From positions 35,263 through 99,262 of the forward strand of contig JADFZM010000001.1 in NCBI GenBank assembly GCA_015232535.1: a stretch of 64,000 nt of DNA, given 5' to 3'. This DNA comes from Candidatus Omnitrophota bacterium (lineage in GTDB: Bacteria; Omnitrophota; Gorgyraeia; Zapsychrales; Zapsychraceae). Positions within the stretch are counted from its first letter, which is position 1, and each line of letters starts with the position of its first letter. Under the pieces are notes generated by a model that was not told where the DNA came from, did not search any database, and was given only the letters and a program-made list of their open reading frames with translations. Positions 1 through 64,000 of this stretch are shown here, piece after piece. The position numbers and the translations under genes are program-made.

Positions 1-100
1 CGCAATTCCGGTCTCAAGAAAAGGAAAGCCTCCTCTTCTTCTTCCTTTACTCTCGATTATCGAGCGTGTCGTGTTTAATGCCATAAGAAACTCCTCTCCC

Positions 101-805
101 TCAATAGGTGACTCTGTTATATTCCCGCACGTCTTCGTCGACTTCAGCGTAATGAAACATCTTTTCTTTATATCCAAAAATAAAGGCGTAGAAACAAGCC
201 GGTATTTTCCTAACATAAGCATGGAAATGGCTGGCCGCTTCGTTATAGGCCATGCGCCTTTCCGCTATAAGGTCTTCGGAACGGATAATCCCCTGCATCT
301 GGATTTGAAAGTTTTCGCTTAATTTTAATTGCGGGTAAGCCTCGGCTAATGCTAAAACCTTAGAAATAGCGGTATCGAGGCTTTTTCCTTTTAGTTTCGA
401 GACTTCGGTTAAACCGTTTTTCTGTAAAACGTCCATGATAAGCTCGCTTTTCATCGGATCAGGGCCACCGTCGCGGCTATCGGCCATATATTGGAACATT
501 GCCCTTTCGTGTTGAGCATAGGCAATGATCGTATTAGTCAGGTTGATAAAAATATCTTTTCGCCTTTGCAGTTGGACGTCTATTTGGTGCTGTTCCATCT
601 CGGTAAAACGGGAAAGCGCGATGAATTTATTGTAGTAATAAATGCCCAGAAGGATTAAAGCTGTTGCGCAAACGGTAAGGATAATTCCGGAGGTGGTTTT
701 TAAATTATTAAAATCGATCTTTTGCCACCAATGTTTCTTAACCGGAGATAATTCTTCAAAATCCCGGGGAAACATCTTTTTAATCGTTTCGGACATTCTT
801 ACCAT
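101..805 (-). CDS. LemA family membrane protein (MamQ-like by family)
   Basis: N-terminal TM helix followed by LemA-type core (QLQRRKDIFINLTNTII...AYPQLKLSENFQIQMQGI); 234 aa. Confidence 0.75.
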   Translation of the reverse strand: MVRMSETIKKMFPRDFEELSPVKKHWWQKIDFNNLKTTSGIILTVCATALILLGIYYYNKFIALSRFTEMEQHQIDVQLQRRKDIFINLTNTIIAYAQHERAMFQYMADSRDGGPDPMKSELIMDVLQKNGLTEVSKLKGKSLDTAISKVLALAEAYPQLKLSENFQIQMQGIIRSEDLIAERRMAYNEAASHFHAYVRKIPACFYAFIFGYKEKMFHYAEVDEDVREYNRVTY

Positions 806-843
806 TTTATATGCTCCTTGGCTTTAAATAAGTCATACATTAA

Positions 844-1689
844 TTAACCGTGTTTCTTGCGCTCTAAATCCATCGCTTTTTTAAAGCAAACGATCGCGTC
901 TTTATGGTCCCCGGAATTCTCGTAAACAAAACCGAGGGCGTGGTAATAAACCGGTTCCCGTGGGTCAAGGTCGATAGCTTTTTTGTACATCTTTTTTGCT
1001 TCCTCTATTTGTTCCGATTTCTCGTAACAAGTCCCGAGGTTATAAAAGGTGTCCGCGTCGTCGGGATTGATCTCCGCCGCTTTTTGGAAATAACCTAAAG
1101 CCTCGGTATAATTTTCCAGGTGCAAAAGGCATTTGGCAAATTCGAAAATGATATCCGGATCATTCGGGGTTAATGAATCGGCTTTTTTAAAATAATCGAT
1201 AGCATCCTTGTGCTGGCTTAGGTTGACATGGCACATTGCCGACATATACATGACCTCGGCATCTTTTTCGCCTTCTTCTTCTTCTTCTTCTTCGATGTAA
1301 ATTTCAAAATGCTCGAGGGCGCGGGCGAAATCGTTTTTTTGAAAGAATTTGATCCCCTCTTCTTTTTCGAAACTGCGCTTGATGCCCTCATCATGTTTTA
1401 CAAAAATGTCTTCGTAAACCTGGCTTAATCCCTTGATTATTTTTTCGGTCGTTGAGAGCGTGCGGTAAGCGCCGAGTTTTACGTTCTTTAGGATATCGGC
1501 CTTTGGCTTTTCATATGTTGATTGTTTTGATTTTTTCGTCCTGCGGGCTTTTGAACGGCTTTCAGATGAGCCCTTTGACCCAGTATCATCGGATGAATCA
1601 TCAATATCATTTTCGATATCTGCTTCTTCTATAGGTTCTGTTCTCTTTTTTCTCTTCAATTCTTCCATTTTTCCCTCCATGGTACGCAT
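844..1689 (-). CDS. Tetratricopeptide-repeat protein with acidic/basic low-complexity N-terminus (MamA-like architecture)
   Basis: About five TPR-like helical pairs (AIDYFKKADSLTPNDPD, ALGYFQKAAEINPDDAD, AKKMYKKAIDLDPREP, AIVCFKKAMDL); a poly-Glu run is encoded by the GAA repeat at 1273-1293. Confidence 0.75.
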   Translation of the reverse strand: MRTMEGKMEELKRKKRTEPIEEADIENDIDDSSDDTGSKGSSESRSKARRTKKSKQSTYEKPKADILKNVKLGAYRTLSTTEKIIKGLSQVYEDIFVKHDEGIKRSFEKEEGIKFFQKNDFARALEHFEIYIEEEEEEEGEKDAEVMYMSAMCHVNLSQHKDAIDYFKKADSLTPNDPDIIFEFAKCLLHLENYTEALGYFQKAAEINPDDADTFYNLGTCYEKSEQIEEAKKMYKKAIDLDPREPVYYHALGFVYENSGDHKDAIVCFKKAMDLERKKHG

Positions 1690-1777
1690 GTTCTGTAAAA
1701 AGTTTTTACTTTAAATATCCTTATCTTCTGCCATTACAAAAAGTTCTGTTTCTGTGGTTTGCCTCCACTATTAAGAT

Positions 1778-1862
1778 CCCCCTCCCTCGATGGGAGGGGA
1801 AAGGGGAGGGTGGAAATTAAAATTATCACCCCCACCAAGCCTCCCCCGTCAAGGGGGAAGGA
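1778..1862. other. GC-rich structured element: perfect 8 bp GC hairpin (ccctcc-tcgat-ggaggg type), a G3-A-G4-AAA-G4-A-G3 run, and a second C5/G5 hairpin
   Basis: Read directly from sequence between the CDF gene stop (1931) and the TPR gene start (1689); it stands out in an AT-rich genome. Confidence 0.35.
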
Positions 1863-1930
1863 AATATTTCATATCTCCAATCCTATTTTATAGACAATTT
1901 TCATAAAACTATTGACACTATCGGTACGCA

Positions 1931-2884
1931 TTATTGCATGACCGGATTTAGTTGTTTACGGGTGATTACCTGTTTTGGGCTGCGAATAACCCCTATTTTC
2001 GTTTCCTCCTGATTGTCCCTGCAGGTAAAAGTTAGGGTGACGTCTTTTATCTGAATGAAACGCCTAAGAAGAGCCGCTCTTACCTCGCGGGTAATCGCAT
2101 GGCCCTCTTCCACTGTCCTTTGGGGATCGATAAATATTTCCATATCGACCCAAGCCTGTTGCCCGACCCGCCGAACGTGCATATAATTTATGCCTTTTAC
2201 CTCGCGGTATTGCATGATAACTTTCTCGATCAAGGCTTTCTTATCGGCGGGAAGCGATTCGTCGATAAGGTTTTTGAGAGCGGCAATGCCTAATTTTATG
2301 GCCATACGCCCGATCATGAGCCCGACGAAAAATGCGGCTAATGAGTCGAGAATGGTTATCCCTAAGTTTGCTAAAAATATACCGATAGTGACTCCGATCG
2401 ATGAGATCATATCCGAGCGGTTCTCGTTAGCGTTCGCTATTAAAGCCGGGGAATTCATCTTTTTGCCGGCGCAGAAACCGTAAGAAGATAAAATATAGTT
2501 GGCTAAGATAGCTACTATAGCGCAGAAAACGGCGGCCGGATGCGGCGGATGTATATTCCCGCTGGCGATAGCCAATCCGGCATCCCAGAGAATTACAATC
2601 GCTATATAAAGAAGCAAGGTATAAGCAAATACAGCTCCTAGGAATTCCGATTTGCCGCGGCCCCAGGGGTATTTTTTGTCGCTTTTTTTCTCCGAGAGCC
2701 CGACGGTAATAATTACCATTATTGTGCAAAGAACGTCCGTACCGGAGTGGATACCGTCGGCTATGAGCCCTTTTGATCCGGCCAAAGTACCGACGATTAT
2801 CTGGAATGCGGATAGGGTCGTATTGCCCAGAAGCACCATCCAGGGAACGGTTTTAGCGCATTTTACGCATTTATTTTGAATCAT
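1931..2884 (-). CDS. Cation diffusion facilitator (CDF) family divalent-metal efflux transporter
   Basis: Six TM helices with CDF signature (FQIIVGTLAGSKGLIADGIHSGTDV), His/Asp-rich TM2/TM5 sites and a C-terminal cytoplasmic metallochaperone-like domain; 317 aa. Confidence 0.85.
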   Translation of the reverse strand: MIQNKCVKCAKTVPWMVLLGNTTLSAFQIIVGTLAGSKGLIADGIHSGTDVLCTIMVIITVGLSEKKSDKKYPWGRGKSEFLGAVFAYTLLLYIAIVILWDAGLAIASGNIHPPHPAAVFCAIVAILANYILSSYGFCAGKKMNSPALIANANENRSDMISSIGVTIGIFLANLGITILDSLAAFFVGLMIGRMAIKLGIAALKNLIDESLPADKKALIEKVIMQYREVKGINYMHVRRVGQQAWVDMEIFIDPQRTVEEGHAITREVRAALLRRFIQIKDVTLTFTCRDNQEETKIGVIRSPKQVITRKQLNPVMQ

Positions 2885-2897
2885 ATTTTATAAACCT

Positions 2898-3788
2898 TCA
2901 ATCAGCCGGCAATATTTGAATAGCGATATGGCCGATATATTTGTTTTGATCGCGCAAAAGAGATTTGATCCTTTGATTTATTGTCTTTGCTTCAAGTACT
3001 GTTAATTTAGGGCTTAATTGAAGGACAACGTCCAATATTACATACCTTCCTGTCTGCCTGGCGCGCACGTCCTTAACTTTTTCAACCCCGTTTACTTTCT
3101 TTATAAAATCTTTTATCGGTTCGGTGAAATTATCCGGCATGTTTGTATCCATGACCCCTCTTGTGCCCTCTTTCAAGATCATAAAGCTCCCGTGCAGTAC
3201 ATGCAAACACTCGAAAATAGCTATTGCCGGGTCAACCCAGTGCATGCCTTGTCTGGTAACAAGCACGCCCACCGCGACCAGTAATGAGGAGATAACGTCT
3301 ATCTTATTATGCTCGGCATGGGCTTTTAATACCGGGCTGTTTAGCTCCTTACCTCCGCAATGGGAGAATTTATAGAGGAGCGCGTTCACGATGGCGCTTA
3401 AAATTGCTACAAAAAATACAACCATATGCTGTATGACCAAAATACGCTTTGCGATTACCATAAAAGAACTGAAGATAAGCGCTATAGTACCAAGGATCAT
3501 AAAAAAGCTGATAATAACCTGGGCGATGAATTCAATCTTTCCGTAACCATATGGATAGCGGGAATTAGCAGGCTTTTTTGAATACCTTACCCCTATTATT
3601 ACCGCGACGGAAGATGTTACATCGCTCAAGTTGCATAATCCGCTTCCGAGTAAAGCGCGCGACCTTCCCAAAAATCCGACAAAGATCTTAAATGCCGCCA
3701 GGATAAAATTTGCCAAGAGCCCCCAGGCAATTGTTTTATTGGCGCAGGCTTCGCATTTAGCCGGATTTTTAATTTTTGCGGCGCTCAT
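2898..3788 (-). CDS. Cation diffusion facilitator (CDF) family transporter, second tandem copy
   Basis: CDF TM core (ALLGSGLCNLSDVTSSVAVIIG ... HAEHNKIDVISSL) plus C-terminal domain; 296 aa; 4 nt from the previous CDF gene. Confidence 0.85.
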   Translation of the reverse strand: MSAAKIKNPAKCEACANKTIAWGLLANFILAAFKIFVGFLGRSRALLGSGLCNLSDVTSSVAVIIGVRYSKKPANSRYPYGYGKIEFIAQVIISFFMILGTIALIFSSFMVIAKRILVIQHMVVFFVAILSAIVNALLYKFSHCGGKELNSPVLKAHAEHNKIDVISSLLVAVGVLVTRQGMHWVDPAIAIFECLHVLHGSFMILKEGTRGVMDTNMPDNFTEPIKDFIKKVNGVEKVKDVRARQTGRYVILDVVLQLSPKLTVLEAKTINQRIKSLLRDQNKYIGHIAIQILPAD

Positions 3789-4063
3789 TATTCTTCATCC
3801 TCAAACAGAGGTTTTTCATCTTCCGGTAATTCTTCCAACTTCTTCCTTCTTTTAATTTCTCCCCCGATTATTGTAAAGGTCCAAAGCGTCGAGATAACAC
3901 CCAAAAAGAAAGACGCCAGAATTATGTAAATCAGCCCGATATGCCTGCCCTTGAAAAGGGGGATCCAAATACGGACCGGGTCCACGTTCTCGAATATAAA
4001 GAAAACAAGCAATATTACGAGCAAACTGAAAGAGGTGATTTTAAATACTGTAGCTGCCCTCAT
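3788..4063 (-). CDS. Small membrane protein, LapA/DUF1049-like, with acidic C-terminal tail
   Basis: Two hydrophobic helices then KRRKKLEELPEDEKPLFEDEE; overlaps hemL stop and CDF start by 4 nt and 1 nt (operon-embedded). Confidence 0.45.
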   Translation of the reverse strand: MRAATVFKITSFSLLVILLVFFIFENVDPVRIWIPLFKGRHIGLIYIILASFFLGVISTLWTFTIIGGEIKRRKKLEELPEDEKPLFEDEE

Positions 4064-5361
4064 TTTGATTCCTTTATTTTTAATAAAGCATTCTTTATTG
4101 AATGGGCTGTTTTGCTGATTGTTGAATTATCATGAGCGGATGAAACAAAACAAGCCTCATATGCCGAAGGAGGAAAAAGTATCCCTTCCTTAATTAAGAG
4201 GGAAAACAGCTTTGCGTATTTGTTTTTATCAGCCCTTAAGGCGTCTTTATGGCTCTTAACTTTTCCGGATGTGAAAAATACCGTAAAAATTGAGGCAATC
4301 GAGTTTATCGTTAAATCCATATTCAATTTAGCGGATTCTTCTTGAATAATCGCGGTAATTTGTCCGGTTTTTACCTCCAGAGTTCCGTAAATATTATCAT
4401 TTTTATTTAAAGTTTCAAGTGTTTTAATGCCGGCGGCTGTTGCAACCGGGTTACCGGAAAGCGTTCCGGCTTGATAAACAGGCCCTATGGGTGCCAAAAG
4501 CTCCATTATCTCTTTCTTACCGCCGACCGCGCCTATGGGAAATCCGCCGCCGATAATTTTTCCCAGGCAGGTCAGGTCGGGTTTAATATCATAAAATCCC
4601 TGCGCTCCGCCTAATCCTAGACGGAAGCCGGTGATAACTTCATCAAATATAAGCACTATTTTTTCTTTGAGCGTTATTTCACGTAATTTTTTAAGAAAAT
4701 CTTTTTCGGGTAAAACTACCCCTGTGTTGCACAAAACAGGTTCAACGATCACGCAGGCAATTTCATTCTTGTTCTTTTCGATAGCGGAATTCAGAGTTGC
4801 AATATCGTTAAAAGGAACGGAAATAGTGTCTTTAGTATAAGCCGGCAATATGCCCTCGCCCGAAGGAATCCCTAAGGTTAAATTTCCCGAGCCGCTTTTA
4901 ACCAAAAGGCTGTCGAAGTGGCCGTGATAACTGCCGTCAAACTTGATGATCTTTGTCTTTCCGGAAAATGCCCGGGCGAGGCGGATTGATGTCATGCAGG
5001 CCTCGGTGCCGGAGGTTACTAAACGTAACCTATCGATGCTTTTGATATTTTTCTTAATTAGTTCAGCGAGGCGGACTTCTCTTTCGGTTGCTAATCCGAA
5101 ACTCGAGCCGTTTCTAACCGCCGAAATAGCCGCTTTTACGACCGGCTCATAAGCGTGGCCTAATATCCCGACCCCCCAACTCATAACATAATCGATGTAT
5201 TTATTGCCTTTTGTATCGAATATATAAGGCCCGGTTGCTTTCTCGGCAAAGATTATCGGGGTTTCCATTGCTTTAAAACTCCGCACCGGAGAATTGACCC
5301 CTCCGACCAGAGATTTGATGCTTCTTTCGGAAATAGATTTTGGTTTATCAATTGCCATCAT
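4060..5361 (-). CDS. hemL: Glutamate-1-semialdehyde 2,1-aminomutase
   Basis: Class III aminotransferase fold, 433 aa, SLVGGVNSPVRSF ... YIDYVMSWG motifs typical of HemL. Confidence 0.93.
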   Translation of the reverse strand: MMAIDKPKSISERSIKSLVGGVNSPVRSFKAMETPIIFAEKATGPYIFDTKGNKYIDYVMSWGVGILGHAYEPVVKAAISAVRNGSSFGLATEREVRLAELIKKNIKSIDRLRLVTSGTEACMTSIRLARAFSGKTKIIKFDGSYHGHFDSLLVKSGSGNLTLGIPSGEGILPAYTKDTISVPFNDIATLNSAIEKNKNEIACVIVEPVLCNTGVVLPEKDFLKKLREITLKEKIVLIFDEVITGFRLGLGGAQGFYDIKPDLTCLGKIIGGGFPIGAVGGKKEIMELLAPIGPVYQAGTLSGNPVATAAGIKTLETLNKNDNIYGTLEVKTGQITAIIQEESAKLNMDLTINSIASIFTVFFTSGKVKSHKDALRADKNKYAKLFSLLIKEGILFPPSAYEACFVSSAHDNSTISKTAHSIKNALLKIKESK

Positions 5362-5843
5362 AATAAACTCCCAAGCGAGAGCATTTCTTTCTTAAGTTCT
5401 TTTCGGGTAAAGAGCACTGCCGGCTTGATGCGGAAACCCGCCCCTTTTTCATTGACAAAATTTCTGATCTCTTTTACTGATTTAGCGTGCATCATGGTAA
5501 ATGTATCGTAATTAAATGATTTATGCGGTGTTCTTTTATAACAATGCGAGATGCGGTCATCATCAATAAATGTCTTTTTTATGAACTCATCTTTATTGCC
5601 GCAGGTAAACCCGTCCATATTCCAGGCGATAAGTGCGTTTTTCGCGTAACCGGCCCTTTTGTGGTTAAGGACCCCTCGCAGATTCTTAATTATCTTTTTT
5701 TGAGAAAGTTTGTTCAGGATCGCTATTAGCTCCTCTTCTTGCATAAGCAAAGCCGCCGCGGCCTTTGTGAATGGACGGGGCGAGATCTCAAGCTCATTTT
5801 TAGAGAAATACCCGGCAACTTTCTTTTCTTTATCAGTTAACAT
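5358..5843 (-). CDS. Siroheme decarboxylase subunit (AhbA/AhbB, NirD/L/G/H family, AsnC-type HTH)
   Basis: About 160 aa AsnC-like HTH plus C-terminal domain; sits with a paralogous neighbour between radical SAM heme genes and hemL. Confidence 0.7.
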   Translation of the reverse strand: MLTDKEKKVAGYFSKNELEISPRPFTKAAAALLMQEEELIAILNKLSQKKIIKNLRGVLNHKRAGYAKNALIAWNMDGFTCGNKDEFIKKTFIDDDRISHCYKRTPHKSFNYDTFTMMHAKSVKEIRNFVNEKGAGFRIKPAVLFTRKELKKEMLSLGSLL

Positions 5844-6300
5844 TAAGGTTAAGCCTTAATTTATATAATTTTTCCGTAGGAAGGCTGACTATTTCCTTTG
5901 GTTTTAACTTCTTTTTCAATTCATCGAGATTAAATTTAAGCTCCTGTTTTGAGCGGGCGCTTAATGTGAACCACATGTTTAAGCGGTGTTCCCTTAAGTA
6001 ATTGTGGCTTATATTTTGTCGGTTATTGATTATTTCCCTAGTCGTTTTTATTTTCTCTTCGGGGATTTGACAACCGATCAAAGTGCTGACAAGCCCGAGC
6101 TTCTTCGTGTTAAAACTGAAATTAATCCTTTTAAGCAGTTTTTCCTTCTTAAGCCATTTAAGGCGCGAAATAAGCTCTCTTTCTTCGATCCCGCATGATT
6201 TTGCCAAGCTTTTATAAGGCTCGGCAGAGATCTCCAAGCCCTGCTGGGTTTTTGATAAAATACTTTTCATTAAATCGTCTAAATAATATTTCTTACTCAT
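5833..6300 (-). CDS. Siroheme decarboxylase subunit (AhbA/AhbB family), start moved to internal Met
   Basis: AsnC-type HTH (LAKSCGIEERELISRLKWLKKEKLL). The ATG at 6298-6300 forms an ATGA overlap with the upstream radical SAM stop; the ORF-track N-terminal extension would overlap that gene. Confidence 0.68.
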   Translation of the reverse strand: MSKKYYLDDLMKSILSKTQQGLEISAEPYKSLAKSCGIEERELISRLKWLKKEKLLKRINFSFNTKKLGLVSTLIGCQIPEEKIKTTREIINNRQNISHNYLREHRLNMWFTLSARSKQELKFNLDELKKKLKPKEIVSLPTEKLYKLRLNLNVN

Positions 6301-7316
6301 GAGGCAACCGCCTCTTTTGCTAAAACGCAAGTCCTGTCTTCGGACATAAAATCTCCCGTATCGGCAAAGGCCCTGGCGCGGCAACCGCGGCAAGAAATCT
6401 TATATCCGCAATCTCCGCAGCTTCCTCTGAGGTCATTTTTCCTCAATGCGTTAAACACAATCGATCCTTTCCAGACTTTCCCGATGGAATTCTTCCTTAA
6501 GTTACCGGCGGTAATGGGCAAGTATCCGCAGGGATAAACGTATCCTCTTGAGGAGATGAATAAAACCGATGTTCCCGCCAGGCATCCTCCGGACATTTTG
6601 CCTTCCGAAAACCTTACATATTGCGGGGCGCAAGTCGGGCGTATCTCTAAAGAAGATGACTCCGAGATGTTTTTTATTTCCCTAAGAGCTTCTTCAATAT
6701 CATTTGCCTCTAATCTTGATTTATCATCGATTTCCTTCCCGCAGCCGACCGGAACAAGAACAAAATAATGAACAGCCATGGCTTTTATCGAAAGAGCTAA
6801 ATCGGCGATTGTGCGGATTTCGTTAAGGTTGTTCTTGGTCACGGTAAAGTTGATTTGAAAAGGGATTTGCTCTTTCCTTAATATGTCAGCGGCATTCACG
6901 GTCTGTTTAAAGGCGCCTAAAACTCCCCGGGAAGAATCATGCTTCTTTTCATCGCTTGAATCAAGGCTTAGGCTGACGCGGCGGACACCGTATTTTTTTA
7001 TAAGGCCGGCCTCTTTCTCTTTTAATAGAACACCGTTAGTAGCTAAGGCCAAAGTTAATCCTTTTTGAGCGGCATAAAACATGATTTCAAAGATGTCTTC
7101 TCTTAATAAAGGCTCGCCGCCGCTTAAGACTAGAACGGAAGAGCCGAAGGATGTTTTTATAGAATCGATCAGGCGAAAGGCTTCGGCAGTTGTCAGCTCA
7201 TCGCCCGATTCGCTTTTTGTCATCCGGCAAAAGGCGCACTTAAGGCTGCACTTTTTTGTTGTTTCCCAAAATATCATTCTGGGGATCAGATCCACTTTGT
7301 TGCCTCCTTGGCCCAA
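6297..7316 (-). CDS. Radical SAM/SPASM protein of the NirJ-like AhbC/AhbD type (Fe-coproporphyrin synthase or heme synthase)
   Basis: CxxxCxxC cluster (CSLKCAFC), SGGEPLL glycine-rich SAM motif, C-terminal SPASM Cys cluster (GSCGDCGYKISCRGCRARAF). Confidence 0.75.
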   Translation of the reverse strand: MGQGGNKVDLIPRMIFWETTKKCSLKCAFCRMTKSESGDELTTAEAFRLIDSIKTSFGSSVLVLSGGEPLLREDIFEIMFYAAQKGLTLALATNGVLLKEKEAGLIKKYGVRRVSLSLDSSDEKKHDSSRGVLGAFKQTVNAADILRKEQIPFQINFTVTKNNLNEIRTIADLALSIKAMAVHYFVLVPVGCGKEIDDKSRLEANDIEEALREIKNISESSSLEIRPTCAPQYVRFSEGKMSGGCLAGTSVLFISSRGYVYPCGYLPITAGNLRKNSIGKVWKGSIVFNALRKNDLRGSCGDCGYKISCRGCRARAFADTGDFMSEDRTCVLAKEAVAS

Positions 7317-8275
7317 TAACTGATAATTATGTCCGCGCCGGCGCGTTTAATAGACTGAAGTATTTCAAGCGCAACCGACTTTTCGTCCAGCCACCCTTTT
7401 AAGTGCGCCGCTTTGACCATTGAATATTCTCCGCTGACATTGTATGCGGCTATAGGGATATTCACTTTATCGCGTATGGATTGTATTATATCCAGATAAG
7501 ACAAGGCCGGTTTCACCATGACTATATCCGCGCCTTCCTCGATATCGAGAAATATTTCGCGAATGGCCTCTCTTTTGTTGCCGAAATCCATTTGATACCC
7601 TTTTCTGTCGCTTCCCTTCGGGGTTGAATCGTATATCCCCCGGAACGGGCCGTAAAAATTCGAAGCATATTTTGCGGAATAACTAATAATTGATGTGTCG
7701 GTAAACCCGTTTTTGTCGAGGGTTTCTCTGATTGCTTTCACCTGCCCGTTTGCCATAGCGGACGGCGCAACCATATCCGCTCCCGCTTTAGCGTAAGAAA
7801 CGGCGATTTTGGCTAAAGTTTCCGCGGTTTTTGAGTCATCAATTTGAAGATGAGCCCCGTTTTTGCCGCTTGTTTTCTTAGCTATGCCGCAATGGCCGTG
7901 GTCTGTAAAAGCGCATAAGCATACATCAGCGATAATTATCAAATCGCTCGACTTTTTAATGTTCTTTATAGCCTTATGGAATTGGCTTTCTTCGTTATAA
8001 CTAGATGAGCCGGAGGAGTCTTTTTTAGGCGATGAACCAAAAAGCAAAATGCTTTTTATGCCGGACTTTCCCAAAGCCTCCGCCTCTCTAAGAAGGCATT
8101 CGCTCGAGAATTTATTAATGCCCGGCATCGAAGGCACAGCTTCGGTACCTTTGCCATCTTTGAAAAAGATAGGCATTATTAAATCATCAATATTTAATTC
8201 TGTTTCGCGCACTAAAGAACGTAACAGAGGGTTTTTTCTTAATCTGGTAGTCTTATTTTTGAGCGACAAAGGCAT
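7286..8275 (-). CDS. hemB: Porphobilinogen synthase (delta-aminolevulinate dehydratase)
   Basis: N-terminus MPLSLKNKTTRLRKNPLLRSLVRETELNIDDLIMPIFF aligns with classical HemB start; active-site region DVCLCAFTDHGHCG; the start at 8275 is an internal Met of the ORF-track call. Confidence 0.92.
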   Translation of the reverse strand: MPLSLKNKTTRLRKNPLLRSLVRETELNIDDLIMPIFFKDGKGTEAVPSMPGINKFSSECLLREAEALGKSGIKSILLFGSSPKKDSSGSSSYNEESQFHKAIKNIKKSSDLIIIADVCLCAFTDHGHCGIAKKTSGKNGAHLQIDDSKTAETLAKIAVSYAKAGADMVAPSAMANGQVKAIRETLDKNGFTDTSIISYSAKYASNFYGPFRGIYDSTPKGSDRKGYQMDFGNKREAIREIFLDIEEGADIVMVKPALSYLDIIQSIRDKVNIPIAAYNVSGEYSMVKAAHLKGWLDEKSVALEILQSIKRAGADIIISYWAKEATKWI

Positions 8276-8325
8276 TTTTATTAAATTGTTGAAATCGTTT
8301 ATATTGTTAAGCTGTTTGATCAAGG

Positions 8326-9483
8326 TTAAAGTATTGATTTTGATTCGTTTACTAAAACATCCTCTGTTTTTGTTGAAGTTTGCTCTAAGTAACAAGCCGG
8401 GTCTTCAGCCCAAAGTGAGCCGTAATAAGCCTTTGCCCGGGCCCGGCATCCGCCGCATATTTCTTTATGCCGGCAAGAACCGCAGCGGCCTTCTAAGTGG
8501 TCTTTCTTATTTCTAAATTGTTGAAGCAGTTCATTGTTCCGGTCGTTAAGAATATCAAATAGCGGTTTTTTGCGCACATTGCCTAAGAGCGAATCACGCA
8601 AGAATTGACATGGAAAAACGTCGCCGTTTGAATCAAGATAAACAACCCTATCCCCCGCAGAACAGCCGCGGTGCGCTGTTATGCATGAAACAGCCTCTTT
8701 TTTATCCGCAAGGTTTTCAAGCATAAAAATACCGTCTGCAGGATTATCGGTTGTAAGCACTTCAAATTCAGGGTCTTTAAGTGATATTTCTCGGACCTTA
8801 AGCAAGAATTTCTCCATTAATTTCCTTTTGTCCTCCAGAGGCAGGTCTTGTTCTGACGAAGCCCTTCCGGAATATACCAAATGATAAAGGCAGAAGCGCT
8901 TAGTGCCGCTTTGAACTGTTTTATCAAGCACATAAAATAGGTCATAACTATTTGAAGCGGTTAAAGTAAATCTTACCCCGGTTTTCACTCCGGAATTGTT
9001 TAAGAGCTTTATACCTTCCCAGCTTGCGTTAAATGAGCCGGTAGAGCCGCGGAAAATATCATGCCATTCTTCCCTGCCGTCTATGCTGACTCCTACATAA
9101 TCGACTTTGGCTTCTTTGATCTTCTTGGCCATTTTGGTATTTATCAAGGTGCCGTTAGTTGAAAGCCCGACGCGCAGCCCTTCGTCCTTGCAGGCTTTGA
9201 TAATATCGAAAATATTAGGGCGTAAAAGCGGCTCCCCTCCGCTAAGCAATACAATCGGGGGGTTTAGCTTCTTGATCTCACTTGCCAGGTTTATGCACTC
9301 TGTATCGGTAAAATCAGCTTCTTTTAATTCCGGAGATGATTCGCGATAACAATGAGCGCATTTTAAATTGCATTTGCTTATAATATTCCAGACAAACAAA
9401 GGGCCCATTGCCCTTAAGGTATGTTCGGTCCTCTCGCCTTTATGTATTTTAGTCCATGGGATCATAATGAATTCTCCAGGCAA
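8326..9483 (-). CDS. Radical SAM/SPASM protein of the NirJ-like AhbC/AhbD type
   Basis: CNLKCAHCY cluster, LSGGEPLL motif, C-terminal SPASM cluster (GRCGSCRHKEICGGCRARA). Confidence 0.75.
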   Translation of the reverse strand: MPGEFIMIPWTKIHKGERTEHTLRAMGPLFVWNIISKCNLKCAHCYRESSPELKEADFTDTECINLASEIKKLNPPIVLLSGGEPLLRPNIFDIIKACKDEGLRVGLSTNGTLINTKMAKKIKEAKVDYVGVSIDGREEWHDIFRGSTGSFNASWEGIKLLNNSGVKTGVRFTLTASNSYDLFYVLDKTVQSGTKRFCLYHLVYSGRASSEQDLPLEDKRKLMEKFLLKVREISLKDPEFEVLTTDNPADGIFMLENLADKKEAVSCITAHRGCSAGDRVVYLDSNGDVFPCQFLRDSLLGNVRKKPLFDILNDRNNELLQQFRNKKDHLEGRCGSCRHKEICGGCRARAKAYYGSLWAEDPACYLEQTSTKTEDVLVNESKSIL

Positions 9484-10970
9484 GATTTGATCAATCCGGC
9501 AACCGTATGTTCTTTTGCCGAATGTATCTGCCTTATCCCGATTTTCTTGAGCATCCCGGTTGTGACAGGGCCGATAGAATAAAACGGGGTCTCTTCGGTT
9601 AAGGAGCCGTTTATATTGCTTGGAATATTGGCAAAGAATGTTTTAACTGATTTAGGGCTTAAAAAGAATATTCCGTCGGACTTCTTGGCGAGGGCCTTGG
9701 CTATCCTTGTTTTATCGGGCTGCCCTTCAATGTTATACACTGTGCAATCGGTTAGCTTAGCCCCGGCTCTAATTAAAATTCCTTTTAGATAATCGCGGTC
9801 AAGGCTTGTGCGTAAAAGAGCGATATTTTTATCATTAATACCTTTATTTCTCAGAGCTATGGCTAAATTCCTGGTGGTGAACTTATCCGGCATAAGCGCC
9901 GGGTTTATACCGAATTTTATGAATTCTCCCGCTGTTCCTGACCCGACGCAAGCAATCCTTCCTTTTAGCAGGGTTTTATTTCTGTTTAATGCAAAAAATC
10001 TCTTCAGAAAATAATATACGCCGTGTCGGGAGGTAAAAACAAGCCAGTCAAAGGCCTTAATATCGGCGATTATGTTATCAAGGTATGATGTGTCCTTATT
10101 TGGAACGACTTTTATCATCGGTAGTCGTTCAACCTTAGCGCCTAATGATTCTAACCCGAGGGAAATATCATTGTTTAATGTTTCGCTGGCTGTTGAGATA
10201 AAACTTTTGTTTGAAAGAGGTTTTAAGTTAGGATTCAGGCGGTAAGCAAGCTTAACCGTATCGCCTATAACACAGATAGCCGGAGCTTTTAAATCAGCGG
10301 ATTTATTGGCGATCCGAGCTAAATTAGACATAACAACTTTTTCTTTATCCGTCGTGCCACTTTGAATGACAGCGGACGGAGTTTTAGGGTCTTTACCGAA
10401 GGCGATGAGTTTATCGGTTATTGATTTAAGGTTAGATAATCCCATCATGATTACTAGAGTTCCCGAGAAATTGGCGGCGTGTTTCCAGTTTATGCTTTCT
10501 TTTTCTTTAGACGGGTCTTCGTGGCCGGTTAAAACCATAAAACCGCTTGAAACGCCACGGAAAGTGAGAGGTATCCCGCACACTTCGGGAACAGAATAAA
10601 AAGAGCTTACTCCCGGAATAACTTCGCAATCAATATTGTTTTCTCTTAAAAACAGCATTTCTTCCTGGCCGCGGCCGAAAATAAAAGGATCGCCGCCTTT
10701 AACTCTGGCGACTGTCTTGCCTTTTGAGGCAAAAGATAGGATGGTTTGGTTTATCTTTTCTTGATCTATCGATCGTCCCTTTTCTTTTCCTACAAATTTT
10801 AAGATTGCGGATGGCTTGGCATATTTTAATATGTCTTTGGAAATAAGCCGGTCGAAAAGGATAACGTCTGATTTCTTCAGGCATTCAACGGCTTTGAGGG
10901 TTAAAAGCTTAGGGTCCCCCGGTCCTGAGCCGATCAAATAAACTTTTCCATTTTTTATTTTATTATTCAT
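9462..10970 (-). CDS. cobA: Uroporphyrinogen-III C-methyltransferase fused to uroporphyrinogen-III synthase
   Basis: N-terminal half has the SUMT signature (VYLIGSGPGDPKLLTLKA ... VARVKGGDPFIFGRGQEE); C-terminal half is HemD-like (AFDWLVFTSRHGV). Confidence 0.88.
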   Translation of the reverse strand: MNNKIKNGKVYLIGSGPGDPKLLTLKAVECLKKSDVILFDRLISKDILKYAKPSAILKFVGKEKGRSIDQEKINQTILSFASKGKTVARVKGGDPFIFGRGQEEMLFLRENNIDCEVIPGVSSFYSVPEVCGIPLTFRGVSSGFMVLTGHEDPSKEKESINWKHAANFSGTLVIMMGLSNLKSITDKLIAFGKDPKTPSAVIQSGTTDKEKVVMSNLARIANKSADLKAPAICVIGDTVKLAYRLNPNLKPLSNKSFISTASETLNNDISLGLESLGAKVERLPMIKVVPNKDTSYLDNIIADIKAFDWLVFTSRHGVYYFLKRFFALNRNKTLLKGRIACVGSGTAGEFIKFGINPALMPDKFTTRNLAIALRNKGINDKNIALLRTSLDRDYLKGILIRAGAKLTDCTVYNIEGQPDKTRIAKALAKKSDGIFFLSPKSVKTFFANIPSNINGSLTEETPFYSIGPVTTGMLKKIGIRQIHSAKEHTVAGLIKSCLENSL

Positions 10971-11862
10971 TAATCTTTTTCAACTGTATCTTTAAACTGG
11001 CGATTAAATTGTCTGTAATTCCTGAGGCATTGTCTTTCGCCCCTTTTTCACTTTCCTTTATGAAACATTTTGCTTTTTCGCTGTAATATTTCGCGTTTAT
11101 TGAAAAGTTGCCTTTAATAAATTTGGCATAAACACCGAACGGTGTCCGGCAACCTATTCCTAAAGCTTTCAATACATTTCTCTCTAAAAGAGCGGATTTC
11201 TCCGTTTCAATACAAGAGCTTTTTCTAAGAATACTGTTTAAATCCTTATCGTTATCCCTTGTTTGAGCGCAAATTATGCCTTGCCCGGCCGCAGGGACAA
11301 AGCTTTCGCTGTCGAAATACCGGACGATCAAGTTTTCATATCCTAATCGTTTCAAACCGCAAGCAGCCAATATAAGCCCGTCGTATTTGCCCCCGTTCAT
11401 CTTTCTGATGCGGGTATCGATATTCCCTCTTATGGGCAATACAATCGCTTTGGGCTCGATTTCTTGTATAAAGTACATCCGACGCGGGCTGTCTGTGCCG
11501 AGCTTCAAACCCGCGAGTTGGCCCGATTTTAAACCATCGCGCAGTACCAGGCAATCTCTTCGGTCTTCTCTTTTGGCGAAACAGGACAACTTAGTGCCTT
11601 TTTGAAGTTTCACCGGGACATCTTTTAAACTATGCACGGCGCAATCAATTTCTTTATTTATAAGTGCTCGCTCGATTTCTTTTGTGAAAATGCCTGTTCC
11701 GATAGCCGTAATCTTATTTTTGCGGTCCCGGTCGCCTTGGGTCAGGATAGTTTTTATCCGGTAATCAAGGTTTACATTCTTTCTTTTTAAAAAGGCTATG
11801 AATTCAAAGAGCTGTTTATTCGCTAAAGCGCTTTTCCTTATACCAAAGATTATTCTGCGCAT
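10963..11862 (-). CDS. hemC: Hydroxymethylbilane synthase (porphobilinogen deaminase)
   Basis: KTILTQGDRDRKNKITAIGTGIFTKEIERALINKEIDCAVHSLKDVP motif block. Confidence 0.9.
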   Translation of the reverse strand: MRRIIFGIRKSALANKQLFEFIAFLKRKNVNLDYRIKTILTQGDRDRKNKITAIGTGIFTKEIERALINKEIDCAVHSLKDVPVKLQKGTKLSCFAKREDRRDCLVLRDGLKSGQLAGLKLGTDSPRRMYFIQEIEPKAIVLPIRGNIDTRIRKMNGGKYDGLILAACGLKRLGYENLIVRYFDSESFVPAAGQGIICAQTRDNDKDLNSILRKSSCIETEKSALLERNVLKALGIGCRTPFGVYAKFIKGNFSINAKYYSEKAKCFIKESEKGAKDNASGITDNLIASLKIQLKKINE

Positions 11863-12905
11863 AAAAGTAACGAAGGAAGTACGCCTGTGTTCTTTTTCTG
11901 ATCGAGGTACATTTCCCTTCGGATTATCTCCTCCGCTTTGTTCGCTTCGATCGAGCGGCTATAGAGTGTTCTATCAATTACCGGCGATAAGTCATCGATA
12001 TTGTATAGCTTTACACCGGCAATATTCCTAACCGCTTCCTCAACATTTCGAGGCACGCCAAGATCGACGAAAATAATTCTTTTATGACGGCCGTGCAATA
12101 TCGCGCTCACCATATCTTTGCTGATAATATGAGGAGCGGCAGTGGCGGCGACAACTATATCTGAAAGCGCGATTTCTTTTGCTATCTTTGAGAAATCGGT
12201 AACGCGCACGTTAAGCTTAACTGCGGCGTTTTTGGCTTTTGCTATATCGCGGTTTGTAACAACGATTTCCTTAAGGGGAAGCTCGGATAGTTTCTTTGTT
12301 GTCATAACGCCTATTTTCCCGGCGCCGATTACAAGAATTCTTTTATTCGATAAATCCTGTTCCTTTTTAATAAGGTCGACAACAACTCCGGATATCGAGG
12401 TAACTCCGCGGGATATGCCGGTCAAGCTGCGAACTTTCTTCCCTATGCGCAGGGAATCCTGAATAGTTTTATGCAGTATAGAGCCTATTGCCTTTGATGA
12501 ATCGGCTTTTTCATAGGCCTTTTTGATCTGGCCGAGGATCTGGTTTTCTCCTAAAACCATTGAGTCCAGGCCGCTCGCCACCCGGTTAAGGTGTATGACC
12601 GCCTCTTCGTTGGTTTTATTGTAGAAGTAATGCTCAATATAACTTTGCGGTAATTTATGCGTGCGGCAGATAAAATTTGTCAGCTTAGCGGTAATTTTAG
12701 AAATGCTTTCTCCTACGGCATATATCTCGACCCGGTTACATGTTGAGAGCATCAAAGCCTCTTCTATATCCAAATTGGATGATAGTTCGCGGTAATATTT
12801 ACTCAGCGATTTATCCTCAAAGCTGAATTTTTCGCGTATTTCTAGCGGGGCCTTTTTGTGGTTTGTCCCGATAAGAACAATATTTAAGTTATTGCTGATA
12901 GGCAT
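11850..12905 (-). CDS. hemA: Glutamyl-tRNA reductase
   Basis: LSTCNRVEIY catalytic Cys motif; NADP-binding LVIGAGKIG. Confidence 0.9.
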   Translation of the reverse strand: MPISNNLNIVLIGTNHKKAPLEIREKFSFEDKSLSKYYRELSSNLDIEEALMLSTCNRVEIYAVGESISKITAKLTNFICRTHKLPQSYIEHYFYNKTNEEAVIHLNRVASGLDSMVLGENQILGQIKKAYEKADSSKAIGSILHKTIQDSLRIGKKVRSLTGISRGVTSISGVVVDLIKKEQDLSNKRILVIGAGKIGVMTTKKLSELPLKEIVVTNRDIAKAKNAAVKLNVRVTDFSKIAKEIALSDIVVAATAAPHIISKDMVSAILHGRHKRIIFVDLGVPRNVEEAVRNIAGVKLYNIDDLSPVIDRTLYSRSIEANKAEEIIRREMYLDQKKNTGVLPSLLLCAE

Positions 12906-13677
12906 GATGGCTTACCATAAACAGGCTTACGCCGAAGAAAGTTGTTAACATGGCTAAAAATCCCACAACCGAGATGACCGATAGCCAAAAGTGTTTAAGT
13001 TTAAATGCTTTTTCCAGGATCACAGCCAAAGCGTAAATTATAAGGGTGATTAGCGCCCAGGTCTCTTTTGGGTCCCAGTTCCAATAAGTTCCCCAGGCTG
13101 TATGCGCCCAAATCGAGCCGGTCGCTATGCCGAAGAATAAAAGTATTACTCCGAAAATAATAAGGCCGCTATTCAAAGGCTGAAGGCCTTTTGTGTCTTT
13201 GCCCCTTTTCTCGGCGATTATCGAATAAACGCTTATAGCAAAAGAAATCCCAAAGGCGCTGTAACTTAAAATAATTGCCGGAACGTGTATTCCCAGCCAA
13301 AAACTTTTTAAGAGCGGGTTAAGCGGTTGGATTGTTTTATCCAGCGTTAGGTCGTATATTAAGATAATATCAAACAATAAAAACGCCAATCCCTGTATGA
13401 TCTTCCCGGTATTTTCTTTGATAAAAATGATATAGACAGCGCTTAAAAGCCAGGCGTAAAAATAAGTGATCTCAAAAAGCGAGACCATTGGCAGATGCCC
13501 CTGTTCGCGGTACCTTATAATAAGGTAAAAGAAACCGGCGGTTAAAGCGACTATCAGCCATTGCTTTGAGTAAGTGAAAAAAACGGGCTGCTTTTTGGAA
13601 ACGAAAAGAAGATACAAAACAGTCCCGATCAGATAAAAGAATGCGGATGTATAGAAAAATAATATGTTATATTGCAT
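12889..13677 (-). CDS. CcsA/HemX-family cytochrome c assembly membrane protein
   Basis: Polytopic membrane protein with Trp-rich WWD motif (WAHTAWGTYWNWDPKETWALI) and conserved His residues; it occupies the hemX position of the hem operon. Confidence 0.78.
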   Translation of the reverse strand: MQYNILFFYTSAFFYLIGTVLYLLFVSKKQPVFFTYSKQWLIVALTAGFFYLIIRYREQGHLPMVSLFEITYFYAWLLSAVYIIFIKENTGKIIQGLAFLLFDIILIYDLTLDKTIQPLNPLLKSFWLGIHVPAIILSYSAFGISFAISVYSIIAEKRGKDTKGLQPLNSGLIIFGVILLFFGIATGSIWAHTAWGTYWNWDPKETWALITLIIYALAVILEKAFKLKHFWLSVISVVGFLAMLTTFFGVSLFMVSHHAYQQ

Positions 13678-14122
13678 TAGCTAGTTTATCCCTAATTGCT
13701 TTTGCTTTTGCCGGGCTTTGGCCGTTTGTAGAAATACCTATGGTCAGCCCTTTTCTTTTTAATATTGCCGGCATTATTATTGAGCCCGGCCCGCTTTTAT
13801 CTACTACATTGACTAAGGTATTCGCTTTATTAGCGTCGGATAATACTTTCTTATTGACTTTAGCGTTATCTGTTGCCGCTACTATCAATTTATATTTCTT
13901 TAATGAAATATTCTTAGGATAAAGGGATTTTATGCATTTTATCTTCCCTTTTGACCTTAAACGTTCAATCGGCGCGATTATTTCCGGGCTGATACAGGTA
14001 ATTTTTGCCCCGAAATTTCTGAAGACCGATATTTTCCTATAAGCTACTTTTCCTCCGCCGACGACCAAACAATTTTCGCCTTTTACCTTGAGGCATACCG
14101 GCATATAGCTGCATAATTTCAT
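13667..14122 (-). CDS. Precorrin-2 dehydrogenase / sirohydrochlorin ferrochelatase (SirC/CysG N-domain type)
   Basis: Rossmann GGGKVA motif (CLVVGGGKVAYRKI); about 150 aa; first gene of the heme operon. Confidence 0.78.
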   Translation of the reverse strand: MKLCSYMPVCLKVKGENCLVVGGGKVAYRKISVFRNFGAKITCISPEIIAPIERLRSKGKIKCIKSLYPKNISLKKYKLIVAATDNAKVNKKVLSDANKANTLVNVVDKSGPGSIIMPAILKRKGLTIGISTNGQSPAKAKAIRDKLANAI

Positions 14123-14132
14123 GTCAGTTAAT

Positions 14133-15323
14133 TTACCTCTTTTTTAAAATAATATGACAAACATTACATTTCCCGCGGTATTCATGCGGGGAAACAGCTC
14201 CTTTTAATATAGGAGGAGGATTAGGCAAAATATCTCCCGCATCAGTCGGCAGCTGTCCTCCTGTTTTCATAATAATATGACAGGCGGTACAAGGCTTATT
14301 ACGGCTTCTGTGCGGGCTAAGAGCTCCGGGTGTTATCGGTTGAGCGGCCTCGTTTTGTGAAAACCCTAAACTTCTTTTTGATGAAATAGTATATTCGATG
14401 ATTTGCCCTCTGCGGGAAACTATAACCTTAGCCTTAAACCTGTTTTTTACCATTCTGGTTGCTTCAGTAAAAGCAACTAAATCCGGGGTGGCTATCTTTT
14501 CAATTCCAACAACCATATCTCCGGCCAAAACTCCCGATTCAGCCGCCTCGAGAGATATCTCATCGATCAACAACCCCTTTGTATTCGGCGGGATATTGAA
14601 TTCCGTGGCTAACTCAGGCGTAAGGGGAATAAGCTCCATACCGAGCCAATGCCCTTCGATAAGTTCTTTCGATGCCGCCCCTTGCTCTTTAGGAGTAGGC
14701 AGCTGCAAATTAGGGTCAACCGGAGCCGCATTCATTGTGCCGGCTTCGGCTGTTTCTGCCGGAGAATTATTGGCAAAAGCGATTTGATGAGCCGCAGGAT
14801 CGGCATTGTTTTGCTGTTGGGGTTTAGCTTCTAAGGGTACAGAGTTAGAATCCCCGGGAGCGTTTTTACCCGTAACGCCCATATCAAGGTTAAAAACGCG
14901 CTTGATATTGTCATGAATGCCTAATTTGTTTTCCAGGGTTATATAAAGCGGCTGGCCGTTTCTTAATATATCTAAAAGAGCGCCTTGGTCCAAGCTTGTA
15001 TCTTTCGTAACCTTTAGAAAGTCGGATATTTTCTTTGTTTTCTTATTATTGATCGATTTTATAAGGTCTCCGCTGCGTACACCCGAACTGTAAGCCGGAT
15101 CCTCACACCAATTTACAACAACCCCAGCTTCATCTTTCGGTATATAAAATTCCATGGCATTAGCCGGTGTGATATCGCTTACCGACATTCCGGCCCACTC
15201 TGCCTCACCTGCCCCGATGTGCATCAGCGCCGCGAGAAAAATAAGGCCTATCAAGCAAACGGATAATATAAGGAAGAACCTTTGCTTGTTTTTATGTTTA
15301 TATTCGGCTAAGATGTTAGGCAT
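14133..15323 (-). CDS. Membrane-anchored PDZ-PDZ protein with two C-terminal CxxCH heme motifs of magnetochrome type (MamP / MamE-Cter-like)
   Basis: N-terminal TM, two PDZ-like segments (GVRSGDLIKSI; GVLAGDMVVGIEKI), then SPHRSRNKPCTACHIIM and SPHEYRGKCNVCHIIL. Confidence 0.6.
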   Translation of the reverse strand: MPNILAEYKHKNKQRFFLILSVCLIGLIFLAALMHIGAGEAEWAGMSVSDITPANAMEFYIPKDEAGVVVNWCEDPAYSSGVRSGDLIKSINNKKTKKISDFLKVTKDTSLDQGALLDILRNGQPLYITLENKLGIHDNIKRVFNLDMGVTGKNAPGDSNSVPLEAKPQQQNNADPAAHQIAFANNSPAETAEAGTMNAAPVDPNLQLPTPKEQGAASKELIEGHWLGMELIPLTPELATEFNIPPNTKGLLIDEISLEAAESGVLAGDMVVGIEKIATPDLVAFTEATRMVKNRFKAKVIVSRRGQIIEYTISSKRSLGFSQNEAAQPITPGALSPHRSRNKPCTACHIIMKTGGQLPTDAGDILPNPPPILKGAVSPHEYRGKCNVCHIILKKR

Positions 15324-15335
15324 AATTAATTATTT

Positions 15336-15611
15336 TTAGTCTTTTTTGATGGAGGCTTTTTCTTCTGGTTTTAACTCGATCCGCTCAATTGCCGTATTAC
15401 AATCTTTACAGACCCAAAGTTGTCTTTTAGACCCGGTCATGTATAAGCCCATAATGAGTAAGGGTATCCCCAGAACCGGACCGATGAAAAAAAGCGATGA
15501 AAATACACCGCCAACTATTAATACTCCTCCGAATTTACGGCTGTGGCGCGGCCCGGAATAAGGCTGCATTTCTCCGTTACACAAATTACAAATAAGCGAT
15601 TTATCAGACAT
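15336..15611 (-). CDS. Small membrane protein with split zinc-ribbon (CxxC ... CxxC) flanking a TM hairpin
   Basis: CNLCNGEM at N-terminus, hydrophobic core, CKDCNTAI at C-terminus; 91 aa. Confidence 0.45.
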   Translation of the reverse strand: MSDKSLICNLCNGEMQPYSGPRHSRKFGGVLIVGGVFSSLFFIGPVLGIPLLIMGLYMTGSKRQLWVCKDCNTAIERIELKPEEKASIKKD

Positions 15612-15630
15612 TGATTCCCTTTCTAAGTGG

Positions 15631-15816
15631 CTACTTAATAAGATCGTTAATGGCTTTTTCCTTGCTTTCGTCTATTTCCGTGTCATTTGCGGTATCGCAG
15701 GTGTCTTTTTTATCTTTGGAGCAACAAGATGAATTTGATTTTTTGCATACGCTTGAGGTGATTGCTCCGGCGACTAAACCTAATAAAATAAGGGCTGCGA
15801 ATGATAATGGTTCCAT
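15631..15816 (-). CDS. Small Leu/Gly-rich TM peptide with acidic Cys-rich C-terminal tail (Mms6-like architecture)
   Basis: FAALILLGLVAGAI helix followed by CKKSNSSCCSKDKKDTCDTANDTEIDESKE. Confidence 0.4.
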   Translation of the reverse strand: MEPLSFAALILLGLVAGAITSSVCKKSNSSCCSKDKKDTCDTANDTEIDESKEKAINDLIK

Positions 15817-15878
15817 TTTTCCTCCGTTATTAGTTTGTTTTAAACAATATCAACAATTTTTCAAGAACAAAAAAATTA

Positions 15879-17411
15879 TTATCTGGGTTTCTTACCGATT
15901 CCGACTTTAACCGAGCTTGGTGCTTGCTGTTGCGTTGTATTCCCCATTATCTGATGACAATTTGAGCAGACTCCCCTATATTCGTGCGTCATTGCAGCAT
16001 TAGGCGAAATAGGCGGCGCTGTTACTTGCACTTGTTGAGCTGCCTGAGCTACCGGAGCAAAGCCCTGATTATTGAAGTTTTGCTGGGCATTATATTGATT
16101 CGGGTAATAAGCACCTCCACGGGCCATGATCTGTTTGCAGTTAGGGCAACGGGGAAATTCATTGGCGCCGTTTTGTGAATACATCCTCCAATTGCAATTT
16201 GGACAAAGGAAATAACCGAGCGATTCCTGTCCTTGCCAGAAGTTTGGCTGGTTAACAGTCGGATTCGCTTGCATTTGGTTTTGCATTTGATTCGGCATTT
16301 GATTTGCCGCTAATTCCGGCAATTGCGGCCAACCGTTATTTGCCATATCTTTTGCCATCTGTGATCCGCAATTCGGGCAATTAGGATAACCATTGCCTGT
16401 GTTGGCAGCTTTTAATCTCCAGTTGCAAGAGGGACAAACAAATGGCTGTTCTCCCCACCCAAATGCAACTTGTGTCCCCGGGTTGAGTTTATTCATTGTA
16501 TCAGGATCGGGTAAATTCATCCCTTGTACCATTGCCCCTTGCATCCATCCCTGGCGCGGAAGCGGACAGACCGGACGCATTACATTCATATTCTGCATCC
16601 CCCATCCTGCATTCATCGCATCCGGCATCAATTGTCCGGCGGTAGGATATACTTGCCCGATAGGATTCATATCCTGAATTCCGAACGCTACACCCTGCCC
16701 GGGAATTTGCTGTTGCATTCTCAAGCGGCAATTGGGGCAAATCGGGCATATGTTAGAGTTGTTATTTCCGGCTTGCTGAAACTTACAATTGGGGCAGTAA
16801 AACATACAGCCCCCTCCCTGTCCTTGGCCGGCAAAACCGGCTTGGGCTACGGGCATACTATTCGCTTGCATTTGGCCTGGATTAATGGGTAATGAAGCTT
16901 GGCCGATCCTTGCCTGACGGTAAAGGTTAATTACTTTCTTGGTCGAGCCCGTATACCCGCCGAAAACTCGAATTCCGAATTGCATCAGAATATTATAACT
17001 TTGCGGGTCGATATTTCCGACAATAACCGCTTCCTCTCCTTTTCCCGCCACCAGATAAGCGATTTGCGGGTTAGGAACAGTGCCGTAATAAAGGTTCGGG
17101 ATCGCCTCCTCGAGTTTCTTTGTAAGAGGGTTTATTACTAAGAAGAATTTGGCTTGCTGCAATGAAGGCGCGACATTCGAATTAAAAGTGGAATTATCAG
17201 CGGCAACAACGATTTTTCCGCAAGCCGGATTACCTTGATTTTTAGACTTAATGTCAGGTGAGAATATGGCGTATACGCCAATAAGTAAAACAAGGATAAT
17301 AGAGGCAAAGATAAAATATGTGTTCATATCCATATCCTTTACCCTGGCTTTAAAATCCTCAACGGTTATCGTAGGGATTTTGCTTGTTTTGGCTTTCATA
17401 TTCTTTATCAT
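15879..17411 (-). CDS. Chimeric membrane protein: TM anchor, NifX/NifB-C-like (Nitro_FeMo-Co-type) domain, Gln/Asn/Met-rich region with three CPxC...CPNC knuckle pairs, and a C-terminal magnetochrome-type CxxCH
   Basis: FFLVINPLTKKLEEAIPNLYYG ... AYLVAGKGEEAVIVGNIDPQSYNILMQFGIRVFGG; CPNC/CPSC pairs spaced 11-13 aa; THEYRGVCSNCHQIM near the C-terminus. Confidence 0.6.
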   Translation of the reverse strand: MIKNMKAKTSKIPTITVEDFKARVKDMDMNTYFIFASIILVLLIGVYAIFSPDIKSKNQGNPACGKIVVAADNSTFNSNVAPSLQQAKFFLVINPLTKKLEEAIPNLYYGTVPNPQIAYLVAGKGEEAVIVGNIDPQSYNILMQFGIRVFGGYTGSTKKVINLYRQARIGQASLPINPGQMQANSMPVAQAGFAGQGQGGGCMFYCPNCKFQQAGNNNSNICPICPNCRLRMQQQIPGQGVAFGIQDMNPIGQVYPTAGQLMPDAMNAGWGMQNMNVMRPVCPLPRQGWMQGAMVQGMNLPDPDTMNKLNPGTQVAFGWGEQPFVCPSCNWRLKAANTGNGYPNCPNCGSQMAKDMANNGWPQLPELAANQMPNQMQNQMQANPTVNQPNFWQGQESLGYFLCPNCNWRMYSQNGANEFPRCPNCKQIMARGGAYYPNQYNAQQNFNNQGFAPVAQAAQQVQVTAPPISPNAAMTHEYRGVCSNCHQIMGNTTQQQAPSSVKVGIGKKPR

Positions 17412-17448
17412 GTCCTATCCTTCAGTTAATATTGTTGAATTTGTTTAA

Positions 17449-18036
17449 TCATTTTAACATCGGCGAATAAGGTATAGCCGGACCGAAGACCGGAGAACCG
17501 AGCTGCCAGCTACCTTTATTTGTGCCCATTAAAGGCCCGTATTGATAATCGAAGGGAATTGTTATGAATATCTTCTTCCCATCGCGATATACATCCAGGA
17601 AAATACCTCCGGAGTATTTCACATTATTAGCCAGGTCGGCAAAATCCTGGGCGGATTTTATAGGTTTTTGTCCGATGGAAACTATCACATCCCCTGATTT
17701 AATCCCGTACTTTTGAGCAGGGCCAAGGCCTTCGTCCAGTACAAGCACCCCTTTTATCTTTTTTGGAATTTTGAATTCTTTCCTTAAACTGCGGGAAAGA
17801 TATATCACATTCATACCGATCCAGTTCATACTATCGCCTGGTTCGATCAGAGTATTTTTAACGGCAGTTGTCGGTTCGGTTCGTTCAGGCGCTTCGGGAA
17901 TAATTTCTAAAGATGATAATATCCAGCAGAAGGCTATAATAGAGAAGATAACAATACCGACAAACATTACCGGTTCCTTTTTCGCGAATTCCTTAACCTT
18001 GATTTTAAAATTATTGAATTCTTTATTTTTTTTCAT
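17449..18036 (-). CDS. Membrane-anchored PDZ domain protein
   Basis: N-terminal TM, PDZ core (KGVLVLDEGLGPAQKYGIKSGDVIVSIGQKPIKSAQDFADL). Confidence 0.7.
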   Translation of the reverse strand: MKKNKEFNNFKIKVKEFAKKEPVMFVGIVIFSIIAFCWILSSLEIIPEAPERTEPTTAVKNTLIEPGDSMNWIGMNVIYLSRSLRKEFKIPKKIKGVLVLDEGLGPAQKYGIKSGDVIVSIGQKPIKSAQDFADLANNVKYSGGIFLDVYRDGKKIFITIPFDYQYGPLMGTNKGSWQLGSPVFGPAIPYSPMLK

Positions 18037-18039
18037 AGT

Positions 18040-19467
18040 TTATTGTATTTTTACCAGAATTTCGTCTGTTTTGCCGTTTCTTAATATTCTAACGTTTACC
18101 CCGTCTCCGCTTTTAAAGTGCGCGACTACATTCCTTATATCCTCGGCTGATTTAATTGGTACACCGGCTATAGCGACAACTATATCTCCCCTTTGTATCC
18201 CGGCGAAACTAGCCGGCGATTCGTCCAATACCCTATTTACCAAAACCCCTTTCCACGGAGATATTTTGAATTGCCGCGCGATTATCTCGTTTATAGGCAT
18301 AACTTCTAATCCGAAACGTACCGGAAGCGGCGCTCCGGGCGCGGGATTGGTTGTGGGCAAAGCCGCGGCCAGCATACCTTTTCTATCAACCGGAAGAGGG
18401 AAATTTCTTTTTAAAGCCTTTCCTAAGAAATCTTTGCAATCATTTATCGGAATAGCGAAACCTGTGCCGCTAAAAACACCGGTCGGAGCGTAAATTGCCG
18501 TATTAATGCCGATGACATCTCCGTTTAAGTCAACCAGCGGCCCACCCGATGAGCCGCGATTTATAGGAGCATCGGTTTGGAATAAATTTTGGTAACGGAT
18601 TCCTTCAATCAAGATCGATTTTCTTATCCCGCTAATGATACCGCTGGTGACGGTTTGCTCTATCCCGAAGGGGCTTCCAACGGCAACAACGTAATCGCCT
18701 ATTTGGCTGAAACTGGAATCGCCTAATTTTACCTCGGGGAACGGGCCGTCCGCTCTTAATTTTACGAGCGCTAAATCTAAATTCGGTTCCTCCGCTACGA
18801 TGTCTGCCCTTATATCGCGGGAGGGATTGCCAAAGACCGTAACTATAATATCGGTCGCGTCTTTTGTTACGTGATAATTAGTGAGCACGTAGCCGCGTTC
18901 ATCGATCACAATCCCTGCTCCGACATTTTCGTAACCTTTATTCTCGATGAATTTATCAATGGCACCGTCGAAGGGCGGAACAAATTGCATGTTTTGCGCA
19001 TCGGCAGGTTTCCTTATGTTCGTTCGAACAACCCTGATCGCGTGTATATCGCATACGGAAGGAATTATGGCGTTTACAGCATCTTTTAATGAATTTTGAA
19101 ACTTGCTATCGGTATTCGCGACTAACTGCATACCGCCGTTAGGAGTAGCTTTAGTTATTGCCGCGACTTTATAATTGGAAGACGGATTTTGATTTGGCTG
19201 ATAAGGAACACCTCCGTTAGGAAGAGCTTGGGTTATCGCCTGTGCCTGAGTATAGGCTGCTTGAGTGACCGGGGACGGAAATTGGGGCTCTCCTGCCTTT
19301 GGCATCTTGATTTTTGCCCTGGTATTTACAGTTTCGGTCTCAATTCCCTGGTTTATGTCTTCATGCCGCATTATTACCCAGAAAAGGAGCATAACCCCGA
19401 CTACGGCAAGCGCCGCAATCCAGGGCCCGAGAGGCTTTGTGCAAAATGAATCGTTAGGGTCTTCCAT
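18040..19467 (-). CDS. HtrA/DegP-family trypsin-like serine protease with C-terminal PDZ and N-terminal TM anchor (MamE-like)
   Basis: Intact catalytic triad: LTNYHV (His), DLALVKL (Asp), NRGSSGGPLVD (Ser); PDZ GIQRGDIVVAIAGVPI; no CxxCH in this polypeptide. Confidence 0.85.
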   Translation of the reverse strand: MEDPNDSFCTKPLGPWIAALAVVGVMLLFWVIMRHEDINQGIETETVNTRAKIKMPKAGEPQFPSPVTQAAYTQAQAITQALPNGGVPYQPNQNPSSNYKVAAITKATPNGGMQLVANTDSKFQNSLKDAVNAIIPSVCDIHAIRVVRTNIRKPADAQNMQFVPPFDGAIDKFIENKGYENVGAGIVIDERGYVLTNYHVTKDATDIIVTVFGNPSRDIRADIVAEEPNLDLALVKLRADGPFPEVKLGDSSFSQIGDYVVAVGSPFGIEQTVTSGIISGIRKSILIEGIRYQNLFQTDAPINRGSSGGPLVDLNGDVIGINTAIYAPTGVFSGTGFAIPINDCKDFLGKALKRNFPLPVDRKGMLAAALPTTNPAPGAPLPVRFGLEVMPINEIIARQFKISPWKGVLVNRVLDESPASFAGIQRGDIVVAIAGVPIKSAEDIRNVVAHFKSGDGVNVRILRNGKTDEILVKIQ

Positions 19468-19492
19468 TTTGGTAATGATTATCTCCTAATAA

Positions 19493-19714
19493 TTAAAAAG
19501 TAAACTTTCCTGCTTCAACCGGCATTTCAGCGCCTGGAACCGGATAGGCTATAGGTGTCGCTGATGTATGCGAAGTTGCTCTTTTGTGTTTCCTGCCTTG
19601 GCCGGGATTATTGCGAAATTCATAAAATATCGCGGTTGAAATAATCACGCACACGGTAAAAATTATCAAGAACCCAACCCAAGGGTTTAGGCATTTTTCC
19701 CTGTTGACTATCAT
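19493..19714 (-). CDS. Small single-TM protein with basic His/Arg/Lys tail
   Basis: WVGFLIIFTVCVIISTAIFY helix then GRKHKRATSHTSA; 73 aa. Confidence 0.35.
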   Translation of the reverse strand: MIVNREKCLNPWVGFLIIFTVCVIISTAIFYEFRNNPGQGRKHKRATSHTSATPIAYPVPGAEMPVEAGKFTF

Positions 19715-19729
19715 AGTAATTTCCCCGGA

Positions 19730-19900
19730 TTACTTCTTGTCTTTTAATAATTTTAACCCGGTGTTCAAGGCGATCAGTCCTCCGACCAGAAGGGCTAATG
19801 GTATGAAGCCTCTTAAAAAGTCGCCGAAATTATCCCACCATCCGATGATTCCCATTAATCCGAGTACCGCCGCTATTGCCCCACCGATAACATGTGCCAT
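19730..19900 (-). CDS. Unannotated 56 aa two-helix membrane protein, MamI-like (below the ORF-track cutoff)
   Basis: Translation MAHVIGGAIAAVLGLMGIIGWWDNFGDFLRGFIPLALLVGGLIALNTGLKLLKDKK; strong RBS AAAGGAG 7 nt upstream of the ATG (rev-comp of 19898-19900); stop TAA at 19730-19732. Confidence 0.5.
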   Translation of the reverse strand: MAHVIGGAIAAVLGLMGIIGWWDNFGDFLRGFIPLALLVGGLIALNTGLKLLKDKK

Positions 19901-19956
19901 TTCTACTCCTTTCGTTTAATATCAATGACTTTTGAAAACTTTTAAAATTTTTAAGA

Positions 19957-20265
19957 CTATCCGTTCTTAAAACGGACTCCGAAGCCGCCTCTGGGATTTT
20001 CCCATTTGATCGCGCCATCCGTACATATAACCCGACAACTTCCACATTCTAAACAATTTTCGTAGGCAACTTCTATTGTCCCATGATTCTCTTCGTATGA
20101 TTTGGCCGGGCACACAATAAGGCAAGCTTTGTGCTGGCATTTCTTGCATATTTTCTTATTTATCGTAATATGGCTTATCTTATCCTTTTTGTTTTTTACC
20201 AAAAAAAGCTTATCTTCAATGGATAATTTCTTGTTCTGCTTGTTTTCTTGTTCTAAGGTTTTCAT
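19957..20265 (-). CDS. fixX: FixX-type ferredoxin-like protein
   Basis: C-terminus [32 protein letters not shown] matches the FixX family. The start at MKTLEQ gives an ATGA overlap with the fixC stop; the ORF-track start at 20289 is also possible. Confidence 0.78.
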
Positions 20266-21578
20266 ATTAAATTGCTCCATGCTCCCCACATTTCACGGGC
20301 TAAGCGGGTAAATTTCACGTTTTTCTTTACTTTCCTAAAAATCTCTTTCTTAACGGCGGTCTTAGGCTTCTCAGAAACCCGGAAATAATCGACTAAAATA
20401 TCGTTCATTAAAGTAGGATAATCATTGATCAGCGACTTATTTTTGTGCAGGAATGAGAGGAAGTTCTTGCAGTTCTTAATGTCTTGCAAGACAAAGCTAT
20501 CTTTGAGCTTTTCTTCGTAAAGGGATAAAGTTTGCGAAGAAAAATCGTTTTTACGGCGCGCCTCCATGATAGTATCGGCCGCATATATTCCGGAGGCCAT
20601 CGCTAAGTTTACTCCTTCATGGAAGAAAGATGTGTTGAGTAATCCGGCCGCATCCCCAATTACTAGAAGCCCGTCGCGATAAAGCTTTGGCAAAGAGTCA
20701 AATCCGTCGGAGGGTATCATATGCGCCATGTATTCGACAATTTCAGCGCCTTTCAATAAAGGAGCGATCGAAGGATGGGATTTAAAATCCTCCAAAATAT
20801 CATTGGGGTTTTTTCCGTTTCTGTTTTTTATAAAGTCGCTAAGCGAAAAACCGACTCCCACCGAAAGGCTGTCTTTATTCGTGTAAATAAAACCGTTTCC
20901 TAAAAGGCCTTGAACTGCTTCGCCGAAATATTCAAATGCCGCGCCCTGCCTTCCGGCCAGGCCGAAACGGTCTTCAATAACATTTTGGGGTAGGCGCATA
21001 TTTTCTTTAATCGCGATGGAGCGGCGTTCGGGGTCGATTTTCTTTCGAAGCTTGGCTTTTTCGGTGAGTATAGAATTCGCGCCTTCGGCACAGACAATCA
21101 TATCCGCCAAAAGATTATCTTCATCTCCCGAGCCGCTTGTTATACCGACAATCTTGCCTTTTTCGTAAAGAAAATCACTAACACAATAATCGGTTATGAT
21201 GCTTACTCCGGCCCCTTCGGCTTTTTTGGCCAGCCATCCGTCCATTGTTCCGCGCAAGGTAATAAAGGAGTGATTGTAAGGCTTCTCATTAAAGGCGCTG
21301 GGCATCATGTCAAAGGCTAATTCGCTTTTCCCGGCTAAAATAGAGAATTTTCTTTTTCCCACGAATCTTTCCCATGGGGCTTCATCAAAAAATTCCGGAA
21401 AGATTTTTTCCATGATGCTGGAAAAGAAAATGCCACCGAACATATTTTTAGCTCCGGGGTATTCTCCCCTTTCTATAACTACGACTTCCGCGCCTCTTTT
21501 GGCAAGGGAATAAGCGCAGGTAAGGCCCGCTGGCCCAGCCCCGACAATTATCACCTCAACTTTATCATTTTGGCTCAT
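20262..21578 (-). CDS. fixC: FixC-type FAD-dependent oxidoreductase (ETF-quinone oxidoreductase family)
   Basis: N-terminal FAD fold [32 protein letters not shown]; [28 protein letters not shown] ... VIGDAAG block typical of FixC. Confidence 0.85.
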
Positions 21579-22150
21579 AACAAGAATTTATTTAAAGGTA
21601 CTTTAGCGATCCTGTTTTTTAATGAAGCAAAATATTTCCCCGATATAAACAATCCCTTCTTAAGTTTTCCTCCTAAGTCGGCGCTTTCATCTTTTAGAAT
21701 ATGGCTATCGGTTTTTATAATTGTATCTTGTTTAGCATTTTGTATTTCATGGTATTCTTTTGGAAAGTACACCTTAAGATAACCGCATTTTGGGCAGTCA
21801 ATACCGCACTCTACTTTAAGGCCCGCATACTCTCTTAAGCTCAAGAAACAACGGTTTATCTTTTCTTTATATACAAGGCAATCATTGCAATTGTGCTTAT
21901 TTGATCCAAGGCTCTCCTTTGCTTCCCAGCAAGGTATGATTTTAACCTGCGGCTTGATGTTGTTTTTGATGCGGTTCTTGAAACTTTTTTTACTAAGCAA
22001 AGATACTATGCTTTCTTTAGGGATCCTTTGATGCCCGCCAAGCGTGGAGACGGCTTTAATTTTCCCTTGTTTTATCCAGTGCAGAACGCTAAAGCGGCTG
22101 ACGTGAAGTATTTTAGAGGCCTGAGTGGTAGTAAGATATTCTGGCTGCAT
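21575..22150 (-). CDS. Excisionase/MerR-type HTH DNA-binding protein with Cys-rich C-terminal domain (putative metal/redox-responsive regulator)
   Basis: TTTQASKILHVSRFSVLHWIKQGKIKAVSTLGGHQRIPKESIV HTH; then CNDC ... CGIDCPKCG cysteine pairs; first gene after a 667 bp AT-rich leader. Confidence 0.6.
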   Translation of the reverse strand: MQPEYLTTTQASKILHVSRFSVLHWIKQGKIKAVSTLGGHQRIPKESIVSLLSKKSFKNRIKNNIKPQVKIIPCWEAKESLGSNKHNCNDCLVYKEKINRCFLSLREYAGLKVECGIDCPKCGYLKVYFPKEYHEIQNAKQDTIIKTDSHILKDESADLGGKLKKGLFISGKYFASLKNRIAKVPLNKFLL

Positions 22151-22817
22151 TAAATTTATATATAATTAGTTAAAATTGCGATAAATAAGATGCGTGAATT
22201 ATAACAACCATATAAAAATTTATCAAGAAATATTTTTCTCTTCAAAAACTTTTTAGTTGTTGAAATTGTTGATGTTAAGCGCCTAAAATAGGATTAAAAA
22301 TACGTCGGAGTGATGAAATTTTATCTAATGTTAAGCGGTTTATTCTAATTGTCGCATGTTTTTACGCGTTTCTATAAAAGGTAATATTTAGATATTAAAA
22401 ACCTATTTCTCATTAAAATTAGCTATCCTTATTTGTTCTAATTCGTTTATTCACTTAAATTGAGTAAAATTGAGAAGTTTTTAATTATTTTATTGAAGCA
22501 TAAAACAACTGAATTGGGAATACTGAAAAATTGGCTTTAAATGTAGTGTAACACTGTAGGAAGCGAAACAAAGCATAATATTTTCCTGTAGCAGATAGTT
22601 TGTACATGGTTATTAGATATGATAAGACAATGAGTGTAACTTAATAGAGTCATTCAAATGAAAGTTGGAACATGGCAAGAATATCTAGCTGTTGCTTATT
22701 CAAATGGCAGCGTCATATTAAATAAAGTAGTTTGAATATGTTGGTTTTCCGCATCTCAAGTATAATATAAATTGTTGAAATTGTTTAATCTTTGATATAT
22801 TTGTCGACGGAATTGAA
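22151..22817 (-). promoter_or_regulatory. Long AT-rich intergenic leader/promoter region carrying two copies of the ATTGTTGAAATTGTT-type motif
   Basis: 667 bp without credible ORF; motif copies at 22254-22278 and 22768-22790; TATAAT-like hexamers present. Confidence 0.4.
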
Positions 22818-25800
22818 TTAAGGGCAGTGTTTTCTGATAGAATCCCTGAGTTGCCTTAACTGGATGGGTTTAGCCAAGAGATCATTCATTCCTGAGTCAA
22901 AGCATTTTTGCTCGTCCATTCTTACTATTTCGGCCGTTAAGGCTATTATAGGCAAAGTTTTGTTGATATTATTACGGATAAATATAGTTGCTTCTATGCC
23001 ATCCATCTCCGGCATTTGAATATCCATAAAGCATATATCATAAGTCCCGGTCTTCACCTTTTCCACCGCTTCCCTGCCGTTAGTTGCATAATCCCCAATG
23101 CATTCCAAAGTATCTAGGTATGCCTTCATAAGCTCCTGATTTGTGATACTGTCATCCACAACAAGAACTTTCTTACCGGTGCAGGTTAGTTCATTCGCAA
23201 GATGCCGGGTAATAATTCCTTCATCTGTTCGCTTATCACCTAAAACAGTAGCGATAAGCTTTATTAGTTCATTTTCGATTATTGGTTTCGGCAAATAACC
23301 GTTAAATCCTGAGGATTTCGCGTCTTCGGCAGAGCCGATGCGCAAGTCAGATGTTAAAGCGATTATTTTTAAGCTATTAAATTGACCTAATTTTCTTATT
23401 TGTCTTGCCAGTTCGTAACCGTCATTGTCCGGCATCATAATATCGGTCAAAACCAAATCGATCTTAAATGGTTCATCTTTTATGGCATTGATAAAAGAAA
23501 TAGCATCCTCAACCGATGTTGCTGATTTAACAACTTCAATCCCGGCGTTTTGGCAATAAGTATTTACCAATTCCAGAGATTTTAAGTTATCATCAACAAT
23601 AACGGCTTTTTTCCCTTTAAGTTCTTTTATGCTAAGCGGCAAAATATCGTTATTAAATGATTCATCGGCTTGCTTAAAAGTCAATCTGATAAAGAATTCA
23701 CTGCCTTGTCCCAAGACAGATTCGGCCCAAACAGAGCCTCCCATTATTTTGACAAGCGAGCGCACAATGGCTAAGCCTAAACCGGTCCCTCCGAATTTAC
23801 GGGTGGTTGAAGTATCGGCTTGTTCAAAGGCATCAAATATCGTCTTTGTCTTGTCTTCAGGAATTCCTATCCCTGTATCTTTAACGCTTAATTTTAAAGT
23901 GATTTCGCCATTTTCTGTATTTCGGCTTTCTTCGCGAACGATAATGCCGACACTTCCGGCTTTTGTGAATTTAGCGGCATTAGTAAGAAGGTTTACAAAA
24001 ATCTGGCGTAATCTCGTAGGGTCGCCTTTAAGGAGGCAATTTAATTCTCGGGGAATATCAATATATGAGTCTAACAATTGTTCGCTCATTTTCGGTAATA
24101 TCAGGTGGAAAACATCTTTAATTAAGTAACGCAGGTCAAAATTAATGTTCTCCAGCTTTATCTTTTCCGATTCTATTTTGGAAAAGTTTAATATATCTTC
24201 GATTATGGCCAAAAGAAGTTCTCCTCCCGAGCGTATAGATTGGAGATAATGCCTTTGTTTTTCATCGATTGACGTCCTAGTCAAAAGGTCAGTAAAGCCG
24301 ATTATCGCGTTCATTGGGGTGCGGATTTCATGGCTCATATTTGCCAAGAATTCGGTCTTGGCTTTGGCTAATTTCTCGGACTTTTTGCTCGCCTCTTCAT
24401 ATTTGTCCCGGAGCGTTTCAGCTGTTTCCAGCGATTTCAGAAGATCATCATTTGCTTTCTTTAAAAGATTCTCCGATTTCTTTCTTTCCGATATATCACG
24501 TAAAATACCCACAGCCTGCCATTCCCCTGATAGGAATACCGAAGATAAGGAGAGGTCAACCGGTATTTCAGTGCCGTCTTTTTTAATGGCGGATAACTCA
24601 AGAGTTTTTCCTATGGCGAAACCTTTGCCGGAATTTTGCCATTGGGGAAAGGCCGCTTTATGCGCTTCATGAAATCGGGATGGAGATAATATTTCATGTA
24701 AAGGCTTGCCGATTATCTCATCTGGCTTATAACCTAAGATTTTTTCTCCGGCCGGATTCCAGAAGGAAACCAGGCCTTTATTATCCATCATTATAATCGC
24801 GTCTTGAGCTGAATCGGTTATAGAACGTATCCTCATCGAGCTTTCTTTTAACAGCTCTTCGTCTTTCTTCCTTTGGGTGATATTTTTTGCGATATGCACA
24901 GTCCCAATCACTTCTCCTTTGTCATCGAATATCGGAGAAACGTTTACTTCCAAAAACGCGTTTAATCTAGGTTCGAATATTTCCGAGGTGTTATGTGATT
25001 TATTTTCTAACGTTCTTACGTGCGGGCAAGCTGAATGTGGGTTTTCCAGCCCGTGAACTAAAACGTGGCATTTCTTGCCGATTACTTCTTTTGGCGTAAG
25101 ATTAAAGGCATCGGCATAAGCTTTGTTTACCCGTAGCAATCTGCATTCCTTATCCTGAATCGAAATCATATCCTGAATTGAGTTAAAGGTTTCTTCCCAT
25201 TCCCTGGATATTTTCTTAAGGCTTTTCTCCGCGAGCTGCCGGGAAGCGATTTCGGCATTTAAATTATTAATGGAGGTAACCGAATCTTTGAGGTCATTAG
25301 CCATTTTATTAAAAGCGCGGGATATTTGGCCAATCTCATCATTTGAATCGACTTTTATTTGATTGAAGAGCATTCCTGATGAGATTACCTCAATTCCCCG
25401 TTTTAGCTTTTGAAGTTGATTTGTAATTATTTTCCCCAAGAAAATACCGACGGCTAAAGCGGCAAAAGGTATAACCAAAAGGATCAAAAGTAAAATAAGC
25501 TGTATCTTTCTAAGCGGAGCAAAAGCTTCGCTTGTGTCGATCTCGGCTAAAAGGCACCATTTCATTTGCGTGTTCCACACATGGGTGCCTAAGGTCATGA
25601 CCCCGCGGTAATCTTCAGCAATAATTAGGCCTTCATGTTTATCATGAGAGTTTTTAAAAGTTGTTTCATGATCTTTATCCAAATCGGCCAAACATTGCCT
25701 AAAATTCGCGGTATTGACTTTTTGCTTTAGAAAAGCGCCTTTAATAAACCGCGAATTGCTTATCATGTAACCGTATTTATTTACTAAATAAGTTTCCCCC

Positions 25801-26405
25801 GTCTTGCCAAACCCGTATTCGTTTTTGAGTATGGTGTTAAGATAATCCATTTTGATTTCGGCTATAATAACCCCGAGCAACTCTCCGTCGGTACTATTCT
25901 TGATGGGGGCTGAAATAGCGATCATTGCCTCACGGATTCCCTCATGGGCATAGGGATGCTTTATGAAAGTCCCTTCCCGGGCCGCCAAAAAAGAGGAATC
26001 GGCTGAAATATCTTTGTTTAACATATTTTCGTCGGTTGAAAGGATAATTTTCCCGGTTGTGTCAGAAATATAGTAATCGTTTAAGTTGGTTATGGCATTG
26101 CGGTATTTTAAGAGGTCCTTTTGGGCGGTTATGAACATCTCTTGGCTTGATTGCGGGTCATTTTTGTATTTAAGGAGAAAGCCTTTTAATATTTCGTTTT
26201 CAGCTGACTGTATGACGCTTAAGCGAAGCATATCCAGATAAGATTTTACAGTTTGGTCTTTTGCGGCGACGGTATCTTTGAGGTGCTTTTTTACTTCATC
26301 TTTTAATGATCCTGTTACAATAACACATATGAAGGCAAGGGAGACGGTAGCCAGCACAAAGGCGGTGAAAAAGAAATATAGAGAGATCTTATTGGCTATT
26401 TTCAT
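22818..26405 (-). CDS. Hybrid sensor histidine kinase: periplasmic Cache-like sensor, HAMP, two PAS, HisKA, HATPase and two receiver domains
   Basis: TM-flanked N-terminal sensor; H-box FLANMSHEIRTPMNAI; G-boxes GTGLGLAI; receiver motifs TDIMMPDNDG and MDIQMPEMDG. Confidence 0.9.
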   Translation of the reverse strand: MKIANKISLYFFFTAFVLATVSLAFICVIVTGSLKDEVKKHLKDTVAAKDQTVKSYLDMLRLSVIQSAENEILKGFLLKYKNDPQSSQEMFITAQKDLLKYRNAITNLNDYYISDTTGKIILSTDENMLNKDISADSSFLAAREGTFIKHPYAHEGIREAMIAISAPIKNSTDGELLGVIIAEIKMDYLNTILKNEYGFGKTGETYLVNKYGYMISNSRFIKGAFLKQKVNTANFRQCLADLDKDHETTFKNSHDKHEGLIIAEDYRGVMTLGTHVWNTQMKWCLLAEIDTSEAFAPLRKIQLILLLILLVIPFAALAVGIFLGKIITNQLQKLKRGIEVISSGMLFNQIKVDSNDEIGQISRAFNKMANDLKDSVTSINNLNAEIASRQLAEKSLKKISREWEETFNSIQDMISIQDKECRLLRVNKAYADAFNLTPKEVIGKKCHVLVHGLENPHSACPHVRTLENKSHNTSEIFEPRLNAFLEVNVSPIFDDKGEVIGTVHIAKNITQRKKDEELLKESSMRIRSITDSAQDAIIMMDNKGLVSFWNPAGEKILGYKPDEIIGKPLHEILSPSRFHEAHKAAFPQWQNSGKGFAIGKTLELSAIKKDGTEIPVDLSLSSVFLSGEWQAVGILRDISERKKSENLLKKANDDLLKSLETAETLRDKYEEASKKSEKLAKAKTEFLANMSHEIRTPMNAIIGFTDLLTRTSIDEKQRHYLQSIRSGGELLLAIIEDILNFSKIESEKIKLENINFDLRYLIKDVFHLILPKMSEQLLDSYIDIPRELNCLLKGDPTRLRQIFVNLLTNAAKFTKAGSVGIIVREESRNTENGEITLKLSVKDTGIGIPEDKTKTIFDAFEQADTSTTRKFGGTGLGLAIVRSLVKIMGGSVWAESVLGQGSEFFIRLTFKQADESFNNDILPLSIKELKGKKAVIVDDNLKSLELVNTYCQNAGIEVVKSATSVEDAISFINAIKDEPFKIDLVLTDIMMPDNDGYELARQIRKLGQFNSLKIIALTSDLRIGSAEDAKSSGFNGYLPKPIIENELIKLIATVLGDKRTDEGIITRHLANELTCTGKKVLVVDDSITNQELMKAYLDTLECIGDYATNGREAVEKVKTGTYDICFMDIQMPEMDGIEATIFIRNNINKTLPIIALTAEIVRMDEQKCFDSGMNDLLAKPIQLRQLRDSIRKHCP

Positions 26406-26421
26406 TTTTACTTCTAATGAC

Positions 26422-27423
26422 CTAATTTTTGTAATAAAGAGAACGTAACAAGGAAGTGTTTATTGCCGTATCTGCCTTGGGAATAACGGGTATCCTTACG
26501 TTTTTATGTTTAATATCGCTAATAAAGTTAAATGCTTTTTCCCATTCCTTAAATTCCCGTTCCGAATTTTGATCTTCATAATTTAGCCATCTTAAGCCCA
26601 AAACTTGGGCCTGGTATTCTTCCGGCTTAAGGCCGTAATGCGGGGCGATTATCCGGGACGATTCAGCAGGGTTTTCTCGATAGTACTTTAATGATTTAAA
26701 CCAGCCGCGCATTAGCCTCATTGCAAGCTGAGGATTGTTTTTTATAATCTCGTTTCTAAAGCTTAATACGTCAATGATAACTCCGGGATTGTTTTTTGTG
26801 GTGACCAAAATGCGGCTCCCCTCTCTTTTTAAGCATAGAGAAAGGTTTGGCTCCCAGGTAACAACCGCATCCACTTCTTTTTCGGTAAATAGTTTTACAA
26901 TCTCTTCTGGCGATGTCGGAACACTGCTTATATCGTTTAGAGAAAGGCCATTTTCGTTGAAAACATAGGAAATAAACATCTCTCCAACATCATCCCGTAC
27001 AAGGCCGACTTTCTTACCTTTAAGGTCGAAGATGTTGTTGATGGTTCCATCGACAACGATACCGTCTGCGCCAAACGAATAATCAATTTCAAGCACCATG
27101 GTAATCGGTGTATCATAAGCCAATTTGGATACTAATAGATCTATAGTGCCGGCTTCGGCATCAAGCATCCCCTCTTTAAACGCTTCACGGCGCGCACTAT
27201 CCAGAGGTTCATCAACGATATTCAGGTCAATTCCCTCATCTTTAAAAATACCCAGTTCCTTCCCAAGGAAGAACGGCCCGTACCCGACCCATTTTTGAAA
27301 AGCTAAATTTACCATGTCGAGTTTCTTGGGAGGCGGATTATTATTGCAGCTCAAATTAAGAGACAAGAAAAACAATAAGACAGTTAGTACAATGAGAGGT
27401 TTTGAAAAGATATTTTTTATCAT
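26422..27423 (-). CDS. Periplasmic substrate-binding protein, NMT1/SsuA/TauA-like (ABC-type nitrate/sulfonate/bicarbonate family)
   Basis: Signal peptide then LAFQKWVGYGPFFLGKELGIF fold; 333 aa; immediately downstream of the hybrid kinase. Confidence 0.7.
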   Translation of the reverse strand: MIKNIFSKPLIVLTVLLFFLSLNLSCNNNPPPKKLDMVNLAFQKWVGYGPFFLGKELGIFKDEGIDLNIVDEPLDSARREAFKEGMLDAEAGTIDLLVSKLAYDTPITMVLEIDYSFGADGIVVDGTINNIFDLKGKKVGLVRDDVGEMFISYVFNENGLSLNDISSVPTSPEEIVKLFTEKEVDAVVTWEPNLSLCLKREGSRILVTTKNNPGVIIDVLSFRNEIIKNNPQLAMRLMRGWFKSLKYYRENPAESSRIIAPHYGLKPEEYQAQVLGLRWLNYEDQNSEREFKEWEKAFNFISDIKHKNVRIPVIPKADTAINTSLLRSLYYKN

Positions 27424-27434
27424 AGCTGTCCTGT

Positions 27435-27791
27435 TTATAAAGGTAATTCGGAAAAGTTTTTTGTTAACAAAGAAAAAAGCTCCTTTATTTCTTCAATCTT
27501 TTCTTGTTTTTTTGAAAGTTCATTTATTTGCATTGCCGGTTTGGAAATTGAGTCCAGGATCATATTGGCGAAGCTTCCCTTCATCCGGTGAGAGATAGTC
27601 TGAATTTTGGGGAAATCAACCTTGGCTATCGCTTCTTCTAAAGCCGAAATGTCTTTTTTTCCCTCGACGAGGCACAGCTTGGCTATTTTCAGGTAAGCTT
27701 GCGGAGGTATTTGAAGTTGGTTGCTATTTTTTATTACCAGCTGTTCATAATCATTTTTATTTGTGTAATTATTTTTTGTCTCATCGTTCAT
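27435..27791 (-). CDS. Histidine phosphotransfer (Hpt) domain protein
   Basis: ISHRMKGSFANM phospho-His motif in a 118 aa all-helical protein. Confidence 0.7.
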   Translation of the reverse strand: MNDETKNNYTNKNDYEQLVIKNSNQLQIPPQAYLKIAKLCLVEGKKDISALEEAIAKVDFPKIQTISHRMKGSFANMILDSISKPAMQINELSKKQEKIEEIKELFSLLTKNFSELPL

Positions 27792-27818
27792 CTTGAAATC
27801 CTTGTTAAATAATTAAAA

Positions 27819-28601
27819 TTAGAAAAACCTTAAATATTTTCGGCATAAGCCGGTTATGAAAATAGGAATAAGGAAAATGCCGGTAAACTCCTGAAAAACA
27901 GCCAGGACTTTATTAAAACCTACAGGCAGTATATCGCCGTACCCTATTCTAGTTACCGTGATATAGCTAAAATAAATTGCCTCCATAAAACTTGGTTTTC
28001 GCACTATGTTGGTGAAAACAAGATGGCCTTGATTGTAAAATATTGCTGAAAAAAGGATAAGGAAACCACCGAATATAATAGTCCTTTGCGGCCGCTCTCC
28101 GTGGCCCCAAAGAAGCGAAGAAAAAGTTAAGGATATCCATGTAAAGAACCGCTTAAAAGCGGTTTTGAAATTGGGTCCTTTGGTTTTAGTTCCGAAAGGA
28201 GTATGCCGGACCCAAAATTTAAGGTTAGGAGTGAGGGATTTTCTGTAACATTCCTGGGAGAGGAAAAAACATTCCGAGAAGCCGACATAGCCCAGGTCCC
28301 TTTCGTGGCAGATACCGGCATGTTTGTAAAGCATGCTGGCATATTCGTAATCGCCTGATTTCTCCGCTTCCTGGGCCCCTTTTTCATAATAAGAGGCGGC
28401 ATAATAATATAGGGATTGACGGCCCGCTTTGAATTCACAACAGCTGGCGGCGGAGGTAAAACAAATAGCGGACTGCTTATGTTCGCCCGATTCCTGAAAA
28501 GACCTGGCCGCTTCAGAAAATAATTTTGCCGCATCGTCAAATTTTTGCTCATCAAGAAGCTTTTGAGCTTCTTTTTCTATTGCTTTAATGTCGCTGATCA
28601 T
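27819..28601 (-). CDS. Two-TM potassium channel with N-terminal cytoplasmic helical (TPR-like) domain
   Basis: Pore helix plus selectivity filter TVTRIGYGD; two flanking TM helices. Confidence 0.75.
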   Translation of the reverse strand: MISDIKAIEKEAQKLLDEQKFDDAAKLFSEAARSFQESGEHKQSAICFTSAASCCEFKAGRQSLYYYAASYYEKGAQEAEKSGDYEYASMLYKHAGICHERDLGYVGFSECFFLSQECYRKSLTPNLKFWVRHTPFGTKTKGPNFKTAFKRFFTWISLTFSSLLWGHGERPQRTIIFGGFLILFSAIFYNQGHLVFTNIVRKPSFMEAIYFSYITVTRIGYGDILPVGFNKVLAVFQEFTGIFLIPIFITGLCRKYLRFF

Positions 28602-28627
28602 CGTGATATAAGCCTGTTCTATTTATG

Positions 28628-28912
28628 CTATTTCTTTTTTATCGTTTTTGAAGCGAACCCGAATGATTTTCCAAGGGAGAACATGATTTGGTCAAGGTAA
28701 TTCTGACTATTAGAGGGCTTAGGGGTGCTTCTTGTTAATTGTTTCGTTTTCTTTATTATTATCGGAGTTGCCTTAGAAGCCTGTTTGCGTATTTTCTTTA
28801 AACGCCGCATTACCGCATTAATTTTCCTGGCCTTAGTGCTTTTTGAAGATGAGGCGGATACATTAACAGCTTTGATCTTGCCAAGCTTCTTTTTTCTTTT
28901 TTTTGCTGTCAT
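28628..28912 (-). CDS. Lys/Arg-rich small protein with conserved C-terminal motif ILGKSFGFxS; paralog of 31188-31457
   Basis: Ends FSLGKSFGFASKTIKKK; the paralog ends YILGKSFGFVSGSLKIKQK. Confidence 0.5.
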   Translation of the reverse strand: MTAKKRKKKLGKIKAVNVSASSSKSTKARKINAVMRRLKKIRKQASKATPIIIKKTKQLTRSTPKPSNSQNYLDQIMFSLGKSFGFASKTIKKK

Positions 28913-28958
28913 TATCTCTCTCCTTTTATCTCTTGCTTTATTATGCTCTGTTCCAATA

Positions 28959-28989
28959 AAATTGTTTAAATTGTTTAAATTGTTTAAAC
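28959..28989. repeat. Tandem 10 bp repeat (ATTGTTTAAA x3) in the intergenic region between the actin-like gene and the small basic gene
   Basis: aattgtttaaattgtttaaattgtttaaaca read directly; 10 bp period equals one helical turn. Confidence 0.8.
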
Positions 28990-28990
28990 A

Positions 28991-30196
28991 TTATTTAGCT
29001 TTGGAACGGCTTAATAGCTGAGAGTTTATCAGGCAACCTTTTGAAACGCAATTAAAAGGGTCTTTGGCTTGTCTAATTTCGTTTATGGGAACCACCATAT
29101 CGATGTTCTTAATTTCCTGTTTTACAACATCTAGGAATCCTCCGACCATTGATGTGCCACCGGCGAAAACAATGTCTATCGGCTCATCGAACTGAGGCGC
29201 TTTATCCGGGCGACGGAAAACTTGAGAAATTTGCCCTAGGAAATAACGGATGTAGTTTTTGTAAAACAGGGCTATTGCTTCTTGCTCCCTTGTTTCCGGT
29301 TTTAAAATGCTCATCCCCTTTTCCTTAACCAAGCCGGCTTTGTTCGGAGATATGCTTAGCACATTCGAAGACTGGAGGTCTATCATATCGCCTCCTTGCG
29401 CTATCGAAAATTCCATTACGACAACCGATTTATAAGCGACGCATATATTTGTCATGCCGCCGCCGCAAGATACCCCAATACCGGTGAACTTCTTCTCCGC
29501 AAGTTCGGATAGTATTACCGCAAAGCCTTCGTTTATCGGACATACTTTGTAGCCGAAACAGGAAAGCATCGTTTCGATAACATTCCGGTGATAATTAACG
29601 TCCATCATGCTGTCCACCGGTTGCGCCGGAACGCAGAAACAGCATATCTCGTTAGGGACTCTCGGTTCCCACAATAAACCCTTCACTATCATATTCATTA
29701 TAGGTATTGCTTCGCGTTCCAACGGATTAATAACTCCCACGTTCATCGGCCTTTGGGTGTTGCGGTCAAAATAATTCGAGAAATCGAAAGCGTCTTTGCC
29801 TAGGATGCAAGGCCTTTCTTTTATCCTTTGCTCGGATATGTTCATTTTCTGCAAAAGTTCTTTGGTTGAGTCATCATCGCGGACAAAAAGAAACGCGTTA
29901 CGGCTATATTTTACCTCTACACCCTTTGCTGTTTCGCGGGAAGAAACGATGTTGGCGGTTCCCATATCAAGGCCGACGCCTAATAAATTAATGTCAGTAT
30001 CAACATCCCCGCTTTGGGAAGGTATTTGAGCAACATCATTTTGGGAGGGGATTTGCGCTTTCTCAACGATAGTCCGGGGTTTTGAAGGCTGGCGGCGGTC
30101 TACAGCATGAATCGCTTTTTTAATTGGTTTTTTATTCTTAAGTTTCTTATTGATCGTTTTTTTTGGCATTGGTCTTTTTCTTTCTTCTAAAGGCAT
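28991..30196 (-). CDS. Actin-like ATPase (MamK/MreB/ParM superfamily)
   Basis: Phosphate-1 loop LGVGLDMGTANIV, GIGVSCGGGMTNI, adenosine motif DIVFAGGTSMVGGF; basic low-complexity N-terminal extension. Confidence 0.75.
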   Translation of the reverse strand: MPLEERKRPMPKKTINKKLKNKKPIKKAIHAVDRRQPSKPRTIVEKAQIPSQNDVAQIPSQSGDVDTDINLLGVGLDMGTANIVSSRETAKGVEVKYSRNAFLFVRDDDSTKELLQKMNISEQRIKERPCILGKDAFDFSNYFDRNTQRPMNVGVINPLEREAIPIMNMIVKGLLWEPRVPNEICCFCVPAQPVDSMMDVNYHRNVIETMLSCFGYKVCPINEGFAVILSELAEKKFTGIGVSCGGGMTNICVAYKSVVVMEFSIAQGGDMIDLQSSNVLSISPNKAGLVKEKGMSILKPETREQEAIALFYKNYIRYFLGQISQVFRRPDKAPQFDEPIDIVFAGGTSMVGGFLDVVKQEIKNIDMVVPINEIRQAKDPFNCVSKGCLINSQLLSRSKAK

Positions 30197-31181
30197 TTTC
30201 AGCGATCGCGCCTATAAGGCAACCGCGGGCAATTGCGTACAAAGGGTCATCGGCCAGAAAGACATTATTGATTTGAACGGGGAATTTTGTTTTCTCGATC
30301 TCACTTTTCAATATTTGGGTAAATCCTGTCGGAAGGGCTGTCCCTCCGGCGCATACGATCTCAATGGGCTTTTTAAAAACCGATCCCATAGATTTTTCTT
30401 CCAGCCTGGCGCGCAGGCATTGTACGGCATAACGAATAAGCTCTTTGTAATATATCGTTATTGCTTTCTGGGTTCTGTCTTGAGGGTTTTTAAGGTTTAT
30501 CCCTTTTTCTTTAACAGAATTGACTTGGCCCTGGCGTATGGCAAGGGCTTTGGCGGCATTTTCGTCTATCCAGTCTCCGGCACGGTTAATGGAAAAACTA
30601 TCGAGTGAATTAGCCCTATCGCTTACGCAAAAATTAAGCATTCCACAGCCGCAGGAAATCCCTATACCGGTAAAGCCGAATTCGGCCAAACTGCTATATA
30701 CGACAGCCATCCCTTCATTAACCGACTTAGCCTTGTAACCTAAAGACTCAATGATCTCCTCTAAAATACCCGTGTGATAGACGACGCGGAATTCATTTAT
30801 AAAAGCTTCGGCCGGAATAGAGTAATAACAAATAGAATTGTTCTCGGAAGCTTTGCCTAAAAGGGCGGTTACGAGTATTTTAAGAATAATCTCGGCTTTT
30901 TCTTCTTTTGGATTAAGGACTCCGTCCTGCATCGGACGGCTTAGGGCAGAACCCATCGTATTAGCCATTTTGTAAGCAGATTCCGCTAAGATGTATAACT
31001 CTTCTCCGATTTCGGCGTATTGCATCCCTTCTTCTTTCAAGAACGAGGTCATTGATTGCTCGATCTTTACTTTTAGAAAGGCATGGCGCAGTTTCTTTAA
31101 AACAATTTTTTCATCTTGAGAAAGGGAAGCGCTGATAAGGTTCATTGTCCCTATATCAATGCTTTTTATTTCTTTTATCAT
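30147..31181 (-). CDS. Actin-like ATPase (MamK-like), second tandem paralog
   Basis: IKSIDIGTMNLIS, GIGISCGCGMLNF, IEIVCAGGTALPTGF motifs. Confidence 0.75.
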   Translation of the reverse strand: MIKEIKSIDIGTMNLISASLSQDEKIVLKKLRHAFLKVKIEQSMTSFLKEEGMQYAEIGEELYILAESAYKMANTMGSALSRPMQDGVLNPKEEKAEIILKILVTALLGKASENNSICYYSIPAEAFINEFRVVYHTGILEEIIESLGYKAKSVNEGMAVVYSSLAEFGFTGIGISCGCGMLNFCVSDRANSLDSFSINRAGDWIDENAAKALAIRQGQVNSVKEKGINLKNPQDRTQKAITIYYKELIRYAVQCLRARLEEKSMGSVFKKPIEIVCAGGTALPTGFTQILKSEIEKTKFPVQINNVFLADDPLYAIARGCLIGAIAENAFRRKKKTNAKKNDQ

Positions 31182-31187
31182 AAATGG

Positions 31188-31457
31188 TTACTTTTGTTTT
31201 ATTTTTAACGAGCCGGATACAAAGCCGAATGATTTTCCCAGAATGTAAAAAAATCTGCTTAAAATGCCCTTTTGGCCTCTTGTTTCAGATTCTATTTCGA
31301 TTTCATCATTTATTTTTTGGGCAACAGGCGTTTTAACTTTTTTTAGTTTATGCGAGCTAGCCTCTACCTCGAAGGATTTTATCGTCTTAGTCGGAATATC
31401 CTCCAGATGCACGATTGGGGGGTTATCTTGCTTTGGGGAATTATTAGTTTCAGACAT
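31188..31457 (-). CDS. Small protein paralogous to 28628-28912 (shared C-terminal ILGKSFGF motif), acidic N-terminal half
   Basis: C-terminus GILSRFFYILGKSFGFVSGSLKIKQK; 7 nt upstream of the actin-like gene. Confidence 0.5.
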   Translation of the reverse strand: MSETNNSPKQDNPPIVHLEDIPTKTIKSFEVEASSHKLKKVKTPVAQKINDEIEIESETRGQKGILSRFFYILGKSFGFVSGSLKIKQK

Positions 31458-31488
31458 GCATTTAGCCTTTTTATGGATTAGAGTATTA

Positions 31489-31908
31489 TTATTTAAACTT
31501 TTCCGATACTTTTTTCAGTAATTTATCGTTTTCGAATGGCTTAAGGATGTAATCATCGCAACCGGAGTCAAAAGCATCCAGCCAGGGCTCTTTTGATGCG
31601 GTAAGCATAATTATGGGTATCGAACTGCCATAACCGTACTTTATCCCTCGCGACTCTTCTTCTTTTCTGATATTCTTTAAGACTTCCAAGCCGTTTATCC
31701 CGGGCATATTGATATCCAGGATTATCAGCTGAAAATGATTATCTTTTATTGATTTAAGGTAGGTTGAAATCCCTTCTTCTCCGTCGGATACGCCGGTTAT
31801 TTCATAGCCTTCTTTTTCAAGAGTTTTCTGGACAAGAGTCCTTGTCCCCCGATCATCTTCAATGACTAGAATTCTTTTAGGCATTTTACACCCTCTCTTT
31901 TGAGCCAT
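31489..31908 (-). CDS. Stand-alone response regulator receiver (CheY-like)
   Basis: KRILVIEDD ... LIILDINMPGINGLEVLKNIRK ... KP motifs. Confidence 0.85.
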   Translation of the reverse strand: MAQKRGCKMPKRILVIEDDRGTRTLVQKTLEKEGYEITGVSDGEEGISTYLKSIKDNHFQLIILDINMPGINGLEVLKNIRKEEESRGIKYGYGSSIPIIMLTASKEPWLDAFDSGCDDYILKPFENDKLLKKVSEKFK

Positions 31909-32000
31909 TAGCTAATAATACATAATAATTATACTGATTATATTATGAAATACGCTGGGTGTAGAGGATTTTTTAAAGAAATTAAGAAACAGCTTATTAT

Positions 32001-32336
32001 TCAGCTTAGTTCTTTTAATGCGGTTTCACGATTATCATGGATTGAGATCATCTTATGCATTTTTGTTATTTCAAAAATGCCGCGGATTTCTTTGTTTACG
32101 TTGCAGATGTTGAATTTACCGTTAGCTTTTTTTAGCATTTGCGTCATTTCGATTAATGTTGCCAAGCCGGAACTGCCGACAAAGCCGACTTTCTCAAAAT
32201 CAACAATCACTTTGCTGGCACCGGCTTTAAGCAATTTAATAAACGAATCCCTTAGCTTTATGGAATCTTCAACGTTGAGCTCTCCGTCAAGCGCTACAAC
32301 ATTGATCCCGTTAATCAAATCAACTTTAATTTTCAC
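32001..32336 (-). CDS. STAS-domain anti-sigma-factor antagonist (RsbV/SpoIIAA-like)
   Basis: LDGELNVEDS ... VDFEKVGFVGSSGLATLIEM with phosphorylatable Ser. Confidence 0.85.
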   Translation of the reverse strand: MKIKVDLINGINVVALDGELNVEDSIKLRDSFIKLLKAGASKVIVDFEKVGFVGSSGLATLIEMTQMLKKANGKFNICNVNKEIRGIFEITKMHKMISIHDNRETALKELS

Positions 32337-32749
32337 TTCTCCTCCTTTTTCTTGTTGAGGAATTTAACCATTTTAATGGTTCGCCCCTCATTCATGAACT
32401 CAAATTTATCCATGATTTTCTCTATCAGGAATATCCCCCGTCCGCTTAGCCTCTCTAAGTTCTTTGAGGTTAGAGGGTTAGGTATATTCTTATAGTCGAA
32501 ACCTGTTCCCTCATCAGACACCTGCATGATCAAATTTCCGTTTTGAATATTTATTTCCAATTTTACTTTAAGGTCGGGATTAAGCTTATTGCCGTGCTTG
32601 ACCGCATTGACCATCGCCTCATAAAGGGCCAGTTTGATATTAAAAATAGCTCCCGGGTCCAGGCCGATGTCAGAAAGCTTAGCCAGCACCGAAGAAAGCA
32701 ATTCGTTTATCAATTCAGTTTTCGAGGGTATGGTTTTTGATATATTCAT
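32333..32749 (-). CDS. Anti-sigma regulatory factor / serine kinase (RsbW/SpoIIAB-like, HATPase_c)
   Basis: EAMVNAVKHGN ... SDEGTGFD ... GRGIFLI motifs; 4 nt overlap with the STAS gene. Confidence 0.8.
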   Translation of the reverse strand: MNISKTIPSKTELINELLSSVLAKLSDIGLDPGAIFNIKLALYEAMVNAVKHGNKLNPDLKVKLEINIQNGNLIMQVSDEGTGFDYKNIPNPLTSKNLERLSGRGIFLIEKIMDKFEFMNEGRTIKMVKFLNKKKEEK

Positions 32750-32828
32750 GTCGAATCTCTTAATTTAAAATAATTTTATACATATTACCAAATTAACCCA
32801 AATATGTAAAAGGATAAGTTGGCGAATT

Positions 32829-34763
32829 TCAGGATATTTTAATTACAATGTATGTTATGTCATCCGATTGCTTATGCTGCGGCTCGAATTTGCGTATGTC
32901 TTTTTCTATAGCCAGCGATATTTCCTGGGCTGTTTTGTTCCTGTTTTTATCGATAACCGAGAAAAGGCGTTCTTTACCGTATAATTTCGAGCGTGAATCC
33001 CTGGCTTCGGTAATGCCGTCAGTATAGAAAATAAATATGTCTCCTTTGGAAAATTTTACGCTGTTTCCGGAATACGCGCTTTCCGTCATGCCCAAAGGAT
33101 AGCCGTCTTCAACATCAAGGAGTTGCCCCTGGGCGCTTCGGGAAAGATGCAGTACGGGAAGATGCCCTCCGTTGGCGTAATTCATGATTTTCTTTTCTGT
33201 GTCAAAAATCGCGTAAAAGATCGTGACGAATAAATTGCTGGAAGATTCTTTTCTTAGTTTTTCGTTTAAGCTGTAAAGGACTTGCTGAGGAGGGGCATCG
33301 GGTAAAGCAAAGAATTTAAACGATCCGGAAACTGTTGTCATAAATAAGCTGGCCGGTATGCCTTTACCCGAAACATCACCGATCATGACCCCTAATGTCG
33401 TCGGGGTGAACTCGTAAAAGTCGTATAAATCCCCGCCCACTTGCCGGGCGGTGAGAATCTTGGCGGCTATATCCATATTATTAGTTCGGGGAAGTATTTT
33501 AGGAAGGAAGCTTTCCTGGATTTTTTTAGCGATCAAAAGCTCATTCTCGAAAAGTATTTTCTTCCTCCATTCGATTACCGATATCATAAGCGCACCGATT
33601 AAGTAAAGAAAAGGCAAGGCAATTAAGGGATAAAACATATCTATCCATACACCGAATAATATAAAAAGCAGAAATGCCGTGAAAAAATAAAGCGTAACGG
33701 TTAAGATGAGAATACCGAAAGCCTTGTTTGGTTTTCCGGCAAATATTCCCCAGGAAATAAAAGAAGCAAAAACAATTAAAAGAAACAAGTTAAATTCTTT
33801 CGGAGCGCGCGTTATAAATCGCCTGTTGATAATAGAATTGATAAGATCAGCGTGAATGGCCAAAGCCGGATACAGCGAGGAAAACGGCGTGGGATGTAGA
33901 TCGGTTGTACCCGTCGCTGTCAACCCTATGATGCATATTTTGTCTTTAAAAAAATTTGGGTCCAAAAATGGTTTTTCCCCTGATCGAATTGAGGCATATG
34001 AGCGCAGGATATCGACAAAGGAATAGTGCTTATAGAATTTCCCCCATTCACCGGCATAATTAACAATGGAGTTTGATTCTTTATCCAAAGGGATTTTAAC
34101 ATATCGGCCCAGGCGAATATATTTGCCGGGTCTATAAATAATATCCTTTTGATCGATTCCAAGATAATCTGAAACTAAGCGCAGGGATACATACGGAACG
34201 ATTTCTTCATTATATTTGATCAAAAGCGGCACTTTGCGGTATTTTCCGTCCGGGTCAGGGATGATATTTATGGGCCCGGCCCCTTTGGAAACTGTATTAA
34301 AAAAAGCCAGGTTTTGCGCGTTAAAACCCTTGGCAATTAAGATATTTTGTCCTTTACTCGAGTCAAGGTCAAAAACGTAGGGTAAATACACATTTCCAGC
34401 CTCTTTTATCGCTTTCTCCATTTCAGCGTCGTTTTGGTCACTTTCCGAGAAGAAAATATCAAATAAAACCGCTTTTGCACCGTATTCTGATAGAACTTTA
34501 ATGAGTAGCGAATGATAACGGCGGTCAAAGGGGAAACGGCCAAGCTTTTTTATCGAGTCATCGGCTATTTCAACAATTACAACTTTTTCGGTGGTTTTTA
34601 TCGGCGGGCGCAGGCGAAACCGCAGATCGAGCATGTTCAGTTCATTTACTTCAAAAACCCTAAGATAAGATCCGTATACTACAATGACAGCCGCAAAAGA
34701 GAAAATAATAACAAGCAGGAAGTTTTGAATGGATATCCAGGAAAAGTTTAACAGTTTTTTCAT
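32829..34763 (-). CDS. CHASE2 sensor fused to PP2C/SpoIIE-type serine phosphatase (RsbU-like)
   Basis: N-terminal TM, extracytoplasmic CHASE2, three TM helices, C-terminal PP2C block (GGDLYDF ... GDVSGKGIPASLFM ... YTDGITEA). Confidence 0.8.
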   Translation of the reverse strand: MKKLLNFSWISIQNFLLVIIFSFAAVIVVYGSYLRVFEVNELNMLDLRFRLRPPIKTTEKVVIVEIADDSIKKLGRFPFDRRYHSLLIKVLSEYGAKAVLFDIFFSESDQNDAEMEKAIKEAGNVYLPYVFDLDSSKGQNILIAKGFNAQNLAFFNTVSKGAGPINIIPDPDGKYRKVPLLIKYNEEIVPYVSLRLVSDYLGIDQKDIIYRPGKYIRLGRYVKIPLDKESNSIVNYAGEWGKFYKHYSFVDILRSYASIRSGEKPFLDPNFFKDKICIIGLTATGTTDLHPTPFSSLYPALAIHADLINSIINRRFITRAPKEFNLFLLIVFASFISWGIFAGKPNKAFGILILTVTLYFFTAFLLFILFGVWIDMFYPLIALPFLYLIGALMISVIEWRKKILFENELLIAKKIQESFLPKILPRTNNMDIAAKILTARQVGGDLYDFYEFTPTTLGVMIGDVSGKGIPASLFMTTVSGSFKFFALPDAPPQQVLYSLNEKLRKESSSNLFVTIFYAIFDTEKKIMNYANGGHLPVLHLSRSAQGQLLDVEDGYPLGMTESAYSGNSVKFSKGDIFIFYTDGITEARDSRSKLYGKERLFSVIDKNRNKTAQEISLAIEKDIRKFEPQHKQSDDITYIVIKIS

Positions 34764-34935
34764 TTATTTTGGTTAAATAATTGCAAAATATGAAAGAAAT
34801 TGATTTTATTTCGCAATTATATCACTTTAACCGCAAAATAAAAGAATATCTTTGAGCAGGATATATTTATAGTTTAATAAGCGATAAGTTTCCATATATC
34901 TTTTATTGAGATCTATTCTCTTCCTTTCTGCTTGC

Positions 34936-36183
34936 TTAAAAGCTCACATTAAGCCGTAGAACCGCCACTTGAGTGTTCTTTATCGACGGATCAACGCTTG
35001 GATTATAGATTACTTGATAATCCGGCTGCAGAGAGATATTTTCATGCAGATGGATAAGGTATGTTGCTTCAATTATGTCTTCTTCTTTATCAAAATCACC
35101 CGTTAGTCGATAGCTGTTTCCGCTTGATGCTCGCCCAAAAGCTAGCCCGAAGACATCCTCATTTCTGTTTGGAAATAGGCCGGTATAATTTATGCCTAAT
35201 CCGATATAGCTATCGATCGTATTTCGGTCTTCAGGGGATTGCCCATATTGAAAAAATATCCCTAAGCCTTCATTTTCATTTTCATTTTCTTTGAATAACA
35301 TTTGGTCAATTATTGCATATATTCCCCGGTTCCCATTATGTTTTATCGGATCTCCGTTTCCATCAGTATCTGTCAGGTCATCTGTATTTTTACTATTATA
35401 CCAGCCACCGATTTTAATCGTTCCCGGTAAATCGCCATAGAGAAGCGGAGTATTTCCTTTAATCTGAATTTCGTATATCGCAAATGTCCCTCTTTCATTA
35501 TTCCAAACAGGGTTTAAACCATGGGGGTTATTGTTCTCATCGCCGGGATCGCCGCTCAGAATAGCACTTAAGAGAGAAAGATGCTCGTTCGGATCAAGCT
35601 TTAAGCGCAGGCCGGGCGCGGCCAAAGGGTATGTTGAGGCTGTTGTATTAAGCGATACGGCAGGGTTAAGGCCAAAAGAGCTGTTAATAAAAAGCGAACC
35701 GTAATCGGTAACATTGAATTCGGAGTTGATATCGTACAAGCCTCCTCTAGCGGATAATTTATCGTTTATAAAACGCTGCTCGTACCACACCTCAAACAAC
35801 CTAAACAGGCGGGGTGCCTCAATATTGTCTAATCCTTGCATATCTCCGGTAAAATCAGCTGATGGAAACCCATTGCCGAAAGTATATATTGTGTTGATGA
35901 AAAACGTGCCTCCTTCCCATAAGGATGCCTTTGAAGTATCTATCTCAAGAGAGCTATCCAATAGTCCTAAATAAGAATCGCCTCTTTTTGTGCCGCCGGT
36001 TTTATTAAACGTTATATCACCGGTATAATCTAATCCGAATGAATATCCTTTTTCTTCTAATTTAGAACGGCATTCTTTAAGAGTTAACTTCTCCCAAAGC
36101 GGTATTTCCGACGCCTCGGCATACATGGCAAATGAAACCAGTAAAGAGTTTAAGATTAATAAGAGTCTTCTTAACTTTTTCAC
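34936..36183 (-). CDS. Outer-membrane beta-barrel porin, carbohydrate-selective (OprB-like) type
   Basis: Signal peptide, alternating beta pattern, terminal aromatic residue (LRLNVSF). Confidence 0.5.
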   Translation of the reverse strand: MKKLRRLLLILNSLLVSFAMYAEASEIPLWEKLTLKECRSKLEEKGYSFGLDYTGDITFNKTGGTKRGDSYLGLLDSSLEIDTSKASLWEGGTFFINTIYTFGNGFPSADFTGDMQGLDNIEAPRLFRLFEVWYEQRFINDKLSARGGLYDINSEFNVTDYGSLFINSSFGLNPAVSLNTTASTYPLAAPGLRLKLDPNEHLSLLSAILSGDPGDENNNPHGLNPVWNNERGTFAIYEIQIKGNTPLLYGDLPGTIKIGGWYNSKNTDDLTDTDGNGDPIKHNGNRGIYAIIDQMLFKENENENEGLGIFFQYGQSPEDRNTIDSYIGLGINYTGLFPNRNEDVFGLAFGRASSGNSYRLTGDFDKEEDIIEATYLIHLHENISLQPDYQVIYNPSVDPSIKNTQVAVLRLNVSF

Positions 36184-36305
36184 AGCTAGATCCTTTCTTT
36201 TGTTAAGACAATTGTTAATTTTAAATTGATTTTACTAATCCGAACTCAGGGCTGGATTCGAATTCAAACTGTAAGATAATATAAAGTTAATCTTTAAAGA
36301 GCATA

Positions 36306-36425
36306 CTAATAATGTTTCGTTCTGAATGCGGCAAATTTTCGTAGCCGATGTGCTTTATGTCTAAATTGCTCGCTGTAAAAGAATCCGGCGAACATAGCTG
36401 TCCCTAGGATTATTTCAATAATCAT
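36306..36425 (-). CDS. Unannotated 39 aa hydrophobic peptide directly behind a Fur box and GGAGG RBS
   Basis: MIIEIILGTAMFAGFFYSEQFRHKAHRLRKFAAFRTKHY; RBS GAGAAGGAGG immediately upstream; Fur box at 36441-36470. Confidence 0.3.
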   Translation of the reverse strand: MIIEIILGTAMFAGFFYSEQFRHKAHRLRKFAAFRTKHY

Positions 36426-36440
36426 GCCTGCCTCCTTCTC

Positions 36441-36470
36441 GTGAATTTGATAATCATTATCATGGTGATG
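36441..36470. promoter_or_regulatory. Fur box (gtgaatttGATAATCATTATCatggtga)
   Basis: Near-perfect match to the GATAATGATAATCATTATC Fur consensus; shares its 23 nt core with the box at 39273-39295. Confidence 0.55.
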
Positions 36471-36478
36471 GCAAAAAA

Positions 36479-36631
36479 TTAACAATGTTTATCTTTTGGG
36501 TTCTCAGCGCAATTAAGGTTTTTCGACCCGCATTTGTGGCAGGCCTCATTTTCTTTGAATGAATTCCTCAAATAAAGTGCCATGCCCAATAACGATATTG
36601 AAAGTATAAAAATCAATGATAATGTTTCCAT
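36479..36631 (-). CDS. FeoB-associated Cys-rich small membrane protein
   Basis: METLSLIFILSISLLGMALYL TM then CHKCGSKNLNC ... HC; 18 nt downstream of feoB. The longer ORF-track call (to 36742) would overlap feoB. Confidence 0.55.
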   Translation of the reverse strand: METLSLIFILSISLLGMALYLRNSFKENEACHKCGSKNLNCAENPKDKHC

Positions 36632-36648
36632 ATTCCACCGCCTTTCGA

Positions 36649-38760
36649 TCAAACAAAGCCCAGTATCAATCCTCCCTGGTATGCGATGAACGAAACTAAC
36701 CAGGCCAAAATCAAACTGTAACCCACACCGAATAGGGTCCATTTTAACGAACCAAGTTCGCGGTACATGACGCCAAGAGTACCGACGCAGGGAATATAAA
36801 TGAGCGTAAAAAGCATGAAAGATAATGCGGCCATTGGCGTCATATCTTTCTTTAGCGCGTTTCGAAGAGTATCATTTTCTTCATTAACATTTTCTCCCGC
36901 TTGATATAAAACCCCGAAGGTCGATACAACTATTTCTTTTGCGGCGATGCCGGTTAAAAGAGCGATCCCTCCCTTCCATCCGAACCCTAATGGCTCAAGA
37001 ACCGGTTCAATAAATTTTCCGGCCCGTCCGGCATAGCTGTTTAAGATATGCTCGTCATGGCTTAACGCTATCTGGGAATCTGACTTTGGTTTTGGGAAAG
37101 CGGTCATAAACCAAATAAGGATTGAGGCAATAAGTATTATACCGCCGACTTTTCTTAAGAAGATTGAAGCTTTTTCCCACATATGAATGAGAATGCTTTG
37201 CACGCGCGGAATGCGGTAGGGTGGAAGTTCCATAACAAAGGGGGCTGCCTCTCCCTTAAATATAGTTTTGCGGAAGAGCTGGCCGACTAATATCGCTAAA
37301 ATTATACCGGTTATATAAATTGAAAAAATAACTGTCCCCGCGTTTCTACCGAAGAAAGTTCCGGCAAGAAGCACATAAACCGGCAATCGCGCGCTGCAGC
37401 TGACCAAAGGATTTATCAGGATAGTCAAGATCCGGTCAGTCTTATTTTCTAAGGTCCTTGCCCCCATAATAGCTGATGTATTGCAGCCAAATCCCATTAT
37501 CATCGGGATAAAGCTCTTGCCGTGTAGCCCTAATGTATGCATCACCCTGTCCATTATGAACGCGGCCCGGGCCATATAGCCTGTATCTTCAAACAAAGAT
37601 ATGAAGAAAAATAATATAAGAATATTCGGCAGGAATACGACAACGCCCCCTATACCTGAAATTATGCCGTTTACTACCAAGTCGTTTAACATCCCATCCG
37701 GAATTGCCGATGAGGCAAAATTGCTAACATGCCCGACAAGGGATTCGATCCAATCCGTAGGATAACCGCCCAATTTAAAAGTTGTTTGGAACATGACCCA
37801 GAGTAGGCCGATAAGGATCGGTATCCCAAGAAGACGGTTGGTTAAAACCTTATCGATTTTATCCGAAAATGTGATACGGTCGAAGGAGCGGTGGCTATAG
37901 GCTTCCTGCAACAGCCCTTTGATAAATCCGTAACGTGCATCGGCTAAAATTATTTCCGATTCGTCATCGAGTATTTTCTCGATATGAGCATGGCTTGAAG
38001 CGACTTGTTTTTCGATATCATCTTTTGCTTGAGCCCGGCCGTATATTTCTTCCGCAACGTTTTTATCATGTTCTAACAACTTTACGGCCAGCCACCTTGT
38101 ATAAAACATTTTCGGTATTACCGGGTCTTTTTTAAGTTCGGCCTGAATTTTCTTTATCTCTTCTTCTACTTCCGCGCCGTAGTTAATGTGGATGTGACGA
38201 GATAACGGCTCTTTTACTTCTTTAATGGCGACCGCTTCTTTAAGCAGGTCTTGAATCCCTTTTCCTATAGTCCCGATTGTGTTCACTACCGGCATACCTA
38301 AAAGTTCCGCCAGCTTCTTCTTATCAATATGAATACCTTTATGCTCGGCTTCGTCAGTCATATTAAGCGCGACAACCGCTTTACAGCCGAGTTCGATAAG
38401 CTGGGTAGTCAAATACAAGTTTCTTTCCAGATTCGTCGAATCGATCACATTTATTATCACATCCGGGCGTTCTTTTATAATGAAATCACGGGCAACCAGC
38501 TCTTCCATAGAGAAAGCGGTCAAGCTGTATGTCCCGGGCAAATCAACAACTTCGATAGTATAGCCTCCGTAATGAGCGTAGCCTTCTTTCTTCTCAACGG
38601 TGACTCCGGCCCAGTTACCTACATGTTGGCGCATTCCGGTAAGAGCGTTAAAAATAGATGTCTTTCCGGAATTAGGATTACCGGCAAGCGCAACTTTTAT
38701 TCTCTTTTGTACCAATTCCACATTAGAGGCTGTTTCATCAATTTCTTTCGTTAACATCAT
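36649..38760 (-). CDS. feoB: Ferrous iron transport protein B
   Basis: G-domain GNPNSGKTSIFNALTG, DLPGTYSL, NMTD; C-terminal polytopic gate domains; 703 aa. Confidence 0.95.
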   Translation of the reverse strand: MMLTKEIDETASNVELVQKRIKVALAGNPNSGKTSIFNALTGMRQHVGNWAGVTVEKKEGYAHYGGYTIEVVDLPGTYSLTAFSMEELVARDFIIKERPDVIINVIDSTNLERNLYLTTQLIELGCKAVVALNMTDEAEHKGIHIDKKKLAELLGMPVVNTIGTIGKGIQDLLKEAVAIKEVKEPLSRHIHINYGAEVEEEIKKIQAELKKDPVIPKMFYTRWLAVKLLEHDKNVAEEIYGRAQAKDDIEKQVASSHAHIEKILDDESEIILADARYGFIKGLLQEAYSHRSFDRITFSDKIDKVLTNRLLGIPILIGLLWVMFQTTFKLGGYPTDWIESLVGHVSNFASSAIPDGMLNDLVVNGIISGIGGVVVFLPNILILFFFISLFEDTGYMARAAFIMDRVMHTLGLHGKSFIPMIMGFGCNTSAIMGARTLENKTDRILTILINPLVSCSARLPVYVLLAGTFFGRNAGTVIFSIYITGIILAILVGQLFRKTIFKGEAAPFVMELPPYRIPRVQSILIHMWEKASIFLRKVGGIILIASILIWFMTAFPKPKSDSQIALSHDEHILNSYAGRAGKFIEPVLEPLGFGWKGGIALLTGIAAKEIVVSTFGVLYQAGENVNEENDTLRNALKKDMTPMAALSFMLFTLIYIPCVGTLGVMYRELGSLKWTLFGVGYSLILAWLVSFIAYQGGLILGFV

Positions 38761-38987
38761 AACTCCTTTTGAGGTATAATTTCGATAAGGTGGGCTAAAC
38801 TTCTATCTAGTGCCAAGCGGCATCCTCCTAAACCGACAATTAGGTTATTCCCTGAAGTGTATTGCATTATCTCTACTTCTTTGCCTGAAACAAAACCTAA
38901 TTCAGCTAAAAATATTTTTAAATCAAACTTACCGCGTAACCCGACTACAACTCCCTTGTTTCTAAGCCCTAACATTGAAAGAGGCAT
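38757..38987 (-). CDS. feoA: FeoA family protein
   Basis: SH3-like FeoA fold, LAELGFVSGKEVEI; 4 nt overlap with feoB. Confidence 0.85.
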   Translation of the reverse strand: MPLSMLGLRNKGVVVGLRGKFDLKIFLAELGFVSGKEVEIMQYTSGNNLIVGLGGCRLALDRSLAHLIEIIPQKEL

Positions 38988-39019
38988 ATTGATTCTCCTT
39001 TAAAACAGAATGGTTAAGA

Positions 39020-39247
39020 TTAAGCTTTAGCCACATAAACATCGTTTGCCTCTTCTCTTCTTAAAGAAACATGATAACCCTTTAAAACAAGCTCCATAGG
39101 ATCCCCTAGTGGAGCTAATTTCTCTACATAAATATCTGTTCCCCGGACAAATCCCATTTCAAGAAGTCGTTTTTTAATACTTTTACTTCCAACCACTTTG
39201 ACAACCTTGCATTTCTCCTTTACTCCGATTTCGCTTAATTTAACCAT
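39020..39247 (-). CDS. feoA: FeoA family protein (second copy)
   Basis: LLEMGFVRGTDIYVEKLAPLGDPMEL. Confidence 0.85.
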   Translation of the reverse strand: MVKLSEIGVKEKCKVVKVVGSKSIKKRLLEMGFVRGTDIYVEKLAPLGDPMELVLKGYHVSLRREEANDVYVAKA

Positions 39248-39272
39248 TCTTGCTCCCTTCCATTATATTAGT

Positions 39273-39295
39273 CGTGAATTTGATAATCATTATCA
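39273..39295. promoter_or_regulatory. Fur box (gtgaatttGATAATCATTATCag) in the feoA-feoA-feoB promoter
   Basis: 19 bp palindromic Fur consensus match 25 nt upstream of the feoA start. Confidence 0.6.
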
Positions 39296-39314
39296 GTAAA
39301 TTCTCAAAAAAATA

Positions 39315-39749
39315 TTACTTATTGCAAGATTTGCAAATGCCGTACAGATCAAGGCGATGCCTTTGCGGCAGAAATCCGTAAGCATCAAAAAGCTTGTCTT
39401 GAAGCCTCTCGATCTCGGGATCAAGCACTTCGACAAATTTGCCGCATTTTGTACAGATAAGATGGTCGTGATGCTGGGTCTCATCCTGATATTCATAGCG
39501 CGTTGTTCCGTCATCAAGCTTAAGTTCCCGGCAAAGGCCGCATTCGCATAAGAGTTTTAGCGTCCGGTAAATAGTGGCAAAGCCTACCGAAGGGGTTTTC
39601 TTTTGCACTAAAACAAAAAGCTCGTGAGCGGTCAGATGTTTACCTGAATCTAAAAAGTCCTGCAGAATGCTCATCCTCTGCTCGCTGTGCTTTAGGTTTT
39701 TAGTAGCCAGGTAATTATGGAATATTTCAATAGCGTCTCTATTAGTCAT
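39315..39749 (-). CDS. fur: Ferric uptake regulator
   Basis: Winged-helix N-terminus; metal sites HHDHLICTKCGKFVEV and C-terminal CxxC. Confidence 0.9.
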   Translation of the reverse strand: MTNRDAIEIFHNYLATKNLKHSEQRMSILQDFLDSGKHLTAHELFVLVQKKTPSVGFATIYRTLKLLCECGLCRELKLDDGTTRYEYQDETQHHDHLICTKCGKFVEVLDPEIERLQDKLFDAYGFLPQRHRLDLYGICKSCNK

Positions 39750-39765
39750 TTTGTCGCTTTATGAA

Positions 39766-39787
39766 GTTGATATTCATTATCATGATG
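39766..39787. promoter_or_regulatory. Fur box-like operator (gtTGATATTCATTATCAtgatg) upstream of fur (autoregulation)
   Basis: Degenerate copy of the same core 17 nt upstream of the fur ATG. Confidence 0.5.
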
Positions 39788-39847
39788 AAGAATAACATTT
39801 AATGCTTCTTTTGTCAAAGGATTTTAATTTAATTTATCAGATTCAAT

Positions 39848-40231
39848 TTATATGTTTGATCCGACTAGAGGTAATTCCTTAGTGATCGAAAATGTTACTA
39901 GAAATCTTACTTTACCTTCGTCATCATCATTTTTGCAGCGATGGGCTCTTCTTAAGCGATCGACTTCTTCTTTGTTTTGGGTTTCGCTTATTTTTAGGAG
40001 GTACAGCCTTTTGCCTTTGTATCCCGGGCCGTCTTCTTTAAATAAAAAACAAGCTTTTGGGTTTTTCTGAAGGTTGCTATGGCTTAGTTTATCGGCCATG
40101 ATAAATGCGATATTCCCGTTATCCAAAACATGCGGCCGCGAATAAATCGCCGAATCAACCTCTCCTTTATTGTCCGATGTCGATAAGACGCTTATACCTT
40201 TTGTTCCCTCAAAATAATCTTTAAGTTTCAT
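39848..40231 (-). CDS. Pyridoxamine 5-prime-phosphate oxidase-like FMN-binding split-barrel protein
   Basis: 127 aa, SAIYSRPHVL ... ACFLF pattern of the PNPOx-like family. Confidence 0.55.
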   Translation of the reverse strand: MKLKDYFEGTKGISVLSTSDNKGEVDSAIYSRPHVLDNGNIAFIMADKLSHSNLQKNPKACFLFKEDGPGYKGKRLYLLKISETQNKEEVDRLRRAHRCKNDDDEGKVRFLVTFSITKELPLVGSNI

Positions 40232-40258
40232 TATAACTCCTGTTTTTTATTTGTTGGT

Positions 40259-40960
40259 TTATGATTTCTCGCAATAGAATGCGCATACTGTTCCGCCAAG
40301 CATTTTATCTGTTGATACAATTTTTAACTTTGACAAGGCTATGTATTTTACAATATCTTCGGGTTTAACAAAAGATTTTATTGAAGATGAAAGATATGAA
40401 TACGCCTTATATGATCCGCCGAATATATTAGCGATAATAGGAATTAAATTCATTAAATAATAGTGAAATATTCTTCCGAAGAATGAATTTGTCGGCGGAA
40501 AGAACTCTAAGATCGCAAGATTCCCCCCTTCCTTAAGCGAGAATGATATATCTTGCAAGGCCGTTAAAGGGTCGGGTAAGTTTCTTAGGCCAAAGGCTAT
40601 TGAAGCAATATCAAAAGTACCCTCCCGAAAAGGCAAATTATAAATATCGGCTTCTACCGGGATAATGCATTCTTCCTTCTTCGATCGGATTATTTTAGAT
40701 TGAGCTTTTATCAGCATTTCATGGGAGAAATCAACGGAGTAAATTTTAGAGTGCTTAAGTATTTTTGCGAGCTCTAAGGATATGTCGCAAGTCCCGCAGC
40801 ATAAGTCCAGGACTTGCTTATTTCTTAGCGCGGAAAAACTCTTAACCAACTTTTTCCTCCACCTCCTATCAAGGTTAAAGCTAAGTACACGGTTCAGGAG
40901 GTCATAGCGCGCAGCTATAGCAGAAAATAGTTTTGATAAATTGCGTTTATTAGTGTCCAC
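40259..40960 (-). CDS. Class I SAM-dependent methyltransferase, UbiE/MenG family
   Basis: LSKLFSAIAARYDLLNRVLSF N-terminal signature, VLDLCCGTCD motif I. Confidence 0.75.
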   Translation of the reverse strand: MDTNKRNLSKLFSAIAARYDLLNRVLSFNLDRRWRKKLVKSFSALRNKQVLDLCCGTCDISLELAKILKHSKIYSVDFSHEMLIKAQSKIIRSKKEECIIPVEADIYNLPFREGTFDIASIAFGLRNLPDPLTALQDISFSLKEGGNLAILEFFPPTNSFFGRIFHYYLMNLIPIIANIFGGSYKAYSYLSSSIKSFVKPEDIVKYIALSKLKIVSTDKMLGGTVCAFYCEKS

Positions 40961-40980
40961 TTTGGAATATAGTATCGTAT

Positions 40981-41742
40981 TTAGCTGATGATGCCTCGTA
41001 TGTACTCTTTAGTTATTTCTTCCTGCGGGTCTTCAAAGATATCGTCGGCCGGGCCATGCTCAATAAGTCGGCCCATGTAAAGGAAAAGCACATAATCCGC
41101 GAGCCGTTTCGCTTGGCGTAAAATATGGGTTACGATGATGATTGTATATTGCTGTTTAAGCTCTAAAAAACGTTTCTCTATATGCTGGCTAGATTTGGGG
41201 TCAAGCGCCGATGTCGGTTCATCGCCGAGAATTATTTCCGGGCCGACGGCAAGGCCGCGGGCTAAACACAACCTTTGCTGCTGCCCCACCGAGAGATGCG
41301 ATGCCGGAGAATGAAGCTTAGCTTTAACTTCTTCCCAAAGGCTGGCTGTTTTAAGGAAATGTTCGACTATCCTATCTAATTTGTGTTTATTCCTCTCTCC
41401 GTGCAGGCGAGGCCCGTAAGCGATATTATCATAGATGGACATCGGAAGCGGATACGGTTTTTGGGAAAGCAGGCCCATTTTCTTCCGTATGCGGGTTACT
41501 TCCACGTTCGGGCCGTAAATATCTTCCCCGTCGACAAGGACTTGGCCGGTTACTTTGATATTATCGCTTGGGTCTAAAAGGCGGTTGAATGATTTTAAAA
41601 GCGTTGTTTTCCCGCAACCGGACGGGCCGATGATTACCGTTATTTTCTTGTTTGGTATCTTAACGCTTATATCTTTTAATGCCTGGTCTTTGCCGTAAAA
41701 GACGCTTAAGTTTTCAACTTTTATATGGCCTTTTGATTCCAT
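40981..41742 (-). CDS. pstB: Phosphate ABC transporter ATP-binding protein
   Basis: Walker A GPSGCGKTT, signature LSVGQQQRL, Walker B IILGDEPTSALD; PstB-type N-terminus. Confidence 0.9.
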   Translation of the reverse strand: MESKGHIKVENLSVFYGKDQALKDISVKIPNKKITVIIGPSGCGKTTLLKSFNRLLDPSDNIKVTGQVLVDGEDIYGPNVEVTRIRKKMGLLSQKPYPLPMSIYDNIAYGPRLHGERNKHKLDRIVEHFLKTASLWEEVKAKLHSPASHLSVGQQQRLCLARGLAVGPEIILGDEPTSALDPKSSQHIEKRFLELKQQYTIIIVTHILRQAKRLADYVLFLYMGRLIEHGPADDIFEDPQEEITKEYIRGIIS

Positions 41743-41752
41743 TTTTGCCCTC

Positions 41753-42604
41753 TTATCTCACAATATGCCGGGTGAATTTCTTTGTCATTAACCGGGAGAT
41801 TATGCTTATGCTAAGAATTATTATTGTCAAAATCAAAGCCGCCGCGTAAGCTCTTCCCTGCACGGCGGGGATAGGTGAAGAAAATTGAAAGAAAATAGTC
41901 AGCGGCAAAGTAGCGACCGGGCTAAATAGCGATGTCGGAAGCGAATCGGTAAACCCGGCTGTAAAAATCAATGAAGCGGCGTCGCCTATGCCCCGGCCGA
42001 AAGCGATAAGAACTGCCGTGGATATTCCAGGAAGAGATTGCCTAACAACAACCTTAAAGGCTGTTTCAAATCGAGTTGCGCCGAGCGCGTATGAAGCATC
42101 CATTAGCGGTTGCGGTACCATTCTTATTACTTCATCCATAGAGCGGGTCATTATCGGCAAAATAAGAAAAGCAACTGTTAGCATACCTGCAAGCAACGAA
42201 CATTTAAGGCCTAAAACCAGCATCAGAGTAAAGCCGAAAGCTCCATAAACAATCGAAGGTATTCCCCATAAGACATCAAATGTAAAACGGGTAAAGTAAG
42301 CTAATTTTGATCCTTTTTTGGCATAAACATTAAGGTAAAGAGTAATCGGCAGGCTTAACAAAAATGCCAAAATGGTAGCGCCTCCAGTTAAGTATAAAGA
42401 TCCCAATATGGAATTTAAGATACCCCCTTCTTTCCCTAAATAATAACAAGTTTTGGGGGTTTGGGTAAACATTGCCCAGCTTAAATGAGGCAATCCCTTG
42501 ATTATAATCGTCAGTAAAATCATAGATAATACCGCTACAATTAAGGCCGTAGAGGCGATCATTAGAAATTTGAAGAAATTCTCTTCTAAGGAACGTTTAT
42601 CCAT
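41753..42604 (-). CDS. pstA: Phosphate ABC transporter permease PstA
   Basis: Six TM helices; EAA-like loop YALGATRFETAFKVVV. Confidence 0.85.
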   Translation of the reverse strand: MDKRSLEENFFKFLMIASTALIVAVLSMILLTIIIKGLPHLSWAMFTQTPKTCYYLGKEGGILNSILGSLYLTGGATILAFLLSLPITLYLNVYAKKGSKLAYFTRFTFDVLWGIPSIVYGAFGFTLMLVLGLKCSLLAGMLTVAFLILPIMTRSMDEVIRMVPQPLMDASYALGATRFETAFKVVVRQSLPGISTAVLIAFGRGIGDAASLIFTAGFTDSLPTSLFSPVATLPLTIFFQFSSPIPAVQGRAYAAALILTIIILSISIISRLMTKKFTRHIVR

Positions 42605-43529
42605 AATAATAACTGCTCCATTTTGAGCCGCTTAAAATCATTCTCGAAATAATATTGAAATAAAGGACAACCAGCAAAAGAAGCAAAGCCGCAAAAAGCA
42701 GGGCCGAGTCATACATAGGAATAGAAAGCATTTCTCCGTAATTGTTAGCAATAAGCGCCGGCAGCGGATAGGCCGGGTCAAATAGCGATTTGGGGATCCG
42801 GGCAACATTGCCGACTACCATAAGGACCGCGATCGTTTCTCCGAAAGCCCGCGACAAAGCCAAAACAATCGCCGCGACTATTCCCGGCATAGCACGCTTC
42901 ATAACGACATGCTTGATTGTCTGCCATTTTGTCGCCCCTAAGGCTAATGATGCATCTTTCATGTCCTTGGGCACCGCTTTTAAAATTTCAACAGAGATGT
43001 GGATAATTACCGGGAAAACCATAATTGCCAAGACTATTCCTCCGGCAGCTATGCTGTATCCTGTGGAAGAAATTCCGAATAACGGAGCAAGATAATTCTT
43101 GATAAAAGGCACGATCGCCAAAACTCCCCAAATACCGTATACTACAGACGGGATCCCGGCCAGGATATCGATCAAAGGGCTTATCAATTCACGCAATTTG
43201 GCCGGGGCATACTCGACCAAGTAAAGAGAAGTAAGCAGGCAAATCGGAATCGCAATCGCCATGGCAACCCCTGTCACCCATAAACTCCCGGCGATAAAAG
43301 GCAGGAACCCAAATAAGCCCTTGGAAGGCTTCCAAACGGTCGAGAACAAAAGGTTAGGCAAAGTCATCATTGTATGTATCGGATGGGTGCGCAAAAAAAG
43401 AACAAGTATTATTAAAAATAAAGCGAGCCCAAAGATGAGCATAAAAACAAAAAGCGACTTCTCAGCGAATCGATCTTTAAGGATTCTTATTTTCTCAAAA
43501 TTTAAAAATTGTTGAAAGAATCTAGTCAT
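42597..43529 (-). CDS. pstC: Phosphate ABC transporter permease PstC
   Basis: Polytopic permease; LALGATKWQTIKHVVM EAA loop. Confidence 0.85.
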   Translation of the reverse strand: MTRFFQQFLNFEKIRILKDRFAEKSLFVFMLIFGLALFLIILVLFLRTHPIHTMMTLPNLLFSTVWKPSKGLFGFLPFIAGSLWVTGVAMAIAIPICLLTSLYLVEYAPAKLRELISPLIDILAGIPSVVYGIWGVLAIVPFIKNYLAPLFGISSTGYSIAAGGIVLAIMVFPVIIHISVEILKAVPKDMKDASLALGATKWQTIKHVVMKRAMPGIVAAIVLALSRAFGETIAVLMVVGNVARIPKSLFDPAYPLPALIANNYGEMLSIPMYDSALLFAALLLLLVVLYFNIISRMILSGSKWSSYYYG

Positions 43530-44481
43530 TGCCTATTTTATCGAGGTCTTCATAAACAGTTTGATCGGAAACTTTCATGTAACCGTTCTCAGCCACAAAC
43601 TTCTGCCCGTCGGTTATAGCCCATCGCAAAAAGAGCCGGACTAAATTGTTCTCCGGGCGGCCGTTCGATACAAAATAAAGCTCTCTTGCCGGCGGTGACG
43701 GGTATTTGCCATCGGCGATTGCGGAGGTGATTGTTCTGACATTATCATAGAAGTTTTCATCTTTGTCTATTTTCCCGTTTGAGTTAATGTCAATTGGTAA
43801 GACGGCTATGCCGTCAATTTGTTTTTGCGAATTCAAGTCGTAAGCAAAATTAATATTGTTATAGCCAATCCCTAAGAGGTCTTTTTTAACCGCCTCCGCG
43901 ACCCCTGGGTCGCCGTAAACACCTATGCCTATCAAGTCTTCCTGTTTCCCACCTAAGTATTTTGCCCATGTTTCCGCTGCCCCGCATGAATCAGAACGGG
44001 TATAAACATTTAAGGTGCTCTTATCTTCTTTATTGATTAACTCACCCCATGTATTGATCGTTCCGCTCATAAATATATCGGAGAAACTTTTTTTGGTAAT
44101 GCCTGTGGAAAGTAAAGAAGCTAATCGCGGGTTATTCGAGTTTGCCGTGGCTACAACTGCGTCAATAACGACAGCTACGGCCCAGGCCCCTTTCTTTATT
44201 TCCTCGGGATTTATTTCGCGGGAAACCATCCCCAAATCCACTACTTTGGCCAAGCAATCAGCCATGCCCTTTCCCGCCCCTCCGGCTGAAACATCGATTT
44301 TAATGCCGGGATAAACCTTCTGAAATTCCTCCGCCCATTTTACAGCCATCGGATAAAGCGCCCAGGCGCCGGAAATCGTAATACGCCCCTTTAGGCCAGA
44401 GTTACTTTCTTGGCAAAGGGCTTTATCTAAGGGGTGAACCATCGCAAGAATCAATAATAAAATAACGTAATATTTCTTCAT
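43522..44481 (-). CDS. pstS: Phosphate ABC transporter substrate-binding protein PstS
   Basis: Signal peptide; ITISGAWALYP ... SAGGAGKG phosphate-binding fold. Confidence 0.85.
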   Translation of the reverse strand: MKKYYVILLLILAMVHPLDKALCQESNSGLKGRITISGAWALYPMAVKWAEEFQKVYPGIKIDVSAGGAGKGMADCLAKVVDLGMVSREINPEEIKKGAWAVAVVIDAVVATANSNNPRLASLLSTGITKKSFSDIFMSGTINTWGELINKEDKSTLNVYTRSDSCGAAETWAKYLGGKQEDLIGIGVYGDPGVAEAVKKDLLGIGYNNINFAYDLNSQKQIDGIAVLPIDINSNGKIDKDENFYDNVRTITSAIADGKYPSPPARELYFVSNGRPENNLVRLFLRWAITDGQKFVAENGYMKVSDQTVYEDLDKIGND

Positions 44482-44993
44482 ATAGACCTCCCTAATGGTA
44501 AATATATATTTTTACGCCCTATATTATCCGCTAAGACGGAATAATTTCAAGTCTTTTTTATTTTCATCGTCGGATAGCCCGCATAAATTGTTTAAATTGT
44601 TGCAATAAATTTATAAACTTTTTTAACTTTGGGATTATATTATCTAAAATTCGGCAGCTGAAAAACCGATATTTTTTGGCCCTATATGAACTCAGTTTAC
44701 ACCCCACTTGAAATAATATTCATCAACTAATTTGATGCTTTAAAAATATCTAAAAATATCTTTATAAGAGGAATTGATCCGGAGGTAACAGATAGACGAA
44801 ATAAGCCTTAAAATCTTAATTGTTATTCTTTTTGCCTTATTTTCCATAAAATATAGATTATCGAAGGAAACTCAGCACAAGTCTTATTTCTTGTTATGGA
44901 CAAGGCTCAAAGCATACAAAAGTTTATCGATGCCACACAAAAATGCCCTGCGAAAACTCTCAATATAAGGCTTCCTATGCCTGATTACTTGTA

Positions 44994-47666
44994 CTAAACT
45001 GCTGAACCCAATAATCCCTTCCTTATCATCCACTTAACAATTTCCAATACAGGGATAACGGTAATCGAGACTGCCACAACAATCACCCAGTCCAACAAAG
45101 GAAGGCTGAATGTTCCGAAAGGCTTATGCAAAAAGGGAAGATAAACGATCAGTATTAACAGGATCAGCTCCCAAAGAACCGACATGTTAAGCCATTTATT
45201 GGCAAATGGCCGGCGCATTATGGATTGCCGGTCTGAACGGTAGTTGTAAGCCTTAAAAAATTGAATCAGGACCAAAGAAACAAATGTCATAGTCATTGCT
45301 TCTTTTAATGACATCCCTGATTTCAGAGCCCAGGCAAATATCCCTATGTTGACTAGCGTTGACCAAATCCCACCGACGATCATCAAGATAACCACAGGCC
45401 GCGTGAATATGCCTGAGCTTTGATGGCGCGGCTTGCGGCGCATCAAATCCGCCTCCGGCGGATCGACGGCGAGTGCCAAAGCGGGAAGGCCGTCTGTTGC
45501 CAAGTTAACGTATAAAATCTGCACCGCGGTTAAAGGAATAGGCATTCCCAATAAAGTTGCCCCGGCCATTAAACCAATCTCACCGATATTCGAAGAAATA
45601 AGATACATCAGATATTTCTTAATATTCCCAAAAATGTGCCGGCCCTCTTCTACCGCGGCCACAATAGAAGCGAAATTATCATCCGTAAGGGTCATGGCCG
45701 CGACTTCTTTGGTGACATCAGTGCCAGTGATGCCCATGGCGATCCCGACATCAGCCTTTTTTAAAGCAGGAGCGTCATTTACCCCGTCTCCCGTCATCGC
45801 AACAACATGGCCGCGTTTCTGAAACGCCGCGACCACGCGTAATTTATGCGCGGGCGAAACACGGGCATAGACATCAATCCCTTCTATATCGCGCTCTAAA
45901 TCCGCGTCCGAGATACGATCCAACTCAATACCCGTAACTACTCGGCCTTTCTGTAAAATACCCAATTCACGGGCAATGGCCTGAGCGGTTAATGGATGAT
46001 CCCCGGTTATCATAACCGGCTTAATACCGGAATCCCGGCAGTTCTGTACGGCAACCTTGGCCTCGGGCCTGGGAGGATCTATCATTCCGACAAAACCAAG
46101 AAAAATCATATTTTTTTCTGCGTCCTCAATTTTGGTATTCGGCTTGTATGCTACAGCCAAGACGCGCAGGGCTTGTTTAGCCATTTCCGCGGAGGCATTT
46201 AAAAACTCACTTTTCAAGCGCGCATCCAAAAGTTCAGCCTTACCCTCCCTTAGATAAAGGCCGCAATTGTTAAGTATAACTTCATCTGCCCCTTTTGAAT
46301 AAGCCACCTGCGCTCCTTTTTCCTCGCACAAGGTAGTCATTCTCTTACTTTCAGAGCTAAAAGGGATTTCATTTATCCGTGGATTATCTTTTTCCAAAGA
46401 TGTCTTATCTAGTCCGGCCTTTGCCGCGGCAACAATTAGCGCCCCTTCGGTAGGATCCCCTTTAATGTCCCAACGGCCTTCTTCTTTAATTAAGCGAGCA
46501 TCGGATGCAAGCGTTGCAGCTCGCAATAAAGCGGCTAAGTCCTCAGTGGGTTTAACGGGAGCTCCTTTTATCGAAAAACCGCCGGCCGGGTCATAACCTG
46601 CACCATCAACATCGTAAAATTGCCCCGAAACAAATATCTTGCGTATGGTCATCTCATCTTTTGTCAAAGTTCCGGTTTTATCTGAACAAATAACAGAAGT
46701 ACATCCGAGCGTTTCCACTATCGGCAAACGGCGGATAAGGGCGTTTCGCTTAACCATCCTTTGAACACCGATTGCCAATGAAATAGTGACAACGGCCGGT
46801 AAGGCTTCCGGGACAACAGCAACCGCAAGAGCGATTCCAAAAATTACCATTTCTAGAAAAGGCTGCCCGCGGAAAACACCCAAGGCGACAATGATCACGA
46901 CAATAACTCCGGCGGCCTTGGCAAGATTCTTTCCAACATGGTCAAGATTTATTTGAAGAGGTGTTTTGGCTGTTTTAACTTCCTGAAGCATTCCGGTTAT
47001 CTTGCCGAATTCCGTATTCATACCGGTAGCAGTTACCATGGCCCGGCCTCGGCCGTAACTTACAATTGTTCCGGAATAAACCATATTATTACGGTCGCCC
47101 AAGCCCAAGTCCCCGGAGGTAAGGGCGTCTATTTTTTTCTCAACCGCAACAGATTCTCCGGTTAGAGCCGCCTCTTCAACCTGAAGATTAAAAGACTGAG
47201 CCACCCTAGAGTCGGCAGGAATTTTGTCTCCCGCTTTTATTAATATAATGTCTCCGGGAACAAGTTCTCTGGCTGGGATCTTTTCCTCCTCTTTGCCTCG
47301 AATAACGTTTGCTGTCGGGGCGGCCATTCTTTTTAAAGCTTCAATGGCACGCTCGGCGCGATACTCTTGAACAAAACTAAGAATGACCGCAAACAATACA
47401 ATAACCGCAATAGCGATAGATTCCACCGCATGCCCCAAGAACGCGGAAAGCAGTGTCGCCGATAATAGAATCTGTATCAAAATATTCTTAAACTGAGAAA
47501 AGAATAATACCCAGGGAGAAACACGCGCGGAGGCAGTCAATTCATTAGGCCCGTACAGGGCGAATCTATTCTGGGCTTCCGGCTTATCGATGCCGGTGTA
47601 AAGATCCGTCTTTAGCTCTATCGCAGCTTCTTGAAAAGATAATTGATAAAACTCTTTTTTTTCCAT
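44994..47666 (-). CDS. P2-type cation-transporting ATPase (Ca2+/Mg2+ or Na+/K+ like)
   Basis: ICSDKTGTLT phosphorylation site, TGES actuator motif, MITGDHPLTA, GDGVNDAPALKKADVGIAMG; 10 TM; 890 aa. Confidence 0.9.
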   Translation of the reverse strand: MEKKEFYQLSFQEAAIELKTDLYTGIDKPEAQNRFALYGPNELTASARVSPWVLFFSQFKNILIQILLSATLLSAFLGHAVESIAIAVIVLFAVILSFVQEYRAERAIEALKRMAAPTANVIRGKEEEKIPARELVPGDIILIKAGDKIPADSRVAQSFNLQVEEAALTGESVAVEKKIDALTSGDLGLGDRNNMVYSGTIVSYGRGRAMVTATGMNTEFGKITGMLQEVKTAKTPLQINLDHVGKNLAKAAGVIVVIIVALGVFRGQPFLEMVIFGIALAVAVVPEALPAVVTISLAIGVQRMVKRNALIRRLPIVETLGCTSVICSDKTGTLTKDEMTIRKIFVSGQFYDVDGAGYDPAGGFSIKGAPVKPTEDLAALLRAATLASDARLIKEEGRWDIKGDPTEGALIVAAAKAGLDKTSLEKDNPRINEIPFSSESKRMTTLCEEKGAQVAYSKGADEVILNNCGLYLREGKAELLDARLKSEFLNASAEMAKQALRVLAVAYKPNTKIEDAEKNMIFLGFVGMIDPPRPEAKVAVQNCRDSGIKPVMITGDHPLTAQAIARELGILQKGRVVTGIELDRISDADLERDIEGIDVYARVSPAHKLRVVAAFQKRGHVVAMTGDGVNDAPALKKADVGIAMGITGTDVTKEVAAMTLTDDNFASIVAAVEEGRHIFGNIKKYLMYLISSNIGEIGLMAGATLLGMPIPLTAVQILYVNLATDGLPALALAVDPPEADLMRRKPRHQSSGIFTRPVVILMIVGGIWSTLVNIGIFAWALKSGMSLKEAMTMTFVSLVLIQFFKAYNYRSDRQSIMRRPFANKWLNMSVLWELILLILIVYLPFLHKPFGTFSLPLLDWVIVVAVSITVIPVLEIVKWMIRKGLLGSAV

Positions 47667-47946
47667 TGGTTAACTCCTTGACCTGCCCGATTAATTGTGC
47701 CCCAAAACTTGTTAGCATTTAAGGTTATTCAGCCCAACTTAATTTAAACGTACCCTGAGCCGGGATCCTGTATCGAAGATAATTTTACGGCTTGATTTTT
47801 TCTCTTCTTTCCTCAAGCTTTCGACCAATAATTACGACTTTTATAATGTATCAAAAATTTTCCATTAAAGCAAATCATCTTAACCATAATTGAAGCCAAA
47901 ATATAGGTAAGAAAGTTTATTCCTATTCCAGGGGAAAATGGTGATA

Positions 47947-49808
47947 TCATTTATTAACAATCAAAATTATCGGCATATCAAAGGGGTTGTGGATTAAATC
48001 AACTATTTTTGATTCTAGCTTTGAAACATCCATGATCTGGTCCGCGAGATTATATAGGGTTTTACTGTTCACATCAATTATGTCCAGCAAAGATTTTTGA
48101 CGATCAGTAATATCCTCCTCTTGCAGAATGGAGCTAAAACCTTGAATGACATGCACCAGGGTCCTAAGATCAGGAGCAATGCTATTTAAAAAGTCGGATT
48201 TTGATTTGTTAGCTAATTCGGCAGAATCCTTGGCCTTCTCGAGAAGCTCCTCCACCGTTCTTCTTTCAGTTGCGTCTCGGAAAATACCGACAGCGCATTC
48301 CACTCCTTTCACTGTCATATTTGTGGATGACACATCAGCATAGAATTGAGTGCGGTCCTTGCGCAACATAGGGATATTTAAAACAACCTTCCCGGGAGCT
48401 TTGACACAATTCTCGAAATGAAGCTTTACTAGAGGCAGGTCGGCCGAAGGATGTATGTCTTTAAAAGAAAGGCTCGCGAGTTCTTATTCGGAATAACCCA
48501 GCATCTTCTGAGCTCGAGGGTTTGATAACACAATGCGCTTTGTCTTTATACATGTCCCAATGATGCCATCCATGATAGTATTAAATAAACTGCGGAACTT
48601 TTCTTCGCTTTCCATCAGTGCGTCCTCTGCCTTCTTGCGCTCGGTGATATCCCGGGAAATACCAAGAATCCCGAATATTTTTTTGTTTTGATCATAAGAG
48701 GTATCTTGAAAGTGTCAAAAATTAGCGCTCCCTTTCGGCTATTAGCCGGATCGTAAGTATTATGAACAACCTTTCCGCTTAAAGCTTCTTTGTCATCATT
48801 TTCAAACCCGCGGATTCCTTTTTGGGGATTTCCTCTTACTAGCTCAGGATCCCATCCGTTTTCAATATCCGTATGCCCGATCATTTCCTCCGGCTTCTTG
48901 CCTACAGCGGCGGCATAAGATATATTGCAAATTAAGGTGCGCAAAGAGGTGTCTTTAACAAAAATAAAATCGGGCGAAGAATTTATAATATTTCCCAGTA
49001 ATTCCTTTTGACGCTTTAATTCTTCTTCTATTTTTTTACAATCGGATATTTCTTGGCATAATTTTTCGTTGTCTCTAGACAAAGTTTTGGTTCTTTCCAT
49101 CACAAGGGCATCGAGAGCCTCTTTGAATGTCACTCCCAATTCAGCTTTCTTCCTCCAAAAACTTAAAACGCCTATTAGTAGAAAGGCCCCGCCGACATAT
49201 TGAGAAGCCCTGCCTGCCCATCCTATAGGAGTGCCTACGGCCTTCTGCAGAAACACGCCGGATAATCCTATTGCAAAAAGCGCCAGCCCGGTTGAGTAAA
49301 GCCTAATGACAAGAGTTCCTTTATCGGTAAAATACCTTATGTTAAAAAATGAACACACTTCAATCAATATTATTGCCATACCCAATACCGCTCGCCCTAT
49401 AGGTGTAGGCCCTATACCTTGGATTATAAACGGAGGCGTAATCCCTGCACATGCGGCGTAAATAATAAGCGCGGCAAATGCGGCAACAGCCAGATAGGCG
49501 GTCATCAATAATGGAAGGCGTTTCTTGACCGCTGTCGCTTCGTAAGAGATAAAATATTTTGAAAAACCTGTAATGTGAAAAATGGCGTTAAGCAGTATCC
49601 CGCTATTATATATCGTTATCACTTTGTTCGGCCCATTTGGCATTTCAATGAACCTTCCGTTAAGCGTTGCTCCGAGCCCGAGGGCTTCCATGCCGCAGCC
49701 AAACAGAAGAAAATACAATTTCCCGGTCGAAAGAAAATTCCGTGAAAGAGTATAAGCGGCTAATAGCGGGATTAAACCGAGAAAAACGGTATTACAAAAT
49801 TGGAGCAA
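47947..49808 (-). pseudogene. Decayed sensor histidine kinase (membrane sensor, PAS, degenerate H-box; no ATPase domain; at least one frameshift)
   Basis: 48615-49808 encodes TM sensor plus PAS; the PAS end ISRDITERKKAEDALMESEE reads in another frame near 48601-48660; 47947-48369 has a HisKA-like helix with the phospho-His replaced (FLNSIAPDLRT); no HATPase follows. Confidence 0.5.
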
Positions 49809-50091
49809 ATGCGGAGATTAATAAACAGTGCGGATATCAACAAAAAAAAAGGGTTCCTATGAGAGTTATGAAGAACGAAATTATTATTGACGATAAATGG
49901 CTATGGCTTATTTTCAATTAAAAGTTCCTTTAGTAGGCTCGCCGGCCTGAGCATTATCCAAGGGCTCGCGTTCGGGACAATAACAAATATTTATTGCGTA
50001 CTATTCTAATCTGGCATAACAGCAATTATTCCATTATTTTCATAAAATAAATTATCCTGGCAAGAAAATAACAAAGATCATTTGCTTCGAG

Positions 50092-50424
50092 CTAGCGATT
50101 TATGCGCGAGGCGTATGTAAAAGGTAAGAAGTATTTCCGCCAAGAACTTTCGGATGATAAAAATTCGTTTTCGCCGTAGAAATAATCGACTAGCGCTTCT
50201 CTTAAACGGGCGATTTCCCTGAGGCGAGAATATCTTTTTTCATTCTCCAGAGTGAGATCAATTAATTCAAGTGAACGTTCAAATGCCATCATGGAATATT
50301 CCTTGTTCTTTTTTGACTGCCAATTAAGGGCCCGCTCCACCTCGCCTCCTATATTTGCCATTTGCTCGACGAAAGACAACTTGCTCCATCGGCCCTCGGC
50401 AAGCCCTTTATGCTGATAGCTCAT
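50092..50424 (-). CDS. Hypothetical protein (helical, about 110 aa)
   Basis: Clean ORF; start overlaps the upstream gene stop by 4 nt. Confidence 0.4.
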   Translation of the reverse strand: MSYQHKGLAEGRWSKLSFVEQMANIGGEVERALNWQSKKNKEYSMMAFERSLELIDLTLENEKRYSRLREIARLREALVDYFYGENEFLSSESSWRKYFLPFTYASRINR

Positions 50425-50762
50425 CGCGTAATCCTTTTTGCGACTATTGCGGCAACTTTCTTTCGGATCCCTTCGCTTTCAATCCCTCGGGTTCTATTCC
50501 CCTGGGACGGCCGCATATTAATCATGGAGTCAAATTCGATAAAATCCTTATCCTGCATTTCCGGGTAAAGGTTAATACCCCAGAGGCTATTCTGTTTAGA
50601 GCCTTTATCCAGAAGTAAAGACTCTAAATCGGAGTGAAGTTCGGCATCAATTGCTAGAACCTCTTCATCGATATCGACAACCGCCTTAACTAAATTGCCG
50701 AAGGTGGCTGTTGCTATTGTTTTGATTTCCTCAAGCTTTACATTATCTGTTATTAATTTCAT
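50421..50762 (-). CDS. Hypothetical protein (about 113 aa)
   Basis: Clean ORF translationally coupled to 50092-50424. Confidence 0.4.
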   Translation of the reverse strand: MKLITDNVKLEEIKTIATATFGNLVKAVVDIDEEVLAIDAELHSDLESLLLDKGSKQNSLWGINLYPEMQDKDFIEFDSMINMRPSQGNRTRGIESEGIRKKVAAIVAKRITR

Positions 50763-50848
50763 GACCGGGGCCCACTCCTAATGATCTTTCAATTATAATA
50801 GACAATGACAGATTTCCCAATAATAATTTTGCAATGTGATAATTTTTA

Positions 50849-51233
50849 TTAATCTATAACAAACCATAAAGTTAAAAAATAAAAAATTGTCGCGAGAAAA
50901 ACAGCTAAGATAATACTTCCGACAAACAAGGAGTAATAAAAATTGAGCATATTTTTAAATGTAATCCCCTTTAAAGCAGATACGCTAAAAGGCGGATATT
51001 GCTCTCCTAAAATCAGCCTCCCTAAACTATACCCCGCCCAGGTAATAAACGGGAGTTGTCGGCAGAGAAACATTAGTTCCGGTCAAAATAGCAGTCTTGT
51101 TGGCGCGTGGAATTAATGAAGCAGAAATCACACAAAGAAGTGTATGCAATCCATATAATGGCATAACGGCAATAATCACGCCGATAGAAATCCCAAAAGC
51201 TGTTTCTTGCGGTGTATTATTAAGTTTCAACAA
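50849..51233 (-). pseudogene. DUF2062-family membrane protein split by a frameshift
   Basis: Two overlapping ORFs in different frames (51027-51233 N-terminal part; 50849-51073 C-terminal part) that together resemble one about 150 aa protein. Confidence 0.4.
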
Positions 51234-51299
51234 ACTACTTAATAACTCCTTTTTTTTGCTTTAGAAATCAATTGCTTCTCCCGCCAACAGGTCAAGTTG

Positions 51300-51968
51300 T
51301 TACCTATTCACCCCTACACTATTGTTCCAAACTTGGCACCCACGACTGCTGTCAACCCCATAGCAAACGCACCCGAAAAAAGTAACACGAATAGCTGCTC
51401 TCATCATAGGCGCTCCTCCGGCGAATGCTCCCAATGCGCCCAACCCCGCGAGAAAGAAAAGCGCGGTTCCAAAAATAATTGTGGTCAATCTCGTTTCCGT
51501 GGATACTAGCACAATGAGAAGAGGCATAGCTGCTCCGACAGTAAAAGTTGCTGCCGATGCCAACGCGGCTTGTACCGGGCGAGTACTGGAATGAGAATAA
51601 ATGCCGAGTTCATCACGAGCGTGCGCCGTCAACGCGTCATGGGCCATCAATTGCTCGGCGATCTGTTTAGCGAGTAGCGGGTCAAGGCGCCTGCCCACGT
51701 AGATTGACGACAGCTCCTGATGTTCGCTCTCATCGTATCCATCAAGTTCCTTACGCTCGCGCGCTAGATCTGCTCACTCAGTATCGAATTGTGAACTCAC
51801 CGATACGTACTCACCGGCCGCCATGGACATCGCCCCTGCGACCAAACCGGCGACGCCAGCAACTAATACCGAGCCTCGAGACGCATTAGCCGCAGCAACT
51901 CCAACAACAAGGCTTACTGTCGAAAATCCCGTCGTTAGCACCCAAAACTGTGGCACGTAGCCAACCAA
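51300..51968 (-). pseudogene. VIT1/CCC1-family iron/manganese transporter disrupted by frameshifts, within a GC-rich islet
   Basis: N-terminal fragment ...[30 protein letters not shown] and C-terminal fragment ...GAAMPLLIVLV... lie in different frames; the ANDGI block reads in a third frame; local GC is clearly above that of the flanks. Confidence 0.5.
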
Positions 51969-52041
51969 TTCGATTCGTACGATGATGTTCTCTCTGACGA
52001 CTTGTGGCCAAGCCCATTATTTCTCCCTAGAGAGGATTAAA

Positions 52042-52281
52042 TTATTGAACGGCACGCCTTACAGAATCCGCTACATCACGACCGGCATCTCTAATATCAT
52101 CTCCTACTGTCCTCCTAAAGAGCGGCCGTTGTCCGGCGATAGCCCAAATAAGGAAAGCCACCAGCAAAACTGTCAAAATACCCGTAGGCGCATACCCCCA
52201 CGACTTGCTGTACGGCCAGGAAGGCAAGGCCACAACTACCAAACCAATTATTATAAATAGTAATAAGGTTTCAGTAGACAT
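52042..52281 (-). CDS. DUF3309-family small membrane protein
   Basis: LLLFIIIGLVVVALPSWPYSKSWGYAPTG signature; GC-rich codon usage unlike the neighbours. Confidence 0.5.
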   Translation of the reverse strand: MSTETLLLFIIIGLVVVALPSWPYSKSWGYAPTGILTVLLVAFLIWAIAGQRPLFRRTVGDDIRDAGRDVADSVRRAVQ

Positions 52282-52418
52282 TTAGTTCCTCCTTTTTAAA
52301 AATGTTGGTTATTCTTTGGCAGACTACCCTTTCCAACGATAAATTTGATAAGCCAGAAGCGTAATAAAACAATCTTCCCTCGACAGCATCATTATCTTCA
52401 TTCCCCGTCGTGCCCTTG

Positions 52419-52886
52419 CTACTTTTTCTCTTCTGGCACTCCGGCTGGCGTGGTATTCTGCGAAGTATTATTTCCGATCATGCCAGCCCCCATCATTCCG
52501 CCTTTCATCATGGGACAATTTTTCATCATTTCTGCCATATCCTTCTTCATCGCTTCCATATCGACCTTGATCTCCACTTCCTTCACCGGATTAAGATCTT
52601 TATCGTATTTGATAACTTTATTGCCAGCTAAAACAATCACTCCGCCATCTGCGGTGGCGATTATTGATTTTTCCATCATTCCCTTCATCATCATGCCATG
52701 CATGGGGCACTTCTCAATCATTTCTCCCTTAGCCATCATATCGCTTTTCATCATGTGTTTTCTCATCGTGTGATCATTGCCCATCATTCCAGGCCTTCCT
52801 TGTGCGAAAGATATGGAACTTAACCCTGCCACAAACAAAACTACTGCGATTAAAGTTACTAACCTTTTTCTCATGTCTTCCCCCAT
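52419..52886 (-). CDS. Secreted Met-rich protein (candidate Cu(I)/Ag(I)-binding periplasmic protein)
   Basis: Signal peptide then many MxxM / MMxxM motifs (HMMKSDMMAKGEM, CPMHGMMMKGMM, MKKDMAEMMKNCPMMKGGMMGAGM). Confidence 0.5.
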   Translation of the reverse strand: MGEDMRKRLVTLIAVVLFVAGLSSISFAQGRPGMMGNDHTMRKHMMKSDMMAKGEMIEKCPMHGMMMKGMMEKSIIATADGGVIVLAGNKVIKYDKDLNPVKEVEIKVDMEAMKKDMAEMMKNCPMMKGGMMGAGMIGNNTSQNTTPAGVPEEKK

Positions 52887-53102
52887 TTTTAAAACTCGTT
52901 ATTATTTAAGCGCGATACTACTCTTAAAGCAAAAACCTTCAATACGAAAGTATTTTGAGCAGAAAAAGTTGGGTAGTTTATTGTCTTGCCCGGGACAATA
53001 GACAACAGCCTTCTTTGCAATGGGCTGCGGGCCTAATCATCCGGCAAATATCGTTCCTTGCCATTTTGATCCTCCTTTTTTATTCACTAGAATTTAAAAT
53101 AA

Positions 53103-53288
53103 TTACTCGACAGTAATCGCTCCTGCCGGGCAGGCGTCTGACGCGGTTTTACATTTATCTTCTAAGTCTTTTGGAATTTCTGTAACATGAACCGCCGCTT
53201 TGTCGCCCTCCATTTTAAAAACTTCAGGACAAGCATTCACACAATCTTGACTGCCCACACAAGCATCTTGATTAACTTTGGCTTTCAT
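53103..53288 (-). CDS. Small 4Fe-4S ferredoxin
   Basis: CVGSQDCVNACP ... CPAGAI cluster ligands; 61 aa. Confidence 0.75.
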   Translation of the reverse strand: MKAKVNQDACVGSQDCVNACPEVFKMEGDKAAVHVTEIPKDLEDKCKTASDACPAGAITVE

Positions 53289-53468
53289 CTTTATCTCCTC
53301 TCTTATTAAATCTTTGAACTATGTCATCGGCCGAGATTATCGGCCGCAAAGTTCCAATTGATCAGTTTATCTAGCGCAGCATTAATGTAATCTGCCCGGC
53401 GGTTCTGATTGAATACGACTATTGCGATCATTACGTTTATTAAAGAAATCATTTTAATCATCTTTGAT

Positions 53469-53678
53469 TTATTTCTGGTGTCGGGGGTTGTTATTCTTAA
53501 TCGGGGCATTGACTGTCTTTTCGGCCATCAGCCAATAATCCTGATCGCGACCCGGCTTGCAACCGTCATGTTTCCATAATTCATAAGCTTTTTTTTGAAT
53601 ACACTCCTGGACATCTCCCCTGTAACAATTATGTTCACCCATTATATTCCCCTCCTTTATTAGTTTTCCCATCGTCAC
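53469..53678 (-). CDS. DUF2934-family small protein
   Basis: [26 protein letters not shown] signature. Confidence 0.5.
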
Positions 53679-54073
53679 TTGCCGAGCAATACAGATAACT
53701 CCGCTATATGCTGTTGCTCTTCAATGATGATATGGCGAATCTCATGCTCCAGAGTTTCGTAGACATACGGCAGTTTCTCTTTATTCTCAATGACCATCTT
53801 GTAAATGGTTTTATAAAAATCGACCGCTTCTTTCTCTCCGGTCAAATTGACCGTTAGGATTTCCGTCGTTTTCTTGGCTCTATGCGTTTTAGCGATCCCC
53901 ATCGACGGCTCTCCATCGAGATAATTGCCGATCAGGTCCCTAAATTTATCTTCGTGCTTCGCTTCATCTGACGCGATTTCTTTCACGCGCGCAATGATTG
54001 GTTCAGCATCGATTCCTTTGATCAGTTCCGCATGAGCAAGGTATTGGATCCTCGCCGCATGCTCCAACTCCAA
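53675..54073 (-). CDS. Ferritin-like four-helix-bundle protein
   Basis: E/H-rich helix pairs (EHAARIQYLAHAE; EAKHEDKFRDL; EHEIRHIIIEEQQHIAEL) consistent with a di-iron site. Confidence 0.45.
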   Translation of the reverse strand: MELEHAARIQYLAHAELIKGIDAEPIIARVKEIASDEAKHEDKFRDLIGNYLDGEPSMGIAKTHRAKKTTEILTVNLTGEKEAVDFYKTIYKMVIENKEKLPYVYETLEHEIRHIIIEEQQHIAELSVLLGK

Positions 54074-54214
54074 AGCCTGATTCAGCAGGACGATTAATTC
54101 ATTTCTGATCTTTGGTATTGTGTTCTCCTTGTTGATATTTGGTTATTTTTCTTCACCGCTTCTTAAATTACGTTTAATGGGATTAACTTGAATTACAAAA
54201 CCTGCCGCCTTGTT

Positions 54215-56152
54215 TTATTTCTTCGTAACATCCTCTGCTGTAAATTCAGCGTCAATGATGTCGTCTTTATTATCTTGCCTATTTTCCTGTTTCTCAAAAT
54301 GATCCGGTCTGTGCGGTTCGGCTCTAGGACCAGCACCGGTCGGATTCGCACCAGGAGCTCCTTGCTGTTGCCCAGATGTTGCCTTATAAACTTCTTCGGC
54401 CAATTGATGTGCTGTTTTTTGTAAAGATTCCATGCCGCGCTTTATTTTATCCGCATCTTTATTTTTGATGGCGTCTTTGAGGCTATTCAATTCTTGCTCA
54501 ATGTTCCCCCGGTCAGCACTGGATACTTTATCCCCATACTCCATTAGCGCTTTTTCCGTTGAGTACACAAGGACATTCGCATGATTACCGAGTTCAACTT
54601 CTTCTTTCTTCTTTCGATCGGCGTCTGCGTATTTTTCCGCTTCTCTGACCATCTTTTCGATCTCATCTTTCGACAACTTTGTCGGAGCCGTGATCTTGAT
54701 CGACTGTTCCTTGCCTGTTCCCCTATCCTGAGCTGTGACATGCACGATACCGTTGGTGTCGATATCAAAAGTAACCTCGATCTGCGGAACACCCCGTGGT
54801 GCCGGTGGAATTCCGATTAAATCAAATCGTCCTAATTCGGTATTATCATTGGCCATCTGGCGTTCGCCTTGCAAAACCCGAATCGTAACTGCCGGCTGAT
54901 TATCATCGGCGGTGGAATAAATTTGGCTTTTTTTGGTTGGGATGGTCGTGTTTCGGTCGATCAATTTGGTAAAAACTCCGCCTAAAGTCTCAATACCTAA
55001 AGACAATGGCGTCACGTCTAATAACAGAACTTCTTTGGCCTCCCCGCGAATGATCCCGGCCTGAATAGCGGCACCCAACGCCACGCATTCCATGGGATCA
55101 ATACCACGCTCGATTTTTTGGCCAACCTCTTTTTCTAAAAACTGTTGAGTGATGGGCATGCGGGTGGGACCACCAACGAGAATGACGCGATCAATCTTAA
55201 CGGCCGCACCTAATTTATCGCTTGCGTCCTTGATGGCTTGACGCACCGGGGCGCGGCAACGGTCAATAATAGGACCGACCAAACTTTCCAATTTCGCACG
55301 GTCAATGGTCAAGGTCAAATGCTTGGGTCCGCTCGCATCTGCGGTAATGAACGGCAGGTTAATATCGGTCGAAAGAGTGCTCGAAAGCTCAACTTTGGCT
55401 TTTTCCGCAGCTTCGCGTAAACGCTGAAAGGCCATTTTGTCATTCTTAAGATCAATCCCGCTTTCTTTCTTGAATTCATTAGTAATATAGTCGATGAGAA
55501 CATTGTCCATATCGGTACCGCCAAGCTGGTTATCGCCGCTCGTGGCTAAGACTTCGAACGTACCTGCCTTATGCTCTATGTCCCATCCCATTTCAAGAAT
55601 AGTGACGTCCAGTGTGCCTCCGCCAAAATCAAAAACCATTATTTTTTGTTCCTTACCTGCTTTATCCATTCCGTAAGCCAAACAAGCTGCAGTCGGTTCA
55701 TTGATGATGCGTAAAACTTTTAACCCCGCAATCTCACCGGCGTCTTTGGTCGCCTGGCGCTGGTTGTCGTTAAAATACGCCGGCACCGTGATCACTGCTT
55801 CGTCAATCGGCTCACCGAGATATTTTTCAGCGTCAGTTTTAATTTTTTGCAGAATAAATGAACTGATCTGTTGCGGTGTGAATTCCTTACCCATAGCCTT
55901 GAACTTAAAATCCGTTCCCATTTTTCGTTTGGCAGCATAAATCGTGCCTTCGGAGTTTATCGGCGCTTGACGGCGGGCCGGCTCCCCGACTAAACGTTGT
56001 CCATCTTTAGTGAATGCCACAAATGACGGGAATGCTTTGCCCGAAGCAACCCCCGCACCTTCAGCAGACGGGATGATGACCGGTCGGCCGCCTTCCATAA
56101 CCGCAGCCGCGGAGTTGGAAGTTCCTAAATCAATTCCAATTGTTCTAGCCAT
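54215..56152 (-). CDS. dnaK: Hsp70 family molecular chaperone (DnaK-like)
   Basis: [19 protein letters not shown] and IDANGI-type blocks; substrate-binding domain plus helical lid; 645 aa. Confidence 0.88.
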
Positions 56153-56313
56153 ATGTATATCCTTTTGTTTTACAAATACTATTTATTTAATAAAACGATA
56201 CGAGCATCTTGTATCCCTGGTAAAACCTGTGCAAAGTGCGCCAGCATGTCATCCGAAGATTTCAATTTAGAAACCGTCATGTTGCCCTGGTATAATTTCG
56301 CATCATATCCGGT

Positions 56314-56613
56314 TTACTTTTTAACAATTTGTTCTATGCTTGCCATGCTGCTATTCTTGGGATCAAATTTGACCTCTCGAATATTTTTCTTAATATCCAA
56401 AGAGCTCCGTGATGTCCCAGGGAGATAAATCGTTCCGTTATTGAAATCAACAGCATAGGCAATGATGCCAGCGATAAGGAAGAATAATAATCCGATCCCA
56501 TCCAGCACAGCAACTCCGGCATCAATTTTACCGCTTTTTTGCCATTTCCGTTCAGGGTACATAATGGTCCCACAACCCGCTAATTGAAAAACTAAAACAG
56601 CACAGACGAGCAC
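56314..56613 (-). CDS. Hypothetical lipoprotein
   Basis: Lipobox LAGCG after a hydrophobic leader. Confidence 0.35.
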   Translation of the reverse strand: MLVCAVLVFQLAGCGTIMYPERKWQKSGKIDAGVAVLDGIGLLFFLIAGIIAYAVDFNNGTIYLPGTSRSSLDIKKNIREVKFDPKNSSMASIEQIVKK

Positions 56614-56663
56614 ATAAAATGTCTTACCTGTTTTTTAGCATACTCCATCCTCCTTTTGTTTGT

Positions 56664-56942
56664 TCATTTCAGGCCTTGCGGCCCATATCTATATAGCGTA
56701 CAAACACAATCTATATAGCCACACCGGTTACAAGGACGCTCTTCGCCTTCATTCTCTATCTTTTGAAATGAATCGATATGGCTCTTTTCATTACTGAGAA
56801 TTAACTCAAGGAACTCCGCTATTTCTCCTCCCTCATATCTTTCGGAAATTTTCATACTCTCCGCTCCTTTTTTAATTTGGCAATAGCGTCTTCTCGCTAT
56901 GTCATAATATCTACGCCAGTTAAACGCCTTTCCCTGTCCCAT
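56664..56942 (-). CDS. Hypothetical small Cys-rich protein
   Basis: CNRCGYIDCVC cluster; overlaps the REC gene start region. Confidence 0.3.
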   Translation of the reverse strand: MGQGKAFNWRRYYDIARRRYCQIKKGAESMKISERYEGGEIAEFLELILSNEKSHIDSFQKIENEGEERPCNRCGYIDCVCTLYRYGPQGLK

Positions 56943-57325
56943 TGATTACCTTCCCTTATTTCATTCTCAATGGCCCAAAACATGTCCAGCGGGTAGAATG
57001 GTTTTTTTAGCCACCTTTTTATGCCGCAGAAATCCAATAATGATCGGAATTCATCCCTGAAAAATGCTGACATCGCGATGATCGGCATTCTTTTCGTTTC
57101 AAAGACCCGATTGATTGTTTCGGTAATTTCAAATCCATTTTTTCGGGGCATTCTTAATTCAAGCAAGATAATATCCGGCTTACTCTCGACTACGGTATCC
57201 ATAAATAAAAGCGGATCATGAACCGCGACCGGGACATAACCACCCATAGTCAAAATATTTTCAATCTCACCAAGAAATTTTTTATCATCATCGATTACAG
57301 CTACTTTTCTATTTTTCATTTTCAT
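56897..57325 (-). CDS. Stand-alone response regulator receiver domain protein
   Basis: KVAVIDDD ... IILLELRMPRKNGFE ... KP motifs. Confidence 0.8.
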   Translation of the reverse strand: MKMKNRKVAVIDDDKKFLGEIENILTMGGYVPVAVHDPLLFMDTVVESKPDIILLELRMPRKNGFEITETINRVFETKRMPIIAMSAFFRDEFRSLLDFCGIKRWLKKPFYPLDMFWAIENEIREGNQWDRERRLTGVDIMT

Positions 57326-57439
57326 GCCCCACTTTAATTGAACGTTTTATATCTTTTAGTATCCCTGATTTTGAATAACGCGTTTCATCATACGATAAAA
57401 CACCTGATACTTTATTGATGAATATGCCTCCATCTCCCG

Positions 57440-59014
57440 TTAATGTATGTGCCCAACCTGCCCTCTGGCTGACTGCAATTTTTCGAAGAACCTGTCTTTC
57501 TTGAAATTCATGTTCCATTCCTTCATGATAATCCATCCCATAAAACGAACTAAATCGTTGCGCCATGGGCGGTACCACTTCCGCCATCCCAACTTAATGT
57601 TAGTCAGAAAAAAGATCAGCCCGGGAAACAACAATATATTTAACCCAATCTTGAAGAAATATTGGAACTGATAAAACGAAGCCATAATTTTCCTGGCTGA
57701 AAGCTGCATCTCTTCTGCGCTTAAAGGGGCATCGGGTTCGAAAATCGGAAAATTGCCGTCATAATATTCCCAGCCCACTTCTTGAAGAGCATAAACCCTT
57801 TTTTGACGTTTTAATCTTTCCCTCAATTGTGTCCCCGGCAATGGGATCGGGTTTAATATTTGGATTGTATCCAGCCGTGCCCTTCTAATAAATTGCCGAT
57901 AGCGCTTAACCCTCTCTTGGGCTGTCATTTTAAAGGAGACACCTTCCGGCATGGGATACCCGAAAATAAACATCCCATGCACTAAAAATCCATATTTGTG
58001 AAATATTTTTGTAAAAGACAACATGTCTTCAGGTTTTATAAGCTTATTCATCGCTTTCAATTCTTCGGCAATCGGAGATTCAAATCCAATTGCTACCGTA
58101 TTAATTCCTGCTTGGCGCATGCTTAAAAGGAGTTCGCTGTCTTTAGCCTTATCCAACCTTATCTGCGCCGTAAAATCCAGCCGCAGACGGATTTGTCTTT
58201 GGTAATCTCTAAGTTTATAACAAAATTGGATTGTATCATCCCTATGTTGCCCAAAAAGGTCATCAACGATAAAAAAGTGCCGGGCATCCCGTGTTTCGAC
58301 CAAAAGCCTGATTTGTTCCAAGAAGCGCTCAGGACATGCTGCCCGCGGTTTGCCCTTAACGGTGCAGAACTCACAATCCATGCCGCATCCCCGGATACGC
58401 TCGACAGGATAAATCTTTATCTTGGCATACCGAACCAACGAAAAATTCGGCATAGGCAGTTTGTCAAAATCGCTCAAGGGTACTCTGGGATGTGTGGTAA
58501 TCATTTCTCTATTTCTTAAAAACGCAATGCCCCTGACCTGAGCAATATCCCGTCTGCCTTCGATCCCTTCTAAAAGCTCTTTAACCGTTTCTTCACCCTC
58601 ACCGATAACAACGTAATCAATGCCGTGTGTCAGAGCTTCAATGATATTTTCACCCACAAAATGCTGCCCTCCGGCAATCGTGACTGCCCCTTTGCTTTTG
58701 TAAAAAAGTGCGATCTCGTAAAGCCGCGGAATTGTGCTGGTTAAACCGCCATAAAATCCAACGACATCCGCAGGCCTTTGTTGTTGTAAAAACTCGTGGT
58801 CGGCTCCGCCCTGTTTTCTTTTTGGCCCATATCTGCGGAGATTATTTTCATCAATCATTTCAGCATCCCAATTATTCATTTTATTAACGGCTGTCGCTAC
58901 ATACACAGGGCCTAACGCAGTCGTCTTGGATGCAATATTGGAATAGATATTAAATGCCGGATAGGCCGGCGCGATAACTCGAAACCTGTATCTTTTTTTT
59001 GCTCTGTCCAGCAT
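57440..59014 (-). CDS. B12-binding domain radical SAM protein (class B)
   Basis: N-terminal cobalamin-binding Rossmann region then CxxxCxxC (CGMDCEFC); hydrophobic C-terminal tail. A second frame (57309-57587) overlaps the 3-prime end, so a frameshift is possible. Confidence 0.75.
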   Translation of the reverse strand: MLDRAKKRYRFRVIAPAYPAFNIYSNIASKTTALGPVYVATAVNKMNNWDAEMIDENNLRRYGPKRKQGGADHEFLQQQRPADVVGFYGGLTSTIPRLYEIALFYKSKGAVTIAGGQHFVGENIIEALTHGIDYVVIGEGEETVKELLEGIEGRRDIAQVRGIAFLRNREMITTHPRVPLSDFDKLPMPNFSLVRYAKIKIYPVERIRGCGMDCEFCTVKGKPRAACPERFLEQIRLLVETRDARHFFIVDDLFGQHRDDTIQFCYKLRDYQRQIRLRLDFTAQIRLDKAKDSELLLSMRQAGINTVAIGFESPIAEELKAMNKLIKPEDMLSFTKIFHKYGFLVHGMFIFGYPMPEGVSFKMTAQERVKRYRQFIRRARLDTIQILNPIPLPGTQLRERLKRQKRVYALQEVGWEYYDGNFPIFEPDAPLSAEEMQLSARKIMASFYQFQYFFKIGLNILLFPGLIFFLTNIKLGWRKWYRPWRNDLVRFMGWIIMKEWNMNFKKDRFFEKLQSARGQVGHIH

Positions 59015-59037
59015 AATTAACCTCCTTATTATGGTGC

Positions 59038-59289
59038 TTATTCAAAAACAAAAACAACTTTCATTGCAGGCGCAATCATACAAATTCCGTCATTAAACAG
59101 ATCTTTTGCTCCACCTACCACCGCGGCGCCTTTTTTGATATCAAAGATGTTTGGTGCCATTTTTTTGCAGAAAACAATGCAATGATTAGGTTCTTTCTGA
59201 GCGTTTTCAATTTCTTCAAAAGATTTGGCGGGAATAATCCTTCGGTAAAAAGCTTCTGCTTTGTAATCTACCATGATTTTCCTTTCCAT
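59038..59289 (-). CDS. Hypothetical protein
   Basis: ORF only; 83 aa. Confidence 0.3.
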   Translation of the reverse strand: MERKIMVDYKAEAFYRRIIPAKSFEEIENAQKEPNHCIVFCKKMAPNIFDIKKGAAVVGGAKDLFNDGICMIAPAMKVVFVFE

Positions 59290-59607
59290 GGATTAGGTTC
59301 TCCTTATTTAAGATACTGTTTAAACAGCATCCTGCGAATACATGACAGTGATGCCTTGTGAAAGAGCCGATGCAGCTACATAAATCGCCCCATTCCCTTT
59401 GGGGCAAACTCCAAGCATATCATCAAGAAAATATTATTTCTGTTTTCAAACTGATGCCTGCATTCTGAACATTGAATTGTGTAATTTGAACATTGCAAAT
59501 GACAACCGCATATGTGCATATCTATTCCCCTCCGTCGTTTAAACAAAAAAGATTCTCTTTTTATCCCTAAGAAAGTTGCTTTTCAATATAAAGGCTTAAT
59601 TAACCTC

Positions 59608-59751
59608 TTACTTTGTCGCAGCTTTATTTGATCCTCTCGTAATCCAATGTCCAACGGTGGCGATATCATCACCAATACCTCTTAAGGTGCCACAACCAAC
59701 AACCGTCGTAAGCAATAATCCAACCAGAACAAACAAGGTTATTCTTTTCAT
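59608..59751 (-). CDS. Unannotated entericidin-like small lipoprotein (47 aa)
   Basis: MKRITLFVLVGLLLTTVVGCGTLRGIGDDIATVGHWITRGSNKAATK; lipobox VVGC plus the GxGxDI entericidin core; RBS AGGAGAA upstream. Confidence 0.5.
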   Translation of the reverse strand: MKRITLFVLVGLLLTTVVGCGTLRGIGDDIATVGHWITRGSNKAATK

Positions 59752-60010
59752 CGTGTTCTCCTGTCTTGCAACCTGAGTTTGTAAAATTTAAGACTCCCTC
59801 ATCTAATAGTTATATCGCCAACGTTGCCCACAACACCAAGTGGCGGCAATAATAATCATAACAACATTCAGAACCGACTTGATTTTGCCGTCCATGGGTA
59901 TCTACGTATTAACCGCCCATAGAAGCACCCCAGCAGTAATTAAAGCAATAACATTGGAGATTAAGGACATTTGCCTACCCTCTTTTGGCTTAGCCAGCTT
60001 TGAGTGTTAA

Positions 60011-60244
60011 TTATTTCAACAGTGAACCCCTCTGAATCTGGTCTTTACGGATGTTGTATTCTTGCTGATTAATCTTTCCATTTTTCAATTCTTCATCAAG
60101 TAATTTCATTTGCCGCTCGGCCTGAATTTCATATCCAGCTCCTGCGCCTAAAGCTCCGGCACCAGCACCACCCCAAAATTGTCCGCTACAGCCCAGGAGA
60201 GTTATTCCCAAAAGCAATACCAGTAAACCTTGAGCTTTTCTCAT
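60011..60244 (-). CDS. Small lipoprotein with glycine-zipper segment
   Basis: Lipobox LLGCS, GGAGAGALGAGAG zipper, then a coiled basic tail. Confidence 0.5.
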   Translation of the reverse strand: MRKAQGLLVLLLGITLLGCSGQFWGGAGAGALGAGAGYEIQAERQMKLLDEELKNGKINQQEYNIRKDQIQRGSLLK

Positions 60245-60280
60245 TGATATCCTCCTTAATTTTGTTTTGTTGATATCCCC

Positions 60281-60421
60281 TTAATCATTATGATCCACGG
60301 TCCTTTGAATGCTTCCTCCCGCATTCTCTACATCTTTTCCCACGCCTCGTAGCATGTTACAGCCCAAAACTGCGGTTATTAAAACTAGAACCGTTATGAA
60401 TAACATAAAATTAATTTTCAT
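60281..60421 (-). CDS. Unannotated entericidin-like small lipoprotein (46 aa)
   Basis: MKINFMLFITVLVLITAVLGCNMLRGVGKDVENAGGSIQRTVDHND; GGAGGG RBS upstream. Confidence 0.5.
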   Translation of the reverse strand: MKINFMLFITVLVLITAVLGCNMLRGVGKDVENAGGSIQRTVDHND

Positions 60422-60949
60422 TCCCTTGCCCTCCTGTACGCCTTATTAACAAAACAAACCAATTCATGGTCATTAAAGGGCTTTGAGTGCATAACACACT
60501 AACTCATTATCATCCACAATATAAATTAGTTTCTTGCCTGTGGATATTTCGCTAGACTTCGCAATCTGTAATTCATCTAATTGCATAATTGTATTTTAGG
60601 GGAGGGCGAAACTAAATCAATTATACCGAGGTATAACCCATAATTTCGATATCTCGGCTGATAAAAAGATGTAACTTTTGGATCGCGAGAGAGGTTATTA
60701 CTTTAGTAAGAGATTTCGAGGATGCTCAGTTGGGATAAAATTTTACGTTAATAGTGCTAAAATTAAATAAGAACGTCTGCCAAAATTATTGCGGGGAAAA
60801 CAACATGAACCCTACAGGGATGCCACAAATTTGGCAACAGGCTTTCGTCCAGCTAAACATAGGGTTGGGTTATATGGATAGTTCCGCATTGGGTCGAGGT
60901 TGATCTTGCTTGGCATAATCGTCTGCGCCTTGATTCTCGCAATTTTGAA

Positions 60950-61250
60950 ATCCTAAAAACAATCCTGAAAGAGCCAGGCCTGCTATTCGCAGCTAACCAT
61001 TATGATGAAACTGACCACGAAATCTGCATTGAGCTTTCCCCGCCGTTCACATCGTCAATTCGCCTACATGATGAATCCTGAAGCTTTCGAGGAATGGCAT
61101 GGGTTAGCCGGGTGGGGGATGCAACGTTTGGGATGTTTTTCCGTAGAAAGAGGCGGCAGTGGCCAAGCTGCAAAGCCTCATGCGATGGACGTTGTCAAAA
61201 AGGGGATGCCCTGATCATGTTTCCGGAAGTAGAAATCTCTATTTAAATGA
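60950..61250 (+). pseudogene. Remnant of a PlsC-family (lysophospholipid) acyltransferase, multiply frameshifted
   Basis: LLFAANHYDETDHE (HxxxxD motif) in one frame, GCFSVERGG ... VVKKGMP in a second, LIMFPE (FPEG-like) in a third; only plus-strand feature; GC above local average. Confidence 0.35.
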
Positions 61251-61355
61251 CCCCTCCGAGGCGCTAAAACACAAGAAATAATTAAAATATAATAGATACT
61301 AAAGTCTGTTGCTGTGACAAAAGCACCTGCAATTAAAAATCGGATTATTTGTTTT

Positions 61356-62789
61356 TTAGTCTTCGTAGTACAGTTTTCCTGACCGGATGATTCCTTCGAG
61401 TTCTCTTGCCGATCCCCGAACCGTTCGTTCCTGCGTTAAATAATTCACCTCTATTAATCCAAAACGCGGGACAAATCCTTCAGCCCATTCATAATTATCC
61501 AACAACGACCAGTAGAGATAACCGATCACGGGAACCCCCTCTTCTTTCGCCTGTGCAACCGCTTTAAGATGTTCGACGATAAAACTTACTCTCTCGGCAT
61601 CATCGTTTGTAGCAATGCCATTTTCTGAAATCAAAAGAGGCAGTTTATACCTCGAGAAATCCTTAAGAAACGTATACAACCCTTTCGGATAAATATCCCA
61701 CGAAAGAAAATTGTCTTTGCCCGTATGCCGATCGTGCGCTACTGTCGCCGTGCAGGCCTGGCCCAAAATTCCCGGGAATCCAAATCCATTATGGAGGACA
61801 AAATCTCGCGTATAATAATTTAGGCCAATGAAATCTAGAGTTTTTGCTTTGGACAAGTGGATATTGAAAAGTCCGATGCAATAGGCTTTTCCCCGGATCA
61901 AAGCTTGGACAAATAAATGATTAAACATCCAATGCCGAAAACGCGCCGCAATCCGATCCCTTAAAGAAGTATCTGAACAAGCCCTAAATATGAGCACACT
62001 CTGAGCAATCCCTACTTTGGATTCCTTCCAACCTTTTCGAGTATAAGTTTCTTTGATCTTTTCATACGCTAGAACATGGCCGCGGAGTAAATTTTCAAAT
62101 ACTTTAATAGCTTCTTTGGGTGACTTCACCCCGGGTGGCCATTCGCCAACCATATAACCTTTATACGTATAAACGACGGGTTCATTTAAGGTCATCCAAT
62201 AATGAACATCACCGCCTAAAGCTTCGGTCACTTTCTGGGTGTATCGGGCGAATAGTTCTGGCGTTTTCTGTGAAGACCACCCACCCTGGCGCTCCAACCA
62301 TAAAGGAAGCGTAAAATGATTCAACGTTACAATTGGCTCTATGCCTTTTGATCTAAGCGAGGCAATAACCTGCCCGTAATGACTAAGAGCTACATTGTCC
62401 CATTGACCTTCCTGAGGCTCAATGCGGCTCCACTCAATGGAGAAACGGTGTGCGGTATGACCTAAAGTTTGGGCAAGCTTAAAATCCTCCTCAAAACGAT
62501 TCCAATGATCACAAGCCTGGCCCGAACGCGCTTGAGGGATACGGGTTTGTTCCCACTCCCACCAATCATTATTGGTATTGTTTCCTTCGACCTGGTGCGA
62601 GGAAGTGGCGGCACCCCATAAGAAGTCTTTGGGAAAGGTAAATTCGTGCGGTCTCTTTTCTGTTATCGTTTTATGAGTATTCGCACAACCCACTCCCATA
62701 GAAATAAAAATAAATAACGCGAGGCATGTATGGACAATCCTTAGTTTTCTTATAATATTCGATATCTGCCACATATTTTGTGCTGTCAT
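61356..62789 (-). CDS. Glycoside hydrolase family 1 beta-glucosidase, secreted/lipoprotein form
   Basis: Acid/base TLNEP and nucleophile ISENG motifs; N-terminal signal with Cys (GVGCANTHK). Confidence 0.85.
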   Translation of the reverse strand: MTAQNMWQISNIIRKLRIVHTCLALFIFISMGVGCANTHKTITEKRPHEFTFPKDFLWGAATSSHQVEGNNTNNDWWEWEQTRIPQARSGQACDHWNRFEEDFKLAQTLGHTAHRFSIEWSRIEPQEGQWDNVALSHYGQVIASLRSKGIEPIVTLNHFTLPLWLERQGGWSSQKTPELFARYTQKVTEALGGDVHYWMTLNEPVVYTYKGYMVGEWPPGVKSPKEAIKVFENLLRGHVLAYEKIKETYTRKGWKESKVGIAQSVLIFRACSDTSLRDRIAARFRHWMFNHLFVQALIRGKAYCIGLFNIHLSKAKTLDFIGLNYYTRDFVLHNGFGFPGILGQACTATVAHDRHTGKDNFLSWDIYPKGLYTFLKDFSRYKLPLLISENGIATNDDAERVSFIVEHLKAVAQAKEEGVPVIGYLYWSLLDNYEWAEGFVPRFGLIEVNYLTQERTVRGSARELEGIIRSGKLYYED

Positions 62790-63020
62790 CCACTATTGTC
62801 TTCCTCTACAGCCGCCTATGTTGTTTGCTAATTACGAAATAGCACTACATGCGGACTAAGTGGCTGTGATCTTTCGTGCGGCCATACGATTCCTGTCTCT
62901 TATATGCCCACCGAGTGCTTTTCCGGCCTGACGTTGTAGTGACGGCCTTTTGTTTTCCTTGTGATTTTTCTTTCTCATTTTGCTCACTTGATTTGCAGCA
63001 ACTATCGTTTTTCATTCTTT

Positions 63021-63680
63021 TTATTGTCGGGTAGTGGTTGTGGTTGTCGTTGTAGTTGTACTCGTAACGGCTGGTGAGTACAGCGTAATATAACGTGCTT
63101 GTTTCTTCCCTATCTTTTCCACGAATTCAACCTTTACGACATCGCCGGGTTTTAGCAGTAATTCTACCGGCTGCTTGCTTGGGCTGTGCATAACAACTAT
63201 GGTTTTGGGGTCAAAAACAAAATCGGACGGCATATTTATTTCATCTTGGCCAATCCTTACTCTTTCTTCAACGACAAACGTTCCCGCTGCGATGTCTAGA
63301 GCCTTAATCTCGCCAAAGGCTTGCTGGAACTCAGACGCCGGGATGGGCTCAACGATGATCTTCGGGACAATTCTATCCTCTTGGCCAATGACTTCTTCGA
63401 TGGTGATAATCTGGCCTGCCCGTAAGTCCGTGACGTTCAAGAACTTTTCATCCATAGGGTCAGTGACCCACGTTTCATTCTGATTAATTCGATACGCTGA
63501 TGTTTTCGTGCCTTTCGGTGTTTCTTTATTGAGCTCTAACCTGCCCAGCTGAATATCGACCCATCCAATTTCACCTGATACGCGGCGCACATTCTCTGCC
63601 TGAGCAGAGCCTACCGAAATGCCAGTGAATAAAGTCGCGGCAGTAACCGCGAAAAATACTTTTAAATAATTTACATTCAT
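63021..63680 (-). CDS. Secreted hypothetical protein with C-terminal poly-Thr tail
   Basis: Signal peptide (FTGISVGSAQA), ends TSTTTTTTTTTTRQ encoded by an ACN repeat at about 63030-63070. Confidence 0.5.
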   Translation of the reverse strand: MNVNYLKVFFAVTAATLFTGISVGSAQAENVRRVSGEIGWVDIQLGRLELNKETPKGTKTSAYRINQNETWVTDPMDEKFLNVTDLRAGQIITIEEVIGQEDRIVPKIIVEPIPASEFQQAFGEIKALDIAAGTFVVEERVRIGQDEINMPSDFVFDPKTIVVMHSPSKQPVELLLKPGDVVKVEFVEKIGKKQARYITLYSPAVTSTTTTTTTTTTRQ

Positions 63681-64000
63681 GGAACACCTTCCTTTCCCTT
63701 GTTTTGGTTAGCTGTGACACATCCATCTTGAAAAGAATGGCCTGTCTCTTTTTTGAACTTCTCATTGACCCGACTTTCTCATTTGTCTCGCATCCCCTCC
63801 TTTTTCTTTTTTGTTTTCTCTGCTTCTTTTTCGGCTCGTTTTTTAGCTTTGATATTTTTATTAGCTTTATTGTTGTATACTTCCCCGCTGCGTTTAAATT
63901 TTGCATTTTCGTTAGCATGCTCATACGCCGATACATTGGGATTATGTCTCTTTTTGTTTTGGGCTTTTTTTAATTTCTTTTTTGCTTTCGCTTCCTTTTT

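Follow-up and report, generated by a model that had tools for sequence, protein, structure and literature searches.

A probable MamP orthologue with an additional N-terminal PDZ domain in an Omnitrophota magnetosome gene cluster

Introduction

In a 64,000-nucleotide stretch of contig JADFZM010000001.1 from an uncultured Candidatus Omnitrophota bacterium (assembly GCA_015232535.1), hereafter called the window, an open reading frame at positions 14133..15323 encodes a protein that combines PDZ segments with two CxxCH motifs. The locus raises the question of which magnetosome protein this is: a MamP, or the C-terminal half of a MamE divided into Nter and Cter genes, as a preliminary description had suggested from a protease gene located nearby. 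Among magnetochrome proteins, MamP alone has a solved structure, and no redox enzyme of magnetite biomineralisation is better understood. The comparisons presented here make it very probable that the protein is the MamP orthologue of the Omnitrophota magnetosome gene cluster.

The Gene and Its Product

The reading frame is genuine and lies on the minus strand, which had been left unstated, as do all the features described below. It starts with an ATG, and its 396 aa translation is identical to NCBI entry MBF0384287.1, labelled “PDZ domain-containing protein”. The start codon is correct, as the N-terminus agrees with those of the homologs in the alignment. The domains are ordered TM helix, PDZ, linker, PDZ, magnetochrome (MCR) and MCR, and the comparisons with MamP indicate that the whole coding sequence specifies a MamP orthologue to which an N-terminal PDZ has been added. 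The AF2 model had a pLDDT of 78 overall and above 90 in each PDZ domain. Neither Trypsin nor Trypsin_2 matched the protein in the Pfam profile search.

The transmembrane anchor noted in the preliminary description was recovered as a single helix at aa 15–35 (15219..15281), with a mean Kyte-Doolittle hydropathy of 2.9 and a helix at residues 2–35 in the AF2 model. It is preceded by a Lys/Arg-rich stub, which suggests an N-in, C-out topology with the stub on the cytoplasmic side.

The Extra PDZ Domain and the Tether

Between the anchor and the core the protein carries a PDZ domain and a long linker, both of which distinguish it from MamP of MO-1 (PDB 4JJ0/4JJ3) and of Magnetospirillum AMB-1/MSR-1, and make it 396 aa long as compared to about 270 aa. 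The extra domain, at aa ~40–131 (14931..15206), was recognised by Pfam PDZ_1 (E=1.3e-9) and PDZ_2 (E=2e-7), and its AF2 pLDDT exceeded 93. It lacks three of the four crucible residues that a MamP PDZ would bear, with E42 where a His is expected and S47 and W72 where a Glu is expected; a second iron pocket in this domain was considered and rejected from this sequence comparison. The domain is nearer to MamP-type PDZ domains (E=2.5e-20) than to the PDZ of the protease encoded at 18040–19467 (E=2e-7). Its best matches outside were the first PDZ domains of multi-PDZ proteins with a MamP core in other phyla (E=1.5e-35 for P0081, the KSB1 protein MFC1562681.1, and E=4e-32 for P0122). These proteins share the conserved core, a first PDZ straight after the TM helix, and the position before mamM (locus L015). 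They differ by an extra PDZ, often with a third magnetochrome, after the first PDZ and before the core, and the core tree places them in a clade of their own (174 of 200 bootstraps).

The following ~80 residues (aa ~132–211, 14691..14930) constitute a disordered tether rich in Ala, Asn, Pro and Gln (14, 9, 9 and 6 residues, respectively), with a pLDDT below 50 at aa 147–199, in keeping with the Pro/Gln/Asn/Ala-rich linker described previously. Tether length varied from 29 to 130 aa across homologs. A conserved short linear motif, AFANNSPAETAEAG, was seen within it in the homolog alignment (aa 182–195, 14739..14780) and was found in 39 of 66 Omnitrophota-type homologs. The extra PDZ and the tether are conserved across the Omnitrophota and typical of the phylum, and represent a departure from canonical MamP. 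No description of a two-PDZ MamP was found in the open-access literature.

The MamP Core

The catalytic half of the protein, aa ~212–396, is an ordinary MamP core. It begins with a MamP-type PDZ domain (aa ~212–322, 14358..14690) with the invariant lead-in LPTPKEQ and the crucible residues E223, H225, E230 and E255. This second PDZ was not detected by the Pfam PDZ models; it could be matched position by position to the PDZ of 4JJ0 MamP and showed a PDZ fold with a pLDDT above 90. Both PDZ segments of the preliminary description thus stand, the first by Pfam and the second by the 4JJ0 alignment, and both are folded in the AF2 model. The connector QNEA (aa 323–326, 14346..14357), as placed by the 4JJ0 alignment, the homologs and the AF2 model, holds E325, the fifth crucible residue (Glu193 in MO-1); the model has short strands at 323–325 and 328–330.

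Magnetochrome 1 (aa 327–350, 14274..14345) reads A327-X9-P337H338-X6-C345TACH349-I350 and magnetochrome 2 (aa 372–391, 14151..14210) reads I372-X6-P379H380-X5-C386NVCH390-I391. They were matched by Pfam MCR (PF18509) in two stretches, with 53.2 bits where the cutoff is 30.4, and were the only two matches of the magnetochrome motif psi1-X5-9-PH-X5-9-CX2CH-psi2 (defined in PMC3971196) in a regex search. The two CxxCH motifs are 41 residues apart, close to the spacing of about 40 given earlier. The composition of the protein predicts 0.002 such motifs by chance, and two motifs were obtained in 0 of 200,000 shuffles. The spacer between the magnetochromes (aa 351–371, 14211..14273) is 21 residues long, a MamP-like length (17 residues in MO-1 MamP; PMC3905215), and not that of the 30–60 aa insert of MamE (PMC3971196). 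The PH pairs at 337–338 and 379–380 put the distal His ligands in place, and PH and both CxxCH motifs were invariant among 75 homologs. The AF2 confidence was moderate in the MCR regions (pLDDT 44–76), because the model contains no haem.

The acidic pocket, or crucible, of MO-1 MamP is formed by Glu91, His93, Glu98, Glu123 and Glu193 (PMC3905215). Transferred through the 4JJ0 alignment, these residues correspond to E223, H225, E230, E255 and E325, and all five were invariant across the 75 homologs, which comprise four architectures. The conservation of the pocket and the presence of the sixth-ligand His residues, which the preliminary description had singled out for checking, were therefore both observed.

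The phmmer alignment with chain 4jj0_A (E=5.1e-37, residues 218–394 of the query on 61–235 of the chain) was nearly gapless, and the core is 43% identical to MO-1 MamP. A Foldseek search with the AF2 model returned 4jj0_A/B and 4jj3_B at the top (E=2.5e-17, target TM score 0.71, 42% identity), with 174–179 aligned columns of about 180 residues; HtrA proteases came next, at 1e-10. Among the NCBIfam models, MamP scored highest on the protein (E=7.5e-62, 209.6 bits), with 40.6 bits for MamE, 26.3 for MamX and 16.1 for MamT. The MamP score misses the equivalog cutoff of NF040965 (300 bits), yet this is by far the best family; 209.6 bits against 300, together with the 43% core identity, point to a distant orthologue below the curated threshold; it comes from the Omnitrophota, not the Proteobacteria. 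The protein further resembles MamP by its TM anchor, by the succession of a PDZ, two magnetochromes and a short spacer, and by the proximity of its gene to mamM and mamB. In sequence, fold, motif, residues and gene order it is equivalent to MamP. The preliminary assignment to a double-magnetochrome, MamP type of protein lacking a protease domain is upheld by the checks it had named: the match of the twin motifs to Pfam MCR, the distal His ligands and the conserved pocket.

Gene Neighbourhood

Twelve nucleotides upstream of the gene lies a 91-aa neighbour (15336..15611) composed of a CxxC motif, two TM helices and a second CxxC. It is conserved, and loci of Omnitrophota, Hydrogenedentota and Sumerlaeia have it beside the MamP-core gene. 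The next gene (15879..17411) encodes a 510-aa partner in which profile and motif searches identified a TM helix, a NifX-like domain below threshold, three zinc-ribbon pairs of the CPxC type and, at the C-terminus, a single magnetochrome. It is the sole CxxCH protein in the window besides the 396-aa protein, and the motif scan found no further protein with two CxxCH motifs. In domain content this partner resembles MamP-like/FmpB of Desulfovibrio magneticus RS-1 (DMR_41100; magnetochrome, PDZ and NifX/NifB); the 396-aa protein shares with FmpB the status of a magnetochrome protein in a deep-branching magnetosome cluster but is devoid of NifX/NifB. A 195-aa protein with a TM helix and a single PDZ (17449..18036), defined by profile searches and locus comparison, follows the protease gene at a distance of 3 nt. 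The protease itself (18040..19467) is of the MamE-type HtrA class with a TM helix, a trypsin domain (Trypsin_2, E=3.7e-30, with a plausible His/Asp/Ser triad) and one PDZ, and confirms the separate gene reported earlier; no CxxCH or magnetochrome was found in its sequence.

Profile searches and locus comparison delimited an 11-gene haem block (4060..14122) that starts 10 nt downstream of the gene. It encodes SirC-like and CcsA/HemX-like (WWD motif) proteins, HemA, HemC, CobA-HemD, two radical-SAM AhbC/D-like proteins, HemB, AhbA, AhbB and HemL. As an insertion separating mamP from mamM, the block is confined to this sublineage. Beyond it lies a mam segment spanning 101..3788, with MamM-like (2898–3788), MamB-like (1931–2884), MamA-like (844–1689) and MamQ-like (101–805) genes recognised by locus comparison. 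In most Omnitrophota loci these four genes come directly after the MamP-core gene. The order MamE, PDZ, NifX/MCR, 91-aa protein (s91), MamP core, MamM, MamB, MamA and MamQ was kept in loci L001–L014, from at least 14 Omnitrophota genomes, and all loci examined had the gene within a conserved mam cluster. The scan for promoters and terminators remained at chance (39 found against 38.4 expected, and 27 against 24.2), and no operon boundaries are given.

Alternative Readings

The proposal that the protein is the C-terminal half of a MamE split into Nter/Cter genes, a MamE-like redox and PDZ regulatory module acting with the protease of 18040–19467, has several observations in its favour. That protease has one PDZ only and is without magnetochromes, the combination of PDZ and magnetochrome domains overlaps that of MamE, and some relatives carry a trypsin domain and a PDZ fused before the same core, with an alignment over 88–90% of the protein. 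Like MamE, the protein belongs to a magnetosome cluster, and its PDZ domains are of the HtrA-related class. In alphaproteobacterial MamE, however, the order is protease-MCR-MCR-PDZ-PDZ with the 30–60 aa insert between the magnetochromes (PMC3971196), whereas here the PDZ domains precede the magnetochromes, the insert and the protease are missing, and the MamE model matches aa 170–280 alone, with a score far below that of MamP. The five crucible residues are all conserved, the protein has its own TM anchor, and four genes lie between it and the protease. The protease already carries its own PDZ, to which the N-terminal PDZ of the 396-aa protein is weakly similar. The Nter/Cter naming originates from RS-1, whose “MamE-Cter” (DMR_41090/FmpA) is comparable in being a PDZ protein with a membrane anchor, encoded close to a MamE-type protease that has a gene to itself; it is described as having three PDZ domains and no haem-binding domain (PMC4287615), unlike the present protein with its two haem motifs and MamP core. 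The TM and PDZ protein of 17449–18036, directly adjacent to the protease, is, on that description, a better analogue of the PDZ-only FmpA. In the core tree (neighbour-joining, 38 taxa, 200 bootstrap replicates), the protease-fused forms joined short MamP-like proteins in 199 of the 200 replicates and were sister to the clade of the 396-aa protein in 0 of 200, which implies a fusion elsewhere and not a fission here; the idea of a recent fission product of a protease-fused form was rejected on this basis. The split-MamE reading is thus largely refuted, and we consider it very improbable. A split MamE is described for Desulfobacterota, and not for Nitrospirota (PMC9840458).

It is also conceivable, if rather improbable, that the protein is a magnetochrome electron shuttle or scaffold instead of an iron oxidase, in which the haems would relay electrons between partners such as the NifX/MCR neighbour and the PDZ domains would serve as interaction modules only, perhaps in a greigite-type pathway. 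The magnetochromes of MamT and MamX are believed to function in electron transfer (PMC3840617), a second magnetochrome protein is present in the cluster, and in AMB-1 the global balance of Fe(II) and Fe(III) is not governed by MamP (PMC11648623). One study groups Omnitrophota Mam proteins with greigite-type clusters (PMC7449369). Against this stand the strict invariance of the five pocket residues, hard to explain without metal binding, and a fold match that spans the whole PDZ, MCR1 and MCR2 unit of MamP. Scores with the MamT and MamX models are very low and derive from the MCR region only, so that the protein is assigned neither to MamT (a magnetochrome pair alone) nor to MamX (with its MamX-specific domain). 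The last possibility, a common c-type cytochrome or PDZ protein of the periplasm that has nothing to do with magnetosomes and whose CxxCH motifs resemble magnetochromes by accident, could draw on the generic NCBI label and on the ~10 kb that separate the gene from the main mam genes in the window. At E<=0.1 the twin motifs matched Pfam MCR but none of the ordinary cytochrome families, the shuffles did not reproduce them, MamP is the best match by structure and by sequence, and the conserved mam cluster surrounds the gene. This possibility is refuted and its likelihood is practically nil.

Proposed Mechanism

MamP has been reported to be an iron oxidase that needs its acidic pocket (PMC3840617; PMC11648623). 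For the Omnitrophota MamP, dimerisation, haem loading and iron oxidase activity are predicted, and we propose the following model. The single TM helix would anchor the protein with the remainder in the magnetosome lumen or periplasm. C345/C348 and C386/C389 would bind the haems covalently, His349 and His390 would serve as proximal ligands and His338 and His380 as distal ones. The C-terminal module (aa ~212–396) would dimerise via its PDZ, by homology to the MO-1 MamP crystal structure, and the dimer would create an acidic pocket with E223, H225, E230, E255 and E325 as its lining and four haems exposed to solvent around it. This pocket would bind Fe(II) and oxidise it to Fe(III), which would feed mineral growth; which mineral these organisms make is uncertain (PMC7449369). 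As the N-terminal PDZ is without most of the pocket residues and sits on a flexible tether of 29–130 aa, it is most likely a docking module for proteins and would position the oxidase at the membrane or regulate it there.

Speculatively, the MamE protease encoded nearby might process the tether; in AMB-1, MamP proteolysis depends on MamE (PMC4794232). A more elaborate version of this model, in which Omnitrophota MamP is a tethered and regulated iron oxidase, appears unlikely to us. The N-terminal PDZ and the linker motif (AFANxSPAETAEAG) would form a docking and cleavage module for the MamE protease or another protein of the cluster, so that the core is positioned or released on demand. In this sublineage mamP would, moreover, share a transcript with a CcsA-like gene and a full haem pathway of the sirohaem route that lie within the magnetosome cluster, and magnetochrome maturation would in this way be coupled to a haem supply of its own.

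Implications

The haem-synthesis block is the strangest feature near the gene. No description of haem or cytochrome-maturation genes inside magnetosome clusters was found in the open-access literature, and the embedded haem operon provides a concrete lead on the link between cofactor supply and magnetosome formation. With respect to annotation, proteins now labelled “PDZ domain-containing” or “hypothetical” can be named MamP, and the split-MamE nomenclature is unsuitable for them. The iron pocket, the haem ligands and the fold are strictly maintained in the Omnitrophota and in four or more domain architectures, which favours a crucible mechanism widely shared among magnetotactic bacteria over one specific to the Proteobacteria. 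In relatives, the same MamP core also occurs joined with zinc ribbons, additional PDZ/MCR units or a protease, and these varied fusions point to a modular positioning or regulation of the oxidase.

Domain Organization of the 396 aa Protein

The open reading frame at 14133..15323, on the minus strand of the window, encodes 396 aa starting with MPNILAEYKHKNKQR. An identical protein, encoded on a 112.8-kb contig of a Candidatus Omnitrophota MAG, was already present at NCBI (MBF0384287.1), under the generic annotation "PDZ domain-containing protein". The layout proposed in the preliminary description was recovered throughout. A hydrophobic helix at aa ~15–35 (mean hydropathy 2.9) corresponded to the membrane anchor, and an AlphaFold2 (AF2) model computed from a 75-sequence alignment (mean pLDDT 78) displayed a helix at residues 2–35. 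The first PDZ domain covered aa ~40–131 (Pfam PDZ_1, E = 1.3e-9; PDZ_2, E = 2e-7) and was followed by an Ala/Asn/Pro/Gln-rich linker, disordered in the model (pLDDT < 50 for residues 147–199). The second PDZ (aa ~212–322), which was not recognised by Pfam, aligned to the PDZ of MamP and was modelled with pLDDT > 90. Two CxxCH motifs were located at 345 and 386, 41 residues apart. Chance does not explain this pair: 0.002 motifs were expected from the composition, none of 200,000 shuffles contained two, and both motifs were invariant among 75 homologs. The otherwise variable, disordered tether between the PDZs, 29 to 130 residues long among homologs, contained the motif AFANNSPAETAEAG (14739–14780, minus strand). 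Its form F-A-N-x-S-P-A-E-T-A-E was found in 39 of the 66 family members and was missing from the more divergent ones.

The C-Terminal Half Is a MamP Core

Four independent lines (sequence, structure, motifs and iron pocket) identified aa ~212–396 as a MamP core. In a phmmer search against all PDB chains, the best match was MamP of strain MO-1 (4JJ0/4JJ3, E = 5.1e-37), with a nearly gapless alignment of residues 218–394 to chain positions 61–235; HtrA PDZ domains came next, at 2e-9. The NCBIfam scores were 209.6 bits for MamP (E = 7.5e-62, short of the 300-bit curated equivalog cutoff), 40.6 for MamE, 26.3 for MamX and 16.1 for MamT. With the AF2 model, Foldseek also returned 4JJ0 and 4JJ3 first (E = 2.5e-17, target TM-score 0.71), with 42% identity over 174–179 aligned columns out of ~180 residues. 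The magnetochrome (MCR) definition psi1-X5-9-PH-X5-9-CX2CH-psi2 (Arnoux et al., PMC3971196) fitted the protein exactly, twice: A327...P337-H338...C345TACH349-I350 and I372...P379-H380...C386NVCH390-I391. The two are separated by a spacer of 21 residues, compared to 17 in MO-1 MamP as quoted in PMC3905215 and to an insert of 30–60 residues in MamE (PMC3971196). The alternative of an ordinary cytochrome family received no support from Pfam, where MCR was the only cytochrome family matched at E ≤ 0.1. The conserved pocket residues that PMC3905215 names for MO-1 MamP, citing Siponen 2013 (Glu91, His93, Glu98, Glu123 and Glu193), were mapped through the phmmer alignment to 4JJ0 (chain index equal to residue number minus 25). 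All five were present, as E223, H225, E230, E255 and E325, and were invariant in 75 homologs of four architectures. The sequence and fold matches, the twin motifs and the pocket residues together support the earlier assignment to a double-magnetochrome protein of the MamP type.

Gene Neighbourhood

Scanning GTDB species representatives yielded 22 loci. Fourteen made up the Omnitrophota set, all labelled as such except L008, labelled Planctomycetales. Many of these carried isolate names (nDJH.., nXX.., nHGR.., nW3..) resembling the bin names of Lin et al. 2020, a study reporting 20 magnetotactic Omnitrophota genomes (PMC7602337). Comparison of ORFs between loci and window revealed a kept order: HTH regulator, (FixC, FixX), 73-aa protein, MamE-type protease (18040–19467), TM+PDZ protein, NifX-like/zinc-ribbon/magnetochrome protein, (61-aa protein), 91-aa protein, the MamP-like gene, then homologs of MamM-like 2898–3788 (NCBIfam MamM, 249.9 bits), MamB-like 1931–2884 (NCBIfam MamB, 239.5 bits), MamA-like 844–1689 (TPR, 123.2 bits) and MamQ-like 101–805 (LemA, 99.7 bits). 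The gene order and these assignments therefore place the gene within a bona fide magnetosome gene cluster; in most genomes, mamM is the next gene downstream. The NifX-like neighbour was the sole other CxxCH-bearing protein of the window, which thus holds no second MamP candidate.

The NifX-like protein (15879–17411, minus strand, 510 aa) combined a TM helix with a NifX/FeMo-cofactor-like domain that scored below threshold (24 bits), three CPxC zinc-ribbon pairs within a stretch rich in Gln/Asn/Met/Pro, and a single magnetochrome at the C-terminus (MTHEYRGVCSNCH). The TM+PDZ gene (17449–18036, minus strand, 195 aa, one TM helix and a single PDZ) lay 3 nt downstream of the protease gene and was conserved in every Omnitrophota locus as a gene of its own. 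The 91-aa protein (CxxC, two TM helices, CxxC; 15336–15611, minus strand) always adjoined the MamP-core gene, upstream in Omnitrophota and downstream in the Hydrogenedentota and Sumerlaeia loci (L016–L020); some short MamP-like proteins had instead a fused N-terminal zinc ribbon (CPxCG...CPxC). Downstream of mamQ in other Omnitrophota loci, at a position that would be just past the 5' end of the window, a 600-aa protein combined an N-terminal PDZ with a CitMHS/ArsB-type transporter (L005:15724-17526; equivalents in L003, L006 and L008–L014). It may be a MamO-Cter/MamN-like component.

Relation to MamE and to Protease-Fused Forms

The preliminary description had taken the separate protease gene as a sign that MamE is split, the 396 aa protein being its C-terminal half. 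This part of the interpretation did not hold, whereas the observation itself and the MamP half did. Four genes lie between the protease gene and the MamP-like gene. The domain order is opposite: magnetochromes precede the PDZs in alphaproteobacterial MamE (PMC3971196) and follow them here. In strain RS-1, "MamE-Cter" (DMR_41090, renamed FmpA) has three PDZ domains and no haem-binding domain, and "MamP-like" (DMR_41100, FmpB) consists of magnetochrome, PDZ and NifX/NifB (PMC4287615). Their closer analogues in the window are the PDZ-only gene 17449–18036 and the NifX-like/MCR gene 15879–17411, respectively; the latter resembles FmpB in domain content, with a different domain order and no PDZ. 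The split nomenclature, extended in the preliminary description to both deltaproteobacterial and Nitrospirae clusters, applies to Desulfobacterota; Nitrospirota were described with MamE (PMC9840458). The tree of the core also stands against a split MamE.

The highly conserved core (LPTPxEQ...EGHWLG...twin CxxCH) occurred in four or more architectures: preceded by an N-terminal PDZ, joined to a zinc ribbon, accompanied by extra PDZ(s) and a third magnetochrome, or fused behind a trypsin protease and a PDZ, with three magnetochromes (examples were P0087, P0088, P0110, L021:3824-5650 and L022:4707-6270; P0081 and P0122). In a neighbour-joining distance tree (38 taxa, ~186 columns, rooted on MO-1 MamP), the Omnitrophota-type proteins with the N-terminal PDZ were monophyletic in 190 of 200 bootstraps, as were the protease-fused forms in 199. 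The latter grouped with ~300-aa zinc-ribbon MamP-like proteins, also in 199 replicates, and never (0/200) as sister to the Omnitrophota-type clade, so that the protein being a fragment of a protease-fused form was rejected. These groupings favour the interpretation that the fusions arose when, in another lineage, a protease captured a MamP core.

The Accessory PDZ and Predicted Function

The N-terminal PDZ is the feature by which the protein departs from canonical MamP. Its closest relatives in pairwise BLAST were MamP-core PDZs (P0081, 35%, E = 2.5e-20; the protein's own core PDZ, 30%, E = 1e-12) and the PDZ-only neighbour (36%, E = 2.9e-16), with weak similarity to the PDZ of the cluster MamE (E = 2.2e-7) and the protease-linked PDZ of fused forms (E = 4.9e-6). 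When aa 30–140 alone were searched against 1.84 billion representatives, the best matches outside the family were first PDZs of other multi-PDZ MamP-core proteins, also just after a TM helix (P0082, E = 1.5e-35; P0122, TM-PDZ-PDZ-core-2 MCR, E = 4e-32). Proteins organized as protease-MCR-PDZx4, TM-MCR-MCR-PDZ-PDZ and TM-PDZx3 with a C-terminal domain followed; generic HtrA PDZ2 domains ranked last. At the pocket positions, acidic E40 and E42 are kept, and Ser47 and Trp72 replace E230 and E255 of the core; a second iron pocket in this domain is therefore unlikely.

The protein is equivalent to MamP in its sequence, fold and motifs, in the residues of the pocket and in the position of its gene. 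Although distant, it is clearly an orthologue of MamP, with a phylum-typical accessory PDZ and tether. MO-1 MamP forms a PDZ-mediated dimer with four haems around an iron-binding acidic pocket; pocket mutants do not complement, and MamP oxidises Fe(II) in vitro, giving ferrihydrite and magnetite (PMC3840617; PMC3971196). Given this equivalence and the family data, the protein would be expected to act as a di-haem iron oxidase, predicted to be membrane-tethered and lumen-facing. In AMB-1, MamP undergoes MamE-dependent proteolytic processing (PMC4794232). The nearby MamE gene of the window has an apparently intact triad, and we propose that the disordered tether with its conserved motif is a plausible candidate for a processing or docking element.

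Haem-Synthesis Block and Other Genes

An 11-gene block (4060–14122, minus strand) starts 10 nt past the stop codon of the MamP-like gene and separates it from mamM. Apart from the window, only the three most closely related loci (71–75% identity) carried it: L001:11167-21166, L007:11183-21158 and L002:9802-12310. In ten other Omnitrophota-type loci the block was absent and mamM directly followed mamP. It encodes a SirC-like precorrin-2 dehydrogenase, HemA, HemC, a CobA-HemD fusion, two radical-SAM/SPASM AhbC/D-like enzymes, HemB, AhbA, AhbB, HemL and a CcsA/HemX-like protein bearing the haem-handling (WWD) motif WGTYWNWD. By gene content, this amounts to a complete sirohaem-route haem pathway plus the CcsA/HemX-like gene. 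No description of haem genes arranged in this way within a magnetosome cluster was found in the searchable literature; cytochrome c maturation has been noted as required for magnetosome formation (bioRxiv 10.1101/2023.01.31.526216). A FixX-like ferredoxin and a FixC-like FAD oxidoreductase (19957–21578, minus strand), flanked by the HTH regulator and by the first gene of the mam cluster, occurred only in the four genomes with the insertion.

Further upstream, the minus strand contained iron-handling genes (FeoB, Fur, VIT1-family and ferritin-like; 36649–39749 and 51300–54073). Two tandem actin-like genes (28991–30196 and 30147–31181, minus strand, overlapping by 50 nt) matched Pfam Volactin (E = 6e-71 and 2e-73) and shared 36% identity. 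Both possess S-x-G-x-G, a phosphate-2 motif that has been described as diagnostic of Mad28, and are therefore probably two Mad28 paralogues, ~10 kb from the mam genes.

Follow-up and report, generated by a model that had tools for sequence, protein, structure and literature searches.

A predicted membrane-anchored protein joining a NifX-like domain, Cys4 ribbons, and a single magnetochrome in an Omnitrophota magnetosome gene cluster

FmpB of Desulfovibrio magneticus RS-1 (DMR_41100; formerly "mamT" or "mamP-like"), described in 2015, combines magnetochrome, PDZ, and NifX/NifB domains (PMC4287615). Frameshift alleles of fmpB in RS-1 led to fewer particles, and Rahn-Lee et al. treat the FmpB domains as redox domains (PMC4287615). 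FmpB was studied further in 2025: together with FmpA it was enriched on early-stage magnetosomes, and RS-1 FmpA/FmpB mutations predicted to eliminate the Fe-Mo-type domains led to crystals that were fewer, smaller, or misshapen (PMC12748827). The sole genetic system available for deep-branching magnetotactic bacteria has posed the question of what the "denitrogenase Fe-Mo"/NifX-type domains of FmpA and FmpB do in magnetite biomineralization (PMC4287615, PMC12748827).

In a window of 64,000 nucleotides from a Candidatus Omnitrophota bacterium (the whole stretch of DNA that was analyzed), an open reading frame encodes a protein in which a NifX-like domain and a magnetochrome are again found on one chain (Table 1). 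The start codon is ATG, with the Shine-Dalgarno sequence AAGGA located 6 nt 5' of it, and M1 is nearly invariant in an alignment of 32 homologues. The protein is 100% identical to P0001, which carries the NCBI name [quoted passage not shown]

Table 1. Features of the 510-aa protein and of the neighboring genes; positions are those of the window
Feature	Position	Strand	Characteristics
Whole ORF, 510 aa	15879..17411	(-)	TM anchor followed by a NifX-like domain, three Cys4 ribbons joined by low-complexity linkers, and a single magnetochrome
N-terminal basic tail, aa 1-30, predicted cytoplasmic	17322..17411	(-)	7 K/R vs 4 D/E
Signal-anchor TM helix, aa 31-51	17259..17321	(-)	Hydropathy peak 2.68 at aa 33; AF2 helix 29-50
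"GNPAC64G" motif just ahead of NifX-domain strand 1	17217..17234	(-)	N61, P62, A63, C64, and G65 invariant in 32/32
NifX/NafY/MTH1175/ORP-fold domain, aa 63-170	16902..17225	(-)	Pfam PF02579, profile vs PDB, AF2, Foldseek
Linker 1, aa 171-201	16809..16901	(-)	Q/G/A/P-rich, predicted disordered; pLDDT <50
Ribbon 1, aa 202-235	16707..16808	(-)	C206/C209...C225/C228 plus extra C202 and C222; pLDDT 79-86, beta-hairpin
Linker 2, aa 236-320	16452..16706	(-)	Q/N/M/G/P-rich; lone C282, "QVAFGWG" motif; pLDDT <50
Ribbon 2, aa 321-353	16353..16451	(-)	C326/C329/C345/C348; pLDDT 84-91
Linker 3, aa 354-399	16215..16352	(-)	"NQMPNQMQNQMQ" low complexity; pLDDT <50
Ribbon 3, aa 400-432	16116..16214	(-)	C403/C406/C422/C425; pLDDT about 82
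Linker 4, aa 433-465	16017..16115	(-)	Q/N/A-rich; pLDDT <50
Magnetochrome domain, aa 466-491	15939..16016	(-)	CSNCH aa 482-486 (nt 15954-15968); candidate distal ligand H476
Upstream partner, 195-aa PDZ-only protein	17449..18036	(-)	N-terminal hydrophobic segment; PDZ_2 E=2.9e-8, MamP-PDZ E=1.2e-13
MamE-like HtrA protease	18040..19467	(-)	One PDZ, no magnetochrome; NCBIfam MamE E=5.4e-74; Trypsin_2, PDZ_2
MamP, downstream partner	14133..15323	(-)	PDZ plus two magnetochromes; NCBIfam MamP E=7.5e-62; two MCR stretches
91-aa small protein between target and MamP	15336..15611	(-)	CxxC...hydrophobic stretch...CxxC; 50-72% identity in L001-L020

The hydrophobic helix and the basic tail ahead of it agree with the N-terminal signal anchor proposed by an earlier, sequence-only reading of this DNA. 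Within the helix region, F33, I34, F35, G45, A48, and F50 are invariant in the 32-homologue alignment, and the tail contains a conserved "(E)EF..R.K.ADLN" segment and has 7 K/R, compared with 3 after the helix. The single TM helix, the basic tail, and the C-terminal CxxCH strongly support a type II (N-in) single-pass membrane protein. A location of the whole C-terminal part on the periplasmic or magnetosome-lumen side is likewise strongly supported, because attachment of c-type heme occurs only on that side. No twin-arginine (RR) motif is visible in the tail, and we therefore rejected Tat export of a preloaded cofactor; a protein without this motif would cross the membrane in unfolded form, with no means of taking along a cluster assembled in the cytoplasm. 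We also rejected "GNPAC" as a lipoprotein site, as its Cys lies 13 residues past the helix and the residues at -3/-2 (N and P) are unlike a lipobox.

Behind the anchor, the same reading had seen a NifX/MTH1175-like fold, and this assignment was borne out by both profile and structure comparisons. A profile of 17 domain sequences significantly matched MTH1175 (1eo1; E=4.6e-16), TM1290 (1rdu; 1.9e-14), TM1816 (1o13; 3e-9), and ORP (2wfb; 2.2e-8) in the PDB. The AF2 model, with a pLDDT of about 90 across the domain, has the three-layer alpha/beta fold, and Foldseek matched it to TM1816, TM1290, ORP, PH0822, MJ0327, NafY, and NifX at E=1.7e-7 to 2.6e-4, with target-normalized TM scores of 0.60 to 0.79 (1o13, 1rdu, 2wfb, 2yx6, 1p90, and 9ian_F). 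Pfam Nitro_FeMo-Co (PF02579) aligned with aa 78 to 165 (E=4.8e-5) over profile positions 3 to 93 of 94; this nearly full-profile match of the target alone misses the gathering score (24.0 versus 26.3 bits), and a precomputed PF02579 match is present on many of its orthologues. About 25 positions of the core, including K124-G-E-E127, D135, and several Tyr residues, are invariant in the 32 full-length homologues.

Members of the PF02579 family bind preformed inorganic clusters, such as NifB-co, FeMo-co, and the Mo-Cu-S cluster. The target domain shares the fold and significant profile similarity with NifX, NafY, the NifB C terminus, MTH1175, TM1290, TM1816, and ORP. Whereas the NifX/NafY/MTH1175/ORP proteins are cytoplasmic and soluble and are found in nif or Mo contexts or standing alone, this domain is predicted to be membrane tethered and exported. 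It also lacks the canonical "H/RFGR" loop, which reads "PSLQQ" here, and has an extra invariant Cys ahead of strand 1. Lying behind a signal anchor in a polypeptide that also bears a c-type heme motif, it stands apart from nitrogenase chaperones proper, i.e., cytoplasmic, nif-linked NifX and NafY, and the scanned parts of the window yielded no nif genes.

The extra Cys, C64, tends to come with a second one. A lone distal partner Cys is present in 54 of the 56 family members that have C64 and in one of the four that do not, counts that ignore kinship. A lone Cys of the CP(L/I/M)P type is found in 35 of 62 members, and in the target it is C282, within "RPVCPLPR" of linker 2. In some members, a C-terminal C-(V/I)-(I/L)-(R/K) motif, missing in the target, offers an alternative partner Cys for C64. 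A CaaX-like meaning of that motif was rejected, given its absence from the target; we know of no bacterial machinery for CaaX-type processing.

The linkers that follow the NifX-like domain have the Q/N/M/G-rich low complexity described before (Q, 17.7%; N, 11%; M, 8.3%; G, 11%; P, 10.5%; charged residues, only 5%), and the three Cys knuckle pairs lie exactly where they had been placed. Ribbon 1 is variable and found in only a subset of the homologues. Ribbon 2 has the family consensus F(V/I)CPxCNWR(M/L)K..QGN.FPxCPNCGS.MA, with the four Cys, P327, N330, W331, P343, P346, N347, M352, and A353 invariant among the 32 homologues, and ribbon 3 has FxCPNCNWRMY.Q.G.NEFPxCPNC.QIMAR.G, with F401, C403, P404, C406, W408, C422, P423, N424, and C425 invariant. 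Thus, none of the eight Cys in ribbons 2 and 3 varies among the full-length homologues (32/32), which is far above chance, and the conservation of the cysteine pairs in orthologues, on which the sequence-only reading had made its proposal depend, is clear. The ribbons were modeled as hairpins carrying two CxxC knuckles (pLDDT, 70 to 90).

The rubredoxin-like character ascribed to these knuckles fared less well. A scan against rubredoxin and zinc-ribbon profiles gave no significant match: the best Pfam family was Zn_ribbon_TiaS, with 16.7 bits against a cutoff of 27.3, and the best hits of the ribbon profile against the PDB (E=0.017) and of Foldseek (E=0.41) were not significant either. The nonsignificant local fold matches (root mean square deviation of 1.8 to 2.8 Å over 33 to 45 aligned columns) fell equally on Zn ribbons and desulforedoxin-type Fe(Cys)4 centers. 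With family and structure matches all nonsignificant, we rejected membership in the rubredoxins. Two CPxC knuckles on beta-hairpins are common to these ribbons, zinc ribbons (MCM, Sir2, Trm1, and HVO_2753-like), and rubredoxin/desulforedoxin, whereas the CNWRM signature is peculiar to the target's family. To our knowledge, an extracytoplasmic setting is unusual for zinc-ribbon or Fe(Cys)4 modules.

In such a setting, the ribbon Cys could instead form structural disulfides in small exported knots and not be metal ligands at all, with C64-C282 as a further disulfide. CxxC pairs oxidize readily outside the cytoplasm, where this entire region is predicted to be, and C64 does co-occur with a partner Cys. 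However, the CPxC-x15-CPxCG spacing and the modeled two-hairpin ribbon are classical for metal knuckles, heme attachment requires the CxxCH of this chain to remain reduced, and the hosts of this family are anaerobes or microaerophiles. We consider the disulfide explanation quite improbable.

Another reading gives the ribbons iron and makes the protein a lumenal electron wire, in which rubredoxin- or desulforedoxin-type Fe(Cys)4 ribbons would relay electrons between the C-terminal heme and a redox-active Fe-S cluster bound in the NifX-like domain. The knuckles are invariant, the compartment is iron rich, the local fold matches include desulforedoxin (1dxg), desulfoferrodoxin (1dfx and 2ji1), and rubredoxin (2kn9), and redox roles are what Rahn-Lee et al. 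saw in the domains of FmpB (PMC4287615). However, those matches are nonsignificant (E≥0.4) and include equally many Zn(Cys)4 ribbons, and the rubredoxin family search of the target gave no match. The number of ribbons varies from 0 to 6, and ribbonless orthologues (P0045, P0049-52, and P0056) retain the same genomic slot. Moreover, the linkers, 30 to 85 residues long, are disordered and variable in length, so that the fixed distances needed by an electron relay are not provided. An electron wire therefore seems unlikely to us.

The C terminus bears the single magnetochrome claimed by the sequence-only reading: Pfam MCR (PF18509) scored 36.9 bits on aa 466 to 491 and passed its cutoff of 30.4. 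The region follows the magnetochrome signature P..I...H.(Y/F)RG.CxxCH, and P466, H476, R479, G480, C482, C485, and H486 are invariant in the 32-homologue alignment. CSNCH occurs once, and H476 and H486, the sole His residues of the protein, could serve as both axial heme ligands. Against the NCBIfam equivalog models for MamP and MamT, the target reached only 21.9 bits (cutoff, 300) and 22 bits (cutoff, 200), respectively, with the magnetochrome stretch alone matched.

We found about 60 homologues with the same plan, which contain 0 to 6 ribbons and 0 to 2 heme motifs; the NifX core, ribbons 2 and 3, and the heme motif are invariant in the 32 full-length members. Nearly all titled genomes with family members are Omnitrophota. 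About 23 loci were examined, and all of them lie in a magnetosome gene cluster (MGC), with CxxCH; orthologues confined to nonmagnetotactic organisms and devoid of this motif, which would have spoken against the sequence-only reading, are not what was seen. At these loci the gene occupies the same slot, in the series MamE, PDZ-only protein, target gene, small ORFs, and MamP, and no member was found outside an MGC. The order HTH-(FixC)-MamE-PDZonly-target-s91-MamP, followed by MamB/M-MamA-MamQ or a heme block, was seen at 18 genome loci plus one short fragment, and also in L001 and L002. Distant family members occupy the same slot, the PDZ-only gene is directly upstream across Omnitrophota-type loci, and at every examined locus the gene keeps its place between MamE and MamP, with or without heme or FixC genes. 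The gene is best explained as a core component of the Omnitrophota-type MGC. This fixed slot, the lack of any member found elsewhere, and a heme motif passing the curated magnetochrome cutoff make it extremely unlikely that the protein is an ordinary respiratory periplasmic cytochrome with mam genes as mere neighbors, as its single c-type heme motif and the nearby FixC/FixX-like and heme biosynthesis genes might suggest.

The constant flanking by MamE, the PDZ-only protein, and MamP could also mean that the target is a scaffold or a protease/PDZ client. Its NifX-like domain and ribbons would then be interaction modules that bind no cluster, and "QVAFG(W)G" strands in the linkers would be PDZ ligands or MamE cleavage sites, so that the protein organizes these three partners or is processed by them. 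The beads-on-a-string layout with long disordered linkers fits this, as do the hydrophobic "QVAFG" that recurs ahead of ribbons, a "(R/H)(V/I)x(I/L)G" that recurs near the C terminus, and the PDZ that FmpB carries in cis. On the other hand, conservation as extreme as that of the NifX core and C64 is seen more typically at a ligand site, and a pure scaffold would leave the heme domain without a role. We regard the scaffold or client role as somewhat unlikely, although it is the strongest of the alternatives.

By analogy with FmpB, FmpA, and MamP, we favor the target being an FmpB-like lumenal iron-redox or iron-handling factor that acts early in magnetite biomineralization, and we consider this probable. 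Relatives of the NifX-like domain hold preformed inorganic metal clusters noncovalently, and the domain in the target would hold an iron species or a small iron cluster, its putative ligand, near the membrane. C64 and the distal lone Cys (C282 in the target) may be ligands or a disulfide clamp. The heme would exchange electrons with Fe(II)/Fe(III), and the ribbons would be accessory Cys4 metal beads, putatively with Zn or Fe.

Three architectures of exported, MGC-encoded NifX-like domains were found: the Omnitrophota type, the FmpB-like type (class B), and giant Desulfamplus/Planctomycetota proteins (class C). The NifX-type domain is thus not an oddity of RS-1 but appears in at least three architectures and under several taxonomic labels among MGC-encoded proteins, repeatedly accompanied by Cys4 ribbons. 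More speculatively, and in our judgment unlikely, exported NifX-like domains might be a widespread, overlooked MGC module that carries small polynuclear iron (Fe-O/Fe-S) clusters to crystal nucleation, a nitrogenase-cofactor chaperone fold being reused as a mineral-precursor chaperone; in the target, the cluster would be clamped by C64 and the distal Cys and poised by heme and Fe(Cys)4 knuckles in the lumen. If iron-cluster carriage by the NifX-type domain is true, it bears on how magnetite nucleation is fed. The Omnitrophota version is compact, with one NifX domain, one heme, and candidate ligand residues (C64, the partner Cys, and the invariant KGEE/D/Y set), and its family offers small constructs and point mutants to test what the NifX-type domain binds.

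The sequence-only reading could place this domain combination in no described Mam family. That holds for the exact architecture, with NifX in first place, a ribbon array, a single magnetochrome at the C terminus, and no PDZ, of which we found no description in the literature, where only the FmpB papers turned up; nor is it mentioned in the Omnitrophica MGC papers that we consulted. It does not hold for the pairing of magnetochrome with NifX/NifB, already present in FmpB (PMC4287615). What differs here is the NifX-first order, the PDZ in a separate gene, and the added ribbon array. No PDZ family match was found in the target at E≤10, and the PDZ sits in the separate gene upstream. Together, the target and that gene strongly appear to make up FmpB's domain inventory of magnetochrome, PDZ, and NifX, permuted and split. 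The target would be a rearranged relative of FmpB in domain makeup, and common descent is possible. Around its NifX domain, per-domain HMM scores were 57 to 86 bits for FmpB-like copies and 70 to 90 bits for cytoplasmic stand-alone MTH1175-like proteins. We therefore rejected a special kinship with the class B/C copies and, as the scores are no closer to MGC copies than to the stand-alone proteins, do not claim monophyly; independent recruitment of the target and FmpB NifX domains is possible.

FmpB and the class B proteins (P0073, P0075, P0095, P0134, and others) share with the target a magnetochrome and NifX/NifB on one exported, MGC-encoded polypeptide, with a PDZ protein adjoining. The homologue search from P0073 returned metagenomic relatives only; this protein lies in an MGC as MamB-[MCR-PDZ-NifXx2]-multiPDZ, an order that matches RS-1 mamB-fmpB-fmpA by locus tag. 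Identity between the target NifX domain and the two NifX domains of P0073 amounts to 35% and 31%, and the two N-terminal magnetochromes of P0073 can both be aligned with that of the target. However, taking FmpB itself by its published description and the class B proteins, the FmpB order is SP/TM-MCRx2-4-PDZ-NifXx2, compared with TM-NifXx1-ribbons-MCRx1 in the target, and class B proteins have neither the ribbon array (0 non-heme CxxC) nor the Q/N/M-rich tethers. FmpA (DMR_41090, "MamE-Cter") and the giant class C proteins (P0064-P0070 and others; Desulfamplus and Planctomycetota MAGs) also have MGC-encoded, TM-anchored NifX-like domains. Unlike the target, they combine PDZx2-3 with NifXx1-4 in 900 to 1,500 aa without heme; class C proteins have Cys4 ribbons too, placed between NifX domains and with a different signature (CPxC..VPHP.GVPCSSL.CPxCG). 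MamP, regarded from structural work as a magnetosome iron-redox protein, is, like the target, an exported protein with magnetochromes encoded in this operon, where the true MamP is a separate gene; it consists of a PDZ and two magnetochromes and has neither the NifX domain nor the ribbons of the target.

The 510-aa protein is encoded by a real open reading frame with an ATG start codon and, 6 nt before it, an AAGGA ribosome-binding site, and the N termini of 31 homologues line up with its residue 1 in the family alignment. Searching 5.8 billion proteins yielded 63 relatives, one of them 100% identical and named in NCBI [quoted passage not shown] The signal anchor proposed in the sequence-only reading is present as a single hydrophobic transmembrane (TM) helix at residues 31 to 51, following a basic tail with seven Lys/Arg in residues 1 to 30, versus three in the 24 residues past the helix. 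Its anchor residues are invariant in 32 full-length members, and a TM anchor lies near residue 30 in almost all of the 63 relatives, with few exceptions that include N-terminally truncated fragments. Since the c-type haem motif is at the far C terminus, a periplasmic or lumenal location is strongly supported by the sequence for everything beyond residue 51.

After the anchor, the predicted NifX-like region was confirmed by profile, AlphaFold2 model, and Foldseek alike. The single sequence scored only 24.0 bits against the Pfam NifX-type profile (E = 4.8e-5, profile positions 3 to 93 of 94, cut-off 26.3), but the identity is secure because a 17-sequence domain profile matched MTH1175 (1eo1, E = 4.6e-16), TM1290 (1.9e-14), TM1816 (3e-9), and Desulfovibrio orange protein (ORP, 2.2e-8), residues 63 to 170 were modeled with a pLDDT of about 90, and Foldseek with this model retrieved TM1816, TM1290, ORP, PH0822, MJ0327, the NafY core, and NifX in the NifEN complex (E = 1.7e-7 to 2.6e-4, target-normalised TM score 0.60 to 0.79). 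Among the 32 full-length members, about 25 core positions are invariant, such as A122, K124-G-E-E-A128, D135, Y139, and F150-G-G-Y153, as is a GNPAC64G motif immediately ahead of strand 1. Relatives of this fold (NifX, NafY, and ORP) carry preformed inorganic clusters through few protein ligands.

The pre-NifX cysteine, C64, is present in 56 of 60 nonfragment members, and 54 of these 56 also have a lone partner cysteine: solely in a CP(L/I/M)P linker motif in 29 (C282 in our protein), solely in a C-terminal C-(V/I/P)-(V/I/L)-(R/K) motif in 20, and in both in 5. Three of the four members lacking C64 lack both partners (Fisher P = 0.001, a value that ignores kinship), and the rule also holds in six additional relatives beyond the 60-member set. 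This co-occurrence suggests that C64 and the distal cysteine act together on the NifX-like domain, as paired ligands or as a disulfide clamp. The C-terminal motif, in full G-x-C-(V/I/P)-(V/I/L)-(R/K)-COOH, is conserved at the extreme end of homologues P0009, P0013, P0018, P0019, P0021, P0024, P0031, P0034, P0036, P0039 to P0044, P0047, P0048, P0053 to P0055, P0067, P0082, and P0103; it is absent from our protein, accompanies the pre-NifX cysteine, and mostly excludes the lone linker cysteine.

At the other end, a lone CSNCH (residues 482 to 486) was found as proposed, in a magnetochrome scoring 36.9 bits, over the curated Pfam threshold of 30.4. P466, H476, R479, G480, C482, C485, and H486 are invariant in the full-length members; across the 63 relatives the number of CxxCH motifs ranges from 0 to 2. 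Magnetochromes bind haem through bis-His ligation, as seen in MamP structures. The protein's only two histidines are both invariant magnetochrome residues, which fits a self-contained bis-His haem.

Between these domains lie the expected Q/N/M/G/P-rich segment, in whose linkers Q makes up 17.7%, N 11%, M 8.3%, and charged residues just 5%, and three Cys4 ribbons (C206/209/225/228, C326/329/345/348, and C403/406/422/425). All eight cysteines of ribbons 2 and 3, with the CNW and CPNC signatures, are invariant in the full-length members, while ribbon 1 and the linkers vary. All three ribbons were modeled as beta-hairpin knuckles (pLDDT 70 to 90) and the linkers at a pLDDT below 50. Folded modules kept apart by disordered, uncharged tethers are strongly supported. 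The ribbons matched no curated family (best Pfam score 16.7 bits, cut-off 27.3; best PDB profile match E = 0.017). Modeling ribbons 2 and 3 by themselves gave only nonsignificant local matches (E ≥ 0.4, 33 to 45 aligned columns, rmsd 1.8 to 2.8 Å), split equally between Zn(Cys)4 ribbons (MCM, Sir2, and Trm1) and Fe(Cys)4 proteins (desulforedoxin and desulfoferrodoxin). The ribbons are likely Cys4 metal sites for Zn or Fe; less probably, their cysteines form disulfide knots. A rubredoxin-type electron relay, which would require a fixed wire, is weakened by the floppy, variable spacing and by the ribbon number, 0 to 6 across the 63 relatives. In six-ribbon P0018, two ribbon types alternate, implying that the ribbon 2/ribbon 3 pair was duplicated as one unit. 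Most simply, the ribbons are accessory Cys4 metal beads.

The gene lies in a magnetosome gene cluster (MGC) on the minus strand of the window.

Features of the window and of compared loci
Feature	Location	Coordinates	Strand
MamQ/LemA	window	101-805	-
MamA/TPR	window	844-1689	-
Two CDF transporters, MamB/M	window	1931-3788	-
Haem-biosynthesis gene block	window	4060-14122	-
MamP	window	14133-15323	-
91-aa small ORF, s91 (CxxC, hydrophobic stretch, CxxC)	window	15336-15611	-
61-aa small ORF, Cys-rich past TM helix	window	15631-15816	-
NifX/ribbon/magnetochrome protein, 510 aa	window	15879-17411	-
PDZ-only protein	window	17449-18036	-
MamE-like protease	window	18040-19467	-
73-aa TM protein, MamI-like 56-aa ORF, FixX-/FixC-like genes, HTH gene	window, beyond MamE-like gene		-
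Actin-like gene, Volactin family	window	28991-30196	-
Actin-like gene, Volactin family	window	30147-31181	-
Iron-uptake/regulation neighborhood	window	36649-47666	-
P0064 (class C, 1516 aa)	L023	6709-11259
Extra NifX-domain protein, ~185 aa	L024	4676-5239
Extra NifX-domain protein, ~185 aa	L025	5049-5603
PF01578 (CcsA/HemX-like) gene	L026	8466-9176

Among 185,579 species-representative genomes scanned, the family occurs at 19 loci, 17 of them in Omnitrophota MAGs, nearly all bearing Lin-lab isolate names for magnetotactic bacteria, and 2 labeled Planctomycetota or Planctomycetales. By tblastn, L001, L002, and 18 of the 19 loci share the order HTH-(FixC)-MamE-PDZ only-family gene-s91-MamP, after which comes either the haem block or, immediately, MamB-MamM-MamA-MamQ; the nineteenth is a 3.4-kb fragment in which only MamE and the family gene are visible. 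Ribbonless P0045, distant P0082 and P0062 (347 to 358 aa), and haemless P0018 occupy the same slot. The domain plan and cysteine pairs recur, and at every locus examined the member sits in an MGC, with none outside one, which speaks against orthologues confined to nonmagnetotactic organisms. The protein is real, conserved, and specific to MGCs. That it is an unrelated respiratory cytochrome is weakened by the fixed synteny with mam genes; it might instead be purely a scaffold or a protease/PDZ client.

The s91 protein is 50 to 72% identical in L001 to L020, and the 61-aa ORF was detected in some loci only. L005 (uncultured Planctomycetales, with the full Omnitrophota-type gene order) and L021 (Planctomycetota nwagbin3) carry members at 51 to 73% domain identity, through either misbinning or lateral transfer; Fe3O4-type Planctomycetota and Omnitrophota Mam proteins group together (Lin et al. 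2020). The MGCs of P0082 and P0062 (L024 and L025) have an extra NifX-domain protein between MamI and MamE.

Between MamB/M and MamP, the window has a seemingly complete gene block for sirohaem-dependent (Ahb-type) biosynthesis of haem: HemL-like, two NirDL/AhbAB-like, two radical-SAM/SPASM (AhbC/D-like), HemB, CobA-HemD fusion, HemC, HemA, CcsA/HemX-like PF01578, and precorrin-2 dehydrogenase genes. Besides the window, 6 of the 19 loci have it (L001/L008, L003, L007, L012, L013, and L016), five of the six with a FixC-like gene upstream; in the others MamB directly follows MamP. We saw no reference to these genes in Lin et al. 2020. L026 keeps the PF01578 gene between MamP and MamB without the rest of the block, which hints that its product works in magnetochrome maturation and not in regulating HemA. 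Two adjacent Volactin-like genes (PF25216, E = 6e-71 and 2e-73), lying some 10 kb upstream of the MGC, may be candidates for a cytoskeleton of the magnetosome chain (cf. MamK and Mad28); L001 and L002 lack them in the matching upstream stretches. Also upstream are genes for FeoB, Fur, a UbiE-like methyltransferase, a PstSCAB-like phosphate ABC transporter, and a P-type cation ATPase, which may be functionally linked to the MGC.

An exhaustive HMM search of 1.84 billion proteins with the NifX-domain profile (2,611 proteins at E ≤ 1e-3), with Pfam scans, distinguished three MGC-linked architectures: class A, the present family, TM-NifX-ribbons (0 to 6)-magnetochromes (0 to 2); class B, FmpB-like, signal peptide/TM-magnetochromes (2 to 4)-PDZ-two NifX (about 500 to 590 aa); and class C, giants of 900 to 1500 aa, for example from Desulfamplus and Planctomycetota MAGs, with a TM helix, two PDZ and two to four NifX-like domains, two to five Cys4 ribbons, and no haem motif. 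Class C (P0064 to P0070, P0074, and P0078 to P0080), which may be FmpA-like, has the ribbon signature CPxC..VPHP.GVPCSSL.CPxCG, which also marks the second of the ribbons in P0082 and P0062; one example lies among MamI, MamA, MamQ, CDF, trypsin, and FeoB genes. Per-domain HMM scores of class B and C copies (57 to 86 bits) are not above those of cytoplasmic stand-alone MTH1175-like proteins (70 to 90 bits), so a common MGC ancestry of the three classes' NifX domains is unsupported. The closest stand-alone proteins in the HMM search (P0101, P0105, P0107, and P0114) end in a (G)MGRGMG repeat and a seemingly coiled-coil-type tail. Exported NifX-like domains, often with Cys4 ribbons, are thus a recurring MGC module, of which our protein is a compact form, with a single NifX domain and a single haem, that supplies explicit candidate ligand residues for finding what these domains bind.

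If it works like FmpB, FmpA, and MamP, the protein would act early in biomineralisation, its haem exchanging electrons with iron and its NifX-like domain holding iron species; since it has no twin-arginine motif, the putative ligand would be acquired after export. In Desulfovibrio magneticus RS-1, DMR_41100, renamed FmpB, has an N-terminal magnetochrome, a PDZ domain, and a C-terminal NifX/NifB domain; fmpB frameshift alleles lead to fewer particles, and FmpA is its multi-PDZ neighbor (Rahn-Lee et al. 2015, PMC4287615). A 2025 study from the same laboratory reports "denitrogenase Fe-Mo" domains on both proteins, their enrichment on early-stage magnetosomes, and fewer, smaller, or misshapen crystals in mutants predicted to lack these domains (PMC12748827). 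One class B example lies in the MGC order MamB-class B-multi-PDZ, which matches mamB-fmpB-fmpA of RS-1 by locus tag. In our literature search, where absence is not proof, no paper turned up that describes the Omnitrophota architecture. The sequence-only reading could not place the domain combination in any described Mam family; the pairing of magnetochrome with NifX/NifB is known from FmpB. Our NifX domain is 35% and 31% identical to the two of class B P0073, and our magnetochrome aligns to both of its N-terminal ones; with the upstream PDZ-only gene, the protein thus carries the domain inventory of FmpB, as published, in permuted and split form. It is a variant of the FmpB-type magnetochrome/NifX protein, not a categorically new chimera.

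Follow-up and report, generated by a model that had tools for sequence, protein, structure and literature searches.

A probable mamI gene in the magnetosome gene cluster of a Candidatus Omnitrophota bacterium

We analyzed a 64,000-nucleotide stretch of DNA from a Candidatus Omnitrophota bacterium (the whole stretch is referred to here as the window). It includes an Omnitrophota magnetosome gene cluster in complete form, and we found that a small open reading frame (ORF) within this cluster is very probably its mamI gene. The ORF lies on the reverse strand at positions 19730..19900, stop included, starts with an ATG (the reverse complement of 19898-19900), and consists of 56 codons plus the stop, with the translation MAHVIGGAIAAVLGLMGIIGWWDNFGDFLRGFIPLALLVGGLIALNTGLKLLKDKK. 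The feature is listed here as mamI, encoding a 56-aa two-helix membrane protein, on the evidence of the ORF itself, homology, dN/dS, and AlphaFold2. A preliminary description of this DNA had pointed out a 56-aa ORF at this place with a strong ribosome-binding site (RBS) and had proposed that the product was a MamI-type two-helix protein. The ORF is present as described, the string quoted at the time being contained within the translation given above, and the RBS, AAAGGAG, was found at 19906..19912 of the same strand, 5 nt 5' of the mamI ATG. The MamI proposal gained support from NCBIfam, phmmer, and hhalign comparisons, from the motif positions, and from the location of the gene in a cluster beside mamE.

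The window mamI is an already-known core gene and an expected component of such a cluster. It is among the nine genes common to all magnetosome clusters (PMC7449369), and MamI has been described as a core protein across phyla, 20 Omnitrophota genomes included (PMC7602337). Recognizing mamI itself changes little, and the MamI relatives outside clusters and the embedded FixCX/heme pathway are of more interest. It does supply the correct name for a small gene that is still a "hypothetical protein" in the annotations of related genomes; length cutoffs readily exclude small core genes such as mamI, and a check of this kind is useful for annotation quality.

The magnetosome gene cluster and its synteny

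The order of the cluster is HTH, FixC, FixX, MamI, p73, MamE, PDZ, magnetochrome, MamP, heme-synthesis block, MamM, MamB, MamA, and MamQ, all on the reverse strand. The first gene of the putative operon (21575..22150) encodes an HTH_17 DNA-binding protein (Pfam HTH_17 E=3.2e-10) with a Cys-rich C-terminal part and a weak similarity to MamR (NCBIfam MamR E=2.4e-4). It is followed by a FixC-like FAD-dependent oxidoreductase (20262..21578; NCBIfam FixC E=1.1e-98) and a FixX-like ferredoxin (19957..20289; NCBIfam FixX E=9e-14), the latter directly upstream of mamI, with a gap of 56 nt between the end of fixX and mamI. On the other side, between mamI and mamE and starting 15 nt past the mamI stop, an ORF at 19493..19714 encodes p73, a protein of 73 aa that has a single hydrophobic segment and for which no NCBIfam or Pfam family was found. 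The earlier placement of mamI between fixX and another small transmembrane peptide was thus correct, with all three genes on the reverse strand.

Beyond p73 come a mamE-like serine protease with a trypsin-like domain and PDZ (18040..19467; NCBIfam MamE E=5.4e-74; Pfam Trypsin_2, PDZ_2), a 195-aa protein with a MamP-like PDZ (17449..18036; Pfam PDZ_2, with NCBIfam MamP at E=1.2e-13 along the PDZ), and a 510-aa protein (15879..17411; Pfam MCR PF18509 E=2.6e-9, Nitro_FeMo-Co E=4.8e-5) in which a Nitro_FeMo-Co-like domain and zinc-ribbon-like CxxC repeats are combined with a magnetochrome domain at the C-terminus. Both the 195-aa PDZ protein and the 510-aa magnetochrome protein are syntenic in related loci. 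The remainder of the cluster is made up of mamP, with PDZ and magnetochrome (14133..15323; NCBIfam MamP E=7.5e-62), the heme block of ca. 10 kb (4060-14122), mamM (2898-3788; NCBIfam MamM E=2.8e-74), mamB (1931-2884; NCBIfam MamB E=4.8e-71), mamA (844-1689; NCBIfam MamA E=9e-36), and mamQ (101-805; NCBIfam MamQ E=1.6e-28). The region at 36-48 kb was considered as a second part of the cluster and rejected; FeoB, Fur, UbiE, Pst transporter, and Ca-ATPase genes are found there.

The mamI gene is probably cotranscribed and translated with HTH, fixC, fixX, p73, and mamE onwards. Some 50 nt ahead of the HTH gene, at 22198..22226 of the reverse strand, there is a sigma-70-like promoter match, TTGATA-17-TATAAT with a TG, which is the best of the region (11/12) and is based on the consensus only; in the promoter and terminator scan, match counts were not above the shuffled expectation.

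To follow the gene across related genomes, we scanned the GTDB with one genome per species and recovered 24 loci with a close mamI relative, 23 of them labelled Candidatus Omnitrophota or Omnitrophica. Isolate names of the "nXXbinN" style are common among these 24, and we take them to be the magnetotactic MAG set of Lin et al. 2020. In 22 of the 24 loci mamI is directly upstream of mamE, while the other two contigs end within ca. 300 bp of mamI; the same position was found in loci L001, L007, L008, and L009, the last a separate JGI metagenome contig. Of the 22 loci with MamE, 20 gave a tblastn match to p73, and the N-terminus of this protein, M-I-x-N-K-E-K-C-x-x-P-W-x-G-F, is kept in five loci. 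The flanking genes are shared by fewer loci: fixCX is found directly before mamI in 6/24 GTDB loci and in L009, and a heme/CcsB block follows mamP in 6/24 and, again, in L009. A fixX gene at a window-like position, with FixC also syntenic, was seen in L008/L033, L009, L013, L016, L017, L019, and L030, and L001, L007, L008, and the locus of a further relative, P0055 (see below), have an HTH_17 gene ahead of mamI. One of the 24 GTDB loci is on a complete chromosome of 1.82 Mb.

The closest relative, nDJH15bin6 (GCA_015233405.1), shares 77% identity in MamE, 74% in MamP, 79% in FixC, and 84% in MamI, and it also has fixCX and a heme block, as in the window. Its MamI and that of nCal2bin1 (GCA_015234065.1) illustrate the Omnitrophota MAG orthologs, which have 61-86% identity to the window protein, equal length, and equal operon position, and differ from it in no functional respect besides lineage; NCBI lists them as "hypothetical protein HQLxx_...". 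Overall, this close ortholog group (61-86% identity) is cluster-linked in all informative loci except one lineage, P0055. The proximity of mamI to mamE extends to clusters of other lineages (L035, and L036, labelled KSB1), and in the mamAB operon of Magnetospirillum the order is mamH-I-E.

This variant of the cluster has embedded in it a FixCX-type redox pair together with a block that is complete for heme synthesis and cytochrome c maturation. The embedded heme block points to a built-in heme supply for the magnetochrome proteins. Our literature search returned nothing relevant on heme-synthesis genes inside Omnitrophota magnetosome clusters.

Membership in the MamI family and two-helix architecture

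Among NCBIfam models, the window protein matched MamI (NF040963) with E=3.4e-13 and 49.2 bits, residues 1-53 falling on model positions 1-53, and no other family was hit at E<0.01, the scan yielding no evidence for MamL in a library for which the presence of a MamL model is unconfirmed. With 49.2 bits the protein misses the equivalog cutoff of NF040963 (80 bits). On the same model, the canonical MamI of Ca. Terasakiella magnetica (CAA7623088.1; P0279) scored 105.4 bits, the cluster-linked Omnitrophota ortholog P0001 45.2, P0055 43.3, and three non-cluster Syntrophales proteins 40.5-44.1. Since the window protein scores below 80 bits and similarly to non-cluster relatives, orthology is not provable from sequence alone, and, given this overlap of scores, its assignment to the magnetosome MamI rests on genomic context. 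Judged by these scores, we place the protein in the MamI family in its broader sense and do not call it an NCBI NF040963 equivalog.

An exhaustive search with phmmer, covering 1.84 billion cluster representatives, gave 111 matches at E≤1e-3, of which 108, which align without gaps, were kept and three were dropped as spurious. P0072 (949 aa), P0135 (630 aa), and P0180 (711 aa) were considered as multi-hairpin fusions and rejected as soluble repeat proteins; their spurious matches are summed weak repeats of a "DW.P.F.DFARG" or "WADNFGG" type motif. Among the matches was P0112 (E=2.4e-5), whose cluster holds a [quoted passage not shown], and by BLASTP the window protein shares 36% identity over 39 residues with the MamI of this species. 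In a profile-profile comparison, hhalign aligned the Omnitrophota ortholog group to canonical MamI over 54 gap-free columns (99.2% probability, E=7e-20). A related branch includes Magnetococcus marinus Mmc1_2268, named MamI by UniRef, and a precomputed match to Pfam PF26391 "MamI" exists for each of the 70 relatives with 61-86% identity. Our own Pfam scan assigned no family to the window ORF, with canonical MamI P0279 and the PF26391-flagged orthologs equally blank; the blank result is uninformative, because canonical MamI P0279 also got no PF26391 match.

The Gly/Trp pattern noticed at the outset was borne out by the alignment, in which ten Gly/Trp/Phe/Pro positions (G7, G14, G17, W21, W22, F25, G31, P34, G41, and G48) show little or no variation over the 108 representatives. 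They form part of the motif G-x6-G-x2-G-x3-W-W-x2-[FV]-x3-[LM]-[RK]-G-x2-P-x6-G-x6-G, every position of which is present in the window protein and which is kept in the canonical group. Conservation of WW and FLRG had been suggested as a check on the MamI reading: WW and the more general [L/M][R/K]G are conserved, but a strict Arg is not, residue 30 being R in 51/109 sequences of the superfamily, K in 23, A in 19, and Q in 9. Within the Omnitrophota ortholog group Arg30 is invariant, one of the traits of a group with 20 invariant residues.

Canonical MamI (Alphaproteobacteria; NF040963; P0279) resembles the window protein in being small, with two hydrophobic helices, and in having its gene in the main magnetosome operon, near mamE. 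The two share a gap-free frame of G7, G14, G17, W21-W22, L29, [R/K]30-G31, P34, G41, A44, and G48, with P34 replaced by Ser in one of the seven canonical sequences (P0164). However, they are only ca. 36-41% identical, the connecting segment reads WWDNFGDFLRG in the window protein and WWWSVTEFLRG in canonical MamI, and the window protein has 56 aa and a short Lys-rich tail, whereas canonical MamI has 69-77 aa and a longer polar tail. Unlike canonical mamI, the window gene is separated from mamE by p73, and its function, as in this phylum generally, is a predicted one. MamL of Magnetospirillum is also small, with two predicted membrane helices, a basic C-terminal tail, and an early magnetosome role (PMC3905215, PMC4902198), and is described in the literature as missing from several non-alphaproteobacterial clusters.

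At 56 aa, the window protein is within the size of ca. 55-80 aa that characterizes MamI, and it has a two-helix architecture. Hydropathy delineates two hydrophobic segments, residues ca. 4-22 and ca. 32-48, separated by a polar, acidic, and aromatic stretch (23-31), and the connecting segment, W21-W22-D-N-F-G-D-F-L-R-G31, is short, aromatic, and acidic; the C-terminal tail is lysine-rich, with four Lys. AlphaFold2, run with a 77-sequence alignment, predicted helices at residues 2-20 and 22-55 with a single-residue helix break and a mean pLDDT of 95.2. From this model we infer that the two helices would pack in an antiparallel manner. A family-profile search of PDB sequences gave chance matches only (the best, E=0.0018, was to a designed protein), and Foldseek found no match to the AlphaFold2 model in the PDB.

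Proposed role and relatives outside magnetosome clusters

What is known about MamI comes from Magnetospirillum. In M. magneticum AMB-1, deletion of mamI abolishes the magnetosome membranes; the mamI mutant of M. gryphiswaldense MSR-1 keeps normal-looking vesicles, with particles in only some of them; and MamI-GFP marks the magnetosome membrane and is mislocalised without MamE (PMC4902198, PMC3905215). The molecular role of MamI differs between Magnetospirillum strains (PMC4902198). The window MamI most likely inserts into a membrane, localizes to that of the magnetosome, and acts early in its formation. In this scheme, based on homology with Magnetospirillum MamI, the hairpin would insert into the cytoplasmic membrane, concentrate in the nascent magnetosome membrane with MamE and other core Mam proteins, and help early organelle formation through membrane remodelling and/or crystal nucleation. 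The glycines of helix 1 (G7, G14, and G17) and helix 2 (G41 and G48) would provide smooth faces for tight packing of the helices or of several hairpins, the Trp-Trp-x-x-Phe belt together with Gly31/Pro34 may hold the chain in a tight turn at the interface on the lumen side, and the positive Lys-rich tail would stay cytoplasmic following the positive-inside rule. Such topology, packing, localization, and role are what we infer for the window MamI; we know of no magnetotactic Omnitrophota bacterium in culture.

A role associated with MamE is plausible, because of the tight mamI-p73-mamE linkage and the reported MamE-dependent localization of MamI. Taken further, MamI could be a small membrane subunit or partner of MamE (with p73), or of the FixCX-type pair, and not an independent membrane shaper. 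This overlaps with the main explanation, since the protein would still be MamI and its mechanism would be different, and we consider it rather unlikely. In its favor, besides the dependence on MamE in Magnetospirillum (PMC4902198), are the conserved mamI-p73-mamE order with only 13-20 nt from mamI to p73, the location of fixX 56 nt from mamI, the presence of fixCX directly before mamI in 6/24 loci plus L009, and a gene for a flavoprotein that, at the P0055 locus, lies two genes ahead of HTH-MamI. However, in most Omnitrophota clusters mamI occurs without fixCX, so that a FixCX-specific role would not be general. As for MamE, a study in mammalian cells reportedly found an interaction of MamI with MamL and not with MamE, which speaks against the partnership.

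MamI-like proteins also appeared outside magnetosome clusters. Three Syntrophales proteins (P0188, P0196, and P0208; 92-110 aa) consist of the hairpin plus a charged coiled-coil-like tail and have weak PF26391 matches. Their genes (L004-L006) have hisI and dctPQM as neighbors in two cases, lying between hisI and dctP, and plsB in the third; one of them is on a contig of 2.47 Mb, and within 10 kb of the Syntrophales gene there was no other match to any cluster protein of the window. In Omnitrophota WC317, a 68-aa protein with a PF26391 match (P0352; L037) adjoins tatAC, NUDIX, and uvrD, and the 10 kb around it are free of Mam genes. Much closer to the window protein is P0055, which is 73% identical and whose gene, on a contig of 115 kb, forms a pair with one for an HTH_17 protein, also with no other Mam genes within 10 kb. 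By hhalign, the Syntrophales group matched the Omnitrophota group with 99.1% probability and canonical MamI with 98.2%. The Syntrophales and WC317 proteins have the hairpin motif frame in common with the window MamI, but the Syntrophales form is distinguished by a charged coiled-coil-like tail of 40-60 residues, conserved Y46 and D50, and K/A/M in place of R30.

The preliminary description had regarded widespread homologs in non-magnetotactic genomes, as a generic small membrane protein family, as evidence against MamI. Such homologs do exist in part, as distant relatives in housekeeping contexts, while close orthologs, with the P0055 lineage as the one exception, occur in the cluster at every informative locus, and for this reason the housekeeping-context relatives do not refute the MamI assignment. 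They do lend some weight to the possibility that the ORF encodes a generic Gly/Trp hairpin membrane protein with a general membrane function that is merely encoded beside magnetosome genes: the Syntrophales proteins, the 68-aa Omnitrophota protein, and P0055 are all relatives in housekeeping or Mam-free contexts, and the non-cluster relatives reach MamI-model scores similar to that of the window protein and are connected to its group at 99.1% by hhalign. We nevertheless find this improbable. Close orthologs are directly upstream of mamE in 22/22 informative species-level loci, a gene order that has stayed fixed despite saturated synonymous sites and is not explicable by chance co-location; the pairing of mamI near mamE recurs in unrelated clusters; and the non-cluster relatives differ in their long coiled-coil tails and in having Ala, Lys, or Met for Arg30.

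MamI has been described as "MTB-specific", with "no homologous proteins except in other MTB" (PMC4902198, PMC3905215), and in the literature we found nothing relevant on MamI homologues outside magnetotactic bacteria. In light of the relatives described above, the published claim appears too strong. A broader proposal, for and against which we see the case as evenly balanced, is that MamI is not MTB-specific and belongs to an older family of Gly/Trp two-helix hairpins, as the branch that was recruited to the magnetosome; this family is also present in conserved housekeeping loci of Syntrophales and some Omnitrophota. If this is true, the non-magnetotactic relatives could independently reveal the effect of the hairpin on membranes and would give a clue to the assembly of the magnetosome toolkit. 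As the family extends beyond the clusters, matches to the MamI model alone are unfit as a marker for magnetotactic bacteria.

Coding evidence for the gene

At the composition of the region (41.8% GC), a stop-free run of 56 codons is expected in ca. 4% of reading frames, and there are many spurious overlapping ORFs of mamI-like size nearby, so that the length of the ORF is by itself no proof of a gene. A search of 5.8 billion proteins retrieved 70 full-length relatives of the window ORF with 61-86% identity, nearly all of 56-58 aa. None is identical to the window protein, the best match having 86% identity, and hence the window represents a species-level lineage absent from the collections searched.

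Codons of the window mamI were compared with those of the orthologous loci L001, L007, L008, and L009 (five loci with the window). Across the four comparisons, pS was 0.55-0.84 and pN 0.11-0.17, and dN/dS, where calculable, was ca. 0.05-0.17, with synonymous sites near saturation. A GGAG-type RBS core at an equal distance from the mamI ATG is kept in 5/5 loci, and the spacing from the mamI stop to the next gene is 13-20 nt in all five. The window ORF is a real gene under strong purifying selection. That it might be a chance open frame, an antisense shadow of a plus-strand feature, or a non-coding spacer giving no protein, as the ca. 4% of frames open for this length and the overlapping ORFs of similar size at 19704-19919 (+) and 19830-20045 (-) would allow, has practically no probability left and is ruled out by the 70 full-length homologues, by the strong purifying selection in exactly the mamI frame, and by residue conservation (20 invariant positions), to which the conserved RBS, the significant match to the curated NCBIfam MamI family, and the confident AlphaFold2 prediction can be added. 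In public databases the relatives are already called as CDS, under the name "hypothetical protein".

Genes flanking mamI in the Omnitrophota cluster

The gene for the 56-aa MamI lies directly downstream, in the same operon, of genes for a FixC-like flavoprotein and a FixX-like ferredoxin (window 19957-21578, minus strand). This fixCX pair is retained upstream of mamI in the Omnitrophota loci L013, L016, L017, L019, L030, and L033 (the last located on the same contig as locus L008) as well as in the separate JGI metagenome contig L009, and the majority of the other Omnitrophota clusters do not have it. The two proteins may form a dedicated electron-transfer module for the control of iron redox state. 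The putative operon begins with the gene of an HTH_17 protein (window 21575-22150, minus strand), whose C-terminal half is rich in Cys and which matches MamR weakly (E=2.4e-4). Of the sites in this region, the one most like a promoter, TTGATA-17-TATAAT with TG, lies just upstream of this gene (window 22198-22226, minus strand). HTH_17 genes are also found upstream of mamI in many related loci and, outside magnetosome clusters, in the P0055 locus.

On the other side of mamI, between this gene and mamE, there is a small conserved protein with a single hydrophobic segment, p73 (window 19493-19714, minus strand), which was detected in this position in 20 of 22 Omnitrophota loci. Its N terminus, M-I-x-N-K-E-K-C-x-x-P-W-x-G-F, is conserved, its middle part is basic, and it had no family match in Pfam or NCBIfam. 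We consider p73 a candidate lineage-specific magnetosome gene. Synteny is also kept in related clusters for the gene of a 510-aa protein (window 15879-17411, minus strand), which combines a Nitro_FeMo-Co-like domain with a C-terminal magnetochrome domain and carries several CxxC...CxxC zinc-ribbon-like repeats within a Gln/Asn/Met-rich region.

Heme synthesis within the cluster

Inside the magnetosome cluster, with mamP on one side and mamM on the other, a block of genes at window 4060-14122 (minus strand) holds a full set for siroheme-dependent (Ahb-type) heme synthesis together with a CcsB-like cytochrome c synthase. The genes are those of HemL, AhbB, AhbA, AhbD, HemB, an AhbC/NirJ1-like protein, CobA-HemD, HemC, HemA, the CcsB-like protein, and precorrin-2 dehydrogenase. 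The block also follows mamP in six Omnitrophota loci from GTDB and in L009, and it is plausibly the source of c-type heme for the magnetochrome proteins. In a literature search, we found no description of a heme-synthesis block within Omnitrophota magnetosome clusters.

MamI-family genes in other contexts

Two Omnitrophota MamI-family genes were found outside magnetosome clusters. One codes for a 68-aa protein (L037, 8001-8207) and has tatA/tatC, yqeY, NUDIX, and uvrD genes as neighbors. The other, P0055 (locus ERZ1426847), is a 56-aa protein with 73% identity to the MamI of the window, and its gene is paired with an HTH_17 gene; the neighbors of the pair are Nramp, MgtE, ArsP, and a tRNA methyltransferase. 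The site L028 4375-4542 is given together with L037 and the P0055 locus for these non-cluster genes. In Syntrophales, proteins of 92 to 103 aa (L004, 10001-10312; L005, 10001-10279; L006, 10001-10279) are made up of a MamI-type hairpin and, C-terminal to it, a charged, coiled-coil-like tail. Their genes occupy conserved housekeeping positions, flanked by hisI/dctP in two loci, with no mam genes within 10 kb.

A magnetosome-type cluster was also present in L036 (GCA_042564965.1, JBHPKY010000010.1), a contig labeled “candidate division KSB1 bacterium,” with MamI, a Nitro_FeMo-Co protein, MamE, magnetochrome proteins, a LapA_dom protein, and two CDF transporters. The layout is the same in locus L035, where a second copy of mamI is present.

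Actin-like and iron-uptake genes near the cluster

Some 7 kb upstream of the cluster (window 28991-31181, minus strand), two neighboring actin-like ORFs of 401 and 344 aa overlap slightly; their similarity to MreB/MamK is only weak, and they are possibly divergent magnetosome-chain actins. Iron-uptake genes also occur in the vicinity: at window 36649-39749 (minus strand), ca. 15 kb away from the cluster, there are genes for FeoB (703 aa, E=4e-205) and for a regulator of the Fur family. After them come UbiE, the genes of the Pst phosphate transporter, and a P-ATPase of the Ca type.
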